The notes under the pieces are model-generated. The model was not told the DNA's origin. It made no database searches and was given only the letters and a program-made list of their open reading frames with translations. Source: an uncultured Staphylococcaceae bacterium (lineage in GTDB: Bacteria > Bacillota_I > Bacilli_A > ML615J-28 > CAG-313). From it: a stretch of DNA of 64,000 nucleotides. A program made the position numbers and the translations under genes. Of the stretch, positions 1 through 64,000 are shown piece after piece (position 1 is the stretch's first letter; the number at the start of each line of letters is the position of its first letter). Location of the stretch: positions 1,020 through 65,019 of the forward strand of contig CAZDPJ010000006.1 in NCBI GenBank assembly GCA_964507405.1, given 5' to 3'.

Positions 1-472
1 CAGCAAATATTGGTAATGCAAGAAAATTATCCGTAGGAATATTGAAGAAACCTTGAATTTGGTCTGCATGTAAGTCTAAACACATTATACGATTTGCACC
101 AGCAGTTTGAAGTAAATCCGCCATCAATTTTGCAGAAATAGGTTGTCTTGGTGCTGCTTTTCTGTCTTGTCTTGAATATCCATAATATGGCATTATAATA
201 TTGATATGTTCAGCTGATGCTCTTTTTAATGCATCTATCATTATTAATAATTCCATATAATTATCATTTACCGGATTACTTGTAGTTTGAATTACAAATA
301 CAGTATGTCCTCTAACTGTTTCATCTATATTAATTTGCACTTCTCCGTCAGCAAATCTTGTTACATGACATTGTGATAATTCTACATGCATGTATGCAGC
401 AATTTCTTCTGCTAGTTCTCTGTTAGAACTTAATGAAAATAATTTTACTTTTTTTCCTGATAATAAAGCCAT
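1..472 (-). CDS. prs: ribose-phosphate pyrophosphokinase, N-terminal part (gene runs off the window)
   Basis: Not in the ORF track because it is truncated. My minus-strand translation from the ATG at 470-472 reads [64 protein letters not shown]...[11 protein letters not shown]...[13 protein letters not shown], which is typical Prs. Confidence 0.9.
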
Positions 473-486
473 GATTTTTGTCTCCT

Positions 487-1407
487 CTATTTTAGTATTT
501 CTTTTACTTTTTCTATAATATCTTGTTTAGTCATATGATATGCTTCTAACAATTCATTATACTTCCCTACTTGTCCGAATTGATCTTGAACTCCAATTGC
601 ATATACTTTAACAGGTTTGTTTTTACAAACAAGTTCGCATACAGCACTATGTAATCCACCAATAACATTGTGATTTTCACATGTTAAAACAACATTTGTT
701 TTATTGATAGATTTAAGTAGAGTCTGTTCATCTAATGGTTTTATAAAATTAGCACTAATTAACTCTGCTTTTATTCCTTCTTTTTTTAATTCTGCTACAG
801 CTTCTTTTGCTTCATATACCATTGTACCTGAAGCTATAATTGTAATATCTTTTCCTTCTTCAATTACATCTGCTTTAAATAATTCAAACTTATAATCATC
901 ACCATATACATCTGGTCTAGTTTTTCTAGGTGTTCTGATATACATAGGTCCGTTATAAGATTCAATTTGTTCAACAGCTTGTTCTAATTGTTTTGCATCT
1001 ACTACATCAAATATTGTCATTGTAGGTATACTTCTAAGTACTCCTATATCTTCAAAACTCATATGTGTTCCACCATTTGTTTCAGCAGTGATACCAGGAT
1101 CTGTACCCCATATTTTTACATTTTGTTTAGCATAACAAACAGATATCATTATTTGGTCTAATGCACGTCTTGTTGAGAATGGAGCGAAACTAAATACATT
1201 TGGTTTTAAATTAGAAGCGGCAAGTCCAGCAGCAACACCAACCATATTAGCCTCAGCTATACCAACATTAAATGTTCTGTCTGGAAATTCTTTATATAAA
1301 GGATAGGTACCATTTGGTTTTGCAAGATCTGCATCAAGGATACATATGCTTTCATCTTGTTTCATTAATCTACTTAATTCTTTAGCAAGCGCTTGACGAA
1401 ATTCCAT
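487..1407 (-). CDS. transketolase, C-terminal (pyrimidine-binding) subunit of a split transketolase
   Basis: 306 aa. [18 protein letters not shown] and [11 protein letters not shown] motifs. Starts 1 nt after the stop of the N-terminal subunit gene. Confidence 0.9.
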
Positions 1408-1408
1408 C

Positions 1409-2230
1409 TTACTTATCCTCCAAATTTAATTCTTTCAATGCAAGTTGTAATTGTTCTTTACTTATTGGCATACTATGATTGCCAAGTAATGCTTCTTCTA
1501 TAAATTTTACACCTTTACCTTTAATTGTATCTAGTACAATCATATGTGGTTTATCTTTTATAGCTTTAGCTCTTTCAATTGCATTTGCAATATCATCTAA
1601 ATTATGCCCATCTATTTTTACAGTATCAAATCCAAAGCTATTCCATTTATCAACATAATTACCAACATATATAAGATTATTTGTATAATCATCGATTTGC
1701 ATTTTATTGTTATCTAAGAAAACAATTAAATTATCAAGTTTCTTTATACCAGCAAATTCAGCAGCTTCCCAGTTTTGTCCTTCTTCAAGTTCGCCATCAC
1801 CAATAATAACATAAACATACGCATCATTCTTTTTAACTTTATTAGCAAGTGCCATACCAACACCACATGATAATCCCTGACCAAGAGAACCAGTTGTCAT
1901 ATCAATACCAATTGTTTTATTCATATCACAATGACTTGGAAGATTAGTTCCAATTTTATTTAAAGTATAAAGTTCACTTTTAGAGAAATATCCTTTATGA
2001 GCAAGTGTTGCATATACTGCAGGTCCAGCATGTCCTTTAGATACAACTAATTTATCTCTTGTTTCCATTAAAGGATTAGTAGGATCTATATTCATTTCCT
2101 TATAATATAGAACAGTCAATAAATCAACAATCGAATAACTACCACCAATATGTCCAGAACCAAGTGATGCAATACATTCAATAGTTAATCCACGAATTTC
2201 ATTAGCAATTTTAGATAACTTACAATCCAT
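1409..2230 (-). CDS. transketolase, N-terminal (TPP-binding) subunit
   Basis: 273 aa. GSGHIGGSYSIVDLL, SKGHAGPAVYA and GDGELEEGQNWEA motifs. Confidence 0.9.
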   Translation of the reverse strand: MDCKLSKIANEIRGLTIECIASLGSGHIGGSYSIVDLLTVLYYKEMNIDPTNPLMETRDKLVVSKGHAGPAVYATLAHKGYFSKSELYTLNKIGTNLPSHCDMNKTIGIDMTTGSLGQGLSCGVGMALANKVKKNDAYVYVIIGDGELEEGQNWEAAEFAGIKKLDNLIVFLDNNKMQIDDYTNNLIYVGNYVDKWNSFGFDTVKIDGHNLDDIANAIERAKAIKDKPHMIVLDTIKGKGVKFIEEALLGNHSMPISKEQLQLALKELNLEDK

Positions 2231-2317
2231 TGTTTTTCACCTCATATATATTGTCTATCTATATTATACACTAATTATCTTTTTTTTGCATTAATTAAGT
2301 TAAAAAATAATAAAAGA

Positions 2318-2356
2318 ATAAAAAAGTTCCTATTGATTACGTATCAATAAGAACTT
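2318..2356 (-). terminator. rho-independent terminator after the Cys-repeat lipoprotein gene
   Basis: 13-bp stem (2325-2337 / 2343-2355, one mismatch), 5-nt loop, U-run on the minus strand (A-run 2320-2324 on plus). Confidence 0.6.
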
Positions 2357-2379
2357 TTAATATGATTTTATTTTTTTTA

Positions 2380-5300
2380 TTACAAAGTAATTGTGATTGA
2401 AGGAACAACTCCAATGTAATCCGATGAAAAAGGACTACCATAACTACCATTCATATATACATCCATCGTTTGATTTCTATACTGATTTGCTGGCGAACGA
2501 AGCCACCAAGAAGCAACCCATCTAAATTTTTCTTCTTGATAATAATAAACATAAACACCACTGCATCCTTTAGCAATAGTATAATCGCTTACTACTTTTT
2601 GGCGGTCTTCGTTATTTATAAATCCATATAATTCATTACATACATCACTTTTACTTAATAAATATACTTTGTCATATGTATCGTTACATATATATGGATT
2701 TTCAGTATACCCAGTTGATGCTAAACTATTATCAACTAGTGTAGTATTTATTTTTAATTGTAATTCTTCATTGAAAGCTTTATTATAGAATTCATCATTT
2801 AGCCATTTTCTTATATCAGAATATTCATAATTATTAGAATATATAGTTTGACCATCTATTATTCTATCTTCATTTGATACATTAAATTCTTTTATATCAA
2901 TTATTAAATCTGTAACTAATTTATATGTACCATTGTCTGATTCTAGTATTTTCCATTTAATTGGTTCTACTTTAAAATAATAAAATTCATTCTTTATTAA
3001 AACTGTTGAAATAGAAACAAAATCCGTGCGATTCTTCAATACAGCTTTCTGTTTTGCATATCTTTCACCATCACTACCTAAATAATACCCATTATCATCT
3101 GGAGTATCACTCGTAATAGTTACATTTTCATCTTTAATAGATTGAGGATATTCACCAAAATATATATAATTACCTACTAAGTTGCTAACTTCTGACATTT
3201 TAGTTTTGCAATATATACATTCATTTTCTGAAAATGTATGTCCATTTTTTTCTAAAACATTTGAATTAAATATCTCATCACATTCATCACATTTAACTAT
3301 TTTTAAACCTTCTTCTAAACAAGTTGGTTCAGTAACACTAATAGATATATGATGAAACTTATAATTATTTATGAATCCATATGCATTATCTAAAGTTGGA
3401 TTACCTTCATCATCTTGTAATTTATAGTTAGATGATGCAGGCCAACTAGTTCTATGATCATTAACAAAGAAATTATAAATTTCAGCATTTAATGTAGCAG
3501 GAGAACCGCAAAAACCTCTATATATAATATCTTCAAAATAAGTTGTTGATAAACCTGATGACTCACGTACACCCATAATATAATTTACCATCCAAGACCA
3601 TTTAGCTCTATATATTGTACTACCATAGAATGTAGAAGTAGAATTAGTAGCAGCTAAATACCAGCTTAAAGAACCATCAGGAGATAAATCACTAAGAACA
3701 ACAGCTTTTTTACCTTCACTTGTTCCAAATGTAGAATGATCAACACCTTCAAGATATTCTGTAATATCATTTAGATAATCATTGATCATAGCTTGTTTCT
3801 TTTCTTCATTAGTTGTTCCTTCGTATGGAAATCCAGGTTCTAAAGGAGTTTTTTCAAAAATTTTATTGCAATTTTTACAAGCAATTGCTTTATAGCCGTC
3901 ACTTGAACAAGTAGGCCATATTATTGTTTCAATTTTATCATGTTCTTTTTTAGGAATAATATTATATAATAAGCGTTCGCATCTTTCACATACTCCATAA
4001 GCAAAATAGCCTTCTGAATAGCAGGTAGCTGAAATGTGGCTATCAGATTCATTTAGAACTAAATGTCCTAATTTTTTAATTGATCTACTTTCTATGATTT
4101 CTTTACATGTTTTACATTCTATGTGTGCTGTTCCATTAGCAGTGCAAGTTGGTTCTAAATCAATTATATATAATTCTGTATGACCTAGTGCCGCAATCGG
4201 AACATATGACGATATGTAATCACACCTGCTACAAGAATCATATGCTTCATAACCTAATACAGTACATGTTGGCGCTTTCTTTTCATGACTTATGATGTCA
4301 TGACCTAATGCGTTAATAGTTTGATAGGTTGTATAACTACATCTTGAACAAGTATCATATAAATCATATCCAGATTCTAAACATGTTGGTTCTTTTTTTT
4401 CATGATTTATAATATCATGACCTAATTTTGTTATTGGTTCTAGTTTTAATATTGTATTACATGCTTTGCATTCTATATGTTTTGTTCCATTAGTAGTACA
4501 TGTTGCTTCTACGTCTGTTAACCATTCTGATTCTGTATGTCCTAACACGTTAATAATTTGATAAGTTGTATAACTACATCTAGAACAAGAATCATACGAA
4601 TCATATCCTGATTCTAAACATGTTGAGTCAACCTTTTCATGATTTATAATATCATGACCTAATTTTGTTATTGATTCTAGTTTTAATATTGTATTACATA
4701 CTTTACATTCTATATGTTTTGTTCCATTAGTAGTACAAGTTGCTTCTACATCTGTTAACCATTCTGATTCTGTATGGCCTAGTGCCTCAATAAGTTTATA
4801 CGAAGATATGTAATCACATCTGCTACATGAATCATATGCTTCATAACCTAGTACAGTACAAGTTGCTTCTTTCTTCTCATGATTTATAATATCATGACCT
4901 AATTTTGTTATTGGTTCTAATTTTAATATTGTATTACATATTTTACATTCTATATGCTTTGTTCCATTAGTAGTACAAGTTGCTTCTACATCTGTTAACC
5001 ATTCTAATTCTGTATGGCCTAGTGCTGGAATTTCATTATAAGTTGTATATATACATCTAGAACAAGTATCATATGCTTTATATCCTGATTCTAAACATGT
5101 TGCGTCAACCTTTTCATGATTTATAATATCATGACCTAGTTTATCAATTGGTTCTAGTTTTAATATTGTATTACATGCTTTGCATTCTATATGCTTTGTT
5201 CCATTAGTAGTACAAGTTGCTTCTAAGTCTATTAACCATTCTGATTCTGTATGGCCTAGTGCGTTAATAGTTTGATATGTTGTATAACTACATCTAGAAC

Positions 5301-5574
5301 AAGTATCATATGCTTTATATCCTGATTCTAAACATGTTGCTTCTTTCATCTCATGATTTATGATGTCATGACCTAATTTTTCTACTTTTTCAATAGAAAT
5401 AATTTGTTTACATTTTTCACACTCTTGATGTTTTATTCCATCATCTAAACAGGTTGCAGCGGAATCAATTACCCAAGCTACATTTTTATGCGTGCATTCT
5501 TCATCTTTTTTAGAACACCCTGTAAGTATAATTAAAAACATAAACATTACTATAAATATTCTACTTTTCTTCAT
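2380..5574 (-). CDS. giant surface lipoprotein: tandem four-Cys (zinc-ribbon-like) modules, an unknown central domain and a DUF6273-like C-terminal domain
   Basis: 1064 aa. Signal peptide with lipobox LTGC (aa 17-20). About 13 modules of about 40 aa in two alternating types (..EATCTTNGTKHIECKxCNTILKLEPIxKLG / HDIINHEKxxATCLESGYxAYDxCSRCxYTTY..ALG). C-terminus reads YIYFGEYPQS...WKIL...WWLRSP.... Confidence 0.8.
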   Translation of the reverse strand: MKKSRIFIVMFMFLIILTGCSKKDEECTHKNVAWVIDSAATCLDDGIKHQECEKCKQIISIEKVEKLGHDIINHEMKEATCLESGYKAYDTCSRCSYTTYQTINALGHTESEWLIDLEATCTTNGTKHIECKACNTILKLEPIDKLGHDIINHEKVDATCLESGYKAYDTCSRCIYTTYNEIPALGHTELEWLTDVEATCTTNGTKHIECKICNTILKLEPITKLGHDIINHEKKEATCTVLGYEAYDSCSRCDYISSYKLIEALGHTESEWLTDVEATCTTNGTKHIECKVCNTILKLESITKLGHDIINHEKVDSTCLESGYDSYDSCSRCSYTTYQIINVLGHTESEWLTDVEATCTTNGTKHIECKACNTILKLEPITKLGHDIINHEKKEPTCLESGYDLYDTCSRCSYTTYQTINALGHDIISHEKKAPTCTVLGYEAYDSCSRCDYISSYVPIAALGHTELYIIDLEPTCTANGTAHIECKTCKEIIESRSIKKLGHLVLNESDSHISATCYSEGYFAYGVCERCERLLYNIIPKKEHDKIETIIWPTCSSDGYKAIACKNCNKIFEKTPLEPGFPYEGTTNEEKKQAMINDYLNDITEYLEGVDHSTFGTSEGKKAVVLSDLSPDGSLSWYLAATNSTSTFYGSTIYRAKWSWMVNYIMGVRESSGLSTTYFEDIIYRGFCGSPATLNAEIYNFFVNDHRTSWPASSNYKLQDDEGNPTLDNAYGFINNYKFHHISISVTEPTCLEEGLKIVKCDECDEIFNSNVLEKNGHTFSENECIYCKTKMSEVSNLVGNYIYFGEYPQSIKDENVTITSDTPDDNGYYLGSDGERYAKQKAVLKNRTDFVSISTVLIKNEFYYFKVEPIKWKILESDNGTYKLVTDLIIDIKEFNVSNEDRIIDGQTIYSNNYEYSDIRKWLNDEFYNKAFNEELQLKINTTLVDNSLASTGYTENPYICNDTYDKVYLLSKSDVCNELYGFINNEDRQKVVSDYTIAKGCSGVYVYYYQEEKFRWVASWWLRSPANQYRNQTMDVYMNGSYGSPFSSDYIGVVPSITITL
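4284..5440 (-). repeat. in-frame near-identical tandem repeat, period 237-240 bp, about 5 units, inside the lipoprotein gene
   Basis: The string catgatttataatatcatgacctaa recurs at 4401, 4638, 4878 and 5115, with variants at 5352 and 4284. Long flanking stretches are also identical. Confidence 0.9.
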
Positions 5575-5763
5575 AAACTTCTCCCTTTCTTTTATAGTAA
5601 ATAAAGGTATACCTTTATGTTACTTAATACTTATATTTATTATATATATAAATAGAAGTTACTTTAGTATAAAAATATCTTTTTATTTGAAAAAATGAAT
5701 ATTTAAGAGTAAAATATATATATATAAATTAATAGTAAGTAAAGGTATGCCTTTACTTACTAA

Positions 5764-5793
5764 GAAAAAAAGATATTAGTTTCCTAATATCTT
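5764..5793 (-). terminator. spoVG terminator (bidirectional hairpin)
   Basis: aagatattag / ctaatatctt 10-bp stem, tttc loop, with an A-run on one side and a T-run on the other. Confidence 0.75.
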
Positions 5794-5796
5794 TTT

Positions 5797-6051
5797 TTAT
5801 GCTTCTTCATTGTATTTAGCAAGTACAACATCCTCTATCATCTGTCTCGTTTCTACATTGATTGGGTGTGCAATATCCTTATATTCACCTTGTGGTGTTT
5901 TTTTGTTTGGCATTGCAATGAATAAACCATTTTGTCCTTCTATCACTCTTAGTTCATGTATAACAAATGCATTATCAATTGTTATAGAAGCTACTGCTCT
6001 TAAGCGGTTTTGTCCTTCTACCTTTCTAATTTTGATATCTGTAATTTGCAT
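5797..6051 (-). CDS. spoVG: septation/sporulation regulator SpoVG
   Basis: MQITDIKIRKVEGQNRLRAVASITIDNAFVIHELRVIEG...FIAMPNKKTPQGEYKDIAHPIN. I trimmed the track ORF (to 6114) to the ATG at 6049-6051, which is preceded by GAAAGGTGG. Confidence 0.93.
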   Translation of the reverse strand: MQITDIKIRKVEGQNRLRAVASITIDNAFVIHELRVIEGQNGLFIAMPNKKTPQGEYKDIAHPINVETRQMIEDVVLAKYNEEA

Positions 6052-6074
6052 AAAATCCCACCTTTCATATATAT

Positions 6075-6102
6075 ATTGTATCATATGAAAACGTTTTCTC
6101 AA
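6075..6102 (-). promoter_or_regulatory. putative spoVG promoter (TTGAGA-16-TGaTACAAT) overlapped by the 12-bp palindrome GAAAACGTTTTC
   Basis: -10 reverse complement at 6075-6080, -35 reverse complement at 6097-6102. TGAAAACGTTTTCT (6086-6099) matches the cre consensus TGWAANCGNTNWCA at 13 of 14 positions. Confidence 0.4.
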
Positions 6103-6226
6103 AATGTTTTGCAAGTTTTTGTTTTTTCATGAATATTTTATTCTTTATATCATATACTATTATTGTAAGAAATGGATATATGAATATATCTTTAAATGTT
6201 TCTTACTAAAAATATAGACCACGATT

Positions 6227-7021
6227 TTACTCGTGGTCATTTTGTTTTTTTGTTTCCTTATAACTTGTTGGTTTAGTTAATTTAGATTTACAGTATTCAA
6301 CTACCTCTTCAATGTTTTCACAAGAATCTTTTTTAATGATCATTGCTTGATAGCCTGCCATATTAATATACATATATTTACCATCATCTTCAATTGATTT
6401 AATAGCAGCCCAAGGAATAGGTAAAATATTTTTTTGAGGTTTTTGTTCTTCTTGTTCTTGAACTTCTTCGCTAGTTTCTGCTTGTTCTTGAGCATCATCA
6501 CAAGTTTCTACTACTTGTTCTTCTTGAGCAGTCTCACTACTATCTACTTCAGTTTCTTCTTGAACTTCTTCACTGTGATATTCTTCTTCTCTCATTTCAT
6601 TATTAGTAGGAATATCTTCTATTGGCGTAACAGTATGAATATCACCATCATCATAGCGTACTGGTTCTTCTGTTTGTTCTTCTTCGATAGGTATTTCAAA
6701 TGTAATGCCTTCTTCATTAATAGTAACATCCATAGGTATTGGTGGATATTCTGAAGTAATTTTCTTTCTAATCATTTTCTTTTGTGATATTAGCATTAAT
6801 GGATTTAGGAATACTGCTCCAAAAACACCCATTGCAATAACTAATATACATGTTATATATTGAGGGTTTTCCTTAAATAAATCAATAACACCAAGTATAA
6901 TTAAAAATACACCTAGTACTCTTGTCATGATTGATGCTCTTGATCTTTTAGTCGCAATATAGCAATTATATGCTATTAAATCATCTGGTAATAAAATTTG
7001 ATTAAATTGTGTTTTTTCCAT
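6227..7021 (-). CDS. YcxB-like two-TM membrane protein with a long acidic insert
   Basis: 264 aa. Two hydrophobic helices (aa 35-80). Glu/Gln-rich segment at aa 110-195. The family call is tentative. Confidence 0.45.
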   Translation of the reverse strand: MEKTQFNQILLPDDLIAYNCYIATKRSRASIMTRVLGVFLIILGVIDLFKENPQYITCILVIAMGVFGAVFLNPLMLISQKKMIRKKITSEYPPIPMDVTINEEGITFEIPIEEEQTEEPVRYDDGDIHTVTPIEDIPTNNEMREEEYHSEEVQEETEVDSSETAQEEQVVETCDDAQEQAETSEEVQEQEEQKPQKNILPIPWAAIKSIEDDGKYMYINMAGYQAMIIKKDSCENIEEVVEYCKSKLTKPTSYKETKKQNDHE

Positions 7022-7023
7022 TT

Positions 7024-7836
7024 TTATTTTTCTCCTTCTGTTGTTTTTATTATCTTTATTATATATAAAGGATAATCATGTTTTAGTTTAGATACTACTT
7101 TTTTCTTATTTAAAGAAGTATCTAAAAATAATGTAGAACCAGTCCCAGACATAATGACTGTACCATATTTAGATATATCATCTATTACAGTTTTTAATTT
7201 TGGTTCACATAAATATGTTGCATTTTGTAACTCATTATAATAATTATGATTATTTAAATCATCTATTATATTAGATGAACTCTCAACTTTATCTATTTTA
7301 TCAAATGTATTAAAAACATCTTTTGTATTTATATATATATTAGGATAAATTAATATTAAGGTTTCCTTTTGATATTTAACCTTTGTTATTTTTTCTCCTA
7401 TTCCTTCAACTAAACAAGTTTTATCATACAATCCATATGGAATATCTGCCCCAAATGGAGTTAGGAATTTAATTAATTCATCAGTTGTAAGATTTAATTT
7501 TTCTATTATGTTTATTTTTTTTATAATATAACCTATATCCATACTTACTCCACCAAGGCCAGCACCAAAGGGGATATATTTAAATATCTTAATTTGATAA
7601 TTTGTTAGTATATTATATTTTTCCTTAAATTTATTTAATACCACTAATATTAAATCATTTTCTTTTTGATATTCAGGATGATTTATATATATTACCTCAT
7701 CTTTGTTTTTTGTTTTTTTTATTTTAATAATATCGCAGAAATTGATTCTTGTATTAATCATTTGTAAGTTATGGTATTCTAAATCATTTTTATTTAGAAC
7801 TTTCAAAATTAAGTTCATTTTTGCCTTTATTTTCAT
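7024..7836 (-). CDS. ispE: 4-diphosphocytidyl-2-C-methyl-D-erythritol kinase (GHMP kinase)
   Basis: 270 aa. AKMNLILKV...YHNL, PFGAGLGGVSMD (GHMP motif) and MSGTGSTLF. Same neighbourhood as B. subtilis ksgA-yabG-...-ispE. Confidence 0.8.
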   Translation of the reverse strand: MKIKAKMNLILKVLNKNDLEYHNLQMINTRINFCDIIKIKKTKNKDEVIYINHPEYQKENDLILVVLNKFKEKYNILTNYQIKIFKYIPFGAGLGGVSMDIGYIIKKINIIEKLNLTTDELIKFLTPFGADIPYGLYDKTCLVEGIGEKITKVKYQKETLILIYPNIYINTKDVFNTFDKIDKVESSSNIIDDLNNHNYYNELQNATYLCEPKLKTVIDDISKYGTVIMSGTGSTLFLDTSLNKKKVVSKLKHDYPLYIIKIIKTTEGEK

Positions 7837-7844
7837 TAATTCAC

Positions 7845-8615
7845 CTATAATAACATTTTCATTTTTCCTTTTGTTTCAATTCCTCCAAAAGCTTCTCTTC
7901 CTTTTTCTATTAACTCAATACAATAATTAAAATCTATTGTTTTATTACAAGATGTAGAAGCTACTTTAATTGCTATTACAGCAGGGTCATAGGTATGAAT
8001 ATTTATTCTTTTAGGACTAGAAGCAAAATTAGCTCCTGAAGCAATTAATGCTTCGAAATTAGATCCACACGCCCCAGCAATAACTACCATCGCATCTTGA
8101 TTAAAGTGTTTTCTAATTATCCTTATTGCTTCTATGAAATTATTTGTATTTTCATAATTATTTAAATCTTTAATTCCTTTTCCATTATATACATCATGAC
8201 CAGTTATTACAACAATATCAGGAGTAATAGATAAAATGATATTTTCTATTTTATTTTTTATTTCATTTTCTTTTATATATATACCTTCAGCAGGAATTCC
8301 TATTTCCTTATATAATTCTAAACAACTATCTAGATATTCTTTATCTCCATCGATATGAAGAACTCTACCAAATAAATAGGAAGATGAATTTCTTGTTCTT
8401 TTAGTATTCATTAAGTTTCTTTCATAGTTATTATTTATTAATTCCTCTTGTTTTAATATTTTATCATTAACAAGTTCTAAGTTAGATAATTCAACTAATC
8501 TAACTATTCTATGATTATATCCTTTTATTAAGGCTTTTTCACACCTTATTTCTTGTATTATATATATAATCGGGTCTATGTCGCTTTTTAAAATAACTAA
8601 ATCAGAAACTTCCAT
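7845..8615 (-). CDS. yabG: sporulation-specific protease YabG (peptidase U57)
   Basis: PDIVVITGHD motif and conserved position after rsmA. The likely start is the ATG at 8613-8615, 5 nt after GGTGA. The track ORF begins at a GTG at 8627. Confidence 0.8.
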   Translation of the reverse strand: MEVSDLVILKSDIDPIIYIIQEIRCEKALIKGYNHRIVRLVELSNLELVNDKILKQEELINNNYERNLMNTKRTRNSSSYLFGRVLHIDGDKEYLDSCLELYKEIGIPAEGIYIKENEIKNKIENIILSITPDIVVITGHDVYNGKGIKDLNNYENTNNFIEAIRIIRKHFNQDAMVVIAGACGSNFEALIASGANFASSPKRINIHTYDPAVIAIKVASTSCNKTIDFNYCIELIEKGREAFGGIETKGKMKMLL

Positions 8616-8642
8616 ATATATCACCACTTATATTATATGTGG

Positions 8643-9482
8643 TTATTTATTAATTGTGCTATATAAATCATCAGATAATTTAATTATTTGTTCTACTGAT
8701 AATGCTTCTGCTCTAACGGTTAGTGATAGATTATTATTTAAAATTACTTTTTCTATTTCTTCTTTTGTTAAATTATAATTTGATTTAATATTATTATATA
8801 ATGTTTTTCTTCTTTGAGAAAAGATAATACGATTAAACTTTAAAAAGAAGGATTCATTTAAAAGAACAGGTAATTCATCTTTTAATTCTAACTTAATAAC
8901 TGTACTATCTACATCAGGAGCAGGAATGAAACATTTGGGTGATACATTAAATAAAATACATGGATTTGTATAATACTGAATTAGCACACTTAAACTATTA
9001 TAATCCTTAGTCGAAGGTTTGCCACATAGTCTATATGCAACTTCTTTTTGAACCATTACAATAATACTTTTTACTTTTTTTGTTTCTTCTAATATTTTAG
9101 TAAGAATTGCGGTGGTGATATAATAAGGCAAATTAGATACAACTACAACATCTTCGTTATTAAAGTATTGGTTAATTTCACTGTTTAAATTAATATTTAA
9201 AAAGTCTTTATGTAATATTTCAATATTATTATATATATTATATTCTTCTTTTAGAATATTTATCATATCAACATCAATTTCATAACATACTAGTTTTTTA
9301 GCTTTTTTAACTAATAGCTTAGTTAAAGAGCCTAGTCCTGGTCCTATTTCAATAACATTTTTGTTTTCAATATTAGATGCATCAACAATTTTATTTAATA
9401 TATTTTGGTCTATTAAAAAATTTTGACCAAACTTCTTTTTTGCTTTGATATCTTTTGTTTTAATTATTTCTTTTACTTCCAT
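8643..9482 (-). CDS. rsmA: 16S rRNA (adenine1518/1519-N6)-dimethyltransferase
   Basis: 279 aa. KKFGQNFLID, IEIGPGLGSLT and VSNLPYYITT. Confidence 0.95.
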   Translation of the reverse strand: MEVKEIIKTKDIKAKKKFGQNFLIDQNILNKIVDASNIENKNVIEIGPGLGSLTKLLVKKAKKLVCYEIDVDMINILKEEYNIYNNIEILHKDFLNINLNSEINQYFNNEDVVVVSNLPYYITTAILTKILEETKKVKSIIVMVQKEVAYRLCGKPSTKDYNSLSVLIQYYTNPCILFNVSPKCFIPAPDVDSTVIKLELKDELPVLLNESFFLKFNRIIFSQRRKTLYNNIKSNYNLTKEEIEKVILNNNLSLTVRAEALSVEQIIKLSDDLYSTINK

Positions 9483-9598
9483 ATTAATTTACCTTTTATA
9501 TATATTCATTATAACACAAATAAAATAAAATAACAAGAAAAAATGTTTATACCACTTTCTTTTAATAAATATATAATAATATTTAAAAAAGAAGACTT

Positions 9599-10108
9599 TT
9601 ATTCAAAGTCCTCTTCTGTTAATTCATCTTCTTCTACTTCGTCTTTTTCATTTTCAACTTCTGTTAATTCTCTTTCTGTTTCAGCATCCATATTTTCAAA
9701 TTCGCGAGCGATATCATCATCTTCATCTTCGTCAACATCATCTTCATCGTCTTCGTCTTCATCATCTGAAACATAATCTTCGTCGTAGATTTCATCTTTT
9801 AACTCATTCTTCTTAACGTCTTCATCATCATAGTAGATTTCTTCATAATCACCACCATCTTTATCTAAGACAGCTGTTGATTGACGTTCTTTTAAATCCC
9901 AACAATCATCACCACAATATACAAAAATTCCAGATTGCATAAAATCTAATATAAATTGTGCTGAATGGTCTTTTATCATTTGACCTTTATAGCCTTTTAA
10001 TTCCATTACTTCTGCCATTATTGCTAGTATTTTTTGAGGTTTACGCTTTTTTTGTAAGAGTTCTACAGCAAGTTCTAATAATGATTTATCTTTGTCTTTA
10101 GCTCCCAT
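9599..10108 (-). CDS. rpoE: RNA polymerase delta subunit
   Basis: 169 aa. N-terminal HARE-HTH-like domain (LLELAVELL...FILDFMQSGIFVY...WDLKERQ) plus a long Asp/Glu tail. Confidence 0.85.
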   Translation of the reverse strand: MGAKDKDKSLLELAVELLQKKRKPQKILAIMAEVMELKGYKGQMIKDHSAQFILDFMQSGIFVYCGDDCWDLKERQSTAVLDKDGGDYEEIYYDDEDVKKNELKDEIYDEDYVSDDEDEDDEDDVDEDEDDDIAREFENMDAETERELTEVENEKDEVEEDELTEEDFE

Positions 10109-10189
10109 GGTTATCCTCCTATATATTCATTAACTTTTTGTATTATACTATATTTTATTTAAAAATGCAAATCATTATCATTTTTATTT

Positions 10190-10393
10190 TTATATTAATG
10201 TATAAATCATAATTCCAACAAGTCCTGGTATTCGTAAAATACCAACGATTAGTAATGTAAAGATATTAATTGGTATATTTAAATTAAAATATGAACCAAT
10301 AAAATTAAATATAAATAAAGTAACAATGCCTATTAATAATGATTTAATCATATATTTAAAAAAGTCTAACAAATGCTTTAAAAAAGTTTTCAT
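10190..10393 (-). CDS. bofA: BofA-family pro-sigma-K processing inhibitor
   Basis: 67 aa, two TM helices. NLNIPINIFTLLIVGILRIPGLVG matches the BofA signature (..PINL.T....G.LGIPG..). Confidence 0.7.
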   Translation of the reverse strand: MKTFLKHLLDFFKYMIKSLLIGIVTLFIFNFIGSYFNLNIPINIFTLLIVGILRIPGLVGIMIYTLI

Positions 10394-10431
10394 ATATCCC
10401 CCTTATTATTATATAATATGAGGGATTATTT

Positions 10432-11148
10432 TTATTTATGATATTTGTTATATATATCAACATCAGTCATATTAAATGTTAATGGTGTAATTGATATATA
10501 TTCTTGTTTTATTGTTTGAATGTCTCCATATTCATCATCTAATAATGGATTAAATTTATCACAAATAGAGTGATATAATCCATCATCCCTTTGTTCATAT
10601 CTTGTTATATAAGTACTTTTAGTTTGATGAGTTATCCTAATTCCTTTTGATATTTTTGGAAGATTAACATTTAATACAACTTTTTCATTCCACAAATTGC
10701 TATTTAAGATATAGTTCATAGCATCATCAAAATATTTACTTCCTTCAAAACTATCATATCTACATGATACAGCAATTGCTTTTTTACCTTTCATCAAGCC
10801 TTCCATCGCAGCCGCAACTGTTCCTGAATATACAATATCATCACCTAAATTATATCCTCTATTAATTCCTGATACTACAACATCAATATCAAGTTTTAAT
10901 TGATTTATCGCAAAAACAACACAATCAGATGGAGTTCCACTTAAACTATATGTTAAAACGCCGTCATATATATCTTCTAATTTTTCTAGTTTTAATCCTT
11001 CTTTTATTGTTAAGGCGTGACTATTAGCTGATTTTTCTATACTAGGTGCAACAACTACAATTTTTTTAGCATAAGGAATTAACTTTTCAACAAGTAATTT
11101 TATTCCTTCTGCTTTAACTCCATCATCATTGACAACAAGTATATTCAT
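10432..11148 (-). CDS. surE: 5'/3'-nucleotidase SurE
   Basis: 238 aa. MNILVVNDDG..., SGINRGYNLGDDIVYSGTVAAAMEG. Its start overlaps the upstream stop by 1 nt (TAATG). Confidence 0.9.
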   Translation of the reverse strand: MNILVVNDDGVKAEGIKLLVEKLIPYAKKIVVVAPSIEKSANSHALTIKEGLKLEKLEDIYDGVLTYSLSGTPSDCVVFAINQLKLDIDVVVSGINRGYNLGDDIVYSGTVAAAMEGLMKGKKAIAVSCRYDSFEGSKYFDDAMNYILNSNLWNEKVVLNVNLPKISKGIRITHQTKSTYITRYEQRDDGLYHSICDKFNPLLDDEYGDIQTIKQEYISITPLTFNMTDVDIYNKYHK

Positions 11149-12158
11149 TAAAATACCTCCGGATGTTCCATTTTATATTCTTTTAATAAAGTATCAAGTT
11201 CTTTTAATAAACTCTTCATTTCTTTTTTAGAATAAATTGTCGCACCGGCAGCTTGGAGATGGCCTCCACCACGATAGTGAGTTGCAACTTCATTAATAGA
11301 AATAAATCTAGATCTAAGTCTTACTCTTATTTCTTTATCTGGTGATTCATCTATATTTGCTATGTTGTCACTTTTTTCTAACATTTGATCAACAAACGCA
11401 ACCCATATAGGTGACCCTTTAATTGAGTCAAGGCAATTAACTAAGTTTGCTGCATCTTCTTTTGTTACATTATATTTTTGCATTATTTCTTTAGTGAAAT
11501 ATATATATACTACTCCACTAGGAGTTGTTTTAAAATGATTATAGACATATCCTTCTAGTTTTAAGGTTTCCATACTTTTAATATATAATGACGGATATAT
11601 ATCTTCAGTATCAACACCTTGGCTAAGAAGCCAACCAGCATTACTTAAAGTATTTTCATTAACACCTCGATATCTAAATCTACCAGTATCAGTTACAATA
11701 CCAAGATATAGTCTTTCAGCAATGTCTTTATTAACCTTTAATCCATACTTTTGCCATTCTTTAAACATTCCAGCAAGAATTGATGAACAAGCAGGAGATG
11801 TTGGATCAACATACATTAAATCTCCATATTCAGGGGAATCATCATGATGATCTATTTTAATTAAGAATTTACCACTATTATATCTACCATCACATATTCT
11901 AGCCATTACAGCAGTATCAACCACAATAACAAGTGCTTCATTATATATATCATCACTAATTTCATCACTACTTCCGCACATTGATAAATATTCAGGTACT
12001 TTATCACCAACAGCATAGACATGTTTGTTTGGAAAATTAAATTCTATATATTTTTTTAATGCAAATTGTGAACCAATACAATCTCCATCAGGTCTTATAT
12101 GACGATGAATAATGATTGTATCATATTTTTTTATTTGTTCTAAAATTTTATCAAACAT
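11148..12158 (-). CDS. DHH/DHHA1 phosphoesterase, NrnA-like (nanoRNase/pAp phosphatase), copy 2
   Basis: 336 aa. HRHIRPDGDCIGSQ, IDHHDD and GGGHLQAAG. Confidence 0.85.
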   Translation of the reverse strand: MFDKILEQIKKYDTIIIHRHIRPDGDCIGSQFALKKYIEFNFPNKHVYAVGDKVPEYLSMCGSSDEISDDIYNEALVIVVDTAVMARICDGRYNSGKFLIKIDHHDDSPEYGDLMYVDPTSPACSSILAGMFKEWQKYGLKVNKDIAERLYLGIVTDTGRFRYRGVNENTLSNAGWLLSQGVDTEDIYPSLYIKSMETLKLEGYVYNHFKTTPSGVVYIYFTKEIMQKYNVTKEDAANLVNCLDSIKGSPIWVAFVDQMLEKSDNIANIDESPDKEIRVRLRSRFISINEVATHYRGGGHLQAAGATIYSKKEMKSLLKELDTLLKEYKMEHPEVF

Positions 12159-12160
12159 CT

Positions 12161-13096
12161 TTATTCTCCTTTTGCTACTTTATTTAATTCATTTATTACT
12201 TTTTCAACATCACCTAGACTATCGATTGTACAACCACTAGCTTGTAAGTGACCACCACCACCAAACATCGTAGCAACTACATTGATATTTAATCCCGCTG
12301 ACCTAATTTCAACAAATACTTTACCATCTACATTTTCCGTAAAGTTAACCCAAATTTTTACTTCTTCTATTCCAGCCATAATGTTAACCATACCACGAGA
12401 TATATCAAATACAGTTGTATTATATTTAATTACATCTTCTTTTGTATTAATTAAATATGCAACACCATCACTTGTAATTTGAAATTTAGTTGTTAGATAT
12501 GCTCTTAGTTTTACAGTTTCTAGCTTTTCAGTATACAATTTATTATATATATATTCTGTATCAATATTATATTCAAGTAACTTACCAGCAATACTATAGG
12601 TTTTAGGTGTAGTACTAGAATATCTAAATCTACCACTATCAGTGACAATACCAGTAAATAAAAGAGAAGCTCCTTTTGTTGTTAGTTTCATTCCAGTATT
12701 AAAAATAAAATCACTAATAATTCCTGCACAACTTTCAAATGATGTATCAACAAAAGCTATATCACCATATTCACCTTGAGGTATATGATGATCAATTTTA
12801 ATTATTTTCTTGCCTTTTAAATATCTATCATCACTAATTAATTTATCTGTTCCACAGTCAACAACAATAACTAAAGCATCATTATATATATCATCACTAA
12901 TTTCATCCATATTTCCCATCCAAAAATAACGTTCTGAGCGGTCACCTACCACGAATACACGTTTATCTGGGAAAGTGGCTAGAATCGCTTCTTTTAGCCC
13001 CATTTGAGAACCTAATGCATCACCATCAGGTTTTGTATGTCTATGAATAATAATGGTATTATTGTTTTTAATTTCTTGATAAATAGTTTTATACAT
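12161..13096 (-). CDS. DHH/DHHA1 phosphoesterase, NrnA-like, copy 1
   Basis: 311 aa. HRHTKPDGDALGSQ, IDHHIP and GGGHLQASG. Clearly paralogous to the downstream gene. Confidence 0.85.
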   Translation of the reverse strand: MYKTIYQEIKNNNTIIIHRHTKPDGDALGSQMGLKEAILATFPDKRVFVVGDRSERYFWMGNMDEISDDIYNDALVIVVDCGTDKLISDDRYLKGKKIIKIDHHIPQGEYGDIAFVDTSFESCAGIISDFIFNTGMKLTTKGASLLFTGIVTDSGRFRYSSTTPKTYSIAGKLLEYNIDTEYIYNKLYTEKLETVKLRAYLTTKFQITSDGVAYLINTKEDVIKYNTTVFDISRGMVNIMAGIEEVKIWVNFTENVDGKVFVEIRSAGLNINVVATMFGGGGHLQASGCTIDSLGDVEKVINELNKVAKGE

Positions 13097-13220
13097 ATAT
13101 ATCTCCTTATAATTTATTTGATTAATCTCTATAAGGTATTATATCACATTATTTATTTTTTCTAAAGAAAAAGACTACTAAGAATAAAATCTTAATAGTC
13201 TTATTTATTTTTAAATTATA

Positions 13221-16200
13221 CTATTCAGCAAATGTAATAGTAATAGAAGTTACTCTCCATTGTTTATCATATGATAAAACAATTTCATCAGTACCAGTTT
13301 CACATGAAATAGTCCATGCTTTTCCTTCGTTTGAAACAGAAACATTTTTATCACTGCAGTTAATAACAGCATTCTTATCATGCACATCAGTAAATTCTAT
13401 TTTAGTAATTTTTTTACCATTTTTAGCAGTGATAGCGAATGAACTTCCTTGATATACTCTAAGTTGAGCTGCGCTTACATTAATATTTGTATTAGATTCT
13501 GCTTTATTAATTACAATTTCATAATCAGCATTTGCAGGAGCAATTACTAATGTATTACCATCTGTTGTATAAGTGTCTTTAACCCAAGTAAATACTACTT
13601 GATTAGCAGGAACAACCGTACCTTCAAGAACTTTTTCACCTAATTGAACTAACCAACCATTTTTAGTTTGTTTTGTTCCATTGTAATTTGAAAGAATACC
13701 ATAAATAACTACAGCATCACCAACTTTTGGTTTATCAGTTGTCATAGCATCAAAACGAACTTTACCATCTGCATTATATAATCCATATATTTTCCATATA
13801 TTACCAGCTACATCTTCAATATCCATATTTCCATAAGTATCATTTGTAATCTCCTTAACATAACCAGCTACATAATATTTTTCTGTTGTTGCATCATCTT
13901 TATTTGGAACAAGCGCACCAAGTTCTTCATAAGTTTTAACTTCGAAATCAGTTTCAATTTCTGTTTTAACAATTGGATCTGGATCTGGTTTAGGGTCAGG
14001 AGCTACTTCTTTAGATGCAGTATAGAAATGACCAACGAATGAAGTACTAGCATATTTAACATTGCTTCCGCTCATAGTTGTATAAGTATTATATGCACCT
14101 AAATAGTAAGTAGTAGTTCCATCACTTACTTGGTTAGTAACTGTAGTAACAATTGTATTATATTCACTATTCCATGTCCAAACATTTAATGGAGTTGTAC
14201 CTAATGAAAGTAGTGACGTATCTTTACCAGTGTTACTATTTGTTGAAGCTTCTAAATTAATATAAGTTTTTGTTTCACCATTTAAGAAATATACATGATA
14301 TCCACCTTCAACTTTTTCAACATAAAGTTTAGCAGCTTCATATCCATGTTCTGTAGTCTGATAGAAATTACCACTCATTTCACCAAGGAAATATAATCTA
14401 GCATTTTCTTTATTTTTTTGAATTAAAGAATAGTTATAAGCTACACCTTCTTTTAATTCAGTAATAATTGTATCATGACTTGGTTCAGGCATAACAACTT
14501 CTTCATCACCTACAAAGTATTCACCTTCACGGCCACTAAAGATTACACGAACATCACCAGAGAAATCAGCTTTTTGATTTCCATAGAAATAAACAAATAG
14601 AGTTACTCTTGTGTCAGTACCTGCAACAGCTGTAACAGCTTCAGGAACTGTTGAATAATATAAACTAATCTTCTTAGCATCTGCACTTTGAGATTCTGCT
14701 AAATAATAATAAGTAGTATCACCAGATGTATCAGCAACAACAACACCTTCAACCATTAAATATTGTCCGTAAGGAGCATTTTTAGATGTAGCAGCAACAA
14801 TTTCTGCGATTGTAGCTTCAGTAGGAACGCTCATATTCCAAGTTGCTTCTTCATGAGAAACATATTTAATAATAGAACCAATTTGAGGAGTACCATTGAA
14901 ATAATTAATTACACCAATAAATTCTACTTTATCACCAACGTTAACAGTTTTTTTAACATCACCAACTTTAATACCATCTTTCGTTCCAACATAAACTAAG
15001 ATATTTCCAGTTGCATCTTTTAAGTAATAGTTTTTATAACTACTAAATAATACATCAACTGTACCAGAAAGTTGAACAACGTCACCTTTTTCAAGTTTAA
15101 CAGCTTCATCAACTGTAGCAGTAGTTAATTTCTTAACAGTAATTTTAACTTCAACAACTTGAGTTAATTCACCAACAGTAACTGTTGCTTTGAAAGTAAC
15201 ATCAGTGTTGTTAGCTACTTCAGTAAATGCGTTATCAGCATAAGGAGCATCGCTAGGAATATCCCAAGCAATTGTTGCATCAACATCTTTGTTTTCAACA
15301 GGTAACACTAATTTAGAATAAGATGCATAAGAACCAGCTAATGCTTCAACTTCTTTAACAGCAATTGATAATTTATCTTCATCTGTTAATGTAGGAGCTT
15401 CAGCTTCTTCAATTCCACCATCCCATAATAAATGATTCTTTAAGATACGAGAGTCTCTATCATAAGTAACACCAGTAATAATAACATATTTACCAACATA
15501 TGATTTTAAGATTTCTTCTTGTGCAGTACTATAAGATTTGTAATAAACCCATGCAGTTTCGCCTGTATAAGGGTCAAGTAATTTATATTGATCTTTAGTT
15601 GTTTCATTATATTCAGATTCAACTTTAGCATATAATTTATAAAGGTCACCACCTAAATAACCAATAACGTTTTGAAGATTATCACCAGCACGTTCTTGTT
15701 CCCAAGCATCAATTGTTTTTTCTGTATATTCAGGAACTTCAATTCCACGGTCTTCAACAACTTTTACAGCAATATTGCTTCCAACTTGTAAACTTCCATA
15801 ATAAGAATAAATATCACCAGTAACATATACAGTATCACCAACTTTAACATCAGCACTCTTATAAACATAAATACCAGCAGTACCATCATGAACCATGAAT
15901 TGACCACTACCATCAGAATTTAATTTTGCTGTAACAACACCGTAGAATCCTACAGAATAAGTTGTATCACTTGCAGAAACTAATGCTTTATCAACTTTTT
16001 TCTCATTGTAAATATAATCGTAAGCATTTGCTTTTACTTCAGCAATTGTTCCAAAATCACCATCGAAACAAAGTACTGTAAATTCAAAATTCTTTGATTT
16101 TTTATATGAATCAGTCTTTTCTTCACCATTTGATTCATATGTATATTCAACTTCTGCAGTAGCAACTAGTTTAACAGGAACATGATAATAATCAACTTCT

Positions 16201-16535
16201 GTTGTACCAGTTTTATATACTGCTTCTGCTTTTTCATGACTAGGAGATGGTTGATTTACTTCACCAGTTGTAGAAATAACATCTGGTACACTACTAGACC
16301 ATTCAATACTAACACCAGCAACTGAAGATACAAGATTTAAATTATCTGTAATATTATCCATTGCTTCAGGTGCCCATAATAATTTCTTTAATGCAGTTTC
16401 AACTGTTTGTTTAGCTTCATCTCTTTTTTCTGTTTTATCAGATTGGCTATTGTTTTGACATCCAAATAAAACAAATACTAAGGCGATTAAAGCAACAAAG
16501 CTTAACATTTTTTTACCTAATTTGGTAATAGACAT
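13221..16535 (-). CDS. 1104-aa surface lipoprotein with Ig-like domains and at least four OB-fold-like segments
   Basis: Lipobox LFGC. Recurrent pattern G(D/N)xVxVxGxIxxYxGxxQ(I/V/T) at four places, e.g. VGDTVYVTGDIYSYYGSLQVGS, VGDKVEFIGVINYFNGTPQIGS, VGDAVVIYGILSNYNGTKQTKNG. The same pattern occurs in the adjacent nuclease. Confidence 0.7.
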   Translation of the reverse strand: MSITKLGKKMLSFVALIALVFVLFGCQNNSQSDKTEKRDEAKQTVETALKKLLWAPEAMDNITDNLNLVSSVAGVSIEWSSSVPDVISTTGEVNQPSPSHEKAEAVYKTGTTEVDYYHVPVKLVATAEVEYTYESNGEEKTDSYKKSKNFEFTVLCFDGDFGTIAEVKANAYDYIYNEKKVDKALVSASDTTYSVGFYGVVTAKLNSDGSGQFMVHDGTAGIYVYKSADVKVGDTVYVTGDIYSYYGSLQVGSNIAVKVVEDRGIEVPEYTEKTIDAWEQERAGDNLQNVIGYLGGDLYKLYAKVESEYNETTKDQYKLLDPYTGETAWVYYKSYSTAQEEILKSYVGKYVIITGVTYDRDSRILKNHLLWDGGIEEAEAPTLTDEDKLSIAVKEVEALAGSYASYSKLVLPVENKDVDATIAWDIPSDAPYADNAFTEVANNTDVTFKATVTVGELTQVVEVKITVKKLTTATVDEAVKLEKGDVVQLSGTVDVLFSSYKNYYLKDATGNILVYVGTKDGIKVGDVKKTVNVGDKVEFIGVINYFNGTPQIGSIIKYVSHEEATWNMSVPTEATIAEIVAATSKNAPYGQYLMVEGVVVADTSGDTTYYYLAESQSADAKKISLYYSTVPEAVTAVAGTDTRVTLFVYFYGNQKADFSGDVRVIFSGREGEYFVGDEEVVMPEPSHDTIITELKEGVAYNYSLIQKNKENARLYFLGEMSGNFYQTTEHGYEAAKLYVEKVEGGYHVYFLNGETKTYINLEASTNSNTGKDTSLLSLGTTPLNVWTWNSEYNTIVTTVTNQVSDGTTTYYLGAYNTYTTMSGSNVKYASTSFVGHFYTASKEVAPDPKPDPDPIVKTEIETDFEVKTYEELGALVPNKDDATTEKYYVAGYVKEITNDTYGNMDIEDVAGNIWKIYGLYNADGKVRFDAMTTDKPKVGDAVVIYGILSNYNGTKQTKNGWLVQLGEKVLEGTVVPANQVVFTWVKDTYTTDGNTLVIAPANADYEIVINKAESNTNINVSAAQLRVYQGSSFAITAKNGKKITKIEFTDVHDKNAVINCSDKNVSVSNEGKAWTISCETGTDEIVLSYDKQWRVTSITITFAE

Positions 16536-16596
16536 ACTTTTCTTTTCCTCCTATTGTATGTTTTATATATATTAATTTTAATAATTAATATCAATA

Positions 16597-18144
16597 CTAT
16601 TCATTAACTTCGTATTCAATGTCTTCCATACGAGTTAACATTAATTGTACGCTACCATCATGTTTTCCATTATCAGATGGATCATAGTAGCCAAGGACGC
16701 AAATTAAAGATTTAAATGTTTTACCTTTAAAATACTCACCTGTATCAATTCTGTTTCCATCAGGATCTAATAAAGTAATATTATTATCAATACGAATAGT
16801 AACAGTTTGTCTATGATTATCTACATCATAATATTCAGCAGTAAGAGTAGTTGCATTACTCTTATCATTCTTAGCATCATAATAACTAATAACCTTTAAT
16901 GGAGTAGTTACTTTAATAATATTTCCTAGATTATATACTTCATCTTCTAAATAATTCTTAAGGTCTTCAACTTCATTAATAACAATCTTATCACTATCAC
17001 CAAAGGATTGAACATTAGTATTACGTTGAGTAACACTAGATATTTGAAGAGAACCATTATAATATCCAATTGTTCCAGATACAATAACAGTATTTCCTAC
17101 AACTAACCTATTGTTTAAATTATAACCGCCATATAGATATACACCATATGTTTCAACTTTACCATTATCATCATATTCTGCAGTTTGTTGGATATAAGCA
17201 GAGTTAGCGCCTACCATTCTTGTGATAACGCCACTTACACGTACTTTTTTACCAACATCTTTTGAATTTAATATTGCTTCTGTTGTACCATAATTTTCAT
17301 GTAGTTCTTTTAATGACATATCTGTATAAGATGTTGAATAATCATAATCAGGGTCTTTTTCACCATAAATTCTTACCTTTGCTTGTAACGCAGGAGTTAA
17401 AGCAGAAGTAAATTCTTTGCTTAATGTAGTATCACTAGCTTTACTATTAGCAAGAGCTAGTTCAACAAGTTCTAAATTTAATAATCTACCATCAACCCAA
17501 ACCCAAGCAAGATATCTATTTCCTGTTGTATCAACATTGTCTTTACCAGGTTTTCCATTATCTGTTTGTAATACTATTGTTTTAGCATTTTTTAAAGCTT
17601 CTTTTGTGTGTTTTGATGCAGCAAATCCCCAAGGTTCAACTTTATATGTAGATTCTGGAGTATCAATACCTTCATAACGAATTGTTATAGCTTGATTGCC
17701 ACATTTAAAAATTGTTGTATCACCGTCAACATATTGTTGAACAGTAACTTCACCAATACCATCTTCTAAGAAATTTTTACCTTCATAGGTTTCTGTTAAT
17801 TCAATAGAATCAGTTACTGGAGTATTATAATTAAATACTTGTTTTACTTGATAATGAGCAACTAATGTTACATCACTATTTGTATCAGCGGAAATAGATG
17901 TTACTTTTTTATCATCTATATACCAACCAATAAAAGAATGTCCTTCTTTTGTTGCAGCAGGAAGGGTATCAATACCCTTTCCTTGTTCAAATTTTTCTGT
18001 ATAAATAGATTCACCATTTACAGTTCCACCGTCAGCATCAAATGTTGCGGTATAAGTTGTAGTTGTTGTTACACAACTTGTTATTGCAAATAAAAATGCA
18101 ACAACTAAAAATAGACTTAATATTTTCTTTTTCATTTTAATCAC
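16597..18144 (-). CDS. surface lipoprotein nuclease: Listeria-Bacteroides (Flg_new) repeat + staphylococcal-nuclease (SNase) domain + OB-fold-like domain
   Basis: 515 aa. Lipobox ITSC. KEGHSFIGWY repeat. SNase core GDTTIF...IRYEGIDTPES...FAASKHTKEAL...NRYLAWVWVDGRLLNLELVELALA. C-terminal VGNTVIVSGTIGYYNGSLQISS. The start could instead be the ATG at 18135. Confidence 0.85.
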   Translation of the reverse strand: MIKMKKKILSLFLVVAFLFAITSCVTTTTTYTATFDADGGTVNGESIYTEKFEQGKGIDTLPAATKEGHSFIGWYIDDKKVTSISADTNSDVTLVAHYQVKQVFNYNTPVTDSIELTETYEGKNFLEDGIGEVTVQQYVDGDTTIFKCGNQAITIRYEGIDTPESTYKVEPWGFAASKHTKEALKNAKTIVLQTDNGKPGKDNVDTTGNRYLAWVWVDGRLLNLELVELALANSKASDTTLSKEFTSALTPALQAKVRIYGEKDPDYDYSTSYTDMSLKELHENYGTTEAILNSKDVGKKVRVSGVITRMVGANSAYIQQTAEYDDNGKVETYGVYLYGGYNLNNRLVVGNTVIVSGTIGYYNGSLQISSVTQRNTNVQSFGDSDKIVINEVEDLKNYLEDEVYNLGNIIKVTTPLKVISYYDAKNDKSNATTLTAEYYDVDNHRQTVTIRIDNNITLLDPDGNRIDTGEYFKGKTFKSLICVLGYYDPSDNGKHDGSVQLMLTRMEDIEYEVNE

Positions 18145-18154
18145 GAGTTTATAC

Positions 18155-19597
18155 TTATTTTAATGCATTTTTAACTGCTTGATAAGCAACATTAATTTCA
18201 GTATTACTATATAAAACTTGTTGTACTAAAGTTTCAACTTCATCACGAGCTTTACTTGAACCATAGAATGCAACGTTTGTATAGAACCAATCTTGTTGTT
18301 CTAGACCAACTTTTTGAGCTTTATTTTGAAGAGTAGGACGATAAACAATTTGTCCTTGTTCATCTCTCATCTTACCAGAAATGTGTTCTTGATATTCATT
18401 TGAATTTAATACGTCTTTTCTAATTGGGAAATAAGAAGTTTCAGTACACCATAATAATGCTGATTCATAGTTAGTTAAATACTTCATAAATAACCAACCA
18501 GCAAGTTCTTCTTGAGCATCTGCACACTTAAATAATGAAACGTTTGTACCTTGTTGAATAACTTGAGGATTATTTACATCTTTTTGAGGATAAGGAGCAA
18601 CACCAACTTCAAATGAGTTATCAGTAGGTTGGTTGTAACTTGCACCCGCACTTGAACCTAATGTCATAACGATTTGACCAGCTTTAAATGCATCTGAAGA
18701 ATAGTTAGTACCAAAGTAAGAAGTAGTTACTAGATTACCTTGATCAAATTGGTTTTTATACCAAGAAACAGCAGATTTAGATTCTTCACTAGTTAAGAAT
18801 GCATATTGACCATTGCCTTTAGAATCGAACTTAGTATATTCGCCACCCCATTGTTGAGTGAAAGTGATAAATAAGTTACTTTCAGAGTCATATGAGAAAC
18901 CAGCAACTTTTTTGTTATCGCTCTTTAATTTACTATATTCAGTAGTAGTTTTAAATTTTTCAGCAACTTCAGCTACATCATCCCATGTTTGAGGAACTTC
19001 CCAATTATATTTATCAAACATAGTTTTGTTATAGTATAAAACTTCTGTTGATTTATTGAATGGAAGACTATACATTGTTCCAACCGAGTCATAGATTGTA
19101 CCTTCAGCATAGAAACCATCGATATATTGATTACGTTCTTCTTTTGATAAACCAATGATATCTTCAGTACCATCAGAAAGAGTAACTAGTTTTGTAGATT
19201 CAATATATGAATTTAATTCTCTAACAACATCACCATTTAAGTATAATGCAACATGGTCAGGATATGTTTGAGCAAGTGTTGGTAATTCTTCAGCTGCAAC
19301 ACCATTAGAGATTGTATCTCTTAATGTATCATAATCACCAAGTGATGTTTGAACAACTGTTATATTTGGATATGCTTCTTGAAAGTTTTCAATGATTTGA
19401 GCAATAATATCTTGATTAGCTTTACCCATTGCGTGCCAGAAATTTACTGTAATATCTTTTGTTGTGTCTAATTCAGGAACGTCAACGATAACGATGTCAG
19501 TTGGACCTTTTTTACCGCCATCGTCTTCATTGCCACCGCAGCTAACGATTACGAATAAAGAAGCTACAACAACTAATAAACTTAAAAATTTTTTCAT
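18155..19597 (-). CDS. ABC transporter substrate-binding lipoprotein (family-1 / CUT1-like)
   Basis: 480 aa. Lipobox IVSCGG. General SBP family-1 look (FWHAMG...LPTLAQTYPDH...). Confidence 0.8.
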   Translation of the reverse strand: MKKFLSLLVVVASLFVIVSCGGNEDDGGKKGPTDIVIVDVPELDTTKDITVNFWHAMGKANQDIIAQIIENFQEAYPNITVVQTSLGDYDTLRDTISNGVAAEELPTLAQTYPDHVALYLNGDVVRELNSYIESTKLVTLSDGTEDIIGLSKEERNQYIDGFYAEGTIYDSVGTMYSLPFNKSTEVLYYNKTMFDKYNWEVPQTWDDVAEVAEKFKTTTEYSKLKSDNKKVAGFSYDSESNLFITFTQQWGGEYTKFDSKGNGQYAFLTSEESKSAVSWYKNQFDQGNLVTTSYFGTNYSSDAFKAGQIVMTLGSSAGASYNQPTDNSFEVGVAPYPQKDVNNPQVIQQGTNVSLFKCADAQEELAGWLFMKYLTNYESALLWCTETSYFPIRKDVLNSNEYQEHISGKMRDEQGQIVYRPTLQNKAQKVGLEQQDWFYTNVAFYGSSKARDEVETLVQQVLYSNTEINVAYQAVKNALK

Positions 19598-19643
19598 TTT
19601 CTTCTCCTTTTTTTTTTATATTTTTGCTAAACTACGTTTAGTT

Positions 19644-20675
19644 TTAGCCTTTAATACCACTACGTGATACTCCACGCATAATATATTTACGTAAGAATAT
19701 AAACACTAGTAGTAATGGTAAGGTAACAACTGTTGTTGCTGCCATTTGAAGACCTTGGGCTGTTCTACCTTCAGAGTCTGAGAAGGAAGATCTTAAACCC
19801 GTTGTGATTAATCTCATGTTTGCATCACGAGTAACCATCATAGGCCATACATATGCGTTCCAAGAACCCATAAGTTTTAAAATAGTAATTGTAATAATTG
19901 TAGGCATTGCAATTGGAACCATGATTTTAATTAAATATTTGAAATCACTTGTTCCATCTACTTTTGCCGCATAATATAATTCATTTGGTATTTGTTTGAA
20001 GTTTTGTCTTAATAAGTAAATATAATATACACTAATTAAGAATGGGACAATCATTGCCCAATATGTATCAATACCGCTTGTACCAAATATTGATTTAGCA
20101 GTTTTAGTTACAGTAATATAGTTTGTAATAACCATCATTTCACCAGGAATCATCATAGTTGCAAGGAAAACAGTAAATATAAGTTCACGCCCTTTAAACT
20201 TGATTCTTGAAAAAGCAAAGGCTGCCATAACAGTTGTTACAACTGTACCTATAGTAGAAAATACACCAACAACAATTGTATTAAATATCAATCTTCCAGC
20301 ATTTAATCTTTCGATTGCTTGTGGATAGTTTGATAATGCAAGTTCATATTTACCAAATCCAGGGAAGAATGTTGGAGTAGGTAAATCAATTTCTGCAGCT
20401 GTCTTAAGTGATGTTGCAATCATCCAGTAGAACGGAACAATCATACAGAATGCCATGAAGACTAAGAATGTATAAGAAATAATATTTTTAATTATTCTAA
20501 ATACTCTTTCTCTTCTGATTACTTCTTTCGCTGTATCACCAACAACAGCAAGTTTATTTTCAGGAATATGATCAATTAATCTACGTTTATACTTAGAAGG
20601 TTTCTTTTCAACAAATCTAAGCGATAAATATAATATTAGAAGTACAAGGCAAACGCCTAAAACAAATATATACAT
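19644..20675 (-). CDS. ABC transporter permease (MalG/UgpE-like) with an extra N-terminal TM
   Basis: 343 aa, multi-TM. EAA-like loop YYAAKVDGTSDFKYLIKIMVPIAMP. Confidence 0.85.
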   Translation of the reverse strand: MYIFVLGVCLVLLILYLSLRFVEKKPSKYKRRLIDHIPENKLAVVGDTAKEVIRRERVFRIIKNIISYTFLVFMAFCMIVPFYWMIATSLKTAAEIDLPTPTFFPGFGKYELALSNYPQAIERLNAGRLIFNTIVVGVFSTIGTVVTTVMAAFAFSRIKFKGRELIFTVFLATMMIPGEMMVITNYITVTKTAKSIFGTSGIDTYWAMIVPFLISVYYIYLLRQNFKQIPNELYYAAKVDGTSDFKYLIKIMVPIAMPTIITITILKLMGSWNAYVWPMMVTRDANMRLITTGLRSSFSDSEGRTAQGLQMAATTVVTLPLLLVFIFLRKYIMRGVSRSGIKG

Positions 20676-20689
20676 ACGTTTTTTACCTC

Positions 20690-21652
20690 CTAATAGAATA
20701 TTTTCTTGCTACTTACATATTTGTTAATAGCAGTAAATATCATAATAATTATAAACAAGACAACAGCACCAGCTGATGCAGCACCAGCATCGCCACCTTC
20801 TTTAAGTTTATCATATATATACCATACAACCGTTGCCATATTATGACGTTGACCAACACTTTGTGCTTTGTCACCAAAAATCGCAACAACTGATGTATAT
20901 TCTTTAAACGCACCGATAAGTGAGGTAATAAGTAAGTAGAATATTTGAGGAGATAATAGTGGAACTGTTACCTTCATAAATGTTCTCATCTTAGATGTAC
21001 CATCAATTTGAGCTGCTTGATAATATTGTTTATCAACACTTTGTAATGCACTTAATAAAATTAATACCTTAAATGGTAATGAATTCCAAACGATATAAAT
21101 TAGAAGTACAATTAATGATGTAAAATATTGGCTGTTAAACACAGCATTGCCGGAAGCAAAACCAAAGAGCCATTGGTTATCCAAGTTACCACCAAGCCAG
21201 TTTACACCTTTTCCGCCAAAGAAAGTAATGATTGTGTTTATTAAACCTTGATTACTTTCAAACATAACTGAGAATACCATACCGATAGCAATAGTATTTG
21301 TTACATATGGTAAGAAAAATATTGTTTGGAACACTTTTTGTAAACCTTTAATAGAGTTTAACGCAACTGCTATTAAAAGTGAAAATAGAATTGATAGAGG
21401 AACGGAAACAAAAACTATAATCATTGTGTTTATTAAATATTGCATAAAAGAATTATCTGGATCTAAAACTAATTGGTAATTCTTTAAACCAAAACCAGAA
21501 TAAGCTCCAGTCATATAGTTATAATCCTCTTTGAATGAAATAATAAACGTATTAATTAGAGGGTAAAAAGTAAAGATACCTAATAATACTAAAGCAGGTA
21601 ATAAGTACAAAATACCTCTAATAAAGTTGGTACTTGCTTTTCCTTCAACCAT
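20690..21652 (-). CDS. ABC transporter permease (MalF/UgpA-like)
   Basis: 320 aa, multi-TM. YYQAAQIDGTSKMRTFMKVTVPLLSP. Confidence 0.85.
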   Translation of the reverse strand: MVEGKASTNFIRGILYLLPALVLLGIFTFYPLINTFIISFKEDYNYMTGAYSGFGLKNYQLVLDPDNSFMQYLINTMIIVFVSVPLSILFSLLIAVALNSIKGLQKVFQTIFFLPYVTNTIAIGMVFSVMFESNQGLINTIITFFGGKGVNWLGGNLDNQWLFGFASGNAVFNSQYFTSLIVLLIYIVWNSLPFKVLILLSALQSVDKQYYQAAQIDGTSKMRTFMKVTVPLLSPQIFYLLITSLIGAFKEYTSVVAIFGDKAQSVGQRHNMATVVWYIYDKLKEGGDAGAASAGAVVLFIIIMIFTAINKYVSSKKIFY

Positions 21653-21653
21653 A

Positions 21654-22715
21654 CTATTTAATTCTCTCTTCTGTTACTTTGTCAAATACAAAGTATTTGT
21701 TAGGTTTTACTACAGCTTTTGATATTGTTCCTTCTTCTAATTTAACACTTGAATCAACGATGAAACGGAATGTCTCTTTTTCTGAGTTAGGGTTTACACC
21801 ATTTACAAGTTTATCACGACCGATATATTCGATATGTTCAATGCCAATCGATAGAGGGCCTTCTGGATTAATTTCAAATCCTTCAGGTCTAATGCCTACT
21901 GTAACTTCTTGATCAGGAAGTTCAGCTTCACCTATTTTTTCTTTGCCGATATAAATGCCATTATCATGAATAACACCATTAAAAATATTAATAGGTGGAG
22001 TTCCTAAGAATTTAGCAACAAATTGATTTGTAGGGTTTTCATACACATTTTGAGGTGCACCTTTTTGTTGCATTACACCAAACTTCATAACAACTATTTC
22101 ATCCGAAATACTCATCGCTTCTTCTTGGTCATGTGTAACGAAAATTGTTGTAATACCCGTTTCTCTTTGAATTCTCTTAATTTCTTCACGAGTTTGAAGT
22201 CTTAGACGAGCATCTAGATTTGATAGTGGTTCATCTAGTAATAACACTCTTGGTTCTTTTACTAAAGCTCTAGCTATTGCGACACGTTGTTGTTGACCAC
22301 CTGATAATTGACGAGGCTTACGGTTTAATAATTCTTCAATACCAACAAGACGAGCATACTTTTGTGTTCTTGCTAAAGCCTCTGCTTTAGTTAGTTTCAT
22401 ATTTTGTAAAGGGAACATTATGTTTTGCTTTACAGTCATATGAGGGTAAAGGGCATAGTTTTGGAAAACTAGACCAATTCCTCTTTTTTCAGCAGGAAGT
22501 GCAGTTACATCTTCATCACCGAAAAAAATATGGCCCGAAGATGGTTCTAGCAATCCAGCAATCATATACAATGTTGTTGATTTACCACATCCTGACGGAC
22601 CAAGCAAACCAATAAGACGACCAGAAGGGATGACGATATCTAAGTCATCTACGGCTCTTACTTCTGAGTTCTTATCGGCAAATATTTTTGTTAAATGAGA
22701 CAAGCGAATATCCAT
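21654..22715 (-). CDS. ABC transporter ATP-binding protein (MalK/UgpC/MsmX type)
   Basis: 353 aa. GPSGCGKST, LSGGQQQRVAIARAL, LLLDEPLSNLD, and a C-terminal TOBE-like region. Confidence 0.92.
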   Translation of the reverse strand: MDIRLSHLTKIFADKNSEVRAVDDLDIVIPSGRLIGLLGPSGCGKSTTLYMIAGLLEPSSGHIFFGDEDVTALPAEKRGIGLVFQNYALYPHMTVKQNIMFPLQNMKLTKAEALARTQKYARLVGIEELLNRKPRQLSGGQQQRVAIARALVKEPRVLLLDEPLSNLDARLRLQTREEIKRIQRETGITTIFVTHDQEEAMSISDEIVVMKFGVMQQKGAPQNVYENPTNQFVAKFLGTPPINIFNGVIHDNGIYIGKEKIGEAELPDQEVTVGIRPEGFEINPEGPLSIGIEHIEYIGRDKLVNGVNPNSEKETFRFIVDSSVKLEEGTISKAVVKPNKYFVFDKVTEERIK

Positions 22716-22779
22716 AATAAAAATCCTCCTCGTTTGACATTATTTGTCTTTTTTTATTGAGTTTACTATCTCTGTACTT

Positions 22780-22808
22780 ATTATACCATATACTCTATTC
22801 TTTTTCAA
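22780..22808 (-). promoter_or_regulatory. putative sigma-A promoter of the ABC/nuclease operon (TTGAAA-17-TGgTATAAT)
   Basis: -10 reverse complement at 22780-22785, -35 reverse complement at 22803-22808, extended -10 TG. Confidence 0.55.
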
Positions 22809-22925
22809 AAGAATTGAATAATTTATTTTAAAATTCGACAAATTCAATTAAACTTCATAAAAAAAGTTGTAAGCATTTTTACTCACAACTTAATTTTTTT
22901 GTTTGATTTACTTAATAAATATTTC

Positions 22926-23522
22926 CTATTTTGTTTTTCTTCCTTCAATAGCATACTTAAGAGTCATAGCATCTACATACTCTAAGTCACCACCAGCGGG
23001 TAGTCCATATCCAATGCGAGATATTTTAAGTCCATCTCTCGCTAGAATTTTCTCTAAATATAAGGCAGTTGTTTCACCATTCATTGTGAAGCTTGTTGCT
23101 AAAATAATTTCCTTTACATTTGGATTAAGTCTTGCATTTAAACTATCTATATTTAAAGCATCAGGACCAACTCCATCAAGTGGTGAAATGAGACCACCTA
23201 GTATATGATATAATCCATTATATTGACCGGTCTTTTCGATTGCTAAAACATCTTTTGCATCCTTTACTACCATGATTTGTTCTTGACTACGATATGTATT
23301 TTCACATATTTCACACAAATCATTTAGAGTATACATTCCACATACTTTGCATTTTTTTACTTGCTTTTTTGTTTCAATTAATACTCTAGCAAATCTTTCA
23401 ACTTCCTCATTAGACATTTTTTCGATAACTTGGAAAGCATATCTTGATGCTGTTTTTTTTCCAACACTTGGTAACTTTTCAAAACAAGCTGAAAGATTAT
23501 CTAAAAATTTAAAATCATCCAT
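22926..23522 (-). CDS. recR: recombination protein RecR
   Basis: 198 aa. Zn finger CKVCGMYTLNDLCEIC and Toprim region. Confidence 0.95.
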   Translation of the reverse strand: MDDFKFLDNLSACFEKLPSVGKKTASRYAFQVIEKMSNEEVERFARVLIETKKQVKKCKVCGMYTLNDLCEICENTYRSQEQIMVVKDAKDVLAIEKTGQYNGLYHILGGLISPLDGVGPDALNIDSLNARLNPNVKEIILATSFTMNGETTALYLEKILARDGLKISRIGYGLPAGGDLEYVDAMTLKYAIEGRKTK

Positions 23523-23821
23523 TAAAACATTCCACCAGTATAGGCTTTATATTTAGAAAGTTTTTCTTCTGTATATGAAGCTATTTCTTCATTTGCTTTA
23601 TGGCTCGCTGCAACAAAAGAATCTTCTAATAATTCTAAATCATCAGGTGTAGTAACTTCAAAATCTTTATCAATAGTAACATTTTTTACTTCATGTGTGC
23701 CATACATTACGATTGTAACTGGTCCACTAGTTACTGTGAATTCACTTTCTTCTATTTCCTTTTGGGCTTTTTCAATATCCCTTTGCATTTGTTGTAATTT
23801 ACGAATCATTTGTGGATTCAT
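23522..23821 (-). CDS. ybaB: nucleoid-associated protein YbaB/EbfC
   Basis: 99 aa. NPQMIRKLQQMQRDIEKAQKEIEE.... Sits in the dnaX-ybaB-recR synteny. Confidence 0.9.
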   Translation of the reverse strand: MNPQMIRKLQQMQRDIEKAQKEIEESEFTVTSGPVTIVMYGTHEVKNVTIDKDFEVTTPDDLELLEDSFVAASHKANEEIASYTEEKLSKYKAYTGGMF

Positions 23822-23824
23822 TTT

Positions 23825-26800
23825 TTATTCCTCCTCTTTTTCTACTATATCTTCGCCAAAGAAGCTTTCAGCTTGATGGACTACTTGATTTTTTTTACTT
23901 ACTAAATTAGTAGTATTTATTACAACTATCTTTAGTTCTGGATTTTTTATAGGGGTAAGTCTAGGATATTTTATCCCCATATTATATTGACCTGCATACT
24001 CAAGTCTTTTTTCTTGCCATGTGTTTTCAGGTAAGGCAATAAAATCATAATCTTTACCAAAAGTAATTTTTAATACTTGTAATGCATTAGTGTGTCCTTT
24101 AGGTTCCATTAAATGATTACACATTGAAGCATGTGGATAAACTATTAATAATTCATTATAACCATTAGCAGTTAAAGTACCTTCTGATAAAAGTTTAGCT
24201 GTTGGTGATAATAAATGACCTACTCTATCTTCTAATTTAGACCAATTAGATAAAATATTAATTTTTTCTTCTCTACATTTTTGATCACGTGCTTGATGTA
24301 AGATTCTTTCTACAATTTTAGCATCATAAATTTTTGAAGTTTCGTCAGTTGGTTCTTCTTTTATATCACGTTGTAAAGGAGTTCTAATAACAACTGTTTT
24401 TTCATTTTTGATTAAATTAGGTTTATTAATTACTTCTTCTTTAGGAGTTTCCACCTTTACTTCAGGTTTTACTTCCTCTTTAGGTCCTTTTGCTTCTTCT
24501 ACTTCTGGTTCTCTTATAATTTCAAACGGGCTTCTACGTTTCGTTAAGCCACCATCAAGTTTGGTATTTATTTCATCAACCTTAGTTTGGATTTCTTGAA
24601 CCTTGATACTTAATTTAATACTATAGTCTTTCGCATCAGCAATTGCTTGTTGATTGTTTTCAATTAATTTGACATATTCATCAAAGGAATTATCTGGTAA
24701 TGCATTTATTTTATCATATAAATCAGTATAATTACTAATTATACTATTAGCTAAATCACTTCTTAAAGTATCTAGTTTATTTTGAATATCGTTTGTTAAT
24801 TCTTCTATTTTACTATCAATATTTGTTGTAGAATTTACATTAGATAACTTTTCTTCTATTTCTGTAAAGTCGTTTTGTAGCGATTGAACTAAAGAAACTA
24901 GTGAAATATAATTTTCATTTAATTGTGAAATTTCATCATTATCACTGCTTCCAGAATGAGTTATACCATTATATGAATTCTTTATATTACGTGCAAGTTC
25001 GTCTACACGGTTAATAACCATATCTAAATATTCTTCAATTACTTCTACTTTTTCATTTAAATTCTTAACATTATTTTTAACATCTACATCACTAGTTGAT
25101 ATTAAATTTTCTCCAGATTGTTGATTTGTAACCTCTTTTAATTGAATCATTTCTTGTTGTAAACTAGTAATCTTATTAACTAATTCAGTAGAATCAAAAT
25201 TATGTTCTTCAGGTACTACTTTCATTGAAGATACTTTTTGTTCTAATTCAGTAATTCTTGCGTCTACATCAAAAGGAACATCAGTAGTAGTTGTACTATT
25301 TGATTGAACTAAATCAATTTTTTGTTCTAATTCACTTAATTTTGTTTCTATATTAGAATAATTAGTAGTATCTGTATTTGTTGAATCTGTGTTTGATGTA
25401 TTTTTCATCAATTCAAGTTTTTGTTCTAATTCATTTATTTTGTTTTCTAATAAACTATTACTATTTGTTTCCGTAGATGGTATAGAAGAATTTGTTTTTA
25501 TAGATTCAAATTTTACTTCTAATTCTTTTATTGTTTCATTTATTTCTTGAATTTGTTCTTCTATTTTAGCAGGTTCGGCTTTATTTGCAAGTGATAAATC
25601 TTCAAGTAAATTAATCTTTGAAAGTATACTTTCTTTAAAATTTTGTGTATCTTGTTTATTAACTTCATTAATTATTTTTTTAACTTGATTATCTAGCGAA
25701 TTAACCTTAGATACTAATTCACCACTATATCCAGTACCGCCACCAAGTTTTATTGTTTCTACTTTTTCTTCTAATTTTTGAATTTGTCCTAAAATATCAA
25801 TATCTAAATTAGCACTATTAATTATTTTAATAATTCCAACCTCAAGATATATCTTAGGAGAATTTGTGAATCTAATCTTATTTTGAATATCTACAAACAA
25901 ATCAACATAATAGAATAATCTAGTTTCAGATGTTTCATGAGCAAGACTCATAAACGCTTCTTTATTATATATATATTGAGTACGAGTAGTATCTTTTAAA
26001 CTTTTATAAAGTAATAAATCTCTACAAAATTGAATTAAACTAGTTAATATTCTATTTACATCTTTACCAAGTTCTAATAAATCATTTACTCTATTTAATG
26101 CAACTTCAGTATCTTGATCATTTAGTGCTTTTATTAATTCAATCAAGTGTTGATAAGAAACATTTCCTGTAATATTATTTATATCTTCCATCGTTACTTG
26201 ATTAGAATTATATACTCTAGCTTGGTCTAAAACACTTAAAGCATCACGCATTCCACCTTCTGATGCTTCTGCGATACCTTGTAATGCTTCATCAGTGATT
26301 TTGATTTTTTCAAGTTGCGTAACTCTAATTAACATTTCGATTATTTCATGAGTTGATAATTGTTTAAAATCAAGTCTTTGACATCTTGAAAGAATAGTTG
26401 CTGGAATCTTATATGGTTCTGTTGTTGCTAGTATAAATATTACATGAGCAGGTGGTTCTTCTAATGTTTTTAAAAGTGCATTAAAAGCTGCGGTACTTAA
26501 CATATGAGCTTCATCAATGATATATACTTTTCTTTTTAGGCTGCTTGGTAGGAAATTAACTTTTTCAAGTATTTCTCGCATTTGGTCTACACCATTATTA
26601 CTTGCGGCATCAAGTTCAATAACATCTGTAGTTTCATCATTAATTATACTCTTACAACTATCACATTCATTACATGGTTCACCATTTATTGGATGTTCAC
26701 AGTTAACTGCTTTTGCGAAAATACGAGCAATTGTAGTTTTACCAATACCACGTAATCCACTAAATATATATGCATGTGATATTTTTCCTTCTAGCACAGC

Positions 26801-26896
26801 ATTCTCTAATATTTTTATAATGTGCTTTTGGCCAACAACTTCATCAAATCTCGTTGGACGGTATGTTCGATATAACGCTTTATATGCCACAGGCAC
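23825..26896 (-). CDS. dnaX: DNA polymerase III tau subunit, unusually long (1023 aa) owing to a central coiled-coil/low-complexity insert
   Basis: GLRGIGKTT Walker A, Zn module CNECDSCKS, LSRCQRLDF. The real start may be the GTG at 26888-26890 (MAYKALYR), which has better SD spacing. Confidence 0.93.
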   Translation of the reverse strand: MPVAYKALYRTYRPTRFDEVVGQKHIIKILENAVLEGKISHAYIFSGLRGIGKTTIARIFAKAVNCEHPINGEPCNECDSCKSIINDETTDVIELDAASNNGVDQMREILEKVNFLPSSLKRKVYIIDEAHMLSTAAFNALLKTLEEPPAHVIFILATTEPYKIPATILSRCQRLDFKQLSTHEIIEMLIRVTQLEKIKITDEALQGIAEASEGGMRDALSVLDQARVYNSNQVTMEDINNITGNVSYQHLIELIKALNDQDTEVALNRVNDLLELGKDVNRILTSLIQFCRDLLLYKSLKDTTRTQYIYNKEAFMSLAHETSETRLFYYVDLFVDIQNKIRFTNSPKIYLEVGIIKIINSANLDIDILGQIQKLEEKVETIKLGGGTGYSGELVSKVNSLDNQVKKIINEVNKQDTQNFKESILSKINLLEDLSLANKAEPAKIEEQIQEINETIKELEVKFESIKTNSSIPSTETNSNSLLENKINELEQKLELMKNTSNTDSTNTDTTNYSNIETKLSELEQKIDLVQSNSTTTTDVPFDVDARITELEQKVSSMKVVPEEHNFDSTELVNKITSLQQEMIQLKEVTNQQSGENLISTSDVDVKNNVKNLNEKVEVIEEYLDMVINRVDELARNIKNSYNGITHSGSSDNDEISQLNENYISLVSLVQSLQNDFTEIEEKLSNVNSTTNIDSKIEELTNDIQNKLDTLRSDLANSIISNYTDLYDKINALPDNSFDEYVKLIENNQQAIADAKDYSIKLSIKVQEIQTKVDEINTKLDGGLTKRRSPFEIIREPEVEEAKGPKEEVKPEVKVETPKEEVINKPNLIKNEKTVVIRTPLQRDIKEEPTDETSKIYDAKIVERILHQARDQKCREEKINILSNWSKLEDRVGHLLSPTAKLLSEGTLTANGYNELLIVYPHASMCNHLMEPKGHTNALQVLKITFGKDYDFIALPENTWQEKRLEYAGQYNMGIKYPRLTPIKNPELKIVVINTTNLVSKKNQVVHQAESFFGEDIVEKEEE

Positions 26897-27051
26897 ACCT
26901 CCTTTATTTATTTGTTAATATAATTATACCACATTATGTATTTTTTTTTGCTATGTTTGCGTGATTTTTTTCTTTCCATATTTTTTTATTTTTATTTTCT
27001 TATTTCTTCTACTTAATAAGAAATAAATTTAATTTTTATTCATATAATTAT

Positions 27052-27996
27052 ATGAGTGATTCTATGAATATATATTTTATTATCTTAATAACACTACTTT
27101 TATTTAGTTTATTTTTATTTATAATAGGTTTAAAATTATTAATTAATACATTAAATAAATTATCTTCTACCAAAATCAGACAATTAATATTAAAATTTTC
27201 AAAAAACAACGTACAAGTATTATTACTTGGAATTATAATTACCGCAATTTGTCAGTCCTCTAATGCCGTTACAGCAATTACTTTAAGTTTTGTCAGTGCT
27301 AATTATTTATCTTTAAGAAAAGGATTAATCATTATAATCGGTTCTAATATTGGAACGACTATTACTTCTATTTTTTTTAGTTTAAATATTCAAAATTATT
27401 CTTTTTTATTTATTTGTTTAGGTATAATTATATATATATTACTTAAAAACAAACAAATTGGCTTATTAATTATAAGTTTAGGAATACTACTATTTGGATT
27501 AAATCACTTAACTTACTATTTAGAAAGCATTTTATCTCTTGATTATATAAAGCCATTTTTGATAAAATTTAATAATTCTAATATTATTTGTTTCTTTGTT
27601 GGTAATATCATATCATTCTTAATGCAATCATCAAGTGGAAGTATTGGATTAATTCAAAATTTATATCAAAATAACTTAATTAATTTATCTAGCGGTGTAT
27701 CTTTTGTTTTAGGTGCAAATATTGGAACAACTATTACTGGGATGTTTGTTGGATTATTTGGAAATAAAAATGCAAGAATTATTGGTATAATTAATTTCTT
27801 TTTTAATTTTTTAGGATCTATTTTTTTCCTATTACTAATTAAAGAATATACTGAATTATTAATCTTTATTAAAAATTTATTTAATCTATCAAATTCTTTA
27901 ACTATTTCTATAAGTCATATTATTTATAATTTAATTACTGTATTGATATTTTTTATTATTTTATCTTTACATAAAAATAAATCTTTTGCGTTTTAA
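27052..27996 (+). CDS. Na/Pi-cotransporter family membrane protein (no PhoU-like tail)
   Basis: 314 aa, polytopic. Duplicated motif SSNAVTAITLSF...GSNIGTTITS / SSSGSIGLIQNL...GANIGTTITG. Confidence 0.7.
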   Translation: MSDSMNIYFIILITLLLFSLFLFIIGLKLLINTLNKLSSTKIRQLILKFSKNNVQVLLLGIIITAICQSSNAVTAITLSFVSANYLSLRKGLIIIIGSNIGTTITSIFFSLNIQNYSFLFICLGIIIYILLKNKQIGLLIISLGILLFGLNHLTYYLESILSLDYIKPFLIKFNNSNIICFFVGNIISFLMQSSSGSIGLIQNLYQNNLINLSSGVSFVLGANIGTTITGMFVGLFGNKNARIIGIINFFFNFLGSIFFLLLIKEYTELLIFIKNLFNLSNSLTISISHIIYNLITVLIFFIILSLHKNKSFAF

Positions 27997-28068
27997 ACAT
28001 ATTTATTTGATATTTTTTAAAAATAATGGTATAATATTAAGAAGTTAGATATAAAGGAGAATTTAATA

Positions 28069-29148
28069 ATGAAACATAATTTTAAACTAATCCCCTTTCT
28101 AATATCTTTATTATTAGTCGTAGGGGTTACATTTGGTATATGTTGGTACTCTCTATTTGGTTATCAAATAAATAGAACTAGATTCTATGACAATTATTTT
28201 CATGTAGAAGATTATAAAGAAGTAGAAGCTACAACTTTTATTGAAGAGGCTTTAAAGTATAATTTTGCTGGATATAAAAAAGCTGATTCAAAAGTTAGTA
28301 TTCACCAACATAATACAAGTATCTTTAGTTCTGAAGTACCTACTTATCAAAATGGTACAATTCATGTTCCAGGATATTTTGATATTGATATATATGCTGT
28401 AGATACAACGGCATTAAATTCAGATGATGGTAATACATATGAATATTATTTCTATTTCTATAATGTTCAATATACCGATAAAAAAGGTAACTTAACAATT
28501 TCTAATAATGAAATACCACTTGCAATCTTATCTGCAGTTGGAACTGGCACAGTAAGTGATGCTGAAGTTGAAGAAGCAACACTATCTGACCTACATGGTG
28601 ATTCATTAGTTGATAAAGCTATTAAACAAATTAATTCACAAGGCACCTTAAATATTACTTATAATGGTGCTGCTCAATTTGGAATTGGTGCTGCTAATTC
28701 TACATCAATTATTTATCCTATTTATGATAATGGTGCACAAAACACACCAAATGGTGATACAATGGTATGGAGATGTTCTCCAAGACAAGATATCAATAGA
28801 AAAGATGTTTTTGAAAAAGAAGATAATGAAGATGGCGTTATGACTTTCTCAATTGTCCTTTTACCAAACGATGATGAATGCATCGAACTTGTTAGAGGAA
28901 CAATTACTGATCTTGATAAACTAAGTGAAGTAGATTATACTTTAGGTGCTAATGGTGATATTTTAAGTAATGATGCATTAAAAGGTGATTATATTAAATT
29001 TATCTGGCCTAGAGTTGCGGTTCATGGATTAATCGCTTTCGTTATCACTGGTGTTATTGGTGTATTATTCTATATGGTTTGGGTTGATGGTGGAAATGCC
29101 GAAACACAAAAACCAACAAAAAAGAAATTAAATAAGTCTAAAAAATAA
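28069..29148 (+). CDS. hypothetical protein with N- and C-terminal TM anchors and a large extracytoplasmic domain
   Basis: 359 aa. RBS AAAGGAG upstream. I recognise no family. Confidence 0.5.
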   Translation: MKHNFKLIPFLISLLLVVGVTFGICWYSLFGYQINRTRFYDNYFHVEDYKEVEATTFIEEALKYNFAGYKKADSKVSIHQHNTSIFSSEVPTYQNGTIHVPGYFDIDIYAVDTTALNSDDGNTYEYYFYFYNVQYTDKKGNLTISNNEIPLAILSAVGTGTVSDAEVEEATLSDLHGDSLVDKAIKQINSQGTLNITYNGAAQFGIGAANSTSIIYPIYDNGAQNTPNGDTMVWRCSPRQDINRKDVFEKEDNEDGVMTFSIVLLPNDDECIELVRGTITDLDKLSEVDYTLGANGDILSNDALKGDYIKFIWPRVAVHGLIAFVITGVIGVLFYMVWVDGGNAETQKPTKKKLNKSKK

Positions 29149-29213
29149 AGGTTAAATCCTTTATTTTTTTATACAAAAAAAGTAATAGAATTTTCTTCTA
29201 TTACTCATTTTTT

Positions 29214-30599
29214 TTAGAATTCACAGTTCTTTGGAGTTCTTGGATATGGAATAACATCTCTAATATTATCTATTCCTGTAACATACATTATTAGTCTTTC
29301 AAAACCAAGACCAAATCCTGAATGTTTAACACCACCATATCTTCTTAAATCAACATACCAGTCAAGTGGTTCTATCTTCATTTTTAATTCATTCATTCTT
29401 GCAAGAAGTAAATCTAGACGTTCTTCTCTTTGTGAACCACCTACAAGTTCACCTGCACCAGGAACTAGTAAATCTACAGCAGCAACAGTTTTTTGGTCAT
29501 CATTTAATCTCATATAGAAAGCTTTTATTTCTTTTGGCCAATTTGTTACAAAGACAGGAGCTTTAAAATGAACATCTGTTAAATATCTTTCATGCTCAGT
29601 CGCAAGGTCTTCTCCATATTCAGGTTTATTTTCAAATATATCGCCTGCATCTTTTAAGATTGTAATTGCATCATGATGTGAACATTTAACTATATGTGAT
29701 GAAACAAGTTGTTCTAATTGTTGTTTTTTACCAGGACAAACAAATTTATCAAAGAATTCTATTTCTTCTTTAGCGTTTTCTAAAACATAACTAACAACAT
29801 ATTTAACCATATCTTCAATTAAATCCATATCATCATCTAAATCCGCAAACGCAATTTCTGGTTCTATCATCCAAAATTCAGAAGCATGTCTTGTTGTATT
29901 TGAATTTTCTGCTCTAAATGTAGGACCAAAAGTATATACTTTTCCAAATGCAAGAGCATAAGTTTCTGCTTCTAATTGACCTGTTACTGTTAAGTTAACT
30001 GGTTTGCCGAAGAAATCTTTTGAATAATCAACGCTACCGCTTTTCGCTATTTTTTCTAAATCTAAAGTTGTTACTTGGAACATTTCTCCAGCACCTTCTC
30101 CATCATTTGATGTAATTAAAGGTGTGTTTACATATATGAAATTTCTTTTTTGAAAGAATTCATGAATAGCAAAAGCTAGTTTACTACGCATTCTAAATAC
30201 AGCACTAAATAAGTTAGTTCTCATTCTTAGATGTGCTTTTTCTCTTAAGAATTCTCTTGTATGTCTTTTTGGTTGAATTGGATAATCTTCAGGTGAATCA
30301 CCTTCAAGCACTACTTTTGTTGCTTTTATTTCATATGGTTGTTTTGGGTTTGGTGATTTTGTGACAAAGCCTTCTACTCTTACACCACTTCCTACTCTAA
30401 ATTTGGATATTTCTAAAAAGTTTTCTAAATTTTGTTCATACACTATTTGCGCATTATCTAAGTATGAACCATCGTTTAAGTTTAAAAAGCCAAATTCTTT
30501 TTGAGCACGATTTGTTCTAACCCATCCTTCAACAATTACAGGAGTTTCAATGTATGCTGAACCATTTGTAAAAAGTTCTTTAATACTTAGTTTTTTCAT
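29214..30599 (-). CDS. asnS: asparagine--tRNA ligase
   Basis: 461 aa. Class IIb motifs FRAENSNTTRHASEFWMIEPE and GFGLGFERLIMYVTG..IRDVIPYPRT. Confidence 0.93.
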   Translation of the reverse strand: MKKLSIKELFTNGSAYIETPVIVEGWVRTNRAQKEFGFLNLNDGSYLDNAQIVYEQNLENFLEISKFRVGSGVRVEGFVTKSPNPKQPYEIKATKVVLEGDSPEDYPIQPKRHTREFLREKAHLRMRTNLFSAVFRMRSKLAFAIHEFFQKRNFIYVNTPLITSNDGEGAGEMFQVTTLDLEKIAKSGSVDYSKDFFGKPVNLTVTGQLEAETYALAFGKVYTFGPTFRAENSNTTRHASEFWMIEPEIAFADLDDDMDLIEDMVKYVVSYVLENAKEEIEFFDKFVCPGKKQQLEQLVSSHIVKCSHHDAITILKDAGDIFENKPEYGEDLATEHERYLTDVHFKAPVFVTNWPKEIKAFYMRLNDDQKTVAAVDLLVPGAGELVGGSQREERLDLLLARMNELKMKIEPLDWYVDLRRYGGVKHSGFGLGFERLIMYVTGIDNIRDVIPYPRTPKNCEF

Positions 30600-30625
30600 T
30601 TTCTTTTTCCTTCTTTCTTATATAT

Positions 30626-30900
30626 TAAAAAGCCTTAGTAAAATAACTATTGCTTTAGTTAGTTACTAAGGACGATTATTACCGCGGTACCACCTTAATT
30701 CATAAACATATTTTGTTTATGCTCTCTTAATCCTTTAACGCAGAATATACGAACGATTCTACTAGTAATATTAATATATATTACTTTCTTTCGTTTGCTC
30801 ATAGGTGTTACTAAATAAGTTATTATTTTTAAGTTCTCACTTTCCTTAAATCACTGTGAATAATATTATACTATTTAATTCCTAATCATTGCTTTCTTTT
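30626..30900 (-). promoter_or_regulatory. T-box leader (tRNA-sensing riboswitch) of asnS
   Basis: The minus strand reads AAGGTGGTACCGCGGTAAT (T-box; plus-strand 30681-30694 accgcggtaccacc). Terminator stem 30633-30641/30664-30672 plus U-run. An AAC (Asn) triplet sits in the GAGCAAACGAAAG region expected for the specifier loop. Confidence 0.85.
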
Positions 30901-30903
30901 TGT

Positions 30904-30932
30904 ATTATATGCTTTTTTTAAATTATTGTCAA
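30904..30932 (-). promoter_or_regulatory. consensus sigma-A promoter (TTGACA-17-TATAAT) for the asnS T-box leader
   Basis: -35 reverse complement at 30927-30932, -10 reverse complement at 30904-30909. Lies immediately downstream of the mnmE stop codon (30938-30940). Confidence 0.7.
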
Positions 30933-30937
30933 ATTTA

Positions 30938-32296
30938 TTACTTACCTAAACAGAATTTACTAAATAATTCATCAAGTAAACTAGTAGTAGATGTATCTCC
31001 AGTGATTTCACCTAAATAATTATATGCATCCCTTAAATATATTTCAACAAAATCTATAAATGTATTATTATCAATTGTTTTCTTTGCTTCTTTTAATGAA
31101 TTAATTGCTTGTGTTAACTTAGATATTTGTCTTGAATTACCTAGATAAACTGAATTATTAGTTAGATCTATATCCTTTAAAACTTTTTCTGTTATTTGTT
31201 TTTCAAGTAATTCAATATCTAATTCATTATGAGCACTAATATTTAGGTAATCAAACTCTTTATAAGTATCATTTGTTCCTAAATCTTTTTTATTAAGAAT
31301 TACAATATGAGGTTTATCTTTTATTTGTTCATAAATTATTTTCTCTTCTTTTGTTAATTTACTACTACCATCTAAAACAAATAAAACTAGGTCTGCTTTT
31401 TCAATGGTTTCCCTTGATTTTTCAACGCCAAGTTTTTCAACAACATTATTTGTTTTTCTGATTCCTGCAGTATCAACCAAATTAAGGGTTATATTTCCAA
31501 TATTTACCTTAGCCTCAATAATATCTCTAGTTGTACCTGGAATATTTGTAACAATTGCTTTATTTTCCTTTAAAAGAGCATTTAAAAGTGTACTCTTACC
31601 AACATTAGGCTTACCAATAATAGCTGTAGTTATTCCTTCTTTTAAATATCTTGCACCTATTGAATCTTTTAATAACTTTTCTAACTTATCTACTATATCA
31701 TTTAATTTAGGTTCTACCTCATCATTTGTTAATTCTTCGACATCATCGTATTCAGGATAATCAATATTAACATCGATAACCGCAATAATATCTAACAATT
31801 CTTGACGATATTCTCTAACTAAATTATATATTTTTCCGTTAATTCCTTGATTTGCAAGTTTAATTGCTGTTTTATTTTCAGCATCAATTATATCCATTAC
31901 CGCTTCTGCTTTAGTTAAATCAATACGACCATTTAAAAAAGCACGTTTTGTAAATTCACCAGGTTCAGCTGGTCTTGCGCCTAAATTAACTAAATTCTCA
32001 TAAATTAAATTAGTAACAAATAATCCACCATGACAGTTAATTTCTACAACATCTTCTTTTGTATATGTTTTAGGAGCTCTAAATACAGACACTAATACTT
32101 CATCTAATATTTCTTTTTTATTATTGTCATATATATGTCCATAATTTATTGTATGACTTTTTACCTTACATAAATTAGCCCCTTTAAAAACTTTATTAAC
32201 TAATTCTATTACTCCATCACCACTTAATCTAATTATGGAAATAGCACCTTTTGAATAAGCAGTTGATATACCAATTATCATATCTTCTTGTGACAT
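30938..32296 (-). CDS. mnmE: tRNA modification GTPase MnmE
   Basis: GKPNVGKSTLLN, DTAGIR, C-terminal FCLGK. The start is probably the ATG at 32294-32296, 8 nt after GAGGAG. The track ORF starts at a GTG at 32305. Confidence 0.93.
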   Translation of the reverse strand: MSQEDMIIGISTAYSKGAISIIRLSGDGVIELVNKVFKGANLCKVKSHTINYGHIYDNNKKEILDEVLVSVFRAPKTYTKEDVVEINCHGGLFVTNLIYENLVNLGARPAEPGEFTKRAFLNGRIDLTKAEAVMDIIDAENKTAIKLANQGINGKIYNLVREYRQELLDIIAVIDVNIDYPEYDDVEELTNDEVEPKLNDIVDKLEKLLKDSIGARYLKEGITTAIIGKPNVGKSTLLNALLKENKAIVTNIPGTTRDIIEAKVNIGNITLNLVDTAGIRKTNNVVEKLGVEKSRETIEKADLVLFVLDGSSKLTKEEKIIYEQIKDKPHIVILNKKDLGTNDTYKEFDYLNISAHNELDIELLEKQITEKVLKDIDLTNNSVYLGNSRQISKLTQAINSLKEAKKTIDNNTFIDFVEIYLRDAYNYLGEITGDTSTTSLLDELFSKFCLGK

Positions 32297-32501
32297 ATTC
32301 ATCACTCCTCTTATAATATATTATACATTATTTTTACAAAGTTCCATTCGTTTTTACTTTATTTTTTTCTATGTAAACATTTTCAAAATAAAAGGTATTG
32401 CAAAAAAAATAATAAAATGATATAATTATTTTGCTCTTTGTAGTAGAAATCCTACCTGTTGCAAAGAGAATCCTTAATTTTTATTCAATTCTCGTTTCTT
32501 T

Positions 32502-32537
32502 AAAAAAGGCTCTATTTTCCTGGAGTCTTTTTTTATT
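32502..32537. terminator. bidirectional hairpin terminator downstream of jag
   Basis: aaaaaaggctct..(loop)..ggagtcttttttt, an A-run/T-run-flanked stem with G-U pairs. Confidence 0.55.
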
Positions 32538-32558
32538 TTAAAAAAACAAAGAGAAGGT

Positions 32559-33197
32559 TTAACCTTCTCTATTTTGTTCTTTATTTTTTGCTTTAGGTGT
32601 TATGATCAAATATCTATGTGGTTCAACACCTTCTGAATGAGTAGTAACATCACGCCATGTTGATAATTTATTATGAATAACTTTTCTTTCATATGCATTC
32701 ATAAATCTAAGTCTTACTGGCATTTGTGTTCTAATAGCTTCACGTGCAAGTCTTGTTCCTAATCTTTCTAATTGTTCGTCTTTACTTTTACGATAATTAC
32801 CAACGTCAACTTTAACAATTAATCCAGATTCTTCATCACGATTAAAGTATTGATTAACTACTATTGTTGTTAAATAATGAAGTGCTGAAAGAGTTTGAGA
32901 ATTATGACCAATTAAAACAGCGTTTGAATTTTCAGTATTTATATCATATTCAACAACATTATCACGCATTTTTCTTTCTACAAAACCATAGATATCTGCT
33001 TCTTGTAAATAGTTTTCAATATAATCTTTTCCTTTTTTAACAGGATTAGCATCAACCATTACATGAACTTGTATTTCACCTAAACTATCTTCAGATGTTA
33101 CATCAAAATATAAATCATCTTTTGATACACCTAATTCATTAATTGCAAGTTCTTCTATTTCTTGGATATTCTTGCCTACATACATTTTTTCTTTCAT
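32559..33197 (-). CDS. jag: RNA-binding protein Jag/KhpB (KH + R3H)
   Basis: 212 aa. C-terminal R3H (ERKVIHNKLSTWRDVTTHSEG). Sits in the yidC-jag synteny. Confidence 0.9.
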   Translation of the reverse strand: MKEKMYVGKNIQEIEELAINELGVSKDDLYFDVTSEDSLGEIQVHVMVDANPVKKGKDYIENYLQEADIYGFVERKMRDNVVEYDINTENSNAVLIGHNSQTLSALHYLTTIVVNQYFNRDEESGLIVKVDVGNYRKSKDEQLERLGTRLAREAIRTQMPVRLRFMNAYERKVIHNKLSTWRDVTTHSEGVEPHRYLIITPKAKNKEQNREG

Positions 33198-33208
33198 GTC
33201 TGTTACCT

Positions 33209-34678
33209 CTATCTATATTTCTTTTGCTTTTCTTTCAACTTTTCTAATTTCTTTTCACTTTGTTTGGAATTAATATACATTTGTAACATTGAATAACAGT
33301 TACCTATTAACCAGTAAATACCTAAACCAGCTTTACTTGTCCATACAAACACACCCATCATAACAATCATTAAATACATAACTATCTTCATAGAACGTTG
33401 TGTATCATTAGCTTGTTGAGCTGCTGCTTGACGACGATACATAGGGATATCTTCTTGTGCTTTATTCTTTGCGTCTTTTTGTCTTCTTTCACTTAAGATT
33501 TGACTTAAGAATTGGGTTCCGGCAACAAGTACAACTAAAATAATAATCCAAATTAATTGAGAAGTACCAGCTGTGTAATCTTGGAATAAGTCTAAATTGA
33601 AGATTTTTGAATTTAATTCATTTCCCCAGTTTAATGTATATTTTGTTCCCTCTGTTTTAACAGTATACGGAATTCTTGATACAGCTCGATAAATTGCCAT
33701 GAATATAGGGAATTGTAAGAATGGCATAATACAACCACCTATACCTATACCATTTTGTTTATAAAGTCTTGCTTGTTCCATTTGCATCATTCTTTGAGAA
33801 TCAGGGTCTTTACGATTAGCATATTTTGCTTGAATTTTCGCAATTTCAGGTTCAATAGCTTTCATCTTTAAACTCATATCATTTGTTTTTGCGTAAATCG
33901 GCCATCCTAAAGTTCTAATTAATAAAGTAGTTATAAATAAACCTATAATATAAAATCCACCACATAATTTAGAAATAATATATAATAACCATCCAACAGG
34001 AAATACAAATACATTATTAAAGAAATTTCCCATAAAATCTCCAAAACTATCAGCATAGAAATGAAGTGGTTCACCTTCTAGTGTTCTTTCTTTAACTTGT
34101 AAAGTAAATGTTGCAACTATATCATAAAGATTTGTTTCGTTTACAATATTATTTATTTTTTCTTGAGCAGAAACGTTTGTTTGAGCAAATAAACAAGATA
34201 AGCAACTAGTATTAACTTTAACAGCATCACTATATTCTTCTAATTTAAACGCTTCATATACAGAATTTCCATCGCCATCTTTAATTGCGTATGAACGATC
34301 TATATACTCGTTATATTTTTCAATATCCGATTTAATCAAAATTACTTTATAATTTTTATTAGCTTTATCATTATCTTTCTTACCAGATATACCGTTATAA
34401 TCAGGGTATGAAGCTATTAATTCTTTAGCATTTTTCTTCATTTCATCAACCTTAGATTCATCGGTAAGTTCAGTCTCGTTTAGTTCTATTTCTTTTTTAT
34501 GTAATTCAGAAGTAATCCATTCAACTATATTTCCTGCTTCTGTTTCTTCGCTAGCTTTAGCTTTCTCATATGCATTTGAATAACTAGAACCTGAGCACGC
34601 ACTACAACTTGTTAAGGTTACTGCCATTAATAATAAAGCAATCAAAAGAAATAAACTTTTACTTTGTAATTTTTTCAT
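33209..34678 (-). CDS. yidC: membrane insertase YidC/SpoIIIJ with a roughly 190-aa N-terminal lipoprotein extension
   Basis: 489 aa. Lipobox LTSC. Conserved core WPIYAKTNDMSLKMKAIEPEIAKIQAKY...GCIMPFLQFPIFMAIY. Confidence 0.9.
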   Translation of the reverse strand: MKKLQSKSLFLLIALLLMAVTLTSCSACSGSSYSNAYEKAKASEETEAGNIVEWITSELHKKEIELNETELTDESKVDEMKKNAKELIASYPDYNGISGKKDNDKANKNYKVILIKSDIEKYNEYIDRSYAIKDGDGNSVYEAFKLEEYSDAVKVNTSCLSCLFAQTNVSAQEKINNIVNETNLYDIVATFTLQVKERTLEGEPLHFYADSFGDFMGNFFNNVFVFPVGWLLYIISKLCGGFYIIGLFITTLLIRTLGWPIYAKTNDMSLKMKAIEPEIAKIQAKYANRKDPDSQRMMQMEQARLYKQNGIGIGGCIMPFLQFPIFMAIYRAVSRIPYTVKTEGTKYTLNWGNELNSKIFNLDLFQDYTAGTSQLIWIIILVVLVAGTQFLSQILSERRQKDAKNKAQEDIPMYRRQAAAQQANDTQRSMKIVMYLMIVMMGVFVWTSKAGLGIYWLIGNCYSMLQMYINSKQSEKKLEKLKEKQKKYR

Positions 34679-35024
34679 CTTTTTCTCCTTTTGGTTGTCT
34701 TAATAATATCGTCTTTATACAATATAATAAATCATTTTTTAAAATTTCATATTTAACACATTTACTGATTGGTTTTATTACAACCACCATATCAACGTTT
34801 TTAATATTTTTTATTTCATTAATAAAAATACTTCTAGCGATTCTTTTTGCTTTATTCCTCTCTACCGCTTTTCCATATTTCTTAGATACTGAAAAAGCGA
34901 TTTTAGGAACTATTTCTTCTTTATATTGATAATAAACGATATAATTATCACGATAAATTCTTTGTCTTTTTTGAACGATTAAGGCTATATCATGGTTTTT
35001 CTTTAATCTATTTATTTTTTTCAT
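34659..35024 (-). CDS. rnpA: RNase P protein component
   Basis: 121 aa. FSVSKKYGKAVERNKAKRIAR. Confidence 0.92.
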   Translation of the reverse strand: MKKINRLKKNHDIALIVQKRQRIYRDNYIVYYQYKEEIVPKIAFSVSKKYGKAVERNKAKRIARSIFINEIKNIKNVDMVVVIKPISKCVKYEILKNDLLYCIKTILLRQPKGEKDEKITK

Positions 35025-35103
35025 TTTAACCTCGTCAAAAATAAAGAGACCACTTCCATTTATAAATGACAGAAGTGGTCCAAGAATATTATTTAATTTA
35101 TTA

Positions 35104-35238
35104 TTAAGCGCTTAATACAGCGCGACCTTTTAAACGTCTGCGGGCTAAAACTTTTCTTCCGCCAACTGTTGCCATACGAGCACGGAAACCATGTGTCTTA
35201 CTATGTTTACGTTTGTTAGGTTGGTATGTTCTTTTCAT
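35104..35238 (-). CDS. rpmH: 50S ribosomal protein L34
   Basis: Below the ORF-track cutoff. My translation is [54 protein letters not shown] upstream. Confidence 0.97.
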
Positions 35239-35272
35239 TATTAGCACCTCCAATTAAAAACCATGCTAAAGT

Positions 35273-35301
35273 ATTTTACTATATTTTAATTAATTTGTCA
35301 A
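35273..35301 (-). promoter_or_regulatory. putative rpmH promoter (TTGACA-17-TAAAAT)
   Basis: -35 reverse complement at 35296-35301, -10 reverse complement at 35273-35278. Confidence 0.55.
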
Positions 35302-35342
35302 TTCTTTTTACTTGAGAAAAAAATAGAGATAATAAATTATCT

Positions 35343-36371
35343 CTATTTTGCATTCAAATCTATTTTTATTTTTCTTACACTTGATGTTCCATCATCAAAT
35401 TTAACTACAGTCTTAACGAATAAAGTTACAACATCATATACTTCATCAATTTTATATGAACTTAAGATTGTATCAGTAGATGCTGCTTTATTTAAAGCAC
35501 TACCTGCACAAGTATAGAAACGAACATATTCACTAAATATTTTGTGATCACAGTCTTTAGTATTTATTTTACCAAACACTTCAACTGAGAAATTTTCAAT
35601 TTTTTTATCTCCAAGATAAGTTTGGTTTAATTCTGTTTCAAAATTAAAACTATCTTTCTTGATAGAATCTTTTTTTGATTCTTCAGTTGCTTTAGTGTAT
35701 TCAATATTTACATCAATTGCTTCAGATTCATTCACTATATTGTCATCATTACCTAATAAACCATTTTCATATTTAGAAAAATCTTCAGACTCATAATCAG
35801 TAACTTTAAATTCTGTTTTTAATTCTTTGTTTATTTCTTCATTATCAATAACAATTGTATATTTAATATTTACATAAAGTTTTAAAGGAATATTATCAAC
35901 AACAGTTTCTTCTTTTGTTGAACTATCTACTGTAACAGATTGTTTAAAAATACTACTTGATATAAAAGAACTTGAACTTAATTGTGAATAAGTTGAACTT
36001 TTAGAAATTGAATAAGTAGATGAACTTTCATCAAACTTAATTTTACCTTTTCTATTAACTCCAGCAATAAAAGGTTTAATGTTTTTAATTTCATAACCTT
36101 TTGCGGCATCTTGTTTTTCTAAAAATCCTCTTACTTTATAAGTTGTTGATTCAAAATCAGATTCATTTTCTAATGTAGACTTTCTTTCTTCATAAACTCT
36201 AACAGTTAATTTCACATATTCATCATATGATTGTTCACAATATCCATCTAGTACTTTAGATTTTGTTGTTGAATTTAGTATTAAAATAGTAACAACTCCT
36301 ACTAAAGCAGTATATAACACAAGAATTAATATTTTTATTTTTGTACTTAGGGCTGATAATTTGCTTAACAT
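35343..36371 (-). CDS. hypothetical N-terminally anchored extracytoplasmic protein lying between oriC and rpmH
   Basis: 342 aa. One N-terminal TM (ILILVLYTALVGVVTILIL). Ser-rich patch. Its own terminator hairpin at 35316-35348. I recognise no family. Confidence 0.5.
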   Translation of the reverse strand: MLSKLSALSTKIKILILVLYTALVGVVTILILNSTTKSKVLDGYCEQSYDEYVKLTVRVYEERKSTLENESDFESTTYKVRGFLEKQDAAKGYEIKNIKPFIAGVNRKGKIKFDESSSTYSISKSSTYSQLSSSSFISSSIFKQSVTVDSSTKEETVVDNIPLKLYVNIKYTIVIDNEEINKELKTEFKVTDYESEDFSKYENGLLGNDDNIVNESEAIDVNIEYTKATEESKKDSIKKDSFNFETELNQTYLGDKKIENFSVEVFGKINTKDCDHKIFSEYVRFYTCAGSALNKAASTDTILSSYKIDEVYDVVTLFVKTVVKFDDGTSSVRKIKIDLNAK

Positions 36372-36470
36372 ATTTACACCTCACACTTTGAGTATTCTAT
36401 CACAAGGTTTCGAAATTTGCAAGTTAAAAGAGTAGAAAGTTTTACTCTGTCCTTAATATATAGAAAAAAG

Positions 36471-36542
36471 TTATCCACTTATCCACATGTGGATAACTAT
36501 CACTACTTATCCACTTTTTTTCCACATTATTAATGTGGATAA
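36471..36542. promoter_or_regulatory. oriC upstream DnaA-box cluster (5 boxes)
   Basis: TTATCCACt 36471-79, TTATCCACA 36479-87, TGTGGATAA 36488-96, TTATCCACt 36507-15, TGTGGATAA 36534-42. Confidence 0.9.
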
Positions 36543-36622
36543 CTTAAAAAAACCTTTTTTATCTTATTTTTTGTATTTTTTACTTCTTTTTGTTATAATG
36601 TAATGTAAAGAGGTGATGTTTA

Positions 36623-38005
36623 ATGGAAATTGATAATTCAATTTGGTTAAAAGTTAAAGAGAAACTGAAAGAGACTATAGACGAACCAACATACCTTGCT
36701 ACTTTTGACGAAATTAAAGAAATTTATAAAGAACAAAATGGATACATTTATTTACCTGTATCAACTACTTTAATAAAATATCGTATTGAGAAATTCTATT
36801 TAGCAAGAATGAATGAGATTTTAAGTGAATTTGTCTCTGAAAAGATGTCTTTTAAATTAATTACAACAGCTGATATAGCGGTTGAAAAAGAAAATCAAGA
36901 GAAAAAAGCATTTTCTGCTCCTGATAAAGCGGATAAATTCAAGAGTAGAACATTAAGACCAGAATATACTTTTGAAAACTTTGTTACTGGCGAAGCCAAT
37001 AGAGAAGCTTTTACTTTTTCTATTAAGGTTGCTGATTCTCCACATGTAACAGTAAACCCTTTGTATATTTTTGGAGATGTTGGTTTAGGAAAAACACACC
37101 TTATGACGGCAATTGGCCATTATATTTTAGATAATAACATAAACGCTAATATTATTTTCACTACTGCACAACAATACACAGAAGATTATTTTAATGCAAC
37201 TAACAGAAATAATAGAAATTCTGACACATTAGATTCTTTTAATAATTTCTATCGTTCTGCAGACGTGCTATTAGTAGATGATATTCAATTTTTAAAAGAT
37301 AAAGTAAAAACTCAAGAAGAATTTTTTAAGTTATTTGAATATTTACATGAAAATAATAAACAAATTGTAATTACTTCTGATAGACCAGCCTCAGAACTTG
37401 AAATTATGGATCGTCTTAAATCTAGATTTAGTTGGGGAATCCCTGTTGATATTAAAAAACCTAATTTTGATTTGAGAAAAACTATTTTAAAAAAGAAATT
37501 AGCTTTCCTAATTAGTGATCCGAATGTTGTCCCTGATGATGTTTTAACATTTATTGCTGAAAATTTTCAAGAAAACGTAAGAGAACTAGAGGGAGCTTTA
37601 CGTCGTTTTGTTTCGTATTGTGTTGCTTTTAACATAGAATTTACGTTAGAAAACGCTCAAGCTTCATTGAATTCGATTATTTCTAAAGATAAACAAGTAG
37701 TAAATGTTAGTGATTCTGTTATAATTGAAAAAATAAAAAACGTTGTTGCCACTTATTTTAATATTAATATTAAAGATTTAGTGGGAACATCTAGAAAACA
37801 AGAGATTGCTTACGCAAGAATGATAACAACTTATCTTCTTAGAAAGGAATTAAACCTTCCTTTAAAGAAAATAGGTGAGTTATTAGGTGGTAGAGATCAT
37901 GCAACTATCGCTCATGCTATTGAAAAAATAACAAATTCAGTAGAAACTGACTCTTTAGTTAAGCAAGATGTGGAAGTTTTAATTCAAAAAATCAAGCAAA
38001 ATTAG
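36623..38005 (+). CDS. dnaA: chromosomal replication initiator DnaA
   Basis: 460 aa. NPLYIFGDVGLGKTHL, LLVDDIQFL, C-terminal DHATIAHA. Confidence 0.97.
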   Translation: MEIDNSIWLKVKEKLKETIDEPTYLATFDEIKEIYKEQNGYIYLPVSTTLIKYRIEKFYLARMNEILSEFVSEKMSFKLITTADIAVEKENQEKKAFSAPDKADKFKSRTLRPEYTFENFVTGEANREAFTFSIKVADSPHVTVNPLYIFGDVGLGKTHLMTAIGHYILDNNINANIIFTTAQQYTEDYFNATNRNNRNSDTLDSFNNFYRSADVLLVDDIQFLKDKVKTQEEFFKLFEYLHENNKQIVITSDRPASELEIMDRLKSRFSWGIPVDIKKPNFDLRKTILKKKLAFLISDPNVVPDDVLTFIAENFQENVRELEGALRRFVSYCVAFNIEFTLENAQASLNSIISKDKQVVNVSDSVIIEKIKNVVATYFNINIKDLVGTSRKQEIAYARMITTYLLRKELNLPLKKIGELLGGRDHATIAHAIEKITNSVETDSLVKQDVEVLIQKIKQN

Positions 38006-38008
38006 AAG

Positions 38009-38066
38009 TTATCCACTTATCCACATAGCTAATAATAAATATAATATACAAATATAAATAATAAAT
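38009..38066. promoter_or_regulatory. oriC downstream element: two DnaA boxes followed by TAG/TAA trinucleotide repeats and an AT-rich putative unwinding element
   Basis: TTATCCACt 38009-17, TTATCCACA 38017-25, then TAGcTAATAATAAATATAATATAC.... Confidence 0.7.
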
Positions 38067-38078
38067 AGGGAGGATTTT

Positions 38079-39203
38079 ATGAAATTTATAATGAATCGAG
38101 AACTATTGTTATTAACTTTACAAAATGTTTCTCGTGGATTATCAGATAAAAAACCATTTCCTGTGCTTACAGGAATACAAATTAATGTAGAAAAACACAA
38201 AATTGTCTTTGTTACTACAAATAAAGACATTTCTGTTCAAATAGTTTTAGAAGAAAATAATGATGTAGTGATTGAAGAAACTGGAGCTTGTGTAGTTCCT
38301 GGTAAGTATTTTTTAGAAATAGTTAAGAAATTAGAGGGTAAAGAAGTTGAATTCACATTGTTTGAATCAACAACAATTAAGATTTTATCAGACCGTTCAG
38401 ACTTTACTTTAGTGACTTATGATAATTCTTTATTCCCTGTAATTAACTTTGAATTAGAAGAAGAGCCAATTCATTTAGATGCTCAAATGTTAAAAAATGT
38501 GATTAAACAAACTACTTTTGCGGCTGCAACATCAGAAGCAAGAATCGTTCTAACTAGTGTAAATTTCAAATTTTTTGGTAATAAATTGGAAATTACCGCA
38601 ACCGATTCGTTTAGGTTAGCAAGAAAAAATATTGAATTTGAAGATAATTTCAATTCTCAAATAATCAATATTCCAAGTAAATCATTAGATGAATTCTCTA
38701 AAATAATAGAAGATTCACATGAAGATGTCGAGTTAATAATCAAAAACAAAACTGCGATTTTCAAATATCGCAATGTAACTTTCATGACAAGATTAGTTGA
38801 AGGAACGTATCCAGACACATCAAGTTTGTTCCCTAAAGACCAAATGTTGACAGTTAAATTCAATAGAAATGAGCTACTTTCTGCAGTGGATAGAGCCTCA
38901 TTATTTACAAGTTCAGAGAATTTAAGCATTGTAAAAATGACTCTTACACCTAAAAACTCAGTTGAAATTTCATCAAACTCTACTGAAATAGGTAAAGTTG
39001 TAGAGGAAATCTATCCATTAGAGGTTTCAGAAAACCTTAATTTCCAAATTGCATTTGGAACAAAAAATCTAAGCGATGCACTAAAATCCTTTGAAAGTCA
39101 AAGTATTCTTATAAAGTTCACTGGAGAGATAAAACCAGCCATAATTGTGGGTGAAAAAGAGCAAGATTTGATACAATTGCTTCTCCCGGTTAGAGTGTTC
39201 TAA
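38079..39203 (+). CDS. dnaN: DNA polymerase III beta sliding clamp
   Basis: 374 aa. Position after dnaA. PVLTGIQI..., ATDSFRLA, LLLPVRV. Confidence 0.95.
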   Translation: MKFIMNRELLLLTLQNVSRGLSDKKPFPVLTGIQINVEKHKIVFVTTNKDISVQIVLEENNDVVIEETGACVVPGKYFLEIVKKLEGKEVEFTLFESTTIKILSDRSDFTLVTYDNSLFPVINFELEEEPIHLDAQMLKNVIKQTTFAAATSEARIVLTSVNFKFFGNKLEITATDSFRLARKNIEFEDNFNSQIINIPSKSLDEFSKIIEDSHEDVELIIKNKTAIFKYRNVTFMTRLVEGTYPDTSSLFPKDQMLTVKFNRNELLSAVDRASLFTSSENLSIVKMTLTPKNSVEISSNSTEIGKVVEEIYPLEVSENLNFQIAFGTKNLSDALKSFESQSILIKFTGEIKPAIIVGEKEQDLIQLLLPVRVF

Positions 39204-39250
39204 AATAAAGGTTAAAAACCGCTTATTTAAAGAAAGTAAATAGATAAAAT

Positions 39251-39277
39251 AAAAAAAGCCTAATTTAGGCTTTTTTT
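39251..39277. terminator. bidirectional terminator between dnaN and the convergent parA-like gene
   Basis: aaaaaaagccta-att-taggcttttttt. Confidence 0.75.
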
Positions 39278-39382
39278 ATTTCTTATATTTCGTTAAATAA
39301 ACCATTAAATCCACTGATTTGATAGCTTTATGAATAATTTATCATGTAGTTAGTTAAAAATTCGAAAAACAGGGCTAAATGA

Positions 39383-40168
39383 CTATAAAACCATTGATTT
39401 ATATACTTCTGTAAGCTCTTTTCTTATCTGATCACGGTTCTTTTGATGAAATTTATCTTTCATTTGGTGGTTATCAAAGACTGAAACACCTTCGGCTTGT
39501 AGGTTTTTGATAACTGACTTGTCATTTATAGGTGGGGTAACAATAGCTTCTGGAGTTTGAATTTTAGCTCTTTCTGTTAGTTGTTTTAGGCAAGCTTTAG
39601 GGGCAAGCTTAACAGGGTGGTATCCGATAGGAATTACGTACTTAATTTTGCTCAAATTGATGTCAGAATCAACAAAATATTGAATTGTATTCGAATAACC
39701 CTCCAAACCAAGAGCATCAAGCCCTACTGCAAGAAGAATAGAATCGCTTAAGTCTAATAATATTTCACTTAAACGACTGCTCGAAGGCGGGAAATCGATA
39801 AAAATATAATCAAAATATTTAGTAAAATCTTGAATTAAAGCCCTTAAATGCTTCTCTTCGGTTCTTTTTAACGTTAAATTTAGTGAAAGTCTGTCTGTAT
39901 TTAAGGTTTTCATTAAATACATATTTATTCTTGCCTCAAAAACTACATCTTGAGGCTTTTTTTCTCCAACAAATAAATGTTCGAAGAAATCATCGTCATG
40001 ATCTGTTACATAATGCTCTGCACCGAATATTTTAAAAATACTGTTTTGGTCATCAGCACTAATAACTAAAACTGTTTTACCTAATGTTGCATAATAATGT
40101 GCAAGGTATCCAAGGAATGTTGTTTTACCTACACCACCTTTTTTACAAAAGCAAGAAACAATTGGCAT
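39383..40168 (-). CDS. small ParA/Soj-superfamily partition ATPase (type Ib-like, no N-terminal HTH)
   Basis: 261 aa. MPIVSCFCKKGGVGKTT deviant Walker A with signature Lys. YIFIDFPPS Walker-B-like. SD GGAGG lies inside the end of the upstream gene. Confidence 0.85.
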   Translation of the reverse strand: MPIVSCFCKKGGVGKTTFLGYLAHYYATLGKTVLVISADDQNSIFKIFGAEHYVTDHDDDFFEHLFVGEKKPQDVVFEARINMYLMKTLNTDRLSLNLTLKRTEEKHLRALIQDFTKYFDYIFIDFPPSSSRLSEILLDLSDSILLAVGLDALGLEGYSNTIQYFVDSDINLSKIKYVIPIGYHPVKLAPKACLKQLTERAKIQTPEAIVTPPINDKSVIKNLQAEGVSVFDNHQMKDKFHQKNRDQIRKELTEVYKSMVL

Positions 40169-40542
40169 TAATATTTACCTCCTTCTCTAGATAATTTTTC
40201 TCTACAAGCTTCTTCAATGAATTCTGAGAACATTTTGCCGTTTGTTGCACAGAAAATCTTAATACTTCTACGTAATGAAACATCCATAGTTGCGGTATAC
40301 TTTTCTTTTGGTCCATCCATTTGTGGAATGTATTGAGGTTTTGGTTGTTTCCTTGTAGTTCTTGGCGCTTGTTGCACTGGTTGTTGATAATAATAGCTTT
40401 CTTGTTGTGATTGTTGAATCACTTGAGGTTGAATTTGAGGTGTTGGTTCTTGAACTACCTCTTCAACCACTTTTTCTTCCTCTTCTTCGACTGTAATTTG
40501 TCTATCAAAGGGATTAACTCTCTTTTTTACTTGATCGTTCAT
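40168..40542 (-). CDS. ParA partner candidate: basic N-tip, acidic and Gln/Pro-rich disordered linker, C-terminal ribbon-helix-helix-like domain
   Basis: 124 aa. C-terminal KYTATMDVSLRRSIKIFCATNGKMFSEFIEEACREKL fits a beta-alpha-alpha pattern. RBS AGGAGG. Stop overlaps the parA-like start (TAATG). Confidence 0.6.
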   Translation of the reverse strand: MNDQVKKRVNPFDRQITVEEEEEKVVEEVVQEPTPQIQPQVIQQSQQESYYYQQPVQQAPRTTRKQPKPQYIPQMDGPKEKYTATMDVSLRRSIKIFCATNGKMFSEFIEEACREKLSREGGKY

Positions 40543-40566
40543 ATTAAACCTCCTATTTACACAACT

Positions 40567-40594
40567 ATTATATCATTATAAAAATTAAAGTCAA
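40567..40594 (-). promoter_or_regulatory. putative promoter of the RHH-parA operon (TTGACT-16-TATAAT)
   Basis: -10 reverse complement at 40567-40572, -35 reverse complement at 40589-40594, about 25 nt upstream of the AGGAGG RBS. Confidence 0.6.
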
Positions 40595-41321
40595 CCGATT
40601 TGCAATATTTACTTACATACATACAACCATAAAAACAGATAGCATTCTTTTGCTATTAATAAAAAATATAAAAATATTAAAAAATAAAATTAAAACGGAA
40701 ATTCGTTTCAAAAATCATTTCAAAAATCAAAAATGAGGCTAAAAAAGCCCATAAAAATAAATTTTTGAAAAAAAAGTGAAAAATTACTAATCCCCCGGGG
40801 GGTAAAATCGAAATTTTTGAGTTTTTTGTAGACCACAGAAAACGCAGAAAATTAGAGTATGTATTTATGTAAAACCATCAAACCATTTTTCTGTATCCAG
40901 AGAAAGTACGATTTTTGGTGCGAGTTGTGGAAAAGTGCCACTGGTATTCAAAAAACCAAAGCTGTAAGCTAAAAAAGTTTTAAGATTTAAGAAAAATATG
41001 TAGTAAAATTATAATTTAAAAGAATAATAACAAAACATACTTTTTAGATAAAAATAAAATTGAACAAAATTGTTATAAATCAAAATAAAAATATTAGAAT
41101 TTAAAATAAAAATATAGTATTTATTTTGAAAACAAAATTATTTCTACATAACATTGTTTGAATATTAAAACAATAATTTGTCTATATTGTTTTAATGTAA
41201 AACGAGCCTAATCATAAAAGGTTTTAAAATATATATAAAACAATTAGAATGTAAAAGTTTAATAAAGCAACGTTGTTTGAATTAAAAAGTAAAAGTTTTA
41301 ACAAACAATAAAGATTGATTT

Positions 41322-41512
41322 AAATAGATATGTATGGAAAGATAAAAATAAAACAATATTTACGTATAATAATATAACAATAAGTAAATAAATATGTATC
41401 ACAAATAAATAAAACTGTATAGTAATAATTATTGTAATAATTAAATAAATATATATGTATAAAAATAAATACAATTGTAAGTAAAGCAATACAAAAATAA
41501 ATATTTTTGTAT
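41322..41512. repeat. degenerate iteron-like array: six copies of AAATA(A/G)ATA-N0-5-TGTA
   Basis: Copies start at 41322, 41386, 41403, 41443, 41463 and 41495. The sequence is low-complexity, so significance is uncertain. Confidence 0.4.
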
Positions 41513-41557
41513 GGGTGTAAATATAGAAATAATAGTTTGTTATTCAAAATAATAAAA

Positions 41558-41626
41558 AAATGGTCAAAAACACTAAAAAACCACCTTAAAAAGCCAAGCA
41601 TAAAGTTAAAATTAAATGGTCAAAAA
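41558..41626. repeat. exact 13-bp direct repeat AAATGGTCAAAAA, two copies 56 bp apart
   Basis: Copies at 41558-41570 and 41614-41626. The reverse complement contains TTGACC. Confidence 0.5.
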
Positions 41627-41830
41627 ATCATAATTATATATTATATATATAAATAAGGAATATACTTATTTATGTATAAAAAATGGATTAAAAATTACAA
41701 AAAACTCAAAACGTCCGTTTTTTGTTCGGAAATTTTCGCTTGACAAAAAAACTTTTGGATTATTAAAAAAAGCTTATTTTTTGATAAAAATTAGCTTTAA
41801 AAATCATGACTAAAGTCATAGGCTTTTTAC

Positions 41831-41859
41831 TTGTAAAAAAAGGGCTTTTGTGGTATAAT
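41831..41859 (+). promoter_or_regulatory. putative yaaA-gyrB-gyrA promoter (TTGTAA-17-TGgTATAAT)
   Basis: -35 at 41831-36, extended -10 at 41851-59. Confidence 0.6.
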
Positions 41860-41888
41860 TATAATGTATGAGAATAGAGGTGTTGCAC

Positions 41889-42104
41889 ATGAACAAAGAA
41901 GTGCTTATAAACACCGATTTTATTACCCTAGGACAGTTCTTAAAGTATGCTGGAATTATTCAAAATGGGGGTCAAGCAAAGGCTTTTTTAGCTGAAAATG
42001 AGGTTAAAATCAACGAAATTATTGATCAAAGACGTGGAAAAAAGCTTTTTGAGAATGATAAAATCGAAATTAATGGGCAAAAATATGTTATTTGTAAGGA
42101 ATAA
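41889..42104 (+). CDS. yaaA: S4-domain RNA-binding protein YaaA
   Basis: MNKEVLINTDFITLGQFLKYAGIIQNGGQAKAFL.... ATG at 41889, 8 nt after GAGG. The track ORF starts at 41868. Confidence 0.85.
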   Translation: MNKEVLINTDFITLGQFLKYAGIIQNGGQAKAFLAENEVKINEIIDQRRGKKLFENDKIEINGQKYVICKE

Positions 42105-42151
42105 TGTTGAAAAAGTAATAAAAACATGTAAAAAAGAAGGAGGTTTTATTA

Positions 42152-44077
42152 ATGGCTGAGTTAAATGATAAAACTAATTACGATTCGAGTAGTATACAAG
42201 TCCTTGAAGGCATGGAAGCAGTAAGAAAAAGACCTGGTATGTACATTGGTAGTACTGGACCTAGAGGATTACACCATTTAGTATGGGAAATTGTAGATAA
42301 TTCTGTCGATGAAGCACTAGCAGGCTTTTGTAATGAAATTGATGTCGAAATATTGCCAGATAATATAATTTGTGTTACGGATAATGGGCGTGGTATGCCC
42401 ACAGATATTCATCCAAAAACACATGTTTCAGCAACAGAAACCATCTTTACTGTGCTTCATGCAGGTGGTAAATTTGACAGTAATACATACAAAGTTTCTG
42501 GTGGTTTACACGGTGTAGGTGCATCTGTTGTTAATGCTTTAAGTGAATGGCTTGAGGTCTATGTTAATCGTGGTGGTAAGAAATTTTATCAAAAGTATAG
42601 AAGGGGTGTTCCTGAAACGCCACTTCAAACTATCGGCGAGACAAACATAACTGGGACAACTGTTAGGTTTAAGGCTGATGGAGAAATCTTTAGAGAAACG
42701 GTAGAGTATGATTATGAGACATTAAGACAAAGACTCCAAGAACTAGCTTTCTTAAATAAAGGCATTAAGCTTAATGTTACTGATTCTAGAAATCCAGACA
42801 ATATCAAAAAAGAAGAATATCATTATGATGGTGGTATTTCTGAATATGTTAAATATTTGAATAGAAATAAAAAACCATTGCACAGTGATGTTATTGTTGT
42901 GGATGAAGAAGTTGAAGGAAGCGTAATTGAAATAGCCTTCCAATATACAGAAGACTATAGTTGTGTTATAAGATCCTTTACTAATAATATTATTAACCAA
43001 GAAGGTGGAACTCATGAAGAAGGTTTTAGAACCAGCCTTACTCGTATTCTAAATAACTATGGTAAAACGTCTAATATCTTTAAAAAAGACGAAATATTTA
43101 CAGGTGATGATGTTCGTGAAGGACTAACTGCTATTGTTTCTTGTAAGATTAGTGACCCTCAATTTGAAGGACAAACTAAAACTAAACTTGGAAATACAGA
43201 GGTTAGAAGGATTGTTTCACAAGCTATGTCTGATAAATTAGAAGCCTATTTGTTAGAAAATCCTGCTACTGCAAGACTCATTGTCGAAAAAGGTGTTCTT
43301 GCTTTAAGAGCTCGTATCGCGGCAAAAAAAGCTAGAGAAGCAACGAGAAGAAAGAGCCCTTTAGATATGCTTGACTTTGCTTCAAAACTATCAGATTGCC
43401 GTACAAAAGACCCTGCACTTGCTGAAATGTACATCGTCGAAGGTGACTCTGCCGGTGGATCTGCTAAGCAAGGCAGAGATAGTTATTACCAAGCTATCCT
43501 CCCTCTACGTGGAAAAGTATTGAATGTTGAAAAAGCTTCAGCTCATAAGATTCTTAGCAACAACGAAATTATTTCAATTATTCAAGCAATAGGCACAGGA
43601 ATAGAAAAAGAATTCAAAATTGAGAATGCTAGATATCATAAAATAGTCATTATGACCGATGCCGATGTCGATGGTGCACATATTAGAATATTGTTATTAA
43701 CATTCTTCTATCGCTTTATGAGACCTCTTATTGAAAATGGTTATGTTTATGTTGCACAACCTCCTTTATATAAGATTCAAAAAGCGAAAAAGATCAATTA
43801 TGCATATAGTGATGAAGAAAAAGATGAAATTGTAAATGAAATGAGTAAAATTCCTGGAAGAGTTGATATTCAACGTTATAAAGGTCTAGGAGAAATGAAC
43901 GCAGAACAATTATGGGAAACAACAATGGACCCTAAATATCGTACTTTATTACAAGTTACGATGGAAGATAGTGAAAAAGCAGCAAAAATATTTGCGGATT
44001 TAATGGGTGAAGATGTAGAACCAAGACGTAGATTTATCGAAGAAAATGCTGTCTTTGTTCAAAATTTAGACGTATAG
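42152..44077 (+). CDS. gyrB: DNA gyrase subunit B
   Basis: 641 aa. [42 protein letters not shown]. Confidence 0.98.
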
Positions 44078-44093
44078 GAGGTGAAATATATCC

Positions 44094-46769
44094 ATGTTTG
44101 ATGAAAAAGATGATGAACTTCTTGAAGAAGATGAAAATACATCTGAAGAACAAGTTGAAAATGAAGAAGAAGATAATTCTGATGATGGTAAAGATGAATT
44201 ATTATTAGAAGAAAAAGTGGATAAAGTTTTACCAATCCAAATTGAAGGAGAAGTACAAAACTCCTTCTTAAGTTATGCGATGAGTGTTATTGTATCCCGT
44301 GCATTACCAGATGTTAGAGATGGATTAAAGCCTGTACAAAGAAGAATTTTATATGCGATGAGCACTTTAGGTATTTATAGTGATAAACAACATAAGAAAA
44401 GTGCTCGTATCGTCGGTGACGTAATAGGTAAATACCACCCACATGGTGATAGTGCTGTTTATGAAGCAATGGTAAGAATGGCTCAAGACTTTAGTTATCG
44501 TTATCCACTTGTTGACGGACACGGAAACTTTGGTTCTGTCGATGGCGATGGTGCAGCCGCAATGCGTTATACCGAAGCAAGAATGTCTAAACTTGCTAGT
44601 GAAATGTTAAGAGATATTAATAAAAATACTGTTGATTTCCAAGATAACTATGACGGTACCGAACAAGAACCAGCCGTACTTCCTGCAAGATATCCTAATT
44701 TACTTGTTAATGGTGCAAGTGGTATTGCTGTTGGTATGGCAACAAACATTCCTACTCATAATTTAACTGAAGTTATAGCTGGTACTTTAGCGTTAATTGA
44801 AAATCCTAATATGTCAATTGAACAATTGATGGAATATATTCCTGCCCCAGATTTCCCTACTGGTGGCATAATTATGGGATTAAATAACGTTAAAAAAGCA
44901 TATTTAACAGGTATGGGTGTTGTTACTGTTAGAGCTAAAGTTAAAGTATCAACAATGGCTAATGGTAAAAAAGAAATAATTATTACTGAAATCCCATATC
45001 AAGTTAATAAATCTAAATTAATAAAACGTATAGCAGATGTTCATAAAGAAAAAATAATAGAAGGTATTACTGATTTACGTGATGAATCTTCTAGAAAAGG
45101 TATGAGAATTGTTATTGAATTACGTAAAGATGCAAATGTCAACGTTATTTTAAATAATTTATATCGTCATACGGCAATGCAAACTTCATATAGTGTTAAT
45201 ATGATTGCTCTAGATAAAGGTCAACCTCGTGTAATGAATCTAAAACAAATTCTTGAATGTTATATTGAACATCAAGTTGAAGTTATTACAAGAAGAACAG
45301 AATATGATCTAGAAAAAGCAAAAAACAGATTACATATTGTTCAAGGTTTGTTGATTGCTCTTGCTAATATTGATGAAGTTGTTGATGTAATTAAGAAATC
45401 TGCTACACCTGAACTTGCTATTTCTCAATTAATATCTAAATTCTTATTAACAGATATTCAAGCAAAAGCTATTCTAGATATGAAACTTCAACGTTTAACT
45501 GGTCTAGAAATAGAAAAATTAACTTCAGAAGCAAGAGATTTAGAACAACTTGTTGATTATTTAGAAGGAATTCTAAGTAGTCATGAAAAGAAAATGTCAA
45601 TTATAGTTTCTGAATTAAGTGAAATTCAAGCTAAATATGGCGACGAAAGACGTAGTGAAATTGATTTAAGTGAAGATTTAGAAGTCGAAGATGAAGCATT
45701 AATTCCTGAAGAAGATGTAATTATAACAATAACTAATAAAGGTTATATAAAACGTTTAAATGTAGCTACTTACAAAACACAAAAACGTGGTGGTAAAGGA
45801 ATTACAGGAACAAAAATGCAAGAAGATGACTTTGTAGAGAAAATGATTTATACTTCTTCTCATGATACATTATTGTTCTTTAGTAATTTTGGTAAAGTTT
45901 ATGCCTTAAAAGCATATCAAATACCAGTATCAAGTAGAACCGCAAAAGGACTTCCAATTGTTAATTTATTGAAGTTTGATGCTGAAGAAACATTAGCAGC
46001 TGTAATTAATGTAAAATCATTAGATGAAGAAGGTTATGTTGTGTTCGCTACTAAGAAAGGTAATATTAAGAAAACTGCCTTGGTTCAATATAAAAATATT
46101 AGAAGTACTGGTATAAGAGCAATTATTCTTAGCGAAGGTGACGAATTAGTTGAAGTTGTTAGAACAAATGGTACCCAAGATATTATCTTTGGTGCATCAA
46201 ATGGTAAAGCATCAAGATTTAATGAAGCTGCTGTTAGACCAACAAACCGTGCCGCAAGCGGTGTAAAAGCATTGAAATTTGATGAAAATGATAAAACTGT
46301 AGGACTTGCTGTTGTTAATTCTGATGATGACGAAATAATAGTTATTACATCAAAAGGATATGGAAAAAGAACAAGTGCTAAAGAATTCTTAGTTAAAGGT
46401 AGAAATGGTAAAGGAGTTAAATATATGAACATCACAGAAAAGAGTGGTGAACCTGTATGTCTTGCTCCATCTACTGTTAATGATGATTTAATTGTTGTAA
46501 CTGATGGTGGTATGGTTATTAGAACTCATATGGATGATATTTCAATTATTGGTCGTGATACACAAGGTGTTAAAATAATAAGACTAAATGATGGTCAAAA
46601 TGTTGCATCTATTGCAGTTGTACCACGCGGCGATGATGAAGAAGAAATGACTCCTGAAGAAATTGCTAATGCTGAAAATCAAGAAAGATTATTACAATTA
46701 GAAAAAGAACTTTTAACTGATGAAGAAGAAGAAACTACTTCTGAAGACGAAAATGAAGAGTTAAAATAA
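44094..46769 (+). CDS. gyrA: DNA gyrase subunit A with an acidic N-terminal extension and an acidic C-terminal tail
   Basis: 891 aa. [44 protein letters not shown]. About 40 extra Asp/Glu-rich residues at the N-terminus. Confidence 0.98.
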
Positions 46770-46770
46770 A

Positions 46771-46797
46771 AAGAGCCTTTTTTGGCTCTTTCTTTTT
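46771..46797 (+). terminator. gyrA terminator
   Basis: aagagcc-tttttt-ggctctt followed by tcttttt. Confidence 0.75.
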
Positions 46798-46839
46798 CAA
46801 AAAAGTTGACTTTTTAAAATATCTGTAATATAATAAATT

Positions 46840-47076
46840 AAACCAATGATTTGGATTAGTAACATAATAATATATTTTCAGAGATTTAGTGGATGGTGTG
46901 AACTAAAAATATGATTATGTGAATCTGCCAATGAGGTAGTATCGAAAGAATACTCGGAATGCAACCGTTATAATGCAAAAAGAAGTGTGAGTATAACTCA
47001 AATAAGGGTGGTACCGCGGAATCTAGAGATTTCGTCCCTTTTGTAAAGCCAAATTCTTTACAGAAGGGCTTTTATT
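46840..47076 (+). promoter_or_regulatory. T-box leader of serS
   Basis: AGAGA box at about 46880. Candidate specifier GAA-UCU-G at 46921-46927 (UCU = Ser). T-box GGTGGTACCGCGG at 47007-47019. Terminator stem 47036-47048/47056-47068 plus U-run. Confidence 0.88.
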
Positions 47077-47114
47077 ATATTTTATATTTAAAATTCATTT
47101 TGGAGGAAAAGAAA

Positions 47115-48410
47115 ATGTTAGATATTAAATTAATTAGAGATAATGTAGAAGAAGTTATTAGAAGACTTAATACTAGAGGCGGAGATTTTTCTTACTTAAG
47201 AGATTTAAAAGCAAAAGATGAAAGAAAAAGAGAGTTATTAGTAGAAGTAGAAAATTTAAAAAGTGAAAGAAATCAAAAAAGCAAATTAATTGGTGAAATT
47301 AAAAGAAACAAAGGCAATGCTGACGAAGTAATGGCTAGTGTTGCTCATATTGGTGATGAAATTAAAAATCTAGAAGCTGAATTATCTACATTAGATGAAG
47401 ATATTCGAAATATGTTATTAACTACACCTAATTTAGTCGCTTTAGATACTAAAGTTGGTAAAGATGAAACTGAAAACAGAGAAATTAGAAAATTTAAAGA
47501 ACCTACAAAGTTTGATTTTGAACCTAAAGATCATACAGAACTTGCTGAAAATTTAGGAATCCTTGATTTTGAAAGAGCAGCAAAGATAACAGGTGCTAGA
47601 TTTGTTATTTATAAAGGTCTAGGCGCAAGACTTGAAAGAAGTCTAATTGCTTTCATGATGGATTTACACTCAAAGAAACATGGATATACAGAAGTAATGC
47701 CTCCTTATATCGTTAATGGTGCAAGTATGCTAGGTACTGGTCAATTTCCTAAATTTAAAGATGATGCTTATAAAGTAAGTGCTGGTCAAGGTGATGATTT
47801 TGATTGGTATTTAAACCCTACAGCAGAAGTTCCTACAATAAATATGTATCGTGATGAAATAATTGATGGTAGTTTATTGCCTCTTAAATATTGTTCATAT
47901 ACAACAGCCTTTAGAGCAGAAGCTGGTAGTGCAGGTAGAGATACAAAAGGTATATTAAGACAACATCAATTTAATAAAGTTGAATTAATTAAATTTACAA
48001 AACCTGAAGATTCATATGATGAATTAAATAAAATGTTATTAAATTCAGAAGAAGTATTAAAACAATTAGATATACCTTATCATGTAGTTGAATTATGTAC
48101 AGGTGATATGGGATTTGGTATGGCAAAAACATATGATATTGAAGTATGGTTACCAGGGCAAAACAAATATCGTGAAATTGGTTCAATAAGCAATGCTGAG
48201 GATTTCCAAGCAAGAAGAGCAAATATTAGATTTAAGAGAACTAAAGATTCAAAACCTGAATTAGTACATACTTTAAATGGTTCTGGTCTTGCTGTCGGAA
48301 GAACTGTAATTGCGATTCTTGAAAATTATCAACAAGCTGATGGCAGTATTAAAATTCCAGAAGTATTAGTTCCATATATGGGAGTAACTGAAATTAGAAA
48401 AGAAAAATAA
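47115..48410 (+). CDS. serS: serine--tRNA ligase
   Basis: MLDIKLIRDN.... ATG at 47115 after GGAGG. FRAEAGSAGRDTKGILRQHQFNKVE, GSGLAVGRT. Confidence 0.96.
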   Translation: MLDIKLIRDNVEEVIRRLNTRGGDFSYLRDLKAKDERKRELLVEVENLKSERNQKSKLIGEIKRNKGNADEVMASVAHIGDEIKNLEAELSTLDEDIRNMLLTTPNLVALDTKVGKDETENREIRKFKEPTKFDFEPKDHTELAENLGILDFERAAKITGARFVIYKGLGARLERSLIAFMMDLHSKKHGYTEVMPPYIVNGASMLGTGQFPKFKDDAYKVSAGQGDDFDWYLNPTAEVPTINMYRDEIIDGSLLPLKYCSYTTAFRAEAGSAGRDTKGILRQHQFNKVELIKFTKPEDSYDELNKMLLNSEEVLKQLDIPYHVVELCTGDMGFGMAKTYDIEVWLPGQNKYREIGSISNAEDFQARRANIRFKRTKDSKPELVHTLNGSGLAVGRTVIAILENYQQADGSIKIPEVLVPYMGVTEIRKEK

Positions 48411-48436
48411 AAAGGCTATTTTTAGCCTTTTTATTT
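48411..48436. terminator. bidirectional terminator between serS and the HIT gene
   Basis: aaaggcta-tttt-tagccttt flanked by A/T runs. Confidence 0.7.
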
Positions 48437-48829
48437 TATAAGTTGTTCTTGAATATCTTTTAATAAATCAAAATTAGGTTCTGTTTGTTTAGGTTCAAGT
48501 ACTAATCCATCATTTTCATATCTAGGAATAACATGAATATGAAAATGCATTACTGTTTGCCCCGCAAGAGTTCCGCTATTATTTAGAATGTTAACACTGG
48601 AAACATTTAATTTTTCTTTTAAAAGTAAAGAAACATGTTTAACTGCTTTAGTAATTTCTTCTAAATACTTTTCATCTACATCAAAAATATTTTCAAAATG
48701 TTTTTTAGGAACAATCAATGTATGACCTTTAGTACTTGCGTTAATATCTAAAAAACATAATACATAATCATTTTCATAAATTTTAAAAGAAGAAATGTCA
48801 CCATTAATTATATTACAAAATACACACAT
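48431..48829 (-). CDS. HIT-family nucleotide hydrolase
   Basis: Histidine triad HFHIHVIPR. ATG at 48827-48829 after GAGGTGA. Confidence 0.9.
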   Translation of the reverse strand: MCVFCNIINGDISSFKIYENDYVLCFLDINASTKGHTLIVPKKHFENIFDVDEKYLEEITKAVKHVSLLLKEKLNVSSVNILNNSGTLAGQTVMHFHIHVIPRYENDGLVLEPKQTEPNFDLLKDIQEQLIK

Positions 48830-48911
48830 ATATATCACCTCAAAAATATTTTATCAAAAAATAATTAAAAATTAATGAAATATGCTAAACTTTTATTAAG
48901 AGGTGATTAAA

Positions 48912-49664
48912 ATGGGTGTTAAATATGTTGCTCATCGAGGCGGTAAAATATATGGTGGAGTTGAAAATACATTAGAAGCTTTTTTAGGAGGAGTTAAGTC
49001 TGGTGCGGATGCATTAGAATGTGATGTGCGAGTTACAAGTGACTTAGTTTATGTAATACATCATGATTCTACATTTGAAAAACTAACAAAAGAAAGTAAT
49101 AATCCAACTTGTATGGATGTTAATCAATCAACTTATGATGAATTAAAAGAGGTTGAACTTGTTCAATCATATAAAGATAAAACATATACAGGAAAAATTC
49201 TTCTTTTTTCTAAATATTTAGAAATATGTAGAGATAATAATGTAATTCCAGTTGTTGAATTAAAATGGACTAATGGTATTTATTCAGATAATGCAGATGA
49301 GAATAACTTTAATTATAGTAATTTAGATAAAGTAATAACAATGTTAAAAGAATATCAATTATTTGATAAAGTATATGTTATTTCGTTTATGAAGGGCTGT
49401 CTTGAATATTTAAGAAAAAAATATCCAACTATTAAACTTCAATGGTTATGCTATAAAGATATCGAACAAAACCTAGATTGGTGTGTAAAAAACAATATTA
49501 GTTTAGATGTAGAACATAGTGTTTGTACTAAAGAAATGATATCTACAATGCATAGTAATGGTTTACTTGTAAATATTTGGACAATGAATGACGAAACACT
49601 TTTATCTAAATATATAGATATGGGTGTTGATATGATAACAAGTGATTGGATAATAAGAAAATAA
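48912..49664 (+). CDS. glycerophosphodiester phosphodiesterase-family protein
   Basis: VAHRGG..ENTLEAF..GADALECDVRVTSD..VIHHD. ATG at 48912 after GAGGTGA. Confidence 0.8.
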   Translation: MGVKYVAHRGGKIYGGVENTLEAFLGGVKSGADALECDVRVTSDLVYVIHHDSTFEKLTKESNNPTCMDVNQSTYDELKEVELVQSYKDKTYTGKILLFSKYLEICRDNNVIPVVELKWTNGIYSDNADENNFNYSNLDKVITMLKEYQLFDKVYVISFMKGCLEYLRKKYPTIKLQWLCYKDIEQNLDWCVKNNISLDVEHSVCTKEMISTMHSNGLLVNIWTMNDETLLSKYIDMGVDMITSDWIIRK

Positions 49665-49684
49665 GGTACATATGTACCTCTTTT

Positions 49685-50011
49685 CTATTCTTGGTAAGGA
49701 TATTCATAATTTAATTCTTCATCAAAAGTTACATAAGATAAATAGATTGTTAATAATAAATATCTTATACCTGTTTGAGGGTCTTTTAAAATAATATGGT
49801 CTTTACCAGCTGCCTCAATTGTTCCTTTAAAGATTTTAGAACCCCATTGGCTTCCTTCAAAACTCATATATACAGTTGCCAGTTTTCCACGGTTAAGACG
49901 TAAAATATTTTCAATATATGATTGTTCTAAAAAAGGATTTTGAGTTTGTACTTGTGGTTGAAATCCATATGGATTATAAAAACCATAAGGTTGTTGATAG
50001 TTAATTGTCAT
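49685..50011 (-). CDS. gerQ: spore coat protein GerQ
   Basis: 108 aa. Q/P/Y-rich N-terminus, then SYIENILRLNRGKLATVYMSF...GTIEAAGKDHIILKDP. Adjacent to the cwlJ-like gene. Confidence 0.75.
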   Translation of the reverse strand: MTINYQQPYGFYNPYGFQPQVQTQNPFLEQSYIENILRLNRGKLATVYMSFEGSQWGSKIFKGTIEAAGKDHIILKDPQTGIRYLLLTIYLSYVTFDEELNYEYPYQE

Positions 50012-50059
50012 ATAAGCCTCCTTGATAATATATATGTATTTAGTTTTTAAAATATGTTA

Positions 50060-50479
50060 TTAATAACAATTTTCTGATTCTACTGGACTATAAAAACAAT
50101 GAGATTTGTACTTTCCAGTATTCCACTGGCCATACCACTGAGCACTACAATCAGAGTTTGATGAATTATAAAACCAAAGTGCTCGAGAGGCAGGATGAAA
50201 TTGTTCACCTTTTATTACTTTACGAGCTAATCTTATATCTTTTTGTCTTGCTGCTTGATAAAAGTATGAATATAATGTTGATTCAAAACCGCCAGGATGT
50301 TGATAGACCATTTGTTCTACGGTTGAAATATTAGTAAAATCTAAACATTTCGCACGAACCCGGTTAACACCAACATTTCCAACCATCAACATTCCAAGTT
50401 CACCCTCAGCTTCAGCTTCTGCTCTCATTAGTCTAGCTAATAATTTAACTTCCTTTTCGTTACATGCAATAATTCCCAT
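50060..50479 (-). CDS. cwlJ: spore cortex-lytic cell-wall hydrolase, CwlJ/SleB family
   Basis: LLARLMRAEAEAEGELGMLMVGNVGVNRV...QPGGFE.... ATG at 50477-50479. Confidence 0.8.
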   Translation of the reverse strand: MGIIACNEKEVKLLARLMRAEAEAEGELGMLMVGNVGVNRVRAKCLDFTNISTVEQMVYQHPGGFESTLYSYFYQAARQKDIRLARKVIKGEQFHPASRALWFYNSSNSDCSAQWYGQWNTGKYKSHCFYSPVESENCY

Positions 50480-50581
50480 AATACACCTCATTAAATAATA
50501 TCTCTAAATTTTTAAAAATATGCTAATAAAATGCTAAAAAATTAAAATTAGGTTATAATATTATCAATAAAGGTGATTTAA

Positions 50582-51046
50582 ATGGAAACATGTAATGGTA
50601 ATTGTAATAGTTGCAATACAGATTGTTTAAAGAAATGTCCTATCTGTTATGCGAACTCAGTTAAAGTCCCAATAAAGACTGCTCTTTCAATTTTAAAAGA
50701 TAATAGTTTAATTGATGAAACTGAAGATATATATATGTGTTTAAATAAAAAATGTGATGTTACGTATTTTAATAATAAATATGCATATAGTAAAGATGAA
50801 TTAAAAGTACCTGTTTGGTTTAAACAAGAACTTAAAGATATGATAGTTTGTTATTGTTATAATATAACTTTATCAGAAATTGAAAAGGTTGTAAAAGAAG
50901 AACATATATATACTAGAGAAGGTATAATAAAATATTTAAATAAAGACAAATTAGAAAAAGATTGTATACATAAAAATCCTATAGGTAAAGATTGTGAACA
51001 ATTATTTGAAAATGCAATATTATTTTCGAGAGGTACAGATGAATGA
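50582..51046 (+). CDS. Cys-rich CopZ-family / BFD-like [2Fe-2S] metallochaperone-like protein
   Basis: 154 aa. N-terminal CNGNCNSCNTDC, zinc-ribbon-like CPIC...CLNKKC, then VCYCYNITLSEI...C..NP.GKDC (BFD-like spacing). Confidence 0.55.
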   Translation: METCNGNCNSCNTDCLKKCPICYANSVKVPIKTALSILKDNSLIDETEDIYMCLNKKCDVTYFNNKYAYSKDELKVPVWFKQELKDMIVCYCYNITLSEIEKVVKEEHIYTREGIIKYLNKDKLEKDCIHKNPIGKDCEQLFENAILFSRGTDE

Positions 51047-51573
51047 ATATTTGGCATGATATAAATAAAAATAGAATTAATGTTGATGATTTTGTTGCGG
51101 TTATAGAAATAAGCAAAGGCAGTAAGAAAAAATATGAATTAGATAAAGAAACTGGATTAATAATTCTAGATCGAATTCTTTATACTTCTACTCATTATCC
51201 CGCAAATTATGGTTTTATTCCCCGCACTTATGCTGGTGATGAAGATCCACTTGATGTACTTGTCTTATGTAGTGAAGACTTAGAACCAATGAGTTTAGTT
51301 AGATGCTATCCTGTTGGTGTAGTAAGAATGATTGATAATAATGCTAAAGATGATAAGATAATTGCTATTCCATTTAAAGACCCTAACTGGAATACATATG
51401 AAAAAATTGAGGATTTACCTCCTCATCTTTCAGAAGAAATAGAACATTTTTTTCAAGTATATAAAAATCTTGAACATAAAAAGACAACAAATATCGAAGT
51501 TTTAGGAAAAGATAAAGCTATAGAAATTATTAAAGATAGTATTGAAAACTATGAAAAAAAGTATAATAGATAA
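51043..51573 (+). CDS. ppa: inorganic pyrophosphatase (family I)
   Basis: 176 aa. IEISKGSKKKYELD, YPANYGFIP.T...DEDPLDVLVL. The start overlaps the upstream stop (ATGA). Confidence 0.93.
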   Translation: MNIWHDINKNRINVDDFVAVIEISKGSKKKYELDKETGLIILDRILYTSTHYPANYGFIPRTYAGDEDPLDVLVLCSEDLEPMSLVRCYPVGVVRMIDNNAKDDKIIAIPFKDPNWNTYEKIEDLPPHLSEEIEHFFQVYKNLEHKKTTNIEVLGKDKAIEIIKDSIENYEKKYNR

Positions 51574-51632
51574 TTAGTTATATATATAGTATAACTAATT
51601 ATTTTGTAATATTAAAAGAAAGAAGGGAAAAT

Positions 51633-53297
51633 ATGTTATCAGATATTGAAATTGCAAGAAATGCAAAGATGCTAAAAGTAAGTGAAATTGCTAGAAAGCT
51701 AGATATAGAAGAAAAAGATTTAGAATATTATGGATGGTATAAAGCAAAGATTAGTGATGAAGTTATTGAAAATACTAAAAACAACAAAGATGGACACTTA
51801 ATTCTTGTCACTGCAATAACACCAACACCACTTGGTGAAGGAAAGTCAACAACCTCAATTGGGCTTGTTGATGCATTTTCTAAATTAAACAAAAAAGTAG
51901 TAGGTGCGTTACGTGAACCATCTTTAGGTCCAGTGTTTGGTGTAAAAGGAGGAGCTGCTGGTGGTGGGTATGCTCAAATTAATCCAATGGCTGATTTAAA
52001 CCTTCATTTTACAGGTGATTTACATGCAATAACAACAGCTAATAACTTAATTAGTGCTTGTATTGATAATCATATTTTCCAAGGAAATAGTTTAAATATT
52101 AATCCTAATAGAATAGTATGGAAACGTTGTGTTGATTTAAATGATCGTGCATTAAGAGAAGTTGAAGTAGGATTATCACATAAAAAAGAAACTCCAAGAA
52201 AAGATTCTTTTAATATTACAGTTGCAAGTGAAATAATGGCAATACTATGCCTTGCAAAAGACATAAAGGATTTAAGACAAAGAATAGATAGATTAATTAT
52301 AGCGTATACTTATGATGAAAAAGAACTAACAGTAAAAGATTTAGGAATTACTGGTTCTGCTCTCGTATTATTAAAAGATGCTATGAAACCTAATCTTGTT
52401 CAAACATTAGAAAATAACCCTATCTTAATTCATGGTGGTCCTTTCGCAAATATTGCTCATGGTTGTAATTCAATTATCGCAACTAAACTAGGCCTTAAAC
52501 TAGCTGATTATGTTATTACTGAGGCTGGTTTTGGTGCCGACCTTGGTGCTGAGAAATTCTTAGATATAAAATGTAGAGAAGCAGATTTAAAGGTGAGTGC
52601 TGTTGTTCTTGTCGCAACACTAAAAGCATTAAAATATCATGGGGGCATAAAAAAACAAGATATTCAACAAGAAAACATAGAAGCATTAAAAATGGGCTTA
52701 GTTAATTTAGAAAAACATATTGACACTTTAAAAAGATTTAAAGTACCTTATGTTATTGCTTTAAATCGTTATATAAGCGATACAGAGGCTGAAATTCGCA
52801 CTTTTAATGAATGGGCGATAAATAATAGCCACCCCTATAGTTTAAGCGAAGTTTTTGTTAAAGGTGGAAATGGAGGAATTGACCTTGCTAAAAAGGTATT
52901 AGAGGTAATTTCTGAACCAGTAACACCAAATTATCAATATAAATTAGATGAAACAATTGAAGAAAAAATAGAACATATTGCGAAAAACGTTTATGGTGCA
53001 TCGTCTGTTAATTACACAGATGAAGTAAAAGAACAACTTACTAAGTTAAATACAAGTAAATATCGTGATTATTATATATGTATGGCTAAAACTCCATTAT
53101 CATTAACTGATAATCCTAAACTTGTAGGCAGACCTCATAATTTTGAAATAACAATTAGAGAAATAAGAATCAGTGCAGGAGCAAAGTTTTTAGTATGTTT
53201 AACTGGTGATATCATGACTATGCCAGGCTTACCTAAAGAACCTCTTGCAAATATTATCGATTTATCAGATTCAGGAGAAATAATCAACATATCATAA
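51633..53297 (+). CDS. fhs: formate--tetrahydrofolate ligase
   Basis: 554 aa. TPTPLGEGKSTTSIGL, EPSLGPVFGVKGGAAGGGYAQ. Confidence 0.96.
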   Translation: MLSDIEIARNAKMLKVSEIARKLDIEEKDLEYYGWYKAKISDEVIENTKNNKDGHLILVTAITPTPLGEGKSTTSIGLVDAFSKLNKKVVGALREPSLGPVFGVKGGAAGGGYAQINPMADLNLHFTGDLHAITTANNLISACIDNHIFQGNSLNINPNRIVWKRCVDLNDRALREVEVGLSHKKETPRKDSFNITVASEIMAILCLAKDIKDLRQRIDRLIIAYTYDEKELTVKDLGITGSALVLLKDAMKPNLVQTLENNPILIHGGPFANIAHGCNSIIATKLGLKLADYVITEAGFGADLGAEKFLDIKCREADLKVSAVVLVATLKALKYHGGIKKQDIQQENIEALKMGLVNLEKHIDTLKRFKVPYVIALNRYISDTEAEIRTFNEWAINNSHPYSLSEVFVKGGNGGIDLAKKVLEVISEPVTPNYQYKLDETIEEKIEHIAKNVYGASSVNYTDEVKEQLTKLNTSKYRDYYICMAKTPLSLTDNPKLVGRPHNFEITIREIRISAGAKFLVCLTGDIMTMPGLPKEPLANIIDLSDSGEIINIS

Positions 53298-53313
53298 AAG
53301 GAGATAATTTACC

Positions 53314-54156
53314 ATGATATTAGATGGAAAACAAATAAGTAAAAAAAGAAAAGAAAAGTTAAAAGAACAAGTTTTAGAACTAATAGATATATATCATACT
53401 GTTCCTACGCTTGCAATTGTAAAAGTAGGCCATGACGCCGCAAGTGAGATATATGTAAGAAACAAAATAAAAGCAGCATCTTTTTGTCATATTGAAACCA
53501 GATTATTTGAATTAAGTGAAGAAACCAAATTAGAAGAATTACTTTCTCTAATTGAAAACTTAAATAATGATATATCTATTCATGGCATATTAGTACAACT
53601 TCCTTTACCTAAACATTTAGATGAACAAATAGTAATAAATAGTATTAGTGATAAAAAAGATGTTGATGGATTTGGAATCATAAATAAAGGTAAATTATTT
53701 AGTTCTATTCCTTCTTTTACTCCAGCAACACCAACTGGTATAATGAATCTATTACAAGAATACAATATAGAAGTTGAAGGTAAAAATGCTGTTGTTGTTG
53801 GTAGAAGTAATATAGTTGGAAAGCCTATGGCAATGTTACTTCTAAATAAAAATGCCACAGTAACAGTATGTCACTCAAGAACAAAAAACTTAAAAGAAGT
53901 TACATCTTCAGCTGATATTTTAGTAGTAGCTATTGGTAAAGCAAATTTTATAACAGCTGATATGGTAAAAGATAATGCTGTGGTTATTGATGTTGGAATT
54001 AATAGAATTGATAATTGTCTTTATGGAGATGTTGATTTTGAAAATGTTAGTAAGAAAGCATCCTTTATTACTCCAGTACCTGGAGGAGTAGGACCTCTTA
54101 CAATCGTAACTCTTCTAGAAAATACTTTAGAAGCATATAAAAATATAGTAAAGTAG
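53314..54156 (+). CDS. folD: bifunctional methylene-THF dehydrogenase / methenyl-THF cyclohydrolase
   Basis: 280 aa. HGILVQLPLP, VVGRSNIVGKPMAMLL, PVPGGVGPLT. Confidence 0.96.
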   Translation: MILDGKQISKKRKEKLKEQVLELIDIYHTVPTLAIVKVGHDAASEIYVRNKIKAASFCHIETRLFELSEETKLEELLSLIENLNNDISIHGILVQLPLPKHLDEQIVINSISDKKDVDGFGIINKGKLFSSIPSFTPATPTGIMNLLQEYNIEVEGKNAVVVGRSNIVGKPMAMLLLNKNATVTVCHSRTKNLKEVTSSADILVVAIGKANFITADMVKDNAVVIDVGINRIDNCLYGDVDFENVSKKASFITPVPGGVGPLTIVTLLENTLEAYKNIVK

Positions 54157-54164
54157 GTATATAT

Positions 54165-54728
54165 ATGGTTATTGTAGGACTAGGAAATCCTGGAAAAGAA
54201 TATGAAAAGACCCCACATAATGTGGGGTTTATGATGGTTGATGAGATAGCTAATTACTATAACATTAACTTTAAATTATCACAAAAACATCAAGCTTTAA
54301 TTGGTGAAGGTATAATTGATGGTGAAAAGATATATATAATAAAACCTTTAACTTACATGAATTTATCAGGAAATGCGGTTAGACTTTTTATGGAATATTA
54401 TAAATATCCAGTAGAAGAATTAATTGTTTTCCATGATGATCTAGATTTACCACTTGGAAAGATAAGAATTCGTGAAGCTGGTTCAAGTGGCGGGCAAAAA
54501 GGAATGAAATCAATTATTGAAAATCTTGGAACTAGCTCAATTAAAAGAGTCAGAGTAGGAATAGGTAAACCTAATTCAACTGATGAAGTTGTCGATTATG
54601 TATTACATACTCTAACTAAACAAGAACAAACAGTATTAAATGAAACTATTCAAAAGGCTCCTAAAATGATTCATACTTATATTAGTGGGGGTATAAAAAA
54701 AGTTATGAATGAATTTAATGGTAAATAA
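54165..54728 (+). CDS. pth: peptidyl-tRNA hydrolase
   Basis: 187 aa. VGLGNPGKEYEKTPHNVGF, TYMNLSG, HDDLDLPLGKIRIR. Confidence 0.96.
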   Translation: MVIVGLGNPGKEYEKTPHNVGFMMVDEIANYYNINFKLSQKHQALIGEGIIDGEKIYIIKPLTYMNLSGNAVRLFMEYYKYPVEELIVFHDDLDLPLGKIRIREAGSSGGQKGMKSIIENLGTSSIKRVRVGIGKPNSTDEVVDYVLHTLTKQEQTVLNETIQKAPKMIHTYISGGIKKVMNEFNGK

Positions 54729-54729
54729 A

Positions 54730-57700
54730 ATGAATATATTAGAAATTTTAAATAATGAAAAGAAATATCAAGAAATTATTGATGTAATAAGTAAAGCAAA
54801 TAAAAACGATAATATATATATAGGTAATTGTTGTGTTAATATTTCAAGAATGCTTGCTGCACTTTCCTTTAATGCAACTAATAAAAATGTAGTATATATA
54901 TGTACAGATACATTTGAAGCATCAAAAACATATGAAATGTTTGTTGATTTAGTGGGAACTGATAATGTTAGCTTCTTTCCTGTAGAAGAATTTATATCTA
55001 ATGATATAGTTGCATCTTCTAGTGAATTTAAATTAGCTAGAATGTTAACTATCGCAAATATAATTAAGAAAAAGCCACAAATAATAATTACTAATACTGA
55101 TGGTGCGTTAAAAAATGTTATGTCTACATCAATGCTAAATTCATCAATTTTAAAATATAGTATTGGTGAAACAAAAGAAATCGATGAAATTGTTAATGAT
55201 TTAGTTATTAGAGGATATAAAAAGACAGCCCTAACAACAGATATTGGAACATTTAGTGTTAGAGGCAGTATAATAGATATATATCCTATTAATACAGATG
55301 AACCAATCAGAATTAATTTCTTTGATAATGAAATAGAAACAATTAAAAAAATAGATATTGAATCTCAGTTAAGTACTGAAAAGTTACAAGAAATAGATAT
55401 TTTTCCATTATATGATATATATTATCAAAAAGAGAATATCGATATTATTTCTAATAAAATATTAAAAAAATATCCTAATGATGATAAAACAAAGAAAATA
55501 GTAGAAAATTTAAAAGAATATAAAAGCTTAGAACAGTTATATTTATACTTACCAGAAATCGATGAACAATATCAAAACTTCTTATCATTTGTTGATAAGC
55601 CTATTTGTTTTTATGAAAACTATAATGATTTAAAATCATATGAAAAGAAAAGACAATCTGAAATATATAATTACTTTTTAGAACTAAAATACAAATATGA
55701 TAAATCTTTCTTTAAAGAATTAGATGAAATACTATCATTATCATATGAAAATGTCTTTACATGTTCATTCTTAAGTTCTTTAAATGATATATATATTAAT
55801 AAGTTATTTGATGTAAAAACATCAAATGTTACGGAATTTAATAATAATCTAAAAATAATGTTTGATGGTATTGTTGCGGATTTAGAAAAAACATATATAA
55901 TAACGCATATTGATGAGGTCAAACTAGATTATATTGAAGAATTACTTGAAACTAAGTTACTTCATTACTATATATATGAGGATGAACAAAAAATAAGAAA
56001 TGGTAAAATAAATGTTGCGGTATCAACTAATGCATATGGATTTATTGATTATGATCTTAATTTAGAAGTAATAACTCCCAATGAATATGCGCCAAGTAAA
56101 ATATCAAGAAATACTAAATATCAACGATATTATAAACAATCAACAAAGATATATAGTAAAGATGAATTAACTCCTGGTGACTATGTTGTTCACCAAGATT
56201 ATGGTATTGGTATATATTTAGGTATTAAAACAATTGAATTAAGAGGCCTAAAAAAAGATTATCTTTCGCTTCAATATGCTGATGAAAGTAAAGTTAACAT
56301 TCCTATTGAGAATATATATCTACTTGAAAAATACATTGGTAGTAAGAACCAAACGCCAAAACTTAATAATCTAAATAGTAAAGAATGGATTAAAAAGAGA
56401 AATCGAATTAAAGAAAAAGTAAATGATGTTGCTCAAAAATTAATTAAAGTACAAGCAGAACGTGAAGCAATGCAAGGATTTGTTTATAAAAAAGATACTT
56501 TAGAACAGCTTGAGTTTGAAAAAGAATTCGGCTTTACAGAAACTAAAGATCAACTTCAAGCAATTCAAGATGTAAAAAATGATATGGAAAGTACACGTCC
56601 TGTCGATAGACTTATATGTGGCGATGTTGGTTTTGGAAAAACAGAAGTCGCAATTCGTGCTACGTTTAAAGCTGTAGATAATGGAAAACAAGTTGTATAT
56701 CTTGCGCCTACAACTATTTTAACGAGACAACATTATTATACATTTAAACAAAGACTTGAAAAGTATGGTATAAGGGTTGAATTATTGAATCGATTTGTTG
56801 ATAAAGCAAAACAAAAACAAGTCATCGAAGATTTAAAGAAAGGATATGTCGATGTAGTTGTTGGAACTCATAGATTACTTTCTAGTGATATTCAGTACAA
56901 GAACTTAGGTTTATTAATAATCGATGAAGAACAACGATTTGGAGTTACACATAAAGAAAAAATTAAACAAATGAAATCTTTAATTGATGTATTAACCCTT
57001 ACAGCAACCCCAATTCCAAGGACTCTTCAAATGTCTCTTTCTGGTTTAAAAGATTTATCACTTATAGAAACTCCTCCTGTAAATAGACTTCCAGTTCAAA
57101 CCTTTGTGCTTGAAAGTAATGAATCAGTAATTAGAGAAGCAATTAATAGAGAAATTGCAAGAAATGGGCAAGTCTTTTATTTATTAAATAGAATTAATGA
57201 ATTAGATGGAGTACTTGATAAGGTAAAAAGATTAGTTCCAAAAGCAAAAGTTGGAATGATTCATGGAAGAATGAAAAAAGAAGAAATAGAAGAATATTTA
57301 GTTGACTTCTTAGATCGTAAATATGATATATTAATATGTACAACAATTATTGAAACTGGAATAGATATCCCTAATGCAAATACCTTAATTGTTGAAAAAG
57401 CCGATATTTTAGGTTTAGCTCAACTATATCAAATTAGAGGTCGAGTTGGTAGAAATGATCGAATTGCTTATGCTTACTTTATGTATGAAAAAGGTAAAGT
57501 ACTAACAATAGAAGCAGAAAAAAGACTTGAAACAATTAAAGAATTTACTGCTCTTGGTAGTGGATATAAAATTGCAATGCGAGACCTTGCGATAAGAGGT
57601 GCTGGTGATATTTTAGGTAATGAACAATCTGGATATATTGATGCCATTGGTATGGACTTATATATGAAATTATTAAATGATGCGATTAAAGAAGCTAAAG

Positions 57701-58170
57701 GAATTGAAAAAGAAGAAGCTAATCCTCGTAAATTTAATATTGATATATCTAGACATATTGCGCCTACATATGTTTCTGATGATGAAATTAGAATTGAAAT
57801 TCACCAATCTATTAATAAGATTAAATCACGCTCACAAATAAATGCATTAATTGCAGAATATTCAGATAGATATGGTCAATTAAGTAAGGATATTTTACTA
57901 TATATGGAAGAAAAATATCTAGAATATTTGTTAAAATCGAGAGGTGTTGAATCATTTAAAGAATTAAATCAAGATGTTGCTTTTAATTTTGATGAAGAAA
58001 CAAGTAAAAAATTAATATCTGCTAATTTTGATTTCATGTTAAATCATGATTTTGACCTTCTTAAATTTGAGTTTATAAAAAATAAGGTTGTTGTAAGATA
58101 TAAAAACAAAGAATTAACAAAAGATTATATATATTTATTTACTAAATTTTTAGAACAAATCCATGTATAA
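54730..58170 (+). CDS. mfd: transcription-repair coupling factor
   Basis: DRLICGDVGFGKTEVA, LLIIDEEQRFGV, QLYQIRGRVGR. ATG at 54730 just after the pth stop. The track ORF starts at 54709. Confidence 0.96.
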   Translation: MNILEILNNEKKYQEIIDVISKANKNDNIYIGNCCVNISRMLAALSFNATNKNVVYICTDTFEASKTYEMFVDLVGTDNVSFFPVEEFISNDIVASSSEFKLARMLTIANIIKKKPQIIITNTDGALKNVMSTSMLNSSILKYSIGETKEIDEIVNDLVIRGYKKTALTTDIGTFSVRGSIIDIYPINTDEPIRINFFDNEIETIKKIDIESQLSTEKLQEIDIFPLYDIYYQKENIDIISNKILKKYPNDDKTKKIVENLKEYKSLEQLYLYLPEIDEQYQNFLSFVDKPICFYENYNDLKSYEKKRQSEIYNYFLELKYKYDKSFFKELDEILSLSYENVFTCSFLSSLNDIYINKLFDVKTSNVTEFNNNLKIMFDGIVADLEKTYIITHIDEVKLDYIEELLETKLLHYYIYEDEQKIRNGKINVAVSTNAYGFIDYDLNLEVITPNEYAPSKISRNTKYQRYYKQSTKIYSKDELTPGDYVVHQDYGIGIYLGIKTIELRGLKKDYLSLQYADESKVNIPIENIYLLEKYIGSKNQTPKLNNLNSKEWIKKRNRIKEKVNDVAQKLIKVQAEREAMQGFVYKKDTLEQLEFEKEFGFTETKDQLQAIQDVKNDMESTRPVDRLICGDVGFGKTEVAIRATFKAVDNGKQVVYLAPTTILTRQHYYTFKQRLEKYGIRVELLNRFVDKAKQKQVIEDLKKGYVDVVVGTHRLLSSDIQYKNLGLLIIDEEQRFGVTHKEKIKQMKSLIDVLTLTATPIPRTLQMSLSGLKDLSLIETPPVNRLPVQTFVLESNESVIREAINREIARNGQVFYLLNRINELDGVLDKVKRLVPKAKVGMIHGRMKKEEIEEYLVDFLDRKYDILICTTIIETGIDIPNANTLIVEKADILGLAQLYQIRGRVGRNDRIAYAYFMYEKGKVLTIEAEKRLETIKEFTALGSGYKIAMRDLAIRGAGDILGNEQSGYIDAIGMDLYMKLLNDAIKEAKGIEKEEANPRKFNIDISRHIAPTYVSDDEIRIEIHQSINKIKSRSQINALIAEYSDRYGQLSKDILLYMEEKYLEYLLKSRGVESFKELNQDVAFNFDEETSKKLISANFDFMLNHDFDLLKFEFIKNKVVVRYKNKELTKDYIYLFTKFLEQIHV

Positions 58171-58218
58171 AATAAAAAAATAAATCCATACTATTATTAA
58201 GTGTGGAGGAATTAATAT

Positions 58219-58749
58219 ATGAAAGCAACAGGAGTCGTTAGAAGAATAGATGATTTAGGTAGAATTGTTCTACCAAAAGAACTAAGAAGAACAATGAGAA
58301 TCAAAGAAGGAGATTCACTAGAGATATATATAGATGGTCTTGATCAAATAATGTTAAAAAAGTATTCTCCAGTTCAAAGCCTAAATGAATTTGTTAAAGA
58401 ATTTGTTGAAAGTGTTTATGCATCTAATAAATTAGATATAATAATAACAGATAATGAAAGAGTAATTGCATGCGCAGGTAACTTTAAAGTAAACTTAGTG
58501 GGCAAAAAAATATCAATGAGATTAGAAGATAAATTAAACAAGAGACAAACTCAAATTATTGATATGGGTGAAAATTTTGAAATATGTGATAATATTGAAA
58601 ATAATAGACCATTAATTATCAGGCCAATAAATGTATATGGTGATATCTTAGGCTGCGTTATTATTTTAGGTGAGACGGGAATTACATCGGTTGAAAAATC
58701 AATTGCTGAATTTAGTGGAACCTTTATTAGTAAATATTTAGAAAGTTAG
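58219..58749 (+). CDS. spoVT: stage V sporulation protein T (AbrB-type N-domain + GAF-like C-domain)
   Basis: 176 aa. MKATGVVRRIDDLGRIVLPKELRRTMRIKEGDSLEIY. Sits in the mfd-spoVT synteny as in B. subtilis. Confidence 0.88.
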   Translation: MKATGVVRRIDDLGRIVLPKELRRTMRIKEGDSLEIYIDGLDQIMLKKYSPVQSLNEFVKEFVESVYASNKLDIIITDNERVIACAGNFKVNLVGKKISMRLEDKLNKRQTQIIDMGENFEICDNIENNRPLIIRPINVYGDILGCVIILGETGITSVEKSIAEFSGTFISKYLES

Positions 58750-58872
58750 AAAAAATCTAGCTTTCTTTTTTTAAGAAAAAAATATATATAAATAATTTTT
58801 CTTGTAATTTTAATTAAGTTATGGTATACTAATATAGGTGTAAAAATAATAACAAAAATGGAGGGAATAATT

Positions 58873-59733
58873 ATGCCACTAGTAAATATGGTAAACATTT
58901 TAAATAAAGCAAAAGAAGGAAAATATGCTGTTGGTCAATTCAATATTAATAATCTTGAATGGACTAAAACAATCCTTGAAACTGCAGAAGCAAACAACTC
59001 ACCAGTTATTTTAGGTGTTTCTGAAGGTGCAGCAAAATATATGGGTGGATTTGATGTAGTTGTTGGAATGGTTAAAGGATTAGTAAAAGATTTAGAAATT
59101 ACTGTTGATGTTGCTATTCATTTAGACCACGGTTCATCTTTTGAAAGTTGTAAAAAAGCAATTGATGCTGGATTTACATCTGTTATGATTGATGGTTCTC
59201 ATCATCCAATTGATGATAACATTAAAATGACTAAAGAAGTTGTGGATTATGCACATGCAAGAAACGTAAGTGTTGAAGCTGAAGTAGGTACTGTAGGTGG
59301 AAATGAAGATGGTGTTATCGGTGGAATTAAATACGCTGACTTAAATGAATGTGTTCGTTTAGTAAATGAAGCAGAAGTTGACGCTCTTGCACCTGCACTA
59401 GGTTCAGTTCATGGTCCTTATCAAGGTGAACCTGTACTTGGATTTACAGAAATGGAAGCAATTGGAAAAGCAACAAATAAACCACTTGTATTACATGGTG
59501 GAACTGGTATTCCAGATGAAAAAATTAGAAGAGCAATTGAATGTGGAACATGCAAAATTAATGTTAACACTGAATGCCAATTAGCATTTAATAAAATCTT
59601 AAGAGAATTCCTTGCTGATGAAAAGAATGCTAAAGTTTATGATCCACGTAAATTATTAGGTCCTGCTTCTAAAGGAATTGCTCAAGCTGTTACTGAAAAG
59701 ATTAATGTATTTGGTACAGCAAATGAAAACTAA
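58873..59733 (+). CDS. fba: class II fructose-1,6-bisphosphate aldolase
   Basis: [27 protein letters not shown]..., HLDHG, LHGGTG. ATG at 58873 after GGAGGG. Confidence 0.94.
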
Positions 59734-59743
59734 ATTATAAAAT

Positions 59744-59777
59744 AAGAGTCTTTCTATTTAAGAAAGATTCTTTTTTT
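59744..59777 (+). terminator. fba terminator
   Basis: 12-bp stem (59744-55 / 59761-72), 5-nt loop, T7 run. Confidence 0.8.
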
Positions 59778-59829
59778 ATTTGAAAAAAACTTTATAAAAT
59801 GCTATACTTTTAAAAAAGGATGGGGTTTT

Positions 59830-60720
59830 ATGAAAATAATAGCTAGTTTATTAATTAATAAAAATATATTAAATGATGAAGAAATAAGAGAATATGCAAG
59901 AGCCTTTAGTGACTATGCTAATAATGTAGATGAAGTATATATATATAATGTTACTTCATTTGACTTATCTAAATTCTATGAAGCAATCAGACGCTTTCAA
60001 AATGCTAATTACGTTGATTGTAGTGATTTGGGTGAGGCAGCAAACTATCAAAGAATGATGGAACAAGCTGTAAATGTTGGTGCTGATTATAATATTATGT
60101 TAGAACTTGGTTATTACTATGAAGATGAAGCTTTTACAAACATAAAGAAATATATATATGAAAATCAAGACGTTAATATTGCAATTTATACTCCACTTCC
60201 ATTATATGGCTGTCAAATGCATGAAAGAAAACAAGAAGAAACGAGATATGTTACTGGTGGATGCCGATTACTTGGTGCCTTTATAAATGTTCATATTTTT
60301 GAAGAATTAAATGGATTTAAGTTAGAATATTATCAAGGTACCTTTGATTATGAATATTGTATTAGAGCTAGACTAAAAGAAAAAAAGATTCTTTTATTCA
60401 ATAATGAAGTTTTAAGAAATACTAATTATCGAATTGTTGAACGAAAAATTTTATTTACTACTCTATCAACATACGATAAAGAACCATTAGATATATATTA
60501 TGATTATCGTAATCGCTTATTTTTATGGGATGAATATAAAGACATTGACCCTTATTATGTTAAATTAGATAAGAAAATGGCTAAAGCTGAAAGACATGAA
60601 ATGAAATGGAGAGATAAAGGATATAGGGATAAACTTGCAATGTATGAAAAAGCTAAGGAAGATTATAAAAAAGGCTTGCTTGGTAAAATTACGTATGGGA
60701 AACGAGAAATAAGATATTAA
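59830..60720 (+). CDS. GT-A (family 2-like) glycosyltransferase-like protein
   Basis: 296 aa, cytoplasmic. The segment GGCRLLGAFINVHIFEELNGF...FDYEYCIRARLKEKKILL resembles the GT2 C-terminal region. The N-terminus is atypical. Confidence 0.45.
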   Translation: MKIIASLLINKNILNDEEIREYARAFSDYANNVDEVYIYNVTSFDLSKFYEAIRRFQNANYVDCSDLGEAANYQRMMEQAVNVGADYNIMLELGYYYEDEAFTNIKKYIYENQDVNIAIYTPLPLYGCQMHERKQEETRYVTGGCRLLGAFINVHIFEELNGFKLEYYQGTFDYEYCIRARLKEKKILLFNNEVLRNTNYRIVERKILFTTLSTYDKEPLDIYYDYRNRLFLWDEYKDIDPYYVKLDKKMAKAERHEMKWRDKGYRDKLAMYEKAKEDYKKGLLGKITYGKREIRY

Positions 60721-60732
60721 GGAGGAAAAGAA

Positions 60733-63186
60733 ATGAGAAAAATTAAAAGAATTTTATTTTTTACAATTTTCTTTGTTACTTTATGTTGTTCAATACATTT
60801 AAATGTATCTGCTTCAACAAAAAGTGATAATGGAAATGGTGAGTGGACACCAGGAAAAGCAGAAACGGTTGATGTATTTGGAATGGAACATTCAAGTATA
60901 TGGGGAAAAGCTAATGATAATAAACCACAACATATTAATTTGTTAACAATGAAAACAGATGGATATTCATCTAAACTTGTAACTTGGTCTGTAGTTGATG
61001 GAAATAAAAAATATACTAGACAATATTTAGATGACATTGCAAGTGATTATGAAAAAACACACCCTGGATGGATTGTAGTTGGAGGAATTAATGCTGACCA
61101 ATATACTACTGGTTTTGGAAGTGATATTGCTTCTGGTTCTGCCTACTTTACACCACAAACATATTATCCACTAATTATGGATGGTGAATCAAGAATACCA
61201 ATTACTTTCACTAATATTACTAATATGCATGTTGGTTTCGCGAATAATGGTAGTGAAAATTCTCTAGTTCCATCAAGTACAATAAGAAGCTTTGTCTTAA
61301 CAATTGTTGATGAGAATAAAAAAGAAATAGCTAAATTTGATATTGATAACATAAATCAATCTCCATCAAATAATGAAACAACAGTATGGTCTACATATAT
61401 ATCCATTTCAAAAGATAATACTTATGTAGAACAAAACATTGATAGTGAAAACTCTGTTTATGTAGTTGAAAACCCTGAACTTGCATATATGAATAACAGT
61501 TCAAACTATAGTTCAGGAGTAGATTCTGTATTTGGAAAAGGAACAATTTCAAAAGTAACTAAAAATGTAACTCTAAAGTCTAATCAATTTGCAATTGAAA
61601 CAACCAACGAAGAAGTAATTAATGCTTTATCAGTAGGTACAAGAATAATAGTAGATGCAGAATGGGTTAGTGAAGAATTAAATAATGTTGAAGCATCAAC
61701 TGGATATCACTCTGTTCATCGTATGAATGGTGTTGATCAACCTTTAGTTCATACTAGTTATGATGGCAATAGATATAGTAGAGCAATCGTTGGTAAAAAA
61801 GCTGATGGAACATATGTATTATTAACAGTCGATGTTGCTACAGACCCTAATGACTTAACAATTAGATACGCAGGAATGGGATTTGATGAATGTAATGCTT
61901 TATTAAAACATTATGGTGTTGTTGAAGCATATCAAATGGATGGCGGTGGTTCTGTAACAAGTATGTACCGTGATGAAAAAGGTGAATTTGTGATTAGTAA
62001 CTACCCTAGAGATGGTATACGCGCAAATATGACCGCATTATTATTTGTTGTTCGTGACCCTGAAGTTAAAGCTGATACTAATTATCATAGTGTAACTTTA
62101 AAGAAAACAACAAATCTTGTTGAAGAAGCAACAATTGAAAATGTAGTTGTTAAAGTAAATGGAAAAGATTATAATTTTAATAATAATGAATTGACAATTG
62201 ATGGATTAAATGAAAATACTAAATATAACTTAACTCTAGAATATGGTGTAGTATTAAATGATAATTCTAAAAAAATGACTAAATCTATTGAAGTAACCAC
62301 TAAGGAATATGAAGGCATAAGTCCTAAATTTGAAGTGCTAAATATTAACAAAACATCTTTTGATGTAAGTATGGAACCAAATGAATTAATCAGAAATGTT
62401 AAAGTTGTAATAAATGGTGATGCGACTGATTTTGTAAATAATAAAGCAGAACTTAAAAATTTAATTTTAGATACTGAATATAATTTAGTAATTGAATATG
62501 ATATATATGATGAAGTTACTTCTAATTTATATCATCGAAAAAATTCAGAATTAAAAGCAAAAACATTAAGTTATGAAATACCTACTATTACTGAATTTAA
62601 ACTAGTTAAAGAATATACTAATAAAGTAAATCTTCAATATGCATATAAAGATGAAGATGGAGTAGTTACAAAAGCGGTAATTGTTTGTAATGGTCAAGAA
62701 ATAAAAACATTAAAACTAAAACAAGGCTTAGAACAAGTAACTGACCTAGATTTAGAAAATAACTCATATGAGTTAAAAATAGTGTTAACATATACTGCTT
62801 TAGAAGATGAATTTGAAGTAGAAAGTAATATTCTTTCTTTAGGTAATACCCCTAAACCTACATATAATATTGAATATATCTTAGATGGTGGAACTCTTCC
62901 AGATGGTGTAAGTTATACATATGAAGAAGGAAAAGGACTAGAAAGTCTTCCTACTCCATCAAAAGAAGGATATACTTTCCTTGGTTGGTATAATGAACAA
63001 GGAGAAAAAGTAGAAAGCATAAGTAAAACAGCAACAGGTGATATTAAACTAACAGCACGTTATGAAGAAATTAAACAAGAAGAAAAGAAAGGCTGTGGCT
63101 GTGGAACAGATGCTGCCATTAGATATGTACTTGCTTTAACTACTCTTCTTGCATTAAGTGTAGTAATACTTAGAAAGAAAAAATAA
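60733..63186 (+). CDS. secreted/anchored phosphodiester glycosidase (DUF2233/NAGPA-like) with beta-rich repeats, a Flg_new repeat and a C-terminal GCGCG-TM-KKK anchor
   Basis: 817 aa. Signal peptide. HPGWIVVGGINADQY and AYQMDGGGSVTSMY. KEGYTFLGWY repeat. The C-terminus reads GCGCGTDAAIRYVLALTTLLALSVVILRKKK. Confidence 0.7.
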   Translation: MRKIKRILFFTIFFVTLCCSIHLNVSASTKSDNGNGEWTPGKAETVDVFGMEHSSIWGKANDNKPQHINLLTMKTDGYSSKLVTWSVVDGNKKYTRQYLDDIASDYEKTHPGWIVVGGINADQYTTGFGSDIASGSAYFTPQTYYPLIMDGESRIPITFTNITNMHVGFANNGSENSLVPSSTIRSFVLTIVDENKKEIAKFDIDNINQSPSNNETTVWSTYISISKDNTYVEQNIDSENSVYVVENPELAYMNNSSNYSSGVDSVFGKGTISKVTKNVTLKSNQFAIETTNEEVINALSVGTRIIVDAEWVSEELNNVEASTGYHSVHRMNGVDQPLVHTSYDGNRYSRAIVGKKADGTYVLLTVDVATDPNDLTIRYAGMGFDECNALLKHYGVVEAYQMDGGGSVTSMYRDEKGEFVISNYPRDGIRANMTALLFVVRDPEVKADTNYHSVTLKKTTNLVEEATIENVVVKVNGKDYNFNNNELTIDGLNENTKYNLTLEYGVVLNDNSKKMTKSIEVTTKEYEGISPKFEVLNINKTSFDVSMEPNELIRNVKVVINGDATDFVNNKAELKNLILDTEYNLVIEYDIYDEVTSNLYHRKNSELKAKTLSYEIPTITEFKLVKEYTNKVNLQYAYKDEDGVVTKAVIVCNGQEIKTLKLKQGLEQVTDLDLENNSYELKIVLTYTALEDEFEVESNILSLGNTPKPTYNIEYILDGGTLPDGVSYTYEEGKGLESLPTPSKEGYTFLGWYNEQGEKVESISKTATGDIKLTARYEEIKQEEKKGCGCGTDAAIRYVLALTTLLALSVVILRKKK

Positions 63187-63205
63187 TATTAATATATATT
63201 AAATC

Positions 63206-63240
63206 AAGACTTGAAAAACAAAATTCAAGTCTTTTATTTT
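63206..63240 (+). terminator. terminator after the first glycosidase gene
   Basis: aagacttgaa / ttcaagtctt 10-bp stem, 8-nt loop, then ttttatttt. Confidence 0.7.
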
Positions 63241-63313
63241 TAAAAATTATATATATCTTCTTGCTTTAATTTTTATGTTGTGATAAAATGTTTAAAAAAG
63301 AAGGAGAAAGAAT

Positions 63314-64000
63314 ATGAAAAAGATTTTAAAAAGGATTTTATTTATTTTAACTATATTTCTTTGCTTTTCTAGTTTAATTAGCATATCTATTAGTGCAAAA
63401 GAAAATGAAACAACTAGTGAAAATGGCAAAGGAACATGGATTTTAAAAAGTAATGATGAACAAAATATATATGGAATGACTTATAATCATTTACTTGGTA
63501 ATACGAAAACAACAGCTAATTTAACAGATCAACAAGTAAATGTATTTAGTATGAAAACAGATGGAGTTTTTTCTAAACTTGTTAACTGGGCTTGTCAAAG
63601 TGGAAATAACAAATATAGAAGAGCAACATTAGATGTAGTTGCGAAAGATTATGAAGAGACTCATCCTGGATGGATTGTTCTTGGGGGAATAAATGCGGAC
63701 CAATATGCAATGAATGCAAAATATATTAATGATGTACCAATGTATCCTGCCCCTTTCTATCCACTTGTTATGGATGGTGAAAGAAGATTTGGCTATGGCC
63801 TAACTGGAAACTCCAATAATTATGTTGGTGTAACCAATGATGCAAGTAACCCATTCGTAAAGGAATCCGCAATCAAAGGTTATTATATATATATCTTAGA
63901 TGATAATGACAAAGTTGTATCTAAATATCCAGTTGAACAATTTAATAAAGAAGCATCAACTGGTGAAACCTCAGTATGGGTTGCATATGAATATGTTAAT
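63314..64000 (+). CDS. second phosphodiester glycosidase paralog (5' part, runs off the window)
   Basis: Not in the ORF track. ATG at 63314 after AAGGAG. MKKILKRILFILTIFLCFSS...MKTDGVFSKLVNW...HPGWIVLGGINADQY is collinear with the upstream gene. Confidence 0.75.
   Translation, partial: MKKILKRILFILTIFLCFSSLISISISAKENETTSENGKGTWILKSNDEQNIYGMTYNHLLGNTKTTANLTDQQVNVFSMKTDGVFSKLVNWACQSGNNKYRRATLDVVAKDYEETHPGWIVLGGINADQYAMNAKYINDVPMYPAPFYPLVMDGERRFGYGLTGNSNNYVGVTNDASNPFVKESAIKGYYIYILDDNDKVVSKYPVEQFNKEASTGETSVWVAYEYVN

Follow-up and report, generated by a model that had tools for sequence, protein, structure and literature searches.

Cysteine-rich modules in tandem within a predicted surface lipoprotein raise two questions. 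Do the cysteines hold metal or form disulfides, and does the array change in length as it does in the size-variable lipoproteins of mycoplasmas? Both arise for an open reading frame of 1,064 aa on the minus strand (2380-5574) of the window, the 64,000-nucleotide stretch of DNA that was analysed, from an uncultured gut bacterium.

Gene and domain layout

The N-terminus of the encoded protein, MKKSRIFIVMFMFLIILTGC, contains a lipobox, L-T-G-C at aa 17-20, which fits the pattern [LVI][ASTVI][GAS]C. Genes of the lipoprotein pathway are present in the genome (Lgt, 193 bits; LspA, 116 bits), and the PBPs encoded there indicate a peptidoglycan-walled organism. No sortase was detected in this genome, which is 86% complete. 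The gene lies in an insertion of ~3.47 kb, flanked by spoVG and the gene for the transketolase N-subunit, at a site where sister species have ~35 bp. The features of the locus are collected in Table 1.

Table 1 Features of the gene and its surroundings, in window positions.
Feature	Position	Strand	Basis
Signal peptide and lipobox, aa 1-20, MKKSRIFIVMFMFLIILTG/C; Cys20 is the predicted lipidated N-terminus	5515..5574	-	Sequence
Putative stalk of 14 tandem His/Cys3 modules, ~40 aa each, about aa 27-580	3835..5496	-	Module mapping
Five tandem DNA units of 237/240 bp, each one A+B double module	4300..5490	-	Pairwise identity 65-91%
951-nt segment of four double modules, ~aa 94-410, absent in the short allele	4346..5296	-	Allele comparison
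Clade-restricted, mainly alpha-helical middle domain, aa 581-738	3361..3834	-	AF2 helical core; no Pfam/NCBIfam match
Fifteenth module, A-type, aa 739-779, and truncated H...CxxC remnant, about aa 779-792	3199..3360	-	Module mapping
Distal head, DUF6273 (PF19789), C-type-lectin-like, aa 793-1064	2383..3198	-	Pfam; fold and context from PMC12237041, PMC12402451, PMC10743442
Upstream region with RBS GGGAG 7 nt before ATG	5575..5732	-	Consensus match
Candidate promoter TTTTCA-16-TATACT	5693-5666	-	Consensus match
Intrinsic-terminator-like hairpin, 16 pairs and T-run, directly 3' of the stop codon	2322..2358	-	Sequence
Lineage-specific insertion of ~3.47 kb with promoter, gene and terminator	2297..5765	.	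Comparison with sister species

One histidine and three cysteines in each module

Two module types follow one another from aa 29 to ~580. The core of type A is C-x3-G-x5-C-x2-C and that of type B is C-x3-GY-x2-Y-x2-C-x-R-C. The array reads A-B five times and then B, A, B, A, so that the alternation described in the earlier note holds for most of its length and breaks at modules 10-11. The number of Cys is exactly three in every module (C-x9/10-C-x2-C), and a conserved His stands 12-13 residues ahead of the first of them. This His comes from the preceding 'LGH', with which most modules end, though not every one as had been stated. The full pattern, H-x11/12-C-x9/10-C-x2-C, is found in all 14 modules of the array. 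What had been taken for about 13 four-Cys modules are, on mapping, 15 modules (14 + 1) of three Cys and one His each, plus an H...CxxC remnant.

The four residues are invariant across a four-module alignment (A3). In a set of 121 proteins, the complete H/C/CxxC set is present in 1,990 of the 2,170 module-like matches. A family consensus was built from 560 modules; of type B, 96% have the His at -12, and apart from the ligands and the turn residues the sequence is only weakly conserved. We saw no clear signal of a ligand swap, in which a His is gained where the first Cys is lost, among 2,341 module-like matches.

A classical Cys4 zinc ribbon was rejected because it needs two CxxC knuckles, whereas the module has one CxxC, one single Cys and one His. 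The Pfam/NCBIfam scan of the whole protein gave no zinc-ribbon domain above threshold and DUF6273 as its sole match. Matches to the zinc-finger-like families LSD1, EDR4 and YABBY were below threshold and contained no significant stretch, and a PHROGs scan of the whole protein returned weak matches only.

A widespread module family with one published counterpart

When 1.84 billion proteins were searched with the module profile, 66,221 representative clusters matched; the largest module-bearing proteins reach 7,583 aa. The modules are therefore very common in Bacillota surface proteins, contrary to the earlier view that extracellular Cys modules of this kind, then read as Cys4 rather than His+Cys3, are unusual. 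Even so, neither Pfam nor NCBIfam has a model that covers them. The other module-bearing proteins of the genome are mostly of the lipobox type, with BspA-LRR or GH18 domains.

The sole sequence match in the PDB is the IgA protease of Thomasclavelia ramosa, 9qa6_A. Residues 22-149 of our query align with residues 847-980 of the protease (E 1.3e-5), and a second segment pairs residues 191-214 with 1106-1129. The matches overlap ZBD1 and ZBD2 (CTD2/CTD4, beta3-beta6), which are the only published counterpart of the modules. These domains have predicted 2His2Cys or 3Cys1His zinc sites, and by SAXS the isolated CTD2 is a fully extended rod; the domains have been read as spacers, or a "periscope" (PMC12237041, PMC12415215). 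The cryo-EM structure of 9QA6 ends at residue 876, ahead of the ZBDs.

Like the IgA protease (IgAse/ThomasA), the protein described here combines all-beta subdomains of ~40 aa, each with four His/Cys ligands, with a DUF6273 C-type-lectin-like domain. In both, the modules sit between the anchor and the functional domain, although the protease is anchored at its C-terminus. The protease has 3+2 subdomains, mostly 2His2Cys, between other beta domains, together with an M64 catalytic domain. The present protein instead has 15 His+Cys3 modules, 14 of them in a tandem array, a predicted N-terminal lipid anchor, no protease and a distal DUF6273. Copy-number variation between strains also sets this protein apart. 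For the protease as for the present protein, the fold of the modules and their zinc binding are predictions.

Predicted fold and metal site

An AF2 model of aa 106-269, a segment of 164 aa comprising four modules (A-B-A-B), consisted of strands only and had a pLDDT of 95.2; with a pTM of 0.55, the model does not fix the geometry between modules. Foldseek found no match for the modelled modules in the PDB at E<=1e-3. The best matches below this threshold were elongated stalk proteins, namely SasG G5-E, Aap and GhpA.

In the reading that we propose, a single metal ion in tetrahedral coordination, probably zinc, would clasp each module through the module-opening His, the Cys of a T-C-T-x-G turn and the C-x-x-C knuckle. 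From the pattern of conserved residues we consider that the His/Cys3 modules probably bind metal.

Whether metal or disulfides hold such domains together has already been asked of the ZBD module type in the T. ramosa protease (PMC12237041, PMC12415215). Extracellular Cys-rich repeats are disulfide-bonded in many systems, and the modules could in principle be redox elements that form inter-module or intermolecular disulfides, or serve as thiol sensors, with no metal involved. However, a His is co-conserved with the three Cys in each module, and with an odd number of Cys per module the cysteines cannot all pair in intramodule disulfides. Neither the experimental structures nor the predicted models of the T. 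ramosa protease show disulfides (PMC12237041, PMC12415215), although the enzyme has 24 Cys (PMC12237041). The host of the present protein is an uncultured gut Bacillota-type bacterium whose habitat is presumably anoxic. All the above make disulfide or redox modules a very improbable alternative to the metal site.

A further alternative accepts the metal site and gives it another role. The modules might themselves be the functional part, either for the capture or storage of zinc or another metal or as adhesive repeats along the rod, and not a passive spacer. Fifteen potential metal sites in one protein would suit such a role, as would an enormous family in which a single protein can have up to tens of modules in an array. 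So would the zinc-dependent adhesion discussed in PMC12415215 for G5-E repeats (Aap and SasG), which are also among the weak top fold matches. But once four ligands occupy the metal, no coordination position is left over for exchange or bridging, an argument made in PMC12415215, and the sequence outside the ligands and turn residues is poorly conserved. The modules are moreover accompanied by unrelated heads (LRR_5, GH18, cohesin, dockerin, SLH, DUF6273 and M64 protease), as is typical of spacers. We regard functional modules as unlikely and prefer a spacer in which the metal would have a structural part.

The DUF6273 head and the middle domain

The earlier note had placed DUF6273 at the C-terminus, and the Pfam scan bears this out. 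PF19789 matches aa 884-1062 over profile positions 4-170 of 172 (E 3.7e-21; 76.2 bits against a cut-off of 23.5), and the landmarks YIYFGEYPQ ... WWLRSP ... GVVPSITITL can be followed along the head. DUF6273 has a C-type-lectin-like fold, solved in the NTD of the protease, and in gut phages it is a DGR-diversified receptor-binding domain (PMC12237041, PMC12402451, PMC10743442, PMC11792537). It is dispensable for IgA cleavage by the T. ramosa protease. A HMMER profile of the DUF6273 subfamily had no match in the PDB. As no direct similarity was found, we link the head to the protease NTD through their shared Pfam assignment (PMC12402451).

As in the DGR targets of gut phages (tentaclins and others; PMC10743442, PMC11792537), DUF6273 ends a chain of small beta domains and is presumed to bind a receptor. 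The present chain is a His/Cys3 stalk, whereas that of the phage proteins is built of Ig-like domains, and we are dealing with a predicted chromosomal lipoprotein in place of a virion protein. A DGR variable protein was considered and rejected: a search of the genome (86% complete) for a reverse transcriptase gave no RVT_1 match, and the 3' end of the gene does not recur in it as a template repeat would.

Between the array and the last module lies the unrecognised domain of the earlier note. That description holds up: the stretch of ~160-170 aa is without annotation (no Pfam or NCBIfam match), and one Cys module follows it at aa 739-779. This domain has a paralogous copy on another contig of the genome (C16) and only 4 homologues by word search. 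Its AF2 model has an overall pLDDT of 56, with a helical core at 65-93, and Foldseek gave no PDB match and a meaningless match list. Between two strains its dN/dS is 1.47, a value derived from small counts. This helical domain interrupts the putative rod, a point against the stalk proposed below.

A long and a short allele

The five DNA units that encode the double modules lie at 4300-4539, 4537-4776, 4777-5016, 5014-5253 and 5251-5490. Their period of 237/240 matches the recurrence points given in the earlier note, which had also called them near-identical. On measurement they are considerably diverged, with pairwise identities of 65-91% in DNA (91% in the best adjacent pair) and 49-89% in protein; TRF reports 84% matches. 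The longest exact repeat within the array is 52 nt.

A comparison of strains, which had been proposed as a check, showed that the repeat number does differ. A conspecific strain has, at the same locus and with flanks 99.3% identical, a short allele (P0002, Logan contig, locus L001) that lacks exactly 951 nt (237+240+237+237) in frame. The loss amounts to four double modules, or eight of the 14 modules, and leaves one double unit where the long allele has five. The junction is a clean hybrid of module 2 and module 10. As the crossover fell within an identical tract of 15 nt, the boundaries of the 951-nt segment are defined to +/-15 nt. We propose that whole double modules are lost or gained in frame when the diverged 237/240-bp units recombine unequally or slip.

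These are the only two alleles among ~15 billion proteins searched. Nothing closer than 52% identity was found with the N-terminal 200 aa, by cluster look-up or in a whole-protein search, and a whole-protein search for related loci gave none in genome contigs or metagenome contigs. The length of the stalk is genetically variable, as seen in a single event and two alleles.

Could one of the alleles be an artefact? Short-read metagenome-type assemblies stand behind both sequences, and tandem repeats are a classic source of error, by which the five-unit array could be over-expanded or the one-unit Logan allele collapsed. The earlier note had left this option open. Yet the five units are mutually different and each can be distinguished from the others, and the exact repeats of <=52 nt are shorter than the reads. 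In register, modules 2 and 10 of the long allele are identical over 15 nt, which is too short for a k=31 graph to jump or collapse, and the short allele is in frame on an unbroken contig of 13.2 kb. We thus give an assembly artefact almost no credence and take the two alleles as real.

The gene evolves several times faster than its neighbours, with a dN of 0.040 compared with 0-0.006 in the flanking genes, a surface-type evolution. In the size-variable lipoproteins of mycoplasmas, such as the Vlp family, the repeat units are short and practically identical and change at a high rate. The earlier note had read the present protein in this way, as a size-variable surface antigen. On such a view the array would expand and contract rapidly within a population by slipped-strand or RecA recombination, mainly for immune evasion. 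With the mycoplasma proteins the present one shares the predicted lipid anchor, in-frame tandem repeats and a length that differs between strains, here by four units between conspecific strains. The elevated dN and the labels 'Mollicutes' or 'Bacilli' on sister records point the same way.

However, units of 237-240 nt with no exact tract longer than 52 nt, and one of 15 nt at the junction, rule out repeats of the short, near-perfect mycoplasma type. They encode folded modules with a predicted metal site, and the presence of PBPs and thus of peptidoglycan synthesis genes argues that the organism is not wall-less. Repeats as diverged as these are poorly suited to recombining often. Differences of 9-35% between units far exceed the 0.7% by which the flanks of the two strains differ, from which it follows that the array has been stable since before the strains split, one deletion apart. 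No intermediate alleles are found in the databases. Of the earlier reading, the difference in repeat number between strains stands, while high-frequency switching of the mycoplasma kind appears rather unlikely. With two alleles and diverged repeats, the pattern looks like rare or occasional deletion.

A further comparison is with the Periscope Proteins (SasG/Aap G5-E, Rib and SHIRT/Sgo_0707; Whelan 2021, PMC8201768). They share with our protein, as we read it, the surface-anchored rod of tandem folded domains, the distal putative binding domain and the in-frame loss of whole units. Canonical members vary frequently and have very similar repeats, with 82-100% protein identity between adjacent SHIRT domains (PMC8201768), whereas the units here fall lower, at 49-89%, and have one variant allele. 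The anchors also differ, a predicted N-terminal lipid here and a C-terminal LPXTG motif in the Periscope Proteins, and the stalk folds are unrelated.

Proposed role of the protein

Taken together, the domain order, the module pattern and the allele pair make it probable that in its host, an uncultured gut bacterium of the Bacilli, the protein is a fibrillar adhesin anchored in the membrane, with a metal-stapled stalk of variable length. We infer the lipidation, the metal binding, the rod shape, the stalk function and the adhesive function of the head. The lipidated Cys20 would hold the protein in the membrane, and fourteen beta modules of ~40 aa, placed end to end, would form a thin rod. This rod would carry the helical middle domain, one more module and the DUF6273 head through and beyond the wall, where the head would bind a ligand, for example a host or microbial glycan or protein.

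It is conceivable, though we think it doubtful, that the stalk is also tunable by metal. Its stiffness or extension, and with it the exposure of the head beyond the wall, would then be set by the zinc available in the gut, e.g. under zinc sequestration by the host, while the greatest possible reach would depend on how many double modules recombination has removed or added. If this is true, surface display would be controlled at two levels, by means of a module family of more than 66,000 representative clusters that has no curated model or solved structure. The 164-aa A-B-A-B segment, modelled at a pLDDT of 95, is a compact and well-behaved test piece, and the natural pair of long and short alleles offers material for asking if stalk length matters.

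Taken by itself, the gene encodes a surface protein of the ordinary accessory kind in an uncultured commensal. Both of its building blocks are common, and one IgA protease was already known to contain them. The combination of stalk and DUF6273 known from that T. ramosa enzyme also occurs protease-free, as a probable adhesin, and few uncurated building blocks are commoner than this module in the surface proteins of gut Bacillota.

The gene and its genomic setting

The lipoprotein is encoded by a single open frame of 1,064 codons with a good ribosome-binding site (GGGAG, 7 nt 5' of the ATG). As the spoVG terminator lies upstream and the gene is followed by a terminator-like hairpin of its own, the gene looks monocistronic. 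The N-terminus of the protein, MKKSRIFIVMFMFLIILTG followed by C, forms a signal peptide containing a canonical lipobox, and both Lgt and LspA are encoded by the same genome. This assembly (1.51 Mb, GC 28.5%, completeness 86%) has as its closest named relatives uncultured gut MAGs labelled "Mollicutes bacterium UMGS75" or "Bacilli bacterium". It encodes penicillin-binding proteins; no sortase (PF04203) was detected in the whole 86%-complete assembly, and its large surface proteins seem to use lipoboxes or C-terminal hydrophobic anchors instead.

A degenerate copy, TAAGTAACATAAAGGTATACCTTTATTTACTA, of the spoVG terminator hairpin TAGTAAGTAAAGGCATACCTTTACTTACTA is located ~130 nt downstream of the original, right before the ribosome-binding site of the lipoprotein gene, and may be the footprint of the insertion event or a 5'-UTR hairpin. 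In a YcxB-like membrane protein of the window, imperfect tandem repeats of 30 and 36 nt code for an acidic low-complexity insert; the insert is of a different length in the sister species.

Coordinates of the features (window positions unless a contig is named)
Feature	Position	Strand	Remarks
Lipoprotein gene	2380-5574	minus	
Terminator-like hairpin of the lipoprotein gene	2322-2358		
Degenerate hairpin copy	5595-5626	minus	
spoVG terminator	5733-5762	minus	upstream of lipoprotein gene
Lineage-specific insertion	2297-5765		promoter, gene, terminator
YcxB-like protein	6227-7021	minus	
Tandem repeats of its insert	6446-6563		
Paralogous middle-domain copy	C16:24929-25429		locus L095, protein P0122; 75% aa, 88.7% nt identity to window 3361-3834
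GH18 lipobox protein (L094)	C18:9170-13129		1,319 aa

Module anatomy

The module array, the alternation of the ~40-aa types A and B and the DNA periodicity described in the earlier note are all present, as are the unannotated middle domain (aa 581-738), the extra module after the array and the C-terminal DUF6273 (PF19789) match. Several details needed correction. The modules had been called four-Cys, yet the number of Cys per module is three throughout (C-x9/10-C-x2-C), accompanied by a conserved His, which lies 12-13 residues upstream of the module's first Cys and is the His of the "LGH" ending the preceding module. When four-module segments of this and other proteins were aligned (20 rows), all modules kept the His and the three Cys without exception. 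The B-type consensus, LGHDlv.HeAKAPTCTE.GW.AYeTCSRCDYTTY.EiPAlGH, was derived from 560 modules of 36 proteins, and the His is at -12 in 96% of the B modules. Instead of about 13 modules there are 15 (14 + 1), plus one H...CxxC remnant. The DNA repeats, described as near-identical, comprise five units with 65-91% pairwise identity (TRF matches 84%), and the longest exact repeat within the array is 52 nt.

A shorter allele in a conspecific strain

The protein collection contains one close relative, P0002, a 746-aa protein from a Logan assembly of a conspecific strain, which is the only other member of the lipoprotein's 90% cluster (n=2). Its contig, L001, is syntenic with the window (spoVG, the gene, tkt genes). 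Positions 1-6324 correspond to window 11576-5251 (99.3% identity) and 6134-10618 to window 4490-1 (96.9%); the 191-nt overlap of the two alignments marks the repeat register shift. The short allele has exactly 951 nt fewer (237+240+237+237), which equals four A+B double modules. In a base-by-base comparison, the short allele switches at its nt 264-278: the left side tracks long-allele module 2 and the right side module 10, the latter with 100% identity for >150 nt. One of its B modules is therefore a clean hybrid. Because divergence is 9-35% between units and only 0.7% between the flanks of the two strains, the five-unit array must be older than the separation of the strains, which makes the short form an in-frame deletion.

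An assembly artefact is a less well supported explanation. Modules 2 and 10 share an in-register tract of just 15 nt, and no exact repeat exceeds 52 nt, so k-mer collapse or expansion explains neither assembly. No further alleles were found by protein search with the N-terminal 200 aa or in metagenome contigs. The proposal of recombinational length change is thus supported by the 951-nt allele difference, while the mycoplasma-style rapid switching suggested along with it is not supported. The evidence points to rare length-change events on a diverged array, which leaves a high-frequency antigenic switch less well supported.

Insertion and evolutionary rate

The spoVG-tkt interval is ~35 bp in two sister species, and no full-length orthologue was found in the same-genus genomes searched. 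The segment from promoter to terminator is a lineage-specific insertion. Between strains, dN and dS are 0.040 and 0.073 for the lipoprotein gene and 0-0.006 and 0.012-0.027 for four flanking genes. In the middle domain, 22 differences are non-synonymous and 4 synonymous (dN/dS 1.47, from small counts), and dS is elevated to 0.18 in modules 11-14.

The middle domain is rare, with four homologues by word-based search, among them the paralogue on contig C16. Its model is a helical bundle of moderate confidence, for which a PDB match was not found. P0122, the protein carrying the paralogous copy, is secreted, has 1,001 aa and bears a hydrophobic anchor at its C-terminus (...LLVFLLRKKH). The middle-domain sites that differ between strains form runs in which the paralogue agrees alternately with one allele and then the other, which suggests gene conversion between the paralogues. 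The insertion status, rates and conversion pattern are those typically seen in an accessory surface protein that is exposed and evolves fast.

Distribution of the module

A word-based search gave >4,334 matches among the 8,000 candidates scored, fused to cohesin, dockerin, BspA-type LRR, FIVAR, Listeria-Bacteroides repeat and DUF6273 domains; most lie outside the coverage of any Pfam family. A HMMER profile of the module, run against 1.84 billion representative proteins, matched 66,221 at E≤1e-3, 41,611 at E≤1e-10 and 15,391 at E≤1e-30; the longest of these proteins reach 7,583 aa, and some contain >30 matched stretches. Matches occur in 26 of 31 genomes of the order to which the window's organism belongs, the maximum in one genome being 26. 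The window's own small genome encodes about six more proteins with such modules, several of them with lipobox-type N-termini: modules are joined to BspA-LRR blocks on contigs C4, C1 and C24 and to a GH18/EndoS-like domain on C18, and a 3,306-aa protein on C14 has no Pfam match. The modules, which had been considered unusual, are therefore neither unusual nor confined to this gene.

The C18 protein combines a lipobox, His/Cys3 modules, Listeria-Bacteroides repeats and a C-terminal GH18 domain weakly similar to the EndoS TIM barrel, and appears as a candidate surface endo-beta-N-acetylglucosaminidase. Giant module-rich open frames are found in same-genus and same-family genomes of only 1.2-1.8 Mb (G003:C3, 4,139 aa; G006:C23, 3,912 aa; G009:C18, 4,026 aa); an appreciable part of these reduced genomes is given over to the module family.

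Relation to an IgA protease and proposed architecture

The sole PDB sequence matching the lipoprotein is the Thomasclavelia ramosa IgA protease (9qa6_A, residues 847-980 and 1106-1129). Papers of 2025 assign this region to ZBD1 (879-1008) and ZBD2 (1101-1171), also named CTD2/CTD4 or beta3-beta6, which are all-beta subdomains linked by predicted tetrahedral zinc sites (2His2Cys, one 3Cys1His); it has been proposed as a spacer or "metal-associated periscope domain", and the SAXS data of CTD2 in isolation agree with a rod in full extension (PMC12237041, PMC12415215). The ZBD fold is a predicted one, as the cryo-EM model stops at residue 876 (PMC12237041, PMC12415215). The protease DUF6273 has a C-type-lectin-like core in the cryo-EM structure, and IgA cleavage does not require it (PMC12237041). 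Diversity-generating retroelements of gut phages have DUF6273 domains of the receptor-binding type among their targets (PMC10743442, PMC11792537); neither a reverse transcriptase nor a template repeat was found in the window's genome, so diversification of this type does not apply there.

AlphaFold2 modelling of aa 106-269 (A-B-A-B, 20-row alignment) gave only beta strands, with mean pLDDT 95.2 and pTM 0.55. Foldseek returned no PDB match at E≤1e-3; the weak best matches include SasG G5-E, Aap B-repeats and GhpA grappling-hook fragments, all from elongated stalk proteins. Two significant matches among predicted viral structures, "S-layer homology" and "leucine rich repeat" proteins on gut-virome contigs, represent a surface-protein context of the same kind.

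The anchor-stalk-head order of the lipoprotein is mirrored in the IgA protease, although the protease anchor is C-terminal. This is the main argument for reading the modules as spacers. Metal capture or adhesive repeats are less well supported readings, and so are disulfide or redox modules. As spacers, 14 beta modules with predicted metal clasps would form a rod that, lipid-anchored at Cys20, carries the helical domain and lectin-like head off the membrane and through the wall, and loss of eight modules would shorten its reach by more than half. The observation of the earlier note is thus partly confirmed and its interpretation partly supported. The lipoprotein is most likely a fibrillar or periscope-like surface protein of an already known kind, with IgAse-type His/Cys modules and a DUF6273 head, and its locus now documents a natural, in-frame polymorphism in the length of a stalk like this.

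Follow-up and report, generated by a model that had tools for sequence, protein, structure and literature searches.

A candidate nucleic-acid utilization locus with a U3GBP-like substrate-binding lipoprotein in an uncultured gut bacterium

Genes and transcription signals of the locus

Nine minus-strand ORFs make up a locus in the window, the 64,000-nucleotide stretch of DNA that was analyzed. ORF coordinates and domain searches bore out the composition, order, and strand given in an earlier note on this DNA gene for gene, all at the coordinates that it had listed (Table 1). The first transcription unit is a six-gene operon (22715-13221) encoding an ABC ATPase, two CUT1 permeases, a substrate-binding protein (SBP), an SNase lipoprotein, and a 1104-residue multi-OB lipoprotein. 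Its successive genes are separated by 1, 14, 46, 10, and 61 bp, in agreement with the gaps of 1-61 bp noted earlier. The second unit, nrnA-nrnA-surE, follows the operon terminator and has its own promoter.

The operon promoter was the top match of a 14-kb scan (9400-23600) and coincides with the one noted earlier at 22780-22808. The ATG follows ~65 nt downstream, preceded by a GGAGG ribosome-binding site. Promoter-like matches were not more common in the scan than by chance (74 versus 87 in shuffles), so the evidence for this promoter is its position and not the match count. The terminator stem at 13202-13171 confirms a hairpin previously placed at about 13172-13205, and directly after it sits the second promoter (13166-13138), which is absent from the earlier note. 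The DHH, DHHA1, and SurE domains of the next three products confirm the two NrnA-like genes and SurE reported after this terminator. At the other end, a hairpin at 22891-22864, just 3' of recR (22926-23522), closes the upstream ybaB-recR unit. All three surface proteins (SBP, SNase, and OB lipoproteins) have a lipobox with its Cys, which is invariant within the families at C20 of the SBP and C26 of the OB protein.

Table 1. Features of the locus, in window coordinates.
Feature	Start	End	Strand	Evidence
SurE 5'/3'-nucleotidase, 238 aa	10432	11148	-	Pfam SurE 8.5e-51; TIGR00087 171.8 bits (cut-off 135.1)
NrnA-like DHH/DHHA1 phosphoesterase, paralogue 2, 336 aa	11148	12158	-	NCBIfam NrnA 234.9 bits (cut-off 350)
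NrnA-like DHH/DHHA1 phosphoesterase, paralogue 1, 311 aa	12161	13096	-	NCBIfam NrnA 260 bits (cut-off 350)
nrnA-nrnA-surE promoter	13138	13166	-	TTTAGA, 17 nt, TG-n-TATAAT; 10/12 match + extended -10 TG
Terminator-like hairpin ending the six-gene operon	13171	13202	-	13-bp stem, T tract, -15.5 kcal/mol, z = -4.4
Multi-OB lipoprotein, 1104 aa	13221	16535	-	aBig_2/Ig-like domains, ~five OB-fold domains, two beta-sandwich domains
Surface nuclease lipoprotein, 512-515 aa	16597	18144	-	Flg_new repeat, SNase domain, C-terminal OB-like region
Substrate-binding lipoprotein, U3GBP-like, 480 aa	18155	19597	-	SBP_bac_8 + SBP_bac_1
CUT1 permease 2, UgpE/MalG-like, 343 aa	19644	20675	-	BPD_transp_1 1.3e-17; best NCBIfam UgpE, below cut-off
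CUT1 permease 1, UgpA/MalF-like, 320 aa	20690	21652	-	BPD_transp_1 5e-15; best NCBIfam UgpA, below cut-off
ABC ATPase, UgpC/MalK type, 353 aa	21654	22715	-	ABC_tran 1.2e-36; best NCBIfam UgpC, 351.8 bits (cut-off 432)
Six-gene operon promoter	22780	22808	-	TTGAAA, 17 nt, TG-n-TATAAT; 11/12 match + extended -10 TG
Terminator-like hairpin closing the ybaB-recR unit	22864	22891	-	12-bp stem, then T run

The C-terminal OB_MalK and CysA_C matches of the ATPase are weak. The best PDB match of both NrnA paralogues is B. subtilis NrnA (7e-64 for paralogue 1, which has the DHH and GGGH motifs, and 4e-68 for paralogue 2). NrnA and SurE also have housekeeping functions in nanoRNA, pAp, and c-di-AMP turnover, and these roles, together with the separate promoter, qualify the place of the nrnA-nrnA-surE products in any pathway with the operon. 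Substrates of NrnA homologues include short oligonucleotides, RNA as well as DNA, and pAp (PMC9779919). NMPs or nucleosides rescue the knock-out of the tandem DHH paralogues in M. bovis (PMC7373297).

The substrate-binding lipoprotein and its pocket

The earlier note proposed inspecting the SBP pocket in a predicted structure and comparing it with characterized SBPs. The AF2 model has a pLDDT of 93, and its nearest solved relative is the dinucleotide binder U3GBP of T. thermophilus, ahead of UgpB. To our knowledge, U3GBP is the only dinucleotide-binding ABC substrate-binding protein with a solved structure. It took all of the top 25 Foldseek places (E 1e-25, TM 0.83), and the next matches were Mtb UgpB-GPC (4.5e-23) and E. 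coli UgpB (3e-22), so that its structural lead over the UgpB/GPC binders is small. U3GBP (7C0F series) was also the best PDB sequence match (1.9e-22 versus 1.5e-15 for UgpB) and led the profile search (111.9 bits, 2.6e-31 versus 91.6 bits, 3.7e-25 for UgpB), at an identity of only ~20%. Relative to U3GBP, the window SBP has an insertion at ~135-172 and a C-terminal extension, and its length is greater by 70-80 residues. The 7C0F entry is a U3G-binding protein (PMC12718374 Table S5).

PDB titles name eight mutagenized U3GBP ligand residues, Y56, F79, N81, S127, Y224, T240, Y246, and Q274. The window SBP has the same residue or a conservative substitution at all eight positions, namely Y89, Y112, D114, S183, Y299, S315, Y321, and Q349; the Y224 equivalent depends on the alignment, being Y294 by HMMER and Y299 by MAFFT. 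The eight positions are kept in at least 72 of 79 SBP family members (most of them in 77-78), including relatives as distant as 33% identity. The corresponding residues of E. coli UgpB are Y, Y, V, S, E, S, A, and G, of which only the phosphate-binding subset is common to both proteins; the four U3GBP-specific residues kept in the window SBP are missing. The phosphate-coordinating set of the window SBP (Y89, S183, S315, Y389, R451) is near-invariant in the family and common to U3GBP and E. coli UgpB (Y42, S121, S247, Y323, R374). The W169/W172 glycerol clamp of UgpB is replaced by S/N in the window SBP and is missing from U3GBP as well.

The U3GBP ligand is reportedly an endogenous molecule that co-purified with the protein, and the U3GBP operon of Thermus and Meiothermus, unlike the window locus, lacks neighboring nuclease and Nrn genes; its own physiological substrate is therefore uncertain. 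The pocket homology suggests that the window SBP binds dinucleotides or other phosphorylated nucleic-acid fragments. The new element of this analysis is a specific substrate prediction, dinucleotides or short phosphorylated fragments and not nucleosides.

The surface nuclease and the multi-OB lipoprotein

The surface nuclease lipoprotein belongs to the SNase family (SNase domain 35.6 bits, cut-off 21; Flg_new 48.5 bits; Pfam), and its best PDB sequence match is S. aureus nuclease (2.4e-09). An independent gene call on an identical contig starts the protein 3 codons later, at 512 aa. The window protein has the complete catalytic and Ca2+ set D21/R35/D40/T41/E43/R87, as do 83 related domains; this supports the cleavage step of the earlier note and points to a probable nuclease. 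The C-terminal part has the OB motif GxIxYYNGxxQI and matches tRNA_anti-codon weakly. Pfam searches gave no mycoplasma lipoprotein family match for either the SNase or the OB lipoprotein.

The multi-OB lipoprotein was modeled with AF2 at a pLDDT of 86. Foldseek returned p204/IFI16/AIM2 HIN-dsDNA, the Oxytricha telomere protein, RADX-ssDNA, YgiW, and the LysRS OB domain, and the best matches are tandem-OB complexes with DNA. Homologues carry the OB Pfam families PF01336, PF16100, PF13742, and PF04076. Relatives also carry lamin-tail domains, as do extra SNase proteins of the same loci; such domains are typical of extracellular nucleases. The mature protein has a pI of 4.6 and a net charge of -60, and each of its domains is acidic. 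Such acidity is not usual in proteins that bind nucleic acids non-specifically. It is matched by the SNase domain and the SBP, and may therefore be a trait of the surface proteome of the organism.

The proposal of the earlier note that the OB folds bind DNA or RNA stands as far as the fold resembles tandem-OB DNA binders; the strong acidity and the presence of non-OB beta-sandwich domains count against it. Carbohydrate-binding modules had been named as the competing identity of these segments, and glycosidase accessory domains (GH43, sialidase) were indeed matched by Foldseek at 1e-5 to 1e-4, behind the tandem-OB complexes with DNA. We judge it unlikely that the protein is an adhesin, glycan binder, or scaffold, which would leave a pathway of SNase, ABC, and Nrn proteins alone. 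The acidity, the glycosidase matches, and a Pfam search that returned aBig_2 and only a sub-threshold tRNA_anti-codon OB match (25.5 versus 27) favor such a role, as do the aBig_2/Ig-like domains, which are typical of adhesins, and a Turicibacter locus that works without this protein. Set against them are the tandem-OB/DNA matches, the OB families of the homologues, the lamin-tail domains, the OB motif shared with the SNase protein, the adjacency of the OB-lipoprotein and SNase genes in almost every locus, and the equal acidity of the neighboring proteins. The multi-OB lipoprotein is thus the putative nucleic-acid capture protein and the weakest link of the pathway.

Conserved neighborhood, proposed pathway, and related systems

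Gene adjacency in relatives had been named beforehand as a refutation test, and co-occurrence statistics as a check. An SBP-anchored scan gave 80 species-representative loci, with denominators that differ per feature, and included loci of the same gene order in Izemoplasmatales and related Mycoplasmatota genomes. The permeases lie 5' of the SBP in 70/73 loci, an SNase and/or OB lipoprotein lies 3' of it in 71/74, and Nrn genes are found ≤13 kb away in 41/46. The order persists in relatives whose SBP identity is as low as 33%, also where the recR flank is absent, and 12 of 16 loci lacking that flank still have Nrn genes. In a Turicibacter MAG, the ATPase, two permease, SBP, Nrn, and SurE genes are contiguous, which supports the intracellular finishing step of the earlier note. 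Because every relative that has the locus comes from a single broad clade, common descent could account for part of the synteny.

We consider it fairly probable that the two adjacent transcription units are a nucleic-acid utilization locus of a low-G+C gut bacterium related to Bacilli/Mycoplasmatota, serving import of dinucleotides or short fragments and their cytoplasmic finishing. The multi-OB lipoprotein would tether DNA or RNA from outside the cell to the membrane, and the SNase lipoprotein would cut the polymer to mono-, di-, and short oligonucleotides that, by SNase chemistry, should carry 3'-phosphates. Dinucleotides, or phosphorylated fragments of similar size, would be bound by the SBP, whose pocket combines the phosphate-coordinating Tyr/Ser/Arg of UgpB and U3GBP with the extra Tyr/Tyr/Gln/Asn(Asp) of U3GBP, and passed to the CUT1 permease pair and UgpC-type ATPase. 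In the cytoplasm, the NrnA paralogues may convert 2-5-mers to mononucleotides and remove the 3'-phosphates, as characterized NrnA does on pAp, and SurE may convert 3'/5'-NMPs to nucleosides for salvage or catabolism. Independent computational evidence from sequences and models thus favors each step of the bind-cut-import-finish scheme in the earlier note, binding least.

Two other readings of the transporter are both improbable. Were nucleic acid broken down completely outside the cell, the ABC system could import nucleosides or nucleobases, with NrnA and SurE serving only internal RNA turnover. The housekeeping roles of these enzymes would fit, SNase also releases mononucleotides, and transporters of the homologous type are termed 'probable nucleoside or nucleobase transporters' from gene neighborhood in PMC8289736. 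However, domain searches of its ORFs found no surface nucleotidase or phosphatase encoded in the locus, the SBP keeps the full phosphate-coordinating set, and Nrn/SurE genes are linked to the ABC genes in 41/46 loci, directly so in the Turicibacter operon. Characterized nucleoside ABC importers use an SBP of another family. On the second reading, the ABC system imports glycerophosphodiesters or G3P in the manner of Ugp, or else sugars, its usual annotation, and the neighboring nuclease would serve phosphate scavenging, biofilm, or virulence only. UgpB/A/E/C are the best NCBIfam names of the ABC genes, but the scores are far under the cut-offs (UgpB 68.8 versus 411). The UgpB structures are the next-best matches of the SBP, and GPC-type ligand binding is compatible with the missing Trp clamp; the four U3GBP-specific pocket residues argue the other way, as does the nuclease, OB, and Nrn neighborhood in nearly all relatives. 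A GDPD phosphodiesterase gene is present in the window (48903-49664), but ~26 kb off on the other replichore.

The novelty implied in the earlier note is reduced, since nucleic-acid scavenging is already published for homologous or analogous loci of Izemoplasmatales (2021), Hujiaoplasma (2023), and mycoplasmas. Its statement that the substrate of the nuclease-linked ABC family is not established agrees with the literature found, which gave no demonstrated imported substrate for related loci. The closest published loci are the 'DNA-degradation loci' of Izemoplasmatales (Wasmund et al. 2021, PMC8289736), among them that of X. coldseepsis zrk13 (PMC8397711), and a Hujiaoplasma nucleasis zrk29 locus with an extracellular nuclease, YbaB, RecR, ABC transporters, and NrnA (PMC10470597). 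Induction by DNA and RNA was shown experimentally in zrk13 and zrk29 (PMC8397711, PMC10470597), up to ~27-fold in the latter. With gene-for-gene equivalence drawn from the published gene lists, the loci resemble the window in having ABC genes, '3'-5' nucleases'/NrnA, extracellular nucleases, and a large surface protein for nucleic-acid binding, and zrk29 also lists the YbaB and RecR encoded 5' of the window operon. The window locus, from an uncultured gut bacterium, lacks their lamin-tail domains, extra PASTA-LTD-SNase protein, EddB, and phosphate transporters, and adds SurE. Nucleoside or nucleobase import is conjectured in these papers, whose text contains no SBP pocket analysis.

In mycoplasmas, a bind-cut-import model was already proposed for the MslA/P81-SNase lipoprotein-ABC 'putative nucleotide transporter operon' (PMC4045577). 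Its members (MGA_0674-0679, MBOVPG45_0307-0311, mhp379, MG186-189/MPN133-136) likewise place a surface SNase-type lipoprotein gene next to CUT1-like ABC genes and a polynucleotide-binding lipoprotein, and by its numbering NrnA (MPN140) would lie within a few locus tags of MPN133-136. They lack a recognized UgpB-type SBP, and MslA, compared by description, is not known as an OB protein. E. coli UgpBAEC, the sn-glycerol-3-phosphate importer, has the same set of SBP, two permeases, and UgpC-type ATPase; the window system differs in lacking the Trp169/Trp172 clamp, in scoring far under all the NCBIfam Ugp equivalog cut-offs, and in its gene neighborhood. B. subtilis YhcR is wall-anchored and degrades extracellular nucleic acid with OB folds, SNase, and 5'-nucleotidase in one protein. 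In contrast, the window splits such modules over two lipoproteins, has no surface 5'-nucleotidase, and couples the genes to an importer and cytoplasmic finishing enzymes.

Organization of the locus

All nine minus-strand ORFs that the earlier note had described between 22808 and 10432 are present, with domain assignments by Pfam and NCBIfam, and the operon promoter and post-operon terminator hairpin claimed with them were both recovered. The coordinates and supporting matches are collected in the table. The first six genes encode an ABC ATPase, two permeases, a substrate-binding lipoprotein (SBP; 480 aa), a staphylococcal nuclease-type (SNase) lipoprotein, and a large lipoprotein with multiple OB folds (OB lipoprotein). 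They are separated by gaps of 1, 14, 46, 10, and 61 bp, and the ABC genes lie 1–46 bp apart. The operon promoter is located just past the terminator that ends the ybaB-recR unit. A second promoter directly follows the terminator downstream of the OB lipoprotein gene, so the locus consists of two adjacent units, the six-gene operon (unit 1) and nrnA-nrnA-surE (unit 2). Promoter-like matches across the region were not in excess over shuffled sequences (74 vs 87), and their count therefore carries no evidential weight. Rfam did not detect a riboswitch or leader in the operon 5' region. The ATPase, two permeases, and family-1 SBP encoded together place the transporter among the CUT1-type importers (TC 3.A.1.1). 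Each of the three extracytoplasmic proteins has an N-terminal signal peptide followed by a lipobox cysteine, which is invariant across the SBP and OB-protein families.

Genes and signals of the proposed scavenging locus (window positions)
Feature	Position	Strand	Evidence
UgpC/MalK-type ABC ATPase	21654-22715	-	Pfam ABC_tran 1.2e-36; UgpC = best NCBIfam match
BPD_transp_1 permease 1	20690-21652	-	UgpA = best NCBIfam match
BPD_transp_1 permease 2	19644-20675	-	UgpE = best NCBIfam match
Family-1 (cluster D) solute-binding protein (SBP)	18155-19597	-	SBP_bac_8 5.4e-41
SNase lipoprotein	16597-18144	-	Flg_new repeat + SNase domain (Pfam)
OB lipoprotein, 1104 aa	13221-16535	-	aBig_2; tRNA_anti-codon (OB) 25.5, just under 27 threshold
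DHH/DHHA1 paralogue 1	12161-13096	-	Pfam/NCBIfam
DHH/DHHA1 paralogue 2	11148-12158	-	Pfam/NCBIfam
SurE	10432-11148	-	TIGR00087 171.8 bits vs 135.1 cut-off; Pfam SurE 8.5e-51
Operon promoter	22808-22780	-	11/12 match, extended -10; top match of 14-kb scan
Terminator, 13-bp hairpin + T tract	13202-13171	-	-15.5 kcal/mol, z = -4.4; 3' of 1104-aa gene
Unit 2 promoter, extended -10	13166-13138	-	Directly after 13202-13171 terminator

The binding protein, its predicted ligand, and the surface proteins

The usual annotation of this SBP and transporter family is a sugar or glycerol-3-phosphate (G3P) transporter. The nucleic-acid proposal of the earlier note depended on the SBP not grouping with oligosaccharide or G3P binders, and by sequence, profile, and fold its closest relative is the Thermus thermophilus dinucleotide-binding protein (U3GBP). 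A search of PDB sequences ranked the T. thermophilus 7C0F series first (1.9e-22) and the G3P-binding protein UgpB next (1.5e-15), with sugar binders far behind. The profile of a 41-sequence SBP family keeps this ranking (111.9 bits for U3GBP vs 91.6 for UgpB). The AlphaFold model of the SBP has a pLDDT of 93, and its top 25 Foldseek matches are all U3GBP (E 1e-25, TM 0.83), followed by M. tuberculosis UgpB with glycerophosphocholine, E. coli UgpB, and then maltose-type binders. Identity between the SBP and U3GBP is only about 20%, and the lead over the UgpB and glycerophosphocholine binders is modest. The PDB titles describe the Thermus protein as an ABC-transporter dinucleotide-binding protein with endogenously bound uridylyl-3'-5'-phospho-guanosine, and 7C0F is listed as a U3G-binding protein (PMC12718374). 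No nuclease or Nrn genes lie near the U3GBP gene in Thermus and Meiothermus, and its co-purified dinucleotide may not be its physiological ligand.

The U3GBP ligand residues were read from the PDB entry titles and from the sequences of the depositors' point mutants as Y56, F79, N81, S127, Y224, T240, Y246, and Q274. The SBP equivalents from HMMER and MAFFT alignments are, in the same order, Y89, Y112, D114, S183, Y299, S315, Y321, and Q349, with HMMER placing Y294 instead of Y299 opposite Y224. Five of the eight residues are the same in both proteins, and the other three differ conservatively (F to Y, N to D, and T to S). Within the 41-sequence family these residues vary little or not at all, and their near-invariance extends to 79 SBP genes of species-representative genomes with identities down to 33%. 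E. coli UgpB has Y, Y, V, S, E, S, A, and G at the eight positions, and only the phosphate-binding subset is common. The UgpB glycerol clamp, W169/W172, is absent from the SBP, which has S238/N241 at these positions, near-invariant in the family. The SBP scores 68.8 bits against the NCBIfam UgpB equivalog cut-off of 411. The conserved pocket and the missing clamp argue against an oligosaccharide or G3P binder. From the aligned residues, the pocket looks like one that would hold a phosphodiester flanked by nucleosides. The predicted substrates are dinucleotides or short phosphorylated fragments rather than nucleosides, sugars, or G3P. We found no paper that identifies the substrate of these transporters or ties these SBPs to U3GBP. 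A glycerophosphodiester importer is a minor alternative that draws on the resemblance of the SBP to UgpB and, weakly, on a gene for a GDPD glycerophosphodiester phosphodiesterase in the window (48903-49664, +); this gene, however, is unlinked to the ABC operon.

The SNase domain scores 35.6 bits against the Pfam cut-off of 21. Its Ca2+ ligands (D21, D40, and T41) and catalytic residues (R35, E43, and R87) are all intact in the window protein and in 83 related domains; Y85, Y113, and Y115 are not conserved. The C-terminal half of the SNase protein shares a GxIxYYNGxxQI OB motif with the OB lipoprotein. Some close SBP homologues (P0017, P0027, and P0036) are fused to Flg_new, the Listeria-Bacteroides repeat that is also present at the N terminus of the window SNase lipoprotein.

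The multi-OB-fold architecture proposed for the 1104-aa lipoprotein is borne out by its AF2 model (pLDDT 86), which consists of aBig_2, an Ig-like domain, about five five-stranded OB barrels, and two beta-sandwiches. The best Foldseek matches are tandem-OB DNA binders (p204 HINab-dsDNA, the IFI16 and AIM2 HIN domains, the Oxytricha telomere protein, and RADX-ssDNA); YgiW, the LysRS OB domain, and glycosidase accessory domains also match. Whole-protein TM scores are low because the protein is multi-domain. Comparison with PDB chain sequences returned nothing meaningful (best E-value 0.85). We detected 152 homologues, and among the 120 of these listed, many carry PF01336, PF16100, PF13742, and PF04076; none of the 120 has a name, MslA/P81 included. 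The mature protein is acidic in every domain (pI 4.6, net charge -60), which counts against simple DNA binding, and nucleic-acid capture is therefore only a proposed role. Acidity may be a trait of the organism's surface proteins, since it is just as marked in the SNase domain and the SBP.

Related loci, proposed finishing enzymes, and the overall reading

The SBP profile, run against one genome per GTDB species, identified 80 loci with 33–71% identity. Their hosts are uncultured gut 'Bacilli'/'Mollicutes' MAGs, Anaeroplasma, Acholeplasmataceae, Mariniplasma, Izemoplasmatales, Haloplasmataceae, and Turicibacter. ORFs were labeled using HMMs derived from the window proteins, and only loci with enough flank were counted. 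Of 73 loci, 70 have permeases upstream of the SBP, and an SNase and/or OB lipoprotein is encoded downstream of it in 71/74. Nrn genes occur within 13 kb in 41 of 46 loci, and SurE is present in 23 of 46. The gene adjacency on which the earlier proposal rested is thus conserved in relatives. The ybaB-recR pair is upstream in only 32/62 loci, and 12 of the 16 loci without the pair keep Nrn, so the cluster outlasts its flank. Four of the five Nrn-less loci are long clusters, and the fetched flank may have ended before their Nrn genes. The fifth (L009) and another locus (L023) contain second-copy SBPs in genomes that also have a canonical locus (L005, L010). These SBPs are longer, adjoin 740-840-aa ABC ATPases, have no nuclease or OB neighbors, and may be the source of the few pocket-position outliers.

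The related loci also carry further genes. Acholeplasma/Izemoplasma-type loci (L040, L067, L072, L081, and similar) have an extra lipoprotein of ~490 aa with PASTA, lamin-tail, and SNase domains, and the Nrn pair is separated from it by a conserved protein of ~275 aa that has hydrophobic stretches at both termini. In these loci, the large lipoprotein contains 4-6 aBig_2 domains; three of the four scanned also have 1-2 lamin-tail domains. In one gut subgroup (L002, 16678-17127; L003, L010, L012, and L021), a gene for a ~149-aa lipoprotein follows the OB lipoprotein gene and precedes the Nrn pair; the window has no such gene.

To our knowledge, nuclease-linked ABC operons have been labeled 'putative nucleotide transporters' for more than 10 years, and the mycoplasma operons have no recognizable, tractable binding protein. 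In M. genitalium, MG190 (mgpA, a DHH protein) presumably follows MG189 directly. The MBOVPG45_0307-0311 genes were termed 'a putative nucleotide transporter operon', and this mycoplasma MslA-nuclease-ABC operon resembles the window in having an SNase lipoprotein gene beside CUT1-like ABC genes (PMC4045577). The idea of binding, cutting, and import has already been put forward for mycoplasmas (PMC4045577; review PMC12115388). In this model, MslA would pass polynucleotides to the nuclease, and the products would then enter through the ABC transporter. Wasmund et al. (PMC8289736) describe 'conspicuous genomic loci' in Izemoplasmatales, state that SBP homologues elsewhere adjoin nucleases too, and offer 'nucleoside or nucleobase transporters' as a guess. 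Zheng et al. (PMC8397711) showed that DNA up-regulates such a locus in X. coldseepsis. The Hujiaoplasma nucleasis locus comprises genes for an extracellular nuclease, a nucleoid-associated protein, RecR, ABC transporters, and NrnA, and DNA plus RNA induces it by as much as about 27-fold (PMC10470597); its gene list agrees with the ybaB-recR-...-ABC-...-NrnA arrangement of the window. The window locus is a gut-bacterial addition to a kind of locus already recognized in related lineages.

The best solved relative of both DHH paralogues in unit 2 is B. subtilis NrnA (7e-64 and 4e-68). Both keep the DHH and GGGH motifs and the DHH and DHHA1 domains, and their NCBIfam NrnA scores of 260 and 235 are under the 350 cut-off. 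SurE exceeds its equivalog cut-off. SNase products carry 3'-phosphates, so a pAp-type 3'-phosphatase and a 3'/5'-nucleotidase (SurE) would be the activities needed. The NrnA homologues of B. subtilis, T. thermophilus, and M. pneumoniae act on oligonucleotides under about 6 nt, cleaving both RNA and DNA, and also remove the 3'-phosphate of pAp (PMC9779919). Both enzymes of the M. bovis tandem pair Mbov_0328/0327 act on nanoRNA, and one of them also acts on cyclic dinucleotides (PMC7373297). By analogy, one window paralogue could be a DhhP/PdeM-type c-di-NMP phosphodiesterase.

In cell culture, under conditions where extracellular DNA is a limiting nutrient, M. bovis requires this pair, but added NMPs or nucleosides relieve the requirement (PMC7373297). 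By analogy, this rescue would fit an Nrn role in processing imported fragments. It agrees equally with the main rival for unit 2, in which NrnA and SurE serve purely internal recycling, a reading that fits equally well. Against recycling stands a locus in the Turicibacter sp. UBA7094 MAG (L083, 1-5705), where contiguous ATPase-permease-permease-SBP-Nrn-SurE genes run from the importer directly into the Nrn and SurE genes. This compact operon has no surface nuclease or OB lipoprotein gene, and it ties the importer directly to the finishing enzymes. A DNA-uptake (competence) function was dropped because the locus has no ComEA/ComEC-type genes.

Scavenging of nucleic acids by capture, cutting, import, and finishing is the best-supported reading overall and probably the correct one. 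Import of intact di- or oligonucleotides specifically is a more tentative proposition, with a chance somewhat short of even. Similarly guarded is a joint reading, which we put slightly on the doubtful side. The SBP family and CUT1 transporter would act together as a dedicated importer that takes up intact dinucleotides or short oligonucleotides, perhaps the 3'-phosphorylated SNase products, and the NrnA pair and SurE would be obligatory cytoplasmic finishers of this cargo and not mere housekeeping enzymes. Nutritional ABC uptake of oligonucleotides would then be the ancestral nucleotide-precursor route in these reduced-genome bacteria and, by descent, in mycoplasmas. If true, the widespread 'sugar/G3P transporter' annotation would be corrected, and the conditional essentiality of NrnA-type enzymes when extracellular DNA is the nucleotide source would be accounted for. 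The question bears on nucleotide-precursor uptake in wall-less, genome-reduced Bacilli, including pathogenic mycoplasmas, and on abundant uncultured gut lineages that appear equipped to feed on extracellular nucleic acids. Together with its roughly 80 relatives, the locus provides a soluble SBP with the UgpB fold and a pocket that matches that of the only known dinucleotide-binding SBP. The advance here is a concrete prediction of the substrate; a soluble protein is at hand for it, as are several cultured carriers, such as Acholeplasma equifetale ATCC 29724 (L072), strains zrk2/zrk29, WC44, and MO-XQ, and Turicibacter.

Other features of the window

The replication-origin neighborhood spans 36623-46769. 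It includes dnaA (36623-38005, checked by Pfam) and, by position only, dnaN (374-aa ORF, 38079-39203) and gyrB/gyrA (641- and 891-aa ORFs, 42152-46769). GC skew, scanned over 1-64000, changes sign at about 36 kb. The proposed scavenging locus is 14-26 kb away from dnaA and is transcribed in the direction of replication. Upstream of ybaB-recR is a 1023-aa ORF (23825-26896, -) whose 1017-aa counterpart in L002 has DnaX-type Pfam matches; this ORF is far longer than a typical bacterial DnaX. A Na+/Pi cotransporter gene (27052-27996, +) is unlinked to the ABC operon. The sole Pfam match of a 1064-aa ORF (2380-5574, -) is a C-terminal DUF6273. The window contains no tRNA genes, and its sole Rfam match is a T-box leader (46837-47042, +; 128.7 bits) directly 5' of the seryl-tRNA synthetase gene (47100-48410). 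A YabG-type peptidase U57 is encoded at 7845-8627 (-; 1.1e-67). YabG is a sporulation protease in Bacillus, which suggests that the host is a spore-former or descends from one rather than being a classical mollicute.

Follow-up and report, generated by a model that had tools for sequence, protein, structure and literature searches.

The two-gene operon downstream of dnaN, encoding a ParA-family ATPase and a small RHH protein, was best explained as a partition or positioning module of type Ib design that lies near the origin, is vertically inherited and has become fixed in the chromosome of an uncultured low-GC Bacilli clade (probability about 0.6). Beside the origin, arrays of 8-bp repeats accompany a conserved ATPase and its small DNA-binding partner in a layout like that of a plasmid partition cassette, so non-ParB positioning or segregation of the origin is probable. 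All positions refer to the window, the whole 64-kb stretch of DNA that was analyzed.

The genes dnaA (36623-38005) and dnaN (38079-39203) are followed by the convergent pair, by ~1.3 kb of AT-rich non-coding DNA, and then by yaaA, gyrB and gyrA (Table 1). The reading frames, 1-nt overlap, Shine-Dalgarno sequence and TTGACT-16-TATAAT promoter given in a preliminary description of this DNA were all re-found in the sequence. Nucleotide 40168 is common to both genes (plus strand CATTA at 40166-40170, TAATG on the coding strand), and the AGGAGG Shine-Dalgarno of parA lies inside the final codons of the small gene. The operon promoter was the top sigma-70-type match within 39150-41950 (11/12), and both of its hexamers are kept in close relatives. 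The yaaA product matched TIGR02988 (91.8 bits, cutoff 84.75), and the real start of the gene is probably 41889 (71 aa, matching the call in locus L001), not 41868. Sporulation-type genes (YabG, SpoVG, GerQ, a SleB-like hydrolase and SpoVT) are also present in the window.

Of the two DnaA-box clusters located, the first (36471-36542) is upstream of dnaA; the second (38009-38025) separates dnaA from dnaN and gives way to TAA trios and AT-rich DNA. Being downstream of dnaN and outside both clusters, the pair is origin-proximal and not within the oriC core; of the earlier wording, 'wedged into the oriC core', the link to the origin stood and the placement in the core did not. That recF is absent was borne out by a RecF search without a match anywhere in the 64-kb window, and the mnmE-mnmG-rsmG block is likewise not in its usual form, as mnmE is followed by asnS and not by mnmG-rsmG. 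The pair had also been said to sit where recF normally sits. This was not upheld, as the order in relatives is dnaN, parA and the small gene (both reversed), gap, yaaA, recF, gyrB. Most relatives keep yaaA-recF-gyrB, with the loss of recF confined to the closest lineage, that of the window; the pair does not replace recF, whose loss is a separate, recent event.

Table 1. Positions of the module and of its candidate control and partition sites in the window
Feature	Position	Strand	Details
ParA-family ATPase gene	39383..40168	-	261 aa, protein start MPIVSCFCKKGGVGKTT
Centromere-binding-protein candidate gene	40168..40542	-	124 aa, protein start MNDQVKKRVNPF
Promoter of small-gene/parA operon	40594..40567	-	TTGACT-16-(TG)TATAAT, TG upstream
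Bidirectional intrinsic terminator	39246..39282		common to dnaN (+) and parA operon (-)
yaaA promoter	41831-41859
AT-rich non-coding spacer, candidate centromere region	40543..41867	.	1325 bp, 20% GC, dispersed TAYRTA iterons in 8-bp register
Putative operator/centromere core	40599..40630	.	four contiguous 8-bp units, 4 nt upstream of the -35 hexamer
Conserved GC palindrome in spacer	40790..40801	.	CCCCCGGGGGG, possible module part
Two-unit iteron site	40858..40871	.	TATGTAttTATGTA
Two-unit iteron site	41321..41334	.	TAAATAgaTATGTA
Two-unit iteron site	41385..41398	.	TAAATAaaTATGTA
Two-unit iteron site	41446..41459	.	TAAATAtaTATGTA
Conserved block, then two iteron units	41640..41680	.	ATATAAATAAGGAATATAC, then TACTTAttTATGTA at 41663-41676

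The ATPase and its RHH partner

By its motifs and predicted structure, the 261-aa protein belongs to the ParA/MinD superfamily of deviant Walker A ATPases. It was correctly described as a small ParA without an N-terminal HTH: the deviant Walker A motif KKGGVGKTT occupies residues 8-16 and no N-terminal domain precedes it. Pfam AAA_31 was matched with E 1.6e-21 (77.5 bits, cutoff 27), and the Walker A, DDQNS and FDYIFIDFPP motifs were invariant in 38 relatives. The AF2 model (pLDDT 92) was a compact 260-aa fold in which no membrane-targeting or extra domain was seen. Foldseek comparison of this model gave Soj, ParA and McdA as the best matches (TM 0.72-0.78 to Soj and McdA), with Soj of B. subtilis and of T. 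thermophilus ranking near the top and McdA, MinD, MipZ and FlhG at similar scores. In the search of solved structures with the ParA profile, H. pylori Soj was matched with E 2.6e-11. The term 'plasmid-type' did not hold as a statement of descent, as the nearest solved relatives were the chromosomal Soj and McdA, and the plasmid proteins delta (29 bits to the profile, Foldseek rank 19) and ParF (Foldseek rank 49) ranked lower. SegA (7DUT) scored 24 bits, with Foldseek rank 30. Scores to curated plasmid families were below cutoff (ParA_partition NF041546, 52.9 bits vs. 180; PrgP NF041283, 41.6 vs. 400).

The 124-aa partner consists of a KKRVNPF motif at residues 6-12, a disordered Glu and Gln/Pro linker at ~17-78, and an RHH region at ~80-119. 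The basic tip, low-complexity linker and C-terminal RHH had been anticipated, and agree with a profile match to the solved RHH protein SvtR (2KEL, E 4.3e-7), with the AF2 model (pLDDT 87-96 at residues 80-120, helices at 87-100 and 104-119, low pLDDT at residues 20-80) and with Foldseek, where nearly all matches were RHH proteins, including ParG, Arc and CopA(SO). As judged from these profiles and models, the partner has the C-terminal RHH fold and flexible N-terminal tail that type Ib demands. The N-terminal K-R-x-N-P-F motif was kept in 80/81 relatives, and the K[YF]T[AS][TV]M strand (alternating K-Y-T-A-T-M) in 81/81. The Omega_Repress match was weak (17.8 bits, cutoff 33.3), and a few family members carried precomputed PF07764 (Omega_Repress) or PF21432 (56B_RHH) matches. 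An hhalign comparison with an approximate omega sequence placed both RHH helices in register with a weak E of 0.0094, and counts as no more than a lead.

Phased iterons in the spacer

The reading frames in the spacer were low-complexity and spurious, relatives have no called genes there, and Rfam gave no match in it. A structured RNA was rejected as an explanation when Rfam at a permissive threshold over 35000-42200 returned three chance-level matches, all at the dnaN terminator. The spacer was also rejected as a DnaA-box part of oriC, given a single 1-mismatch box (40926) and clusters elsewhere. Iterons were found through cross-species k-mer enrichment only; a generic repeat finder run on the spacer returned weak AT-rich families.

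Ten TACATA/TATGTA hexamers were counted in the window spacer against 2.5 expected. Across 58 species, TAYRTA hexamers were present at 7.3/kb in the gap and 0.6/kb in flanking DNA, with the gap denser in 58/58. Their spacing peaked only at 8, 16, 24, 32 and 40 bp (246, 110, 62, 59 and 42 pairs), and two-unit sites numbered 543 vs. 9.5 expected. For the 64-kb window, 7/7 of the two-unit 14-bp sites fell inside the spacer (0.09 expected; 0/1000 simulations reached 7), under a two-unit pattern defined post hoc from the same data. The arrays of the window itself are short and degenerate, mostly of two units, and just one four-unit stretch reaches 21/24; it is thus the statistics across species that carry the case for iterons. 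Four-unit consensus scoring in the window alone was set aside as nearly uninformative (one match).

The four units of the putative core read TATGGTtg, TATGTAtg, TAAGTAaa and TATTGCaa on the minus strand. This block, TTGCAATATTTACTTACATACATACAACCATAAA, was conserved in four relative loci (L010-L013) amid saturated surrounding DNA, and equivalent arrays adjoin the promoter in most species. The 41640-41680 block was fully conserved in the same four loci, and GGAATATA(C) followed by iterons was found 185-214 nt from yaaA in ~27 species. A 23-aa reading frame in the conserved 41668-41740 block is present in two of these loci (L010, L011) and missing from the other two (L012, L013) in the alignment as read by eye, so conservation of that block is at the DNA level and the frame was rejected as a gene. 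The GC palindrome, with conserved flanks, was seen in at least 13/58 species, where it mostly precedes the ATG of the small gene by 220-370 nt.

From adjacency and co-conservation alone, we infer that the RHH protein is the iteron binder. Under the partition reading, its dimers would bind the 8-bp-phased TAYRTA iterons. Binding at the four-unit array abutting the -35 hexamer would autoregulate the operon, and binding at scattered sites in the 1.3-kb spacer would build a partition complex ~4-5 kb from the DnaA-box clusters. The flexible N-terminal tail, with its conserved K-R-x-N-P-F motif, would then touch nucleoid-bound ParA-ATP dimers and stimulate ATP hydrolysis, and sister origin regions would separate along the resulting ParA gradient.

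Inheritance and competing readings

The module was found in at least 125 species-level genomes, and the first 80 matches were all from uncultured organisms. The small gene was kept in all 81 non-redundant relatives (at least 80 species; ParA identity 52-96%), dnaN lay beside parA in 80/81 loci (the exception being a truncated contig), and all loci with enough flank had the spacer and then yaaA. Whether relatives keep the pair between dnaN and yaaA had been put forward as a check, and order and position were conserved in every relative examined. Spacers ranged from 0.7 to 3.2 kb, with dozens of phased sites. Over the 81 loci ParA identity was higher than that of DnaN (39-82%) and DnaA (43-78%), and it correlated with GyrB, DnaN or DnaA identity (Spearman rho 0.85-0.88). 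Inheritance of the module thus looks vertical, and the earlier suggestion of a system 'domesticated at oriC' agrees with both this and the conserved position. Carriers are abundant gut, rumen and digester Bacilli of low GC, related to Mollicutes.

As the alternative, a stranded plasmid remnant had been offered; it was weighed here more broadly, as the leftover of an integrated plasmid or other mobile element that does nothing for the chromosome. A small ParA with an RHH partner and iterons is indeed best known from plasmids, and remote ParA-partner pairs (~40% identity) occur at non-origin sites (L089 and L091). Those two pairs have overlapping upstream partners yet are not beside dnaN, so they were left outside the origin-linked family. 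Against a remnant stand the identical position in 81/81 non-redundant loci, the divergence of ParA in step with housekeeping proteins, and the intact state of all motifs. The locus showed neither an anomaly in composition nor any integrase, att or tRNA feature, and no close homologue was found in 72,556 plasmids, 50,697 phages or IMG/VR. On these comparisons the pair is not peculiar to one strain and not left over from a plasmid, and the remnant reading, which we consider extremely improbable, is effectively refuted by synteny and co-divergence.

Two functional readings carry more weight. The pair may control replication or transcription and not be a segregation machine, with the RHH protein repressing its own operon, and perhaps the divergent yaaA-(recF)-gyrBA, while ParA acts on DnaA and tunes initiation. 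Soj regulates DnaA in B. subtilis, and Soj proteins are the nearest solved relatives of the ATPase. The position right after dnaA-dnaN and divergent from yaaA-gyrBA is invariant in all loci and suits replication control equally well, an operator-like array adjoins the -35 hexamer, and the distance from yaaA to a conserved iteron-bearing block upstream of it is fixed. That block is, however, set back from the yaaA promoter by ~150 nt or more, autoregulation would mean one operator and not dozens of phased sites over whole spacers, and ParA systems coupled to a cargo are typified by a DNA-bound partner with a tail of ATPase-activating type. Control of this kind is unlikely to be the whole function, but it is compatible with the partition reading and not exclusive of it. 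We consider it less likely again that the origin region serves as a landmark for division-site or forespore placement, in the manner of MipZ, Noc, PomXYZ or RacA. ParA/MinD ATPases have many positioning roles, the Foldseek scores of McdA, MinD, MipZ and FlhG are similar, the window carries the sporulation-type genes named above, and the conserved GC palindrome is unexplained. The compact ATPase model, without additional domains, speaks against such a role, as does the presence of the module in organisms labelled Mollicutes or Acholeplasmatales, a group for part of which no sporulation is predicted (PMC10868615).

Known systems and the ParB-parS question

The order of the two genes, partner first, is atypical of type I partition operons, and it is the reverse of the parF-parG order to which the pair had been compared. 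In the TP228 operator/centromere, tetramer boxes alternate with AT-rich spacers of 4 bp, so that its period is 8 bp as well. ParF-ParG-parH of TP228 shares the RHH partner (ParG was among the Foldseek matches), but ParF is much shorter, the system is plasmid-borne and kinship in sequence is undetectable beyond the fold. The N-terminal tail of ParG gives an arginine finger to ParF, according to work cited in PMC8682754. With delta-omega of pSM19035 the module shares a small ParA and an RHH dimer with a flexible N-terminal tail, short-repeat arrays adjoining a promoter, and the Omega_Repress resemblance (PF07764 on some members). Omega binds contiguous 7-bp repeats overlapping promoters, at least four of which are required to activate the delta ATPase; the repeats of the centromere may have either orientation, and through their overlap with promoters omega serves as repressor and adaptor at once (PMC9499535). 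Here the repeat has a period of 8 bp (TAYRTAnn) and not 7 bp (WATCACW), the ATPase is only a distant relation of delta, and the module is chromosomal and vertical, with the partner gene first and overlapping parA and with no close homologue found among the plasmids searched. Unlike the known type Ib systems, the pair scores below curated plasmid-family cutoffs, and its carrier in 81/81 loci is a chromosome, not a plasmid.

Chromosomal systems offer further parallels. In Sulfolobus SegA-SegB, a chromosomal ParA-type ATPase is likewise paired with a site-specific RHH partner, a likeness in architecture only. The archaeal protein SegB stimulates SegA through an unstructured N-terminal tail and has binding sites directly upstream of the segAB operon (PMC8682754). 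There segA precedes segB, SegB has extra helices, and its sites are palindromic and not 8-bp phased arrays; no homology to SegA or SegB was detected by the ParA and small-protein profiles, the latter giving no match to a SegB chain with E of 10 or below. Borrelia has a chromosomal ParA near oriC that is under the control of ParZ, a centromere-binding protein other than ParB, which acts through a conserved peptide at its N-terminus (10.1101/2022.07.05.498848). ParZ sets the precedent of a bacterial chromosome with a replaced ParA partner, but is not reported to be an RHH protein, and Borrelia keeps ParB-parS for SMC loading. Soj-Spo0J-parS shares the origin-proximal site and has the nearest ATPase among solved structures; it differs in that the partner here is without the ParB HTH/CTPase domain and the genes lie at dnaN-yaaA, not at rsmG-noc-soj-spo0J.

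ParB and parS were searched for in the 64-kb window and the fetched origin-proximal loci. No ParBc domain was found in any window ORF of at least 100 aa, and neither a second ParA nor a 16-bp palindromic parS (motif TGTTNCACGTGAAACA) in the 64 kb; no parS was found in 88 loci, and the fetched origin-proximal loci showed no ParB domain. Neither soj, spo0J nor parB appears in the supplement of PMC10868615. Elsewhere in the genome, a canonical Soj-Spo0J-parS system may be present. That ParB-parS has been fully replaced, with the RHH-iteron complex as the sole chromosomal centromere system and the ATPase a Soj descendant that switched partner, is put forward only tentatively, and we lean against it.

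Bacterial chromosome segregation is regarded as the realm of HTH/CTPase ParB on parS, and the known centromere-binding proteins of the RHH class come from plasmids and from SegAB of archaea. To our knowledge, nothing is known of the cell cycle of these uncultured Mollicutes-related Bacilli. If the partition reading is true, a bacterial lineage runs origin positioning with another class of adaptor, a second case beside Borrelia ParZ; full replacement would make these the first bacterial chromosomes segregated by a type-Ib-style machine, and a bacterial counterpart of SegAB. With two genes and a 1.3-kb spacer, the module is compact and clonable for heterologous tests, and it is predicted to have a simple recognition code in which TAYRTA, at 8-bp pitch, is read by a K-x-T-x-T strand. 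The phasing of TAYRTA hexamers at exactly 8 bp in the spacer is the new observation here.

Layout of the operon and its distance from the origin

The layout in the preliminary description was reproduced, positions included. The genes for the 124-aa small protein and the 261-aa ParA-family ATPase (parA) overlap by 1 nt (TAATG on the coding strand at the junction), the 3'-terminal codons of the small gene contain the Shine-Dalgarno sequence of the ATPase gene (AGGAGG), and the proposed promoter was recovered upstream. The 1325-bp spacer upstream of the operon (20% GC) held only low-complexity, spurious ORFs and had no Rfam match; spacers of relatives carried no gene calls. Beyond it lie yaaA (start probably 41889), gyrB and gyrA.

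The cumulative GC skew minimum was at ~36-37 kb in the window. Because both DnaA-box clusters are located left of dnaN (table), the pair lies 3-4 kb from oriC and not within it, and its earlier placement in the oriC core was abandoned. The absence of recF from the window, where yaaA is followed by gyrB (41889-44077), was confirmed; recF was otherwise missing only from the closest relatives (L010-L013) and one further locus (L045). As 51 loci with the pair kept the order yaaA-recF-gyrB, the pair does not replace recF, and the statement that it sits where recF normally does was incorrect. Given these 51 loci, recF was recently lost or relocated in the lineage of the window and its nearest relatives.

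The 342-aa protein between rpmH and dnaA carries a membrane anchor at its N-terminus and matched neither Pfam nor NCBIfam; this position in relatives holds a fast-evolving gene (307-359 aa, 24-54% identity where detectable). mnmE is followed by asnS instead of mnmG-rsmG(-noc-soj-spo0J), and the window does not keep the Bacillus-type block usually found left of the origin in one piece.

Coordinates of features in the window
Feature	Position	Strand	Comment
Small gene (124 aa)	40168-40542	-	
parA (261 aa)	39383-40168	-	
Operon promoter, TTGACT-16-(TG)TATAAT	40594..40567	-	best sigma-70-type match in region
Terminator	39246-39282		bidirectional, between operon and convergent dnaN
yaaA promoter	41831-41859		
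DnaA-box cluster	36471-36542		
DnaA-box cluster	38009-38025		then TAA-trio-like AT-rich DNA
Four contiguous iteron units	40599-40630		end 4 nt from -35 hexamer; block conserved among close relatives
GC palindrome CCCCCGGGGGG	40790-40801		within 20% GC DNA; flanks AAAxTTAyTAA and TAAAATC conserved
Block ATAAGGAATATAC + two iteron units, with the AAACGTC...TTTTTTGWTAGGAAA that follows	41640-41745		fixed 185-214 nt from yaaA in ~27 species
Inverted repeat, 27 nt	40804-40830, 41696-41722		85% complementary
342-aa protein gene	35343-36371	-	
mnmE, asnS	29214-32305		
dnaX (1023 aa)	23825-26896	-	
Sporulation-associated genes	5797-6114, 7845-8627, 49685-50491, 58219-58749		
Large predicted surface proteins	2380-5574, 13221-16535, 16597-18144, 60733-63186		

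The two proteins

Three parts make up the small protein: a K-R-x-N-P-F motif at the N-terminus (80/81 relatives), an acidic and Gln/Pro linker of variable length, predicted disordered, and a C-terminal domain. The domain profile matched the solved ribbon-helix-helix (RHH) protein SvtR (2KEL, E = 4.3e-7), AF2 gave a confident model of an extended strand and two helices, and Foldseek neighbours were almost all RHH proteins, CopA(SO), SvtR, Arc, ParG and PutA included (0.6-1.5 Å across 34-38 residues). All 81 relatives have the strand K-Y-T-A-T-M, in which polar and hydrophobic residues alternate. By these several lines of profile and model evidence the domain is an RHH, and the structural check proposed earlier agreed with the strand-helix-helix pattern first noticed.

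The ATPase belongs to the ParA/MinD superfamily (Pfam AAA_31, E = 1.6e-21), has catalytic motifs invariant among 38 relatives, and scored under the cutoff of every curated ParA equivalog. A search of 1.84 billion representative proteins placed it in a discrete family: near-full-length matches at 42-49% identity were limited to three representatives, beyond which scores fell to generic ParA background (~30% identity). Its AF2 model is confident (pLDDT 92). The closest solved structures were Soj of B. subtilis, H. pylori and T. thermophilus, a ParA (8RAY) and McdA, with delta of pSM19035 ranked 19th and ParF 49th. The ATPase is therefore not a plasmid-type ParA by descent, and is type Ib (small ParA with RHH partner) in architecture only; of the original label, "small" without an N-terminal domain stands (Walker A begins at residue 8).

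Inheritance of the pair and repeats in the spacer

Relatives were found in 125 species (one genome per GTDB species scanned), and the best 80 were fetched (52-96% identity). These were MAGs of gut, rumen and digesters, with labels including Bacilli, Mollicutes, Acholeplasmatales, 'Staphylococcus sp. CAG:324' and 'Coprobacillus sp. CAG:698'. Across 81 loci (fetched species loci plus non-redundant metagenome loci), the small gene was directly upstream of parA in all 81, convergent dnaN was downstream of parA in 80 (the exception being a truncated contig), and yaaA followed a 0.7-3.2-kb non-coding gap wherever flank sufficed, so the position between dnaN and yaaA, suggested earlier for comparison, is kept. 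ParA identity correlated with GyrB, DnaN and DnaA identity (rho 0.85-0.88), which indicates vertical descent. Identities of ParA covered a higher range than those of DnaA or DnaN.

A stranded plasmid remnant had been considered as the alternative. In PLSDB, the only matches were five weak ones covering the N-terminal half of the ATPase (≤30% identity), the small protein matched nothing among plasmids or phages, and IMG/VR held no relative of the ATPase. The window contained no tRNA gene or integrase, and the locus no compositional anomaly. This reading was rejected because of these results, the conserved position and the co-divergence.

Remote ParA relatives (~40% identity) were found in two fetched loci (L089, 569-1677; L091, 982-2584), each preceded by an overlapping partner gene and not adjoining dnaN. 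One partner shares an HKKRQNPL N-terminal motif and the other (265 aa) has two RHH-like repeats; the pairs may be sister or ancestral modules.

K-mer enrichment in 58 non-redundant spacers picked out ATACATAAATAC-type words. TACATA was flanked on either side by the same TAYRTA hexamer 8 bp away, and TACATA/TATGTA spacings were almost only multiples of 8 bp (246 pairs at 8 bp, 110 at 16, 62 at 24, 59 at 32, 42 at 40), apart from a minor series shifted by 4. Hexamers occurred in both orientations, at 7.3/kb in the spacer vs. 0.6/kb in the remainder of each locus (spacer higher in 58/58 species), and the two-unit 14-bp pattern occurred 543 times vs. 9.5 expected. Sites were densest within 100 nt upstream of the small gene, were elsewhere scattered through the spacer, and in many species formed contiguous arrays on or beside the promoter. 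All 7 two-unit sites of the window fell within its spacer (0.09 expected). As the window arrays are short and degenerate, and the pattern was defined post hoc, weight is placed on the cross-species result.

In at least 13 of 58 species the palindrome CCCCCGGGGGG was present, mostly at a distance of 220-370 nt upstream from the small gene; it may be recognised by a different DNA-binding protein. The ATAAGGAATATAC block and its iterons are followed after ~50 nt by AAACGTC...TTTTTTGWTAGGAAA. This region is conserved as DNA and not as coding sequence, since its 23-aa ORF is absent from L012 and L013. The 27-nt inverted repeat encloses 865 nt from the most AT-rich stretch of the spacer, and its conservation in close relatives is not evident.

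Proposed function and other genes

In the module, a small ParA is paired with an RHH partner whose flexible basic tail is conserved; phased short repeats adjoin the promoter, and more repeats are distributed over ~1 kb. Delta-omega and ParF-ParG have the same four-element anatomy, as does archaeal SegAB. Omega binds contiguous 7-bp repeats overlapping promoters, at least 4 being needed for ATPase activation (PMC9499535); in SegAB, the N-terminus of the RHH protein stimulates the ATPase, and the sites precede the chromosomal operon (PMC8682754). In Borrelia, a chromosomal ParA is run by a non-ParB centromere-binding protein (10.1101/2022.07.05.498848). The shared anatomy and the Borrelia precedent favour an origin-region partition or positioning module (probability roughly 0.6), whose operon would be autoregulated through the promoter-proximal array. 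No ParB domain, second ParA or parS was found in the 64-kb window, nor parS in any of 88 fetched loci. A role in replication or transcription control, or as a landmark for division or sporulation, may apply instead; both are partly compatible with partition or positioning. The module is best read as a bacterial chromosomal type-Ib-like ParA/RHH/iteron system, a putative variant of a known partition design, of which no published description was found in the literature searched. From the preliminary description, the observed layout was confirmed, and the interpretation was supported in part (RHH partner and small ParA), with the recF slot, the oriC-core placement and plasmid descent dropped.

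Sporulation-associated genes (SpoVG, YabG protease, GerQ, a SleB/CwlJ-like hydrolase, SpoVT) occur in the window, which comes from an organism with relatives that often carry the label Mollicutes or Acholeplasmatales. Of the dnaX product, only residues ~4-500 are covered by the best full-length family models, and a long extension at the C-terminus is uncharacterised. Several large predicted surface proteins carry DUF6273, atrophied Ig, Listeria-Bacteroides repeats with a staphylococcal nuclease domain, or a NAGPA domain.

Follow-up and report, generated by a model that had tools for sequence, protein, structure and literature searches.

The window, by which we mean the whole 64,000-nucleotide stretch of DNA that was analysed, carries near oriC two minus-strand genes that diverge from the S4/YaaA-gyrB-gyrA operon across a long non-coding tract. 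The first gene (40168–40542, minus strand) encodes a 124-aa ribbon-helix-helix (RHH) protein, a candidate centromere-binding protein, and its stop codon overlaps the start of the second, parA (39383–40168, minus strand), whose 261-aa product is a ParA-like ATPase with matches to Pfam AAA_31 (1.6e-21) and CbiA. Proximity of the tract to the origin, as proposed by the initial annotation, was borne out by a DnaA-box cluster at 36471–36542 and two further boxes at 38009–38025 that are followed by TAG-C-TAATAATAA trios.

The ATPase has the features of a type Ib ParA: it is small, carries a deviant Walker A motif, KGGVGKT (in CKKGGVGKTT), that is invariant across the family, and has no N-terminal DNA-binding (HTH) domain. 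Its nearest solved structures are Soj proteins, with an E-value of only 7.5e-9, and its matches to NCBIfam ParA_partition and PrgP are weak and below cutoff. A tblastn search of 72,556 PLSDB plasmids returned no plasmid homologue of ParA at E<1e-8 and none of the 124-aa protein, and neither could be placed in a described plasmid par family (delta/omega, ParFG, PrgPO etc.), the matches to Omega_Repress and PrgP remaining below the curated cutoffs. A ParB-type domain is absent from every long ORF of the 64-kb window, and no parS with two or fewer mismatches is present in it.

The 124-aa protein comprises an N-terminal KKRVNPF segment (N-terminal peptide, MNDQVKKRVNPFDR), a Q/E/P-rich disordered linker and a C-terminal RHH domain. 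It matched Pfam Omega_Repress with an E-value of 0.004, which is below the cutoff, and a phmmer search of the PDB retrieved SvtR (2KEL), itself an RHH protein, at E 1.3e-3. In the AF2 model two helices (residues 88–101 and 105–120; block-mean pLDDT ~88–94 over residues 91–120) are preceded by a KYTATMD strand, and the best Foldseek matches were nearly all RHH proteins (TM to target 0.6–0.77), with E-values that are not significant for a domain this short. Phmmer, AF2 and Foldseek all point to the RHH fold. MNxxFKKRxNPF/L and KYTATMD hardly vary across the family alignment, while the linker that follows the former has low pLDDT and varies in length among homologues. Judged by its sequence, the N-terminal tail is compatible with a predicted role in stimulating the ParA ATPase.

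By ORF bounds the tract extends from 40543 to 41867 (1325 bp), and the initial annotation was right to call it the longest non-coding stretch of the window: the next-longest gaps are 338, 330 and 318 bp, making it four times longer than any other. Since S4 probably starts at the ATG at 41889, located 7 nt downstream of GAGGTG, the gap more likely spans 40543–41888, or 1346 bp, and gene calls on identical public contigs likewise give a 1346-bp gap. We found no credible gene between the RHH start (40542, minus strand) and S4, in agreement with the earlier description of the tract as gene-free; the two minus-strand ORFs listed there are indeed F/Y/I/L-rich strings with no Pfam match. The description of the tract as extremely AT-rich holds for a 690-bp core (40950–41640; 16% GC), but not for the left 400 bp, where GC is 25–35%; the gap as a whole has 20.7% GC and the window 28.5%.

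To assess conservation, as the initial annotation had suggested, we compared the region with related loci spanning it, in which ParA identity ranged from 95% down to 52%. The comparison revealed that the position of the tract is conserved across the clade. All 40 distinct spanning loci have the order dnaA-dnaN-<parA<RHH-[long gap]-S4>(recF)>gyrBA, with the same gap from the RHH start codon to the likely S4/YaaA start; its length is 1268–1443 bp at ParA identity of at least 62% and 850–2730 bp at greater distance. The larger part of the tract evolves fast, to near-saturation, so that the gap is only ~64% identical to that of a relative with a 95%-identical ParA, and yet, despite this rapid divergence, islands at fixed positions (blocks B, D, E, F, G and H) and two promoters persist, the islands being ungapped and near-identical. 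In distant relatives D, G and H are lost, whereas the long gap and the boxes described below are kept. The organisms are uncultured low-GC bacteria of a widespread group found in gut and digester, and throughout this group the unannotated ParA/RHH pair and the long box-bearing AT tract occupy a fixed place between dnaN and yaaA-gyrBA. The tract causes most short-read assemblies of this group to break right at the origin. As assemblies break here, and as both proteins are unnamed, homologues of the RHH protein being at most annotated as hypothetical, the locus has probably been overlooked so far.

The conserved elements are arranged as follows. Nearest to the RHH gene lies the par promoter (40567–40594, minus strand), with TTGACT, a 16-nt spacer and a TG-extended TATAAT (11/12 matches), whose −10 and −35 columns are conserved in relatives. 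Directly upstream of its −35 element is block B (40598–40640, TTGCAATATTTACTTACATACATACAACCATAAA), an operator-like cluster with TACATA at 40614 and 40618 that is near-identical among relatives, a promoter-proximal box cluster being present even in the most distant ones. Block D (40725–40830) is an ungapped island of ~100 bp with phased A/T runs and a GC palindrome, CCCCCGGGGGG (40792–40802), followed by TAAAATC; the palindrome is single-copy in the window, and its symmetry is kept when its centre varies (CCCTAGGG, CCCCCTAGGGGG). Block E (40857–40885, GTATGTATTTATGTAAAACCAT) is an inverted copy of the block B motif with TATGTA at 40858 and 40866, 8 bp apart, and the B/E inverted repeats are found in the window and in two relatives (L006 and L014). 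The extreme-AT core keeps its length while evolving fast and contains degenerate repeats in 4-bp and 8-bp register; the 4-bp periodicity could stem in part from slippage of TAAA-type microsatellites in AT-rich DNA. Within the core lies a central series of boxes (41329–41459), with TATGTA at 41329, TACGTA at 41361 and TATGTA at 41393, exactly 32 bp apart, and a further TATGTA at 41454; the equivalent region in relatives has 3–8 boxes. Block F (41489–41512), the palindrome ATACAAAAATA-AA-TATTTTTGTAT, can be read as a pair of inverted, box-like half-sites at a spacing of 16 bp; it is ungapped in the alignment and conserved among relatives.

The strongest island, block G (41637–41690), reads TATATATAAATAAGGAATATAC and continues into a TATGTA box at 41671. 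Its core, ATAAGGAATATAC, is single-copy and unique in the window, and where block G is kept, that is, in most relatives with ParA identity of at least 62%, it is fixed at ~1050–1180 bp into the gap. Block H (41709–41750; AAACGTC-NN-TTTTTT-NN-T(A/C)GGAAA-WWW-TCG-NN-TAACAAAA) follows ~65 bp past G in every relative above the same identity level, and its motif is not enriched elsewhere in the window. The promoter of the S4/YaaA-gyrB-gyrA operon (41831–41859, plus strand; TTGTAA, 17-nt spacer, TG-extended TATAAT) completes the tract and is conserved as T(G/A)TGGTATAAT in nearly all relatives. Several by-eye resemblances, namely a PurBox in H, CodY and NrdR boxes, a Noc/parS-like reading of the D palindrome, a dif/Xer core in G and sigma-H/E/G/K promoters, were dropped as not conserved or not fitting. 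We likewise abandoned a mobile-element origin, since neither protein has a PLSDB plasmid homologue and no exact copy of the G or D motif occurs in the viral contigs of IMG/VR, and an invertible segment or RNA end-pairing, since the long-range 27-nt inverted repeat (40804–40830/41696–41722) is not reproduced in relatives.

The features singled out earlier from the letters alone were different ones. The 11-bp stem at 41165–41175/41185–41195 is an exact inverted repeat (TTAAAACAATA/TATTGTTTTAA), but it is marginal by self-BLAST (E 0.12) and lies outside the conserved islands, and none of the repeats and hairpins listed there is among the conserved features. The A4-6 runs said to recur at helical spacing around 40990–41100 instead have a period of 12–12.5 bp (z 6.5); in the 10–11.25 bp band 62% of shuffles score as well as the A/T tracts do. 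With a period of ~12 bp, A-tract bending at the helical repeat was dropped.

What is strongly enriched in the gaps is a quasi-palindromic box, TAYRTA (core CATAAATA), as part of an 8-bp unit, TAYRTAWW. Across the 40 gaps the box hexamers occur at 9.6 per kb as opposed to 0.93 per kb in flanking DNA; for CATAAATA the two densities are 2.94 and 0.16 per kb. In the window the density is 8.2 per kb in the gap versus 0.89 per kb in intergenic DNA elsewhere at matched GC. Simulations placed the boxes well beyond chance: TACATAAATA (with at most one mismatch) occurs 10 times in the window gap versus 1.4–1.8 expected, a count reached in none of 500 simulations, and TACATA/TATGTA/TACGTA 11 times versus 2.2–2.9 expected (0/1000 simulations). 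In a set of 11 gaps, TACATAAATA was found 23 times, in 9 of them, with 0.6 expected.

The boxes, which occur in both orientations, are also in strict register. Same-strand TACAT spacings land on 8, 16, 24, 32 and 40 bp, with the 8-bp spacing seen 44 times in the distant group (2.1 expected) and 8 times in the close group (0.4 expected), and in the position weight matrix TAYRTA repeats each 8 bp. Tandem repeats with periods of 32, 16, 24 and 40 bp are shared by at least 10 relatives, and autocorrelation across the clade peaks at lags of 32 (z 10.3) and 8, indicating a 32-bp super-period; in the window alone the periodicity signal is not significant. Its arrays are sparse and degenerate, with 11 strong hexamers in 1.3 kb that are rarely contiguous, and a strict scan of the window for 3 x TACATAAA gave only 3 matches versus 0.45 expected, so regular triple arrays are not a trait of the window lineage. 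Four distant relatives (L088, L090, L067 and L073) have near-regular TAYRTAWW runs, mostly of 2–3 contiguous boxes, between parA and dnaN. In distant relatives box arrays thus also lie downstream of parA, and the boxes flank the par operon.

Taken together, these results indicate that the tract is a real non-coding element and belongs neither to oriC nor to an RNA gene, nor is it junk or what is left of recF. We consider it probable, at roughly 65%, that the tract, ~2.5 kb away from where oriC unwinds, acts in cis as both centromere and operator for a chromosomal partition system of type Ib architecture built on ParA and the RHH protein. The initial annotation had offered, among its options, that the tract serves the adjacent ParA/RHH pair in cis as a type Ib centromere, and this option gained partial, comparative support from synteny, from the enrichment of boxes in register, from their placement on both sides of the par genes in distant relatives and from the RHH strand and basic peptide of the partner protein. 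As expected of a type Ib centromere, short iterated repeats, enriched ~10-fold in the gaps of all relatives, lie upstream of the par operon, with a cluster (block B) beside its promoter. In the mechanism that we propose, RHH dimers would read the TAYRTA boxes through the invariant KYTATMD beta-ribbon, and their binding to the block B boxes beside the par promoter would provide autoregulation. The boxes in E, in the central series and in F and G, set in 8-bp/32-bp register over ~1.1 kb of deformable AT-rich DNA, would nucleate a large nucleoprotein complex, probably a cooperative or wrapped one. The basic KKRxNPF peptide on its flexible linker could then stimulate the ATPase of nucleoid-bound ParA, and newly replicated origin regions would be pulled apart, as in plasmid type Ib systems.

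Several observations count against the centromere reading, among them the sparse, rarely contiguous boxes of the window itself and its non-significant periodicity. The best-conserved islands, D, the G core and H, are not box arrays; these single-copy islands fall outside the model and may be sites for other factors. Known type Ib centromeres measure ~100–300 bp, so box binding leaves the retention of 1.3 kb unexplained, and the RHH-before-ParA gene order is unusual for par operons. A competing role is that of a topological or regulatory buffer: a long AT tract, readily melted and deformed, between the divergent par and S4-(recF)-gyrB-gyrA promoters, which would take up or sense supercoiling close to the origin, for instance in relaxation-dependent gyrase expression, with D, G and H as sites for gyrase-operon regulators and the boxes as a par operator only. 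In every case the gyrase operon promoter directly follows the tract, G and H are fixed ~170–230 bp from that promoter, and the low GC of the core fits such a role, as do the swaps between A-runs and T-runs at the same alignment positions, which suggest constraint on DNA shape rather than sequence, and the ~11.75–12 bp period that recurs in the A/T tracts of many relatives. In distant relatives, however, boxes also sit on the other side of the par operon, away from the gyrase promoter, and the long gap and the boxes remain where D, G and H are gone; we regard a buffer as unlikely, if the most serious of the competing accounts.

The other explanations fare worse. An auxiliary oriC element, be it a second unwinding region or a loading platform, was another option of the initial annotation, and the tract is indeed only 2.5 kb from the dnaA-dnaN unwinding unit and richer in AT than any other DNA in the window. 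The window gap, however, contains no DnaA-box cluster and just a single TTTTCCACA box with 1 mismatch (40926–40934), and although DnaA-box clusters do occur, at the gap end nearest S4, in a few distant relatives, at ParA identity of at least 62% there are 0–1 near-consensus boxes per gap, none positionally conserved. A complete bipartite oriC exists elsewhere, with 6 boxes upstream of dnaA and, between dnaA and dnaN at 38009–38060, 2 boxes, TAG-C-TAA trios and an AT-rich stretch, as in the basal unwinding system of Firmicutes; every locus has both parts, and the strand-skew switch is near dnaA. An origin function of the tract is thus very improbable. We give slightly less credence still to non-coding RNAs or small proteins encoded in the tract, which its strong conservation and islands, the A-rich plus strand in 10 of the 11 gaps compared initially (AT skew +0.07 to +0.29) and a terminator-like hairpin (40736–40750, minus strand) might suggest. 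That hairpin is not conserved, the gap has no Rfam match at E<=1 and no tRNA or tmRNA gene by ARAGORN, and RNAalifold yielded 0 consensus pairs for 15 G-H sequences and, for 11 D sequences, only a 3-bp GC stem of invariant pairs without covariation, so neither a known family nor a covarying structure was found in the gap. Moreover, A-rich and T-rich versions replace each other in G (right arm) and in the block C runs, so that no strand-specific reading could survive. Small conserved ORFs were rejected, since a six-frame all-against-all BLASTP of 18 gaps re-found only the DNA islands, with translated matches to one and the same block in several frames and on either strand and with unconserved stops; an ORF of 23 codons after block G stays in frame in the closest relatives only. 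Least credible is non-functional DNA, either remnants of lost genes such as recF, as had been proposed, or an inserted AT-rich island. While recF is missing from its usual place in the window and most of the tract evolves near saturation, recF is intact between S4 and gyrB in 6 of the 11 relatives first examined, next to gaps of equal length, and no coding remnant is detectable. Retention of the tract down to 52% ParA identity, islands at fixed positions and the lack of similarity to plasmids or viral contigs also speak against it, and the comparative data already contradict this explanation.

More tentatively, we propose a stronger form of the centromere reading, which is possible but doubtful. 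The clade, a group of low-GC Bacillota, may have replaced, or may never have had, ParB-CTPase/parS, and may segregate its chromosome through an RHH-type ParB acting on a kilobase-scale 'regional' centromere; the ~1.3 kb of extreme-AT DNA, kept in length though evolving fast and set in 8-bp and 32-bp register, would be coated by the RHH protein and wrapped into a superhelical filament anchored by blocks B, D, E, F, G and H. Such a system would stand in bacteria as SegAB does in archaea, and would mark a step on the way from a point-like to a regional centromere. To our knowledge, bacterial origin segregation is thought to proceed almost universally by ParB-CTPase/parS or without a Par system; RHH-type centromere-binding proteins have been described for plasmids and, among chromosomes, for those of archaea. 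If correct, the centromere reading would give bacteria a second way of segregating chromosomal origins and provide a natural system for how RHH proteins build large partition complexes.

Among known systems, Soj/Spo0J-parS is likewise origin-proximal, with a ParA-family ATPase and a presumed role in origin segregation; the partner here is, however, a 124-aa RHH protein and not an HTH/CTPase ParB, and the ParA is distant from Soj. RHH dimers of MetJ bind tandem 8-bp metboxes with a palindromic core, which makes an 8-bp register a natural footprint for the RHH fold, but MetJ is a transcriptional repressor acting on 2–5 boxes, with no ParA partner and no kilobase-scale region. Published RHH centromeres follow comparable principles, which favours the centromere reading. 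One parallel is TP228 ParF-ParG, in which a small ParA likewise works with an RHH centromere-binding protein whose N-terminal tail is flexible, and where parH and OF, upstream of parFG, consist of 4-bp boxes, some direct and some inverted, separated by AT spacers of 4 bp; the shared features are an upstream centromere doubling as operator, short boxes with AT-rich spacers, an 8-bp register and tolerance of degenerate boxes (PMC3130281). Unlike plasmid-borne TP228, the present locus is chromosomal and beside oriC, its box is the 6-bp quasi-palindrome TAYRTA rather than ACTC, its boxes are dispersed over ~1.3 kb with a 32-bp super-period rather than contiguous over ~100–160 bp, the RHH gene precedes parA, and sequence homology to plasmid systems could not be detected. 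To pSM19035 delta/omega the RHH protein is linked by the Omega_Repress match, weak and below the family cutoff. There, 7-bp repeats overlap the promoters and at least 4 contiguous repeats are required (PMC9499535); repeats that overlap or adjoin promoters, an expected one short repeat per RHH dimer and an N-terminus that activates ParA, predicted in our case, are common to both (PMC9499535). The omega repeats, however, are non-palindromic (WATCACW) and form contiguous runs of 7–10, whereas the unit here is 8 bp, palindrome-like and, in the window lineage, mostly non-contiguous. SegA-SegB is the only well-described chromosomal pair of ParA and RHH proteins that we know of. SegB sites likewise lie just upstream of the segAB operon, its unstructured N-terminus stimulates SegA, and it forms a superhelical, chromatin-like assembly with DNA (PMC8682754). 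SegAB is archaeal, whereas our locus is bacterial, beside oriC and without sequence relationship to it, and SegB sites are 23-bp imperfect palindromes at few positions, as opposed to the box arrays in a kilobase-scale AT tract described here.

The window comes from a low-GC (28.5%) bacterium and spans its origin region, in which rnpA and a 342-aa ORF of unknown function precede dnaA (36623-38005, +) and dnaN (38079-39203, +). These are followed by a ParA-like gene (39383-40168, -), the gene for a 124-aa ribbon-helix-helix (RHH) protein (40168-40542, -), a long non-coding tract and, beyond it, the S4/YaaA gene, gyrB and gyrA. We found no credible gene between 40543 and the S4 gene, and the two minus-strand ORFs proved to be F/Y/I/L-rich translations, as the initial annotation had read them, and gave no family matches. 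The gene-free tract is real as an observed feature, with its end, placed there at 41867, needing revision: the S4 gene likely starts at ATG 41889, which follows a GAGGTG ribosome-binding site and yields a 71-aa product matching the call on two identical public contigs. The gap is then 1346 bp, exactly as the gene callers left it on those contigs, and is indeed the longest non-coding stretch in the window (the next gaps are 338, 330 and 318 bp). ATG 41868, which the ORF list takes as the S4 start and which would add 41868-41888 to the gene, falls inside the promoter and 5′ leader. GC content is 20.7% across the gap and 16% in its core (40950-41640). Good sigma-70-type promoters lie at both edges, one for the RHH/ParA operon (TTGACT-16-TGaTATAAT, 40594-40567, -) and one for S4 (TTGTAA-17-TGgTATAAT, 41831-41859, +). 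The two promoters diverge, and the roughly 1.2 kb separating them is thus left unaccounted for.

Three further features of the window deserve mention. The 342-aa ORF (35343-36371, -) lies between rpmH and the DnaA boxes clustered upstream of dnaA and matches nothing in Pfam or NCBIfam; the eight relatives looked up via ParA homologues all have a counterpart, 307-366 aa long and likewise lacking a recorded Pfam hit. The dnaX (tau/gamma) homologue (23825-26896, -) is unusually long at 1023 aa, with Pfam domains covering only the first ~365 residues. Finally, since the window encodes GerQ, a CwlJ/SleB-type hydrolase, the YabG protease and SpoVT (49685-50011, -; 50060-50491, -; 7845-8627, -; 58219-58749, +), the organism looks like a spore-former, although relatives are labelled Mollicutes, Acholeplasmatales or Mycoplasmataceae in public records.

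Related loci were collected by a DnaN search with one genome per species (four loci, labelled uncultured Mollicutes, Bacillota or Acholeplasmatales in the source records), by look-ups of eight ParA homologues (eight further loci) and by a metagenome scan with a ParA alignment (80 loci), leaving 40 distinct gaps after duplicate removal. The order dnaA-dnaN-<parA<RHH-[long gap]-S4>(recF)>gyrB>gyrA was observed in every locus with enough DNA. The gap measures 1268-1443 bp in loci whose ParA shares at least 62% identity with that of the window, and 850-2730 bp at 52-61% identity. Six of the 11 relatives first examined (L006, L009, L011-L014) carry recF between S4 and gyrB, and it is missing from this place (42104-42152 in the window) in the window and in four relatives (L004, L007, L008, L010). 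Since the gap is equally long with or without recF, the earlier suggestion that the tract is decayed recF is excluded. Among the related loci L015-L094, 47 of the 78 metagenome contigs with an RHH-ParA pair terminate inside the gap, some of them with 20-48 kb of sequence on the far side. Short-read assemblies are thus systematically interrupted by the tract at the origin, its high AT content being the presumed cause.

Alignment of orthologous loci, which had been proposed as a check, revealed a gap retained clade-wide with conserved islands. The window's gap is ~64% identical, with many indels, to that of a relative with a 95% identical ParA, a value close to saturation for such AT-rich DNA. 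Near-identical or gap-free in alignment across species are the two promoters and blocks B (40598-40640), D (about 40725-40830, holding the only GC palindrome, CCCCCGGGGGG, then TAAAATC), E (40857-40885), F (the palindrome 41489-41512 plus flanks), G (41637-41690, core ATAAGGAATATAC) and H (41709-41750). In relatives with ParA identity of at least 62% that retain the blocks, D lies ~240-267 bp and G ~1050-1177 bp from the RHH start, with a D-to-G distance of mostly 841-868 bp; H is retained in all relatives at this identity, ~65 bp past G. Blocks D, G and H are each single-copy in the window. At several alignment positions, for example in block C and in G's right arm, an A-run of one species is a T-run of another, a swap that preserves duplex properties but not a strand-specific reading.

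Motif searches against simulated backgrounds showed that particular words exceed chance in the gaps. When k-mers in 11 gaps were compared with second-order Markov simulations, TACATAAATA ranked top (23 exact copies in 9 of the 11 gaps versus 0.6 expected), with ATACATA and CATAAATA just behind. The window's gap contains TACATAAATA with at most one mismatch 10 times (1.4-1.8 expected; 0/500 simulations) and TACATA, TATGTA and TACGTA 11 times together (2.2-2.9 expected; 0/1000 simulations), a hexamer density of 8.2 per kb versus 0.89 per kb in other intergenic DNA of the same GC content. Taking the 40 loci together, hexamer density is 9.6 per kb in gaps versus 0.93 per kb in flanks, and that of CATAAATA is 2.94 versus 0.16 per kb. 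A weight matrix built without the window gives the unit as TAYRTA followed by two W positions; because TAYRTA nearly equals its own reverse complement, boxes are found in both orientations. Same-strand TACAT copies are spaced by 8, 16, 24, 32 or 40 bp, other spacings being essentially empty, and pairs at 8 bp number 44 in the distant group (2.1 expected) and 8 in the close group with ParA identity of at least 62% (0.4 expected). A tandem-repeat period of 32 bp (also 16, 24 and 40 bp) is found in at least 10 species, and the close-group autocorrelation has its maxima at lags of 32 (z 10.3) and 8 (z 8.6). Window boxes at 41329, 41361 and 41393 are spaced exactly 32 bp apart; since periodicity in the window alone is below significance and strict triple arrays are rare there, the case for a register rests on the clade.

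The A-runs at 40990-41100 had been described as helically spaced. Instead, A/T runs recur every 12-12.5 bp (z 6.5), and 62% of shuffled sequences score equally well in the 10-11.25 bp band. An A/T-tract period of ~11.75-12.25 bp rather than 10.5 bp (z 3-6, roughly ten species) is seen in most relatives' gaps and at 40950-41640 in the window, and may relate to the 4-bp/8-bp register or reflect a superhelical path. The arms of the 11-bp inverted repeat (41165/41185) match exactly, but its statistical significance is marginal (E 0.12).

The 261-aa ParA is short, has a deviant Walker A motif and is distantly related to Soj. Its candidate partner begins with MNDQVKKRVNPF, followed by a low-complexity linker of variable length and low pLDDT and a C-terminal RHH domain (SvtR match, E 1.3e-3; confident AF2 helices). 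Its Foldseek neighbours are nearly all RHH proteins, though so short a domain yields no significant E-values; its homologues are unnamed or labelled hypothetical. The motif MNxxFKKRxNPF/L and the DNA-reading strand KYTATMD are near-invariant across 72 family members, which fits the clade-wide conserved box motif. PLSDB plasmids contain no homologue of either protein. No ParB or parS was found within the 64 kb window, where parS-like matches comprise seven with three mismatches (2 expected) and none with two or fewer. The near-palindrome AGTTTCACATGAAATA (13296-13311), three mismatches from parS, lies within a large surface-protein gene.

Three observations link the boxes to the par genes and not to the origin or the gyrase operon. 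The block B box cluster beside the par -35 is the sole feature kept even in the most distant relatives. Below 62% ParA identity, blocks D, G and H are lost and the long gap and box enrichment persist, one gap holding up to 51 near-matches. In four relatives (L088, L090, L067 and L073), a second near-regular TAYRTAWW set lies in the parA-dnaN intergenic region just past the parA terminator (ParA start +800 to +1200), mostly as runs of 2 or 3 contiguous boxes and in L090 as ~7 clusters, so that boxes stand on either side of the operon. The window's own parA-dnaN spacer, only 179 bp, holds a bidirectional terminator and a single AAACCATTAAAT.

Taken together, synteny, box register and the flanking boxes of distant relatives favour the initial annotation's proposal that the tract is the cis site of the ParA/RHH pair, while its bending argument falls away. 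That the tract is the centromere of this pair is the best-supported reading, to which we assign a probability of roughly 0.65, and the locus is of relevance to chromosome-segregation research. A topological or regulatory role for the gyrase operon, unlikely for the tract as a whole since it fails to explain the boxes downstream of parA, is possible for part of it and may be the purpose of D, G and H. The tract does lie beside oriC, as had been noted, but an auxiliary oriC element is improbable: the gap has essentially no DnaA boxes and the origin is complete without it, with six DnaA boxes upstream of dnaA and, in the 73-bp dnaA-dnaN spacer, two more followed by TAG-C-TAATAATAA. Some distant relatives carry clusters of 2-5 DnaA boxes at the S4-proximal gap end (L073, 1903-1972; L062, 1259-1303; L067, 2603-2614), which are absent from the gaps of the window and its close relatives.

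RNA genes or small proteins encoded in the tract are very improbable. The gap has no Rfam or tRNA match, consensus structure or covariation, and the A/T flips between species argue against an RNA; translated similarity simply follows the DNA islands, appearing on either strand and in several frames. Junk or mobile DNA is hardly credible given retention across the clade and the absence of matches to plasmids or viruses.

The centromere reading finds parallels in known systems. In TP228, the RHH protein ParG coats 20 degenerate 4-bp boxes with 4-bp AT spacers; direct and inverted, these lie upstream of parFG and double as operator and centromere (PMC3130281). The omega protein of pSM19035 recognises 7-bp repeats that overlap promoters, and ParA activation takes a minimum of four contiguous copies (PMC9499535). 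Archaeal SegB, also an RHH protein, has sites upstream of segAB; its unstructured N-terminal part stimulates SegA, and the protein winds DNA into a superhelical fibre (PMC8682754). The present locus shares its parts list and register logic with TP228, pSM19035 and archaeal SegAB. Unlike them, it is bacterial, chromosomal and adjoins oriC, and it uses another box and another gene order. Its region extends over ten times the length, the boxes being dispersed and showing a 32-bp super-period, and no sequence homology to plasmid families described so far could be detected. Given the shared logic and these differences, we place it by analogy as an element that would work like a type Ib centromere and would be new relative to the described families.
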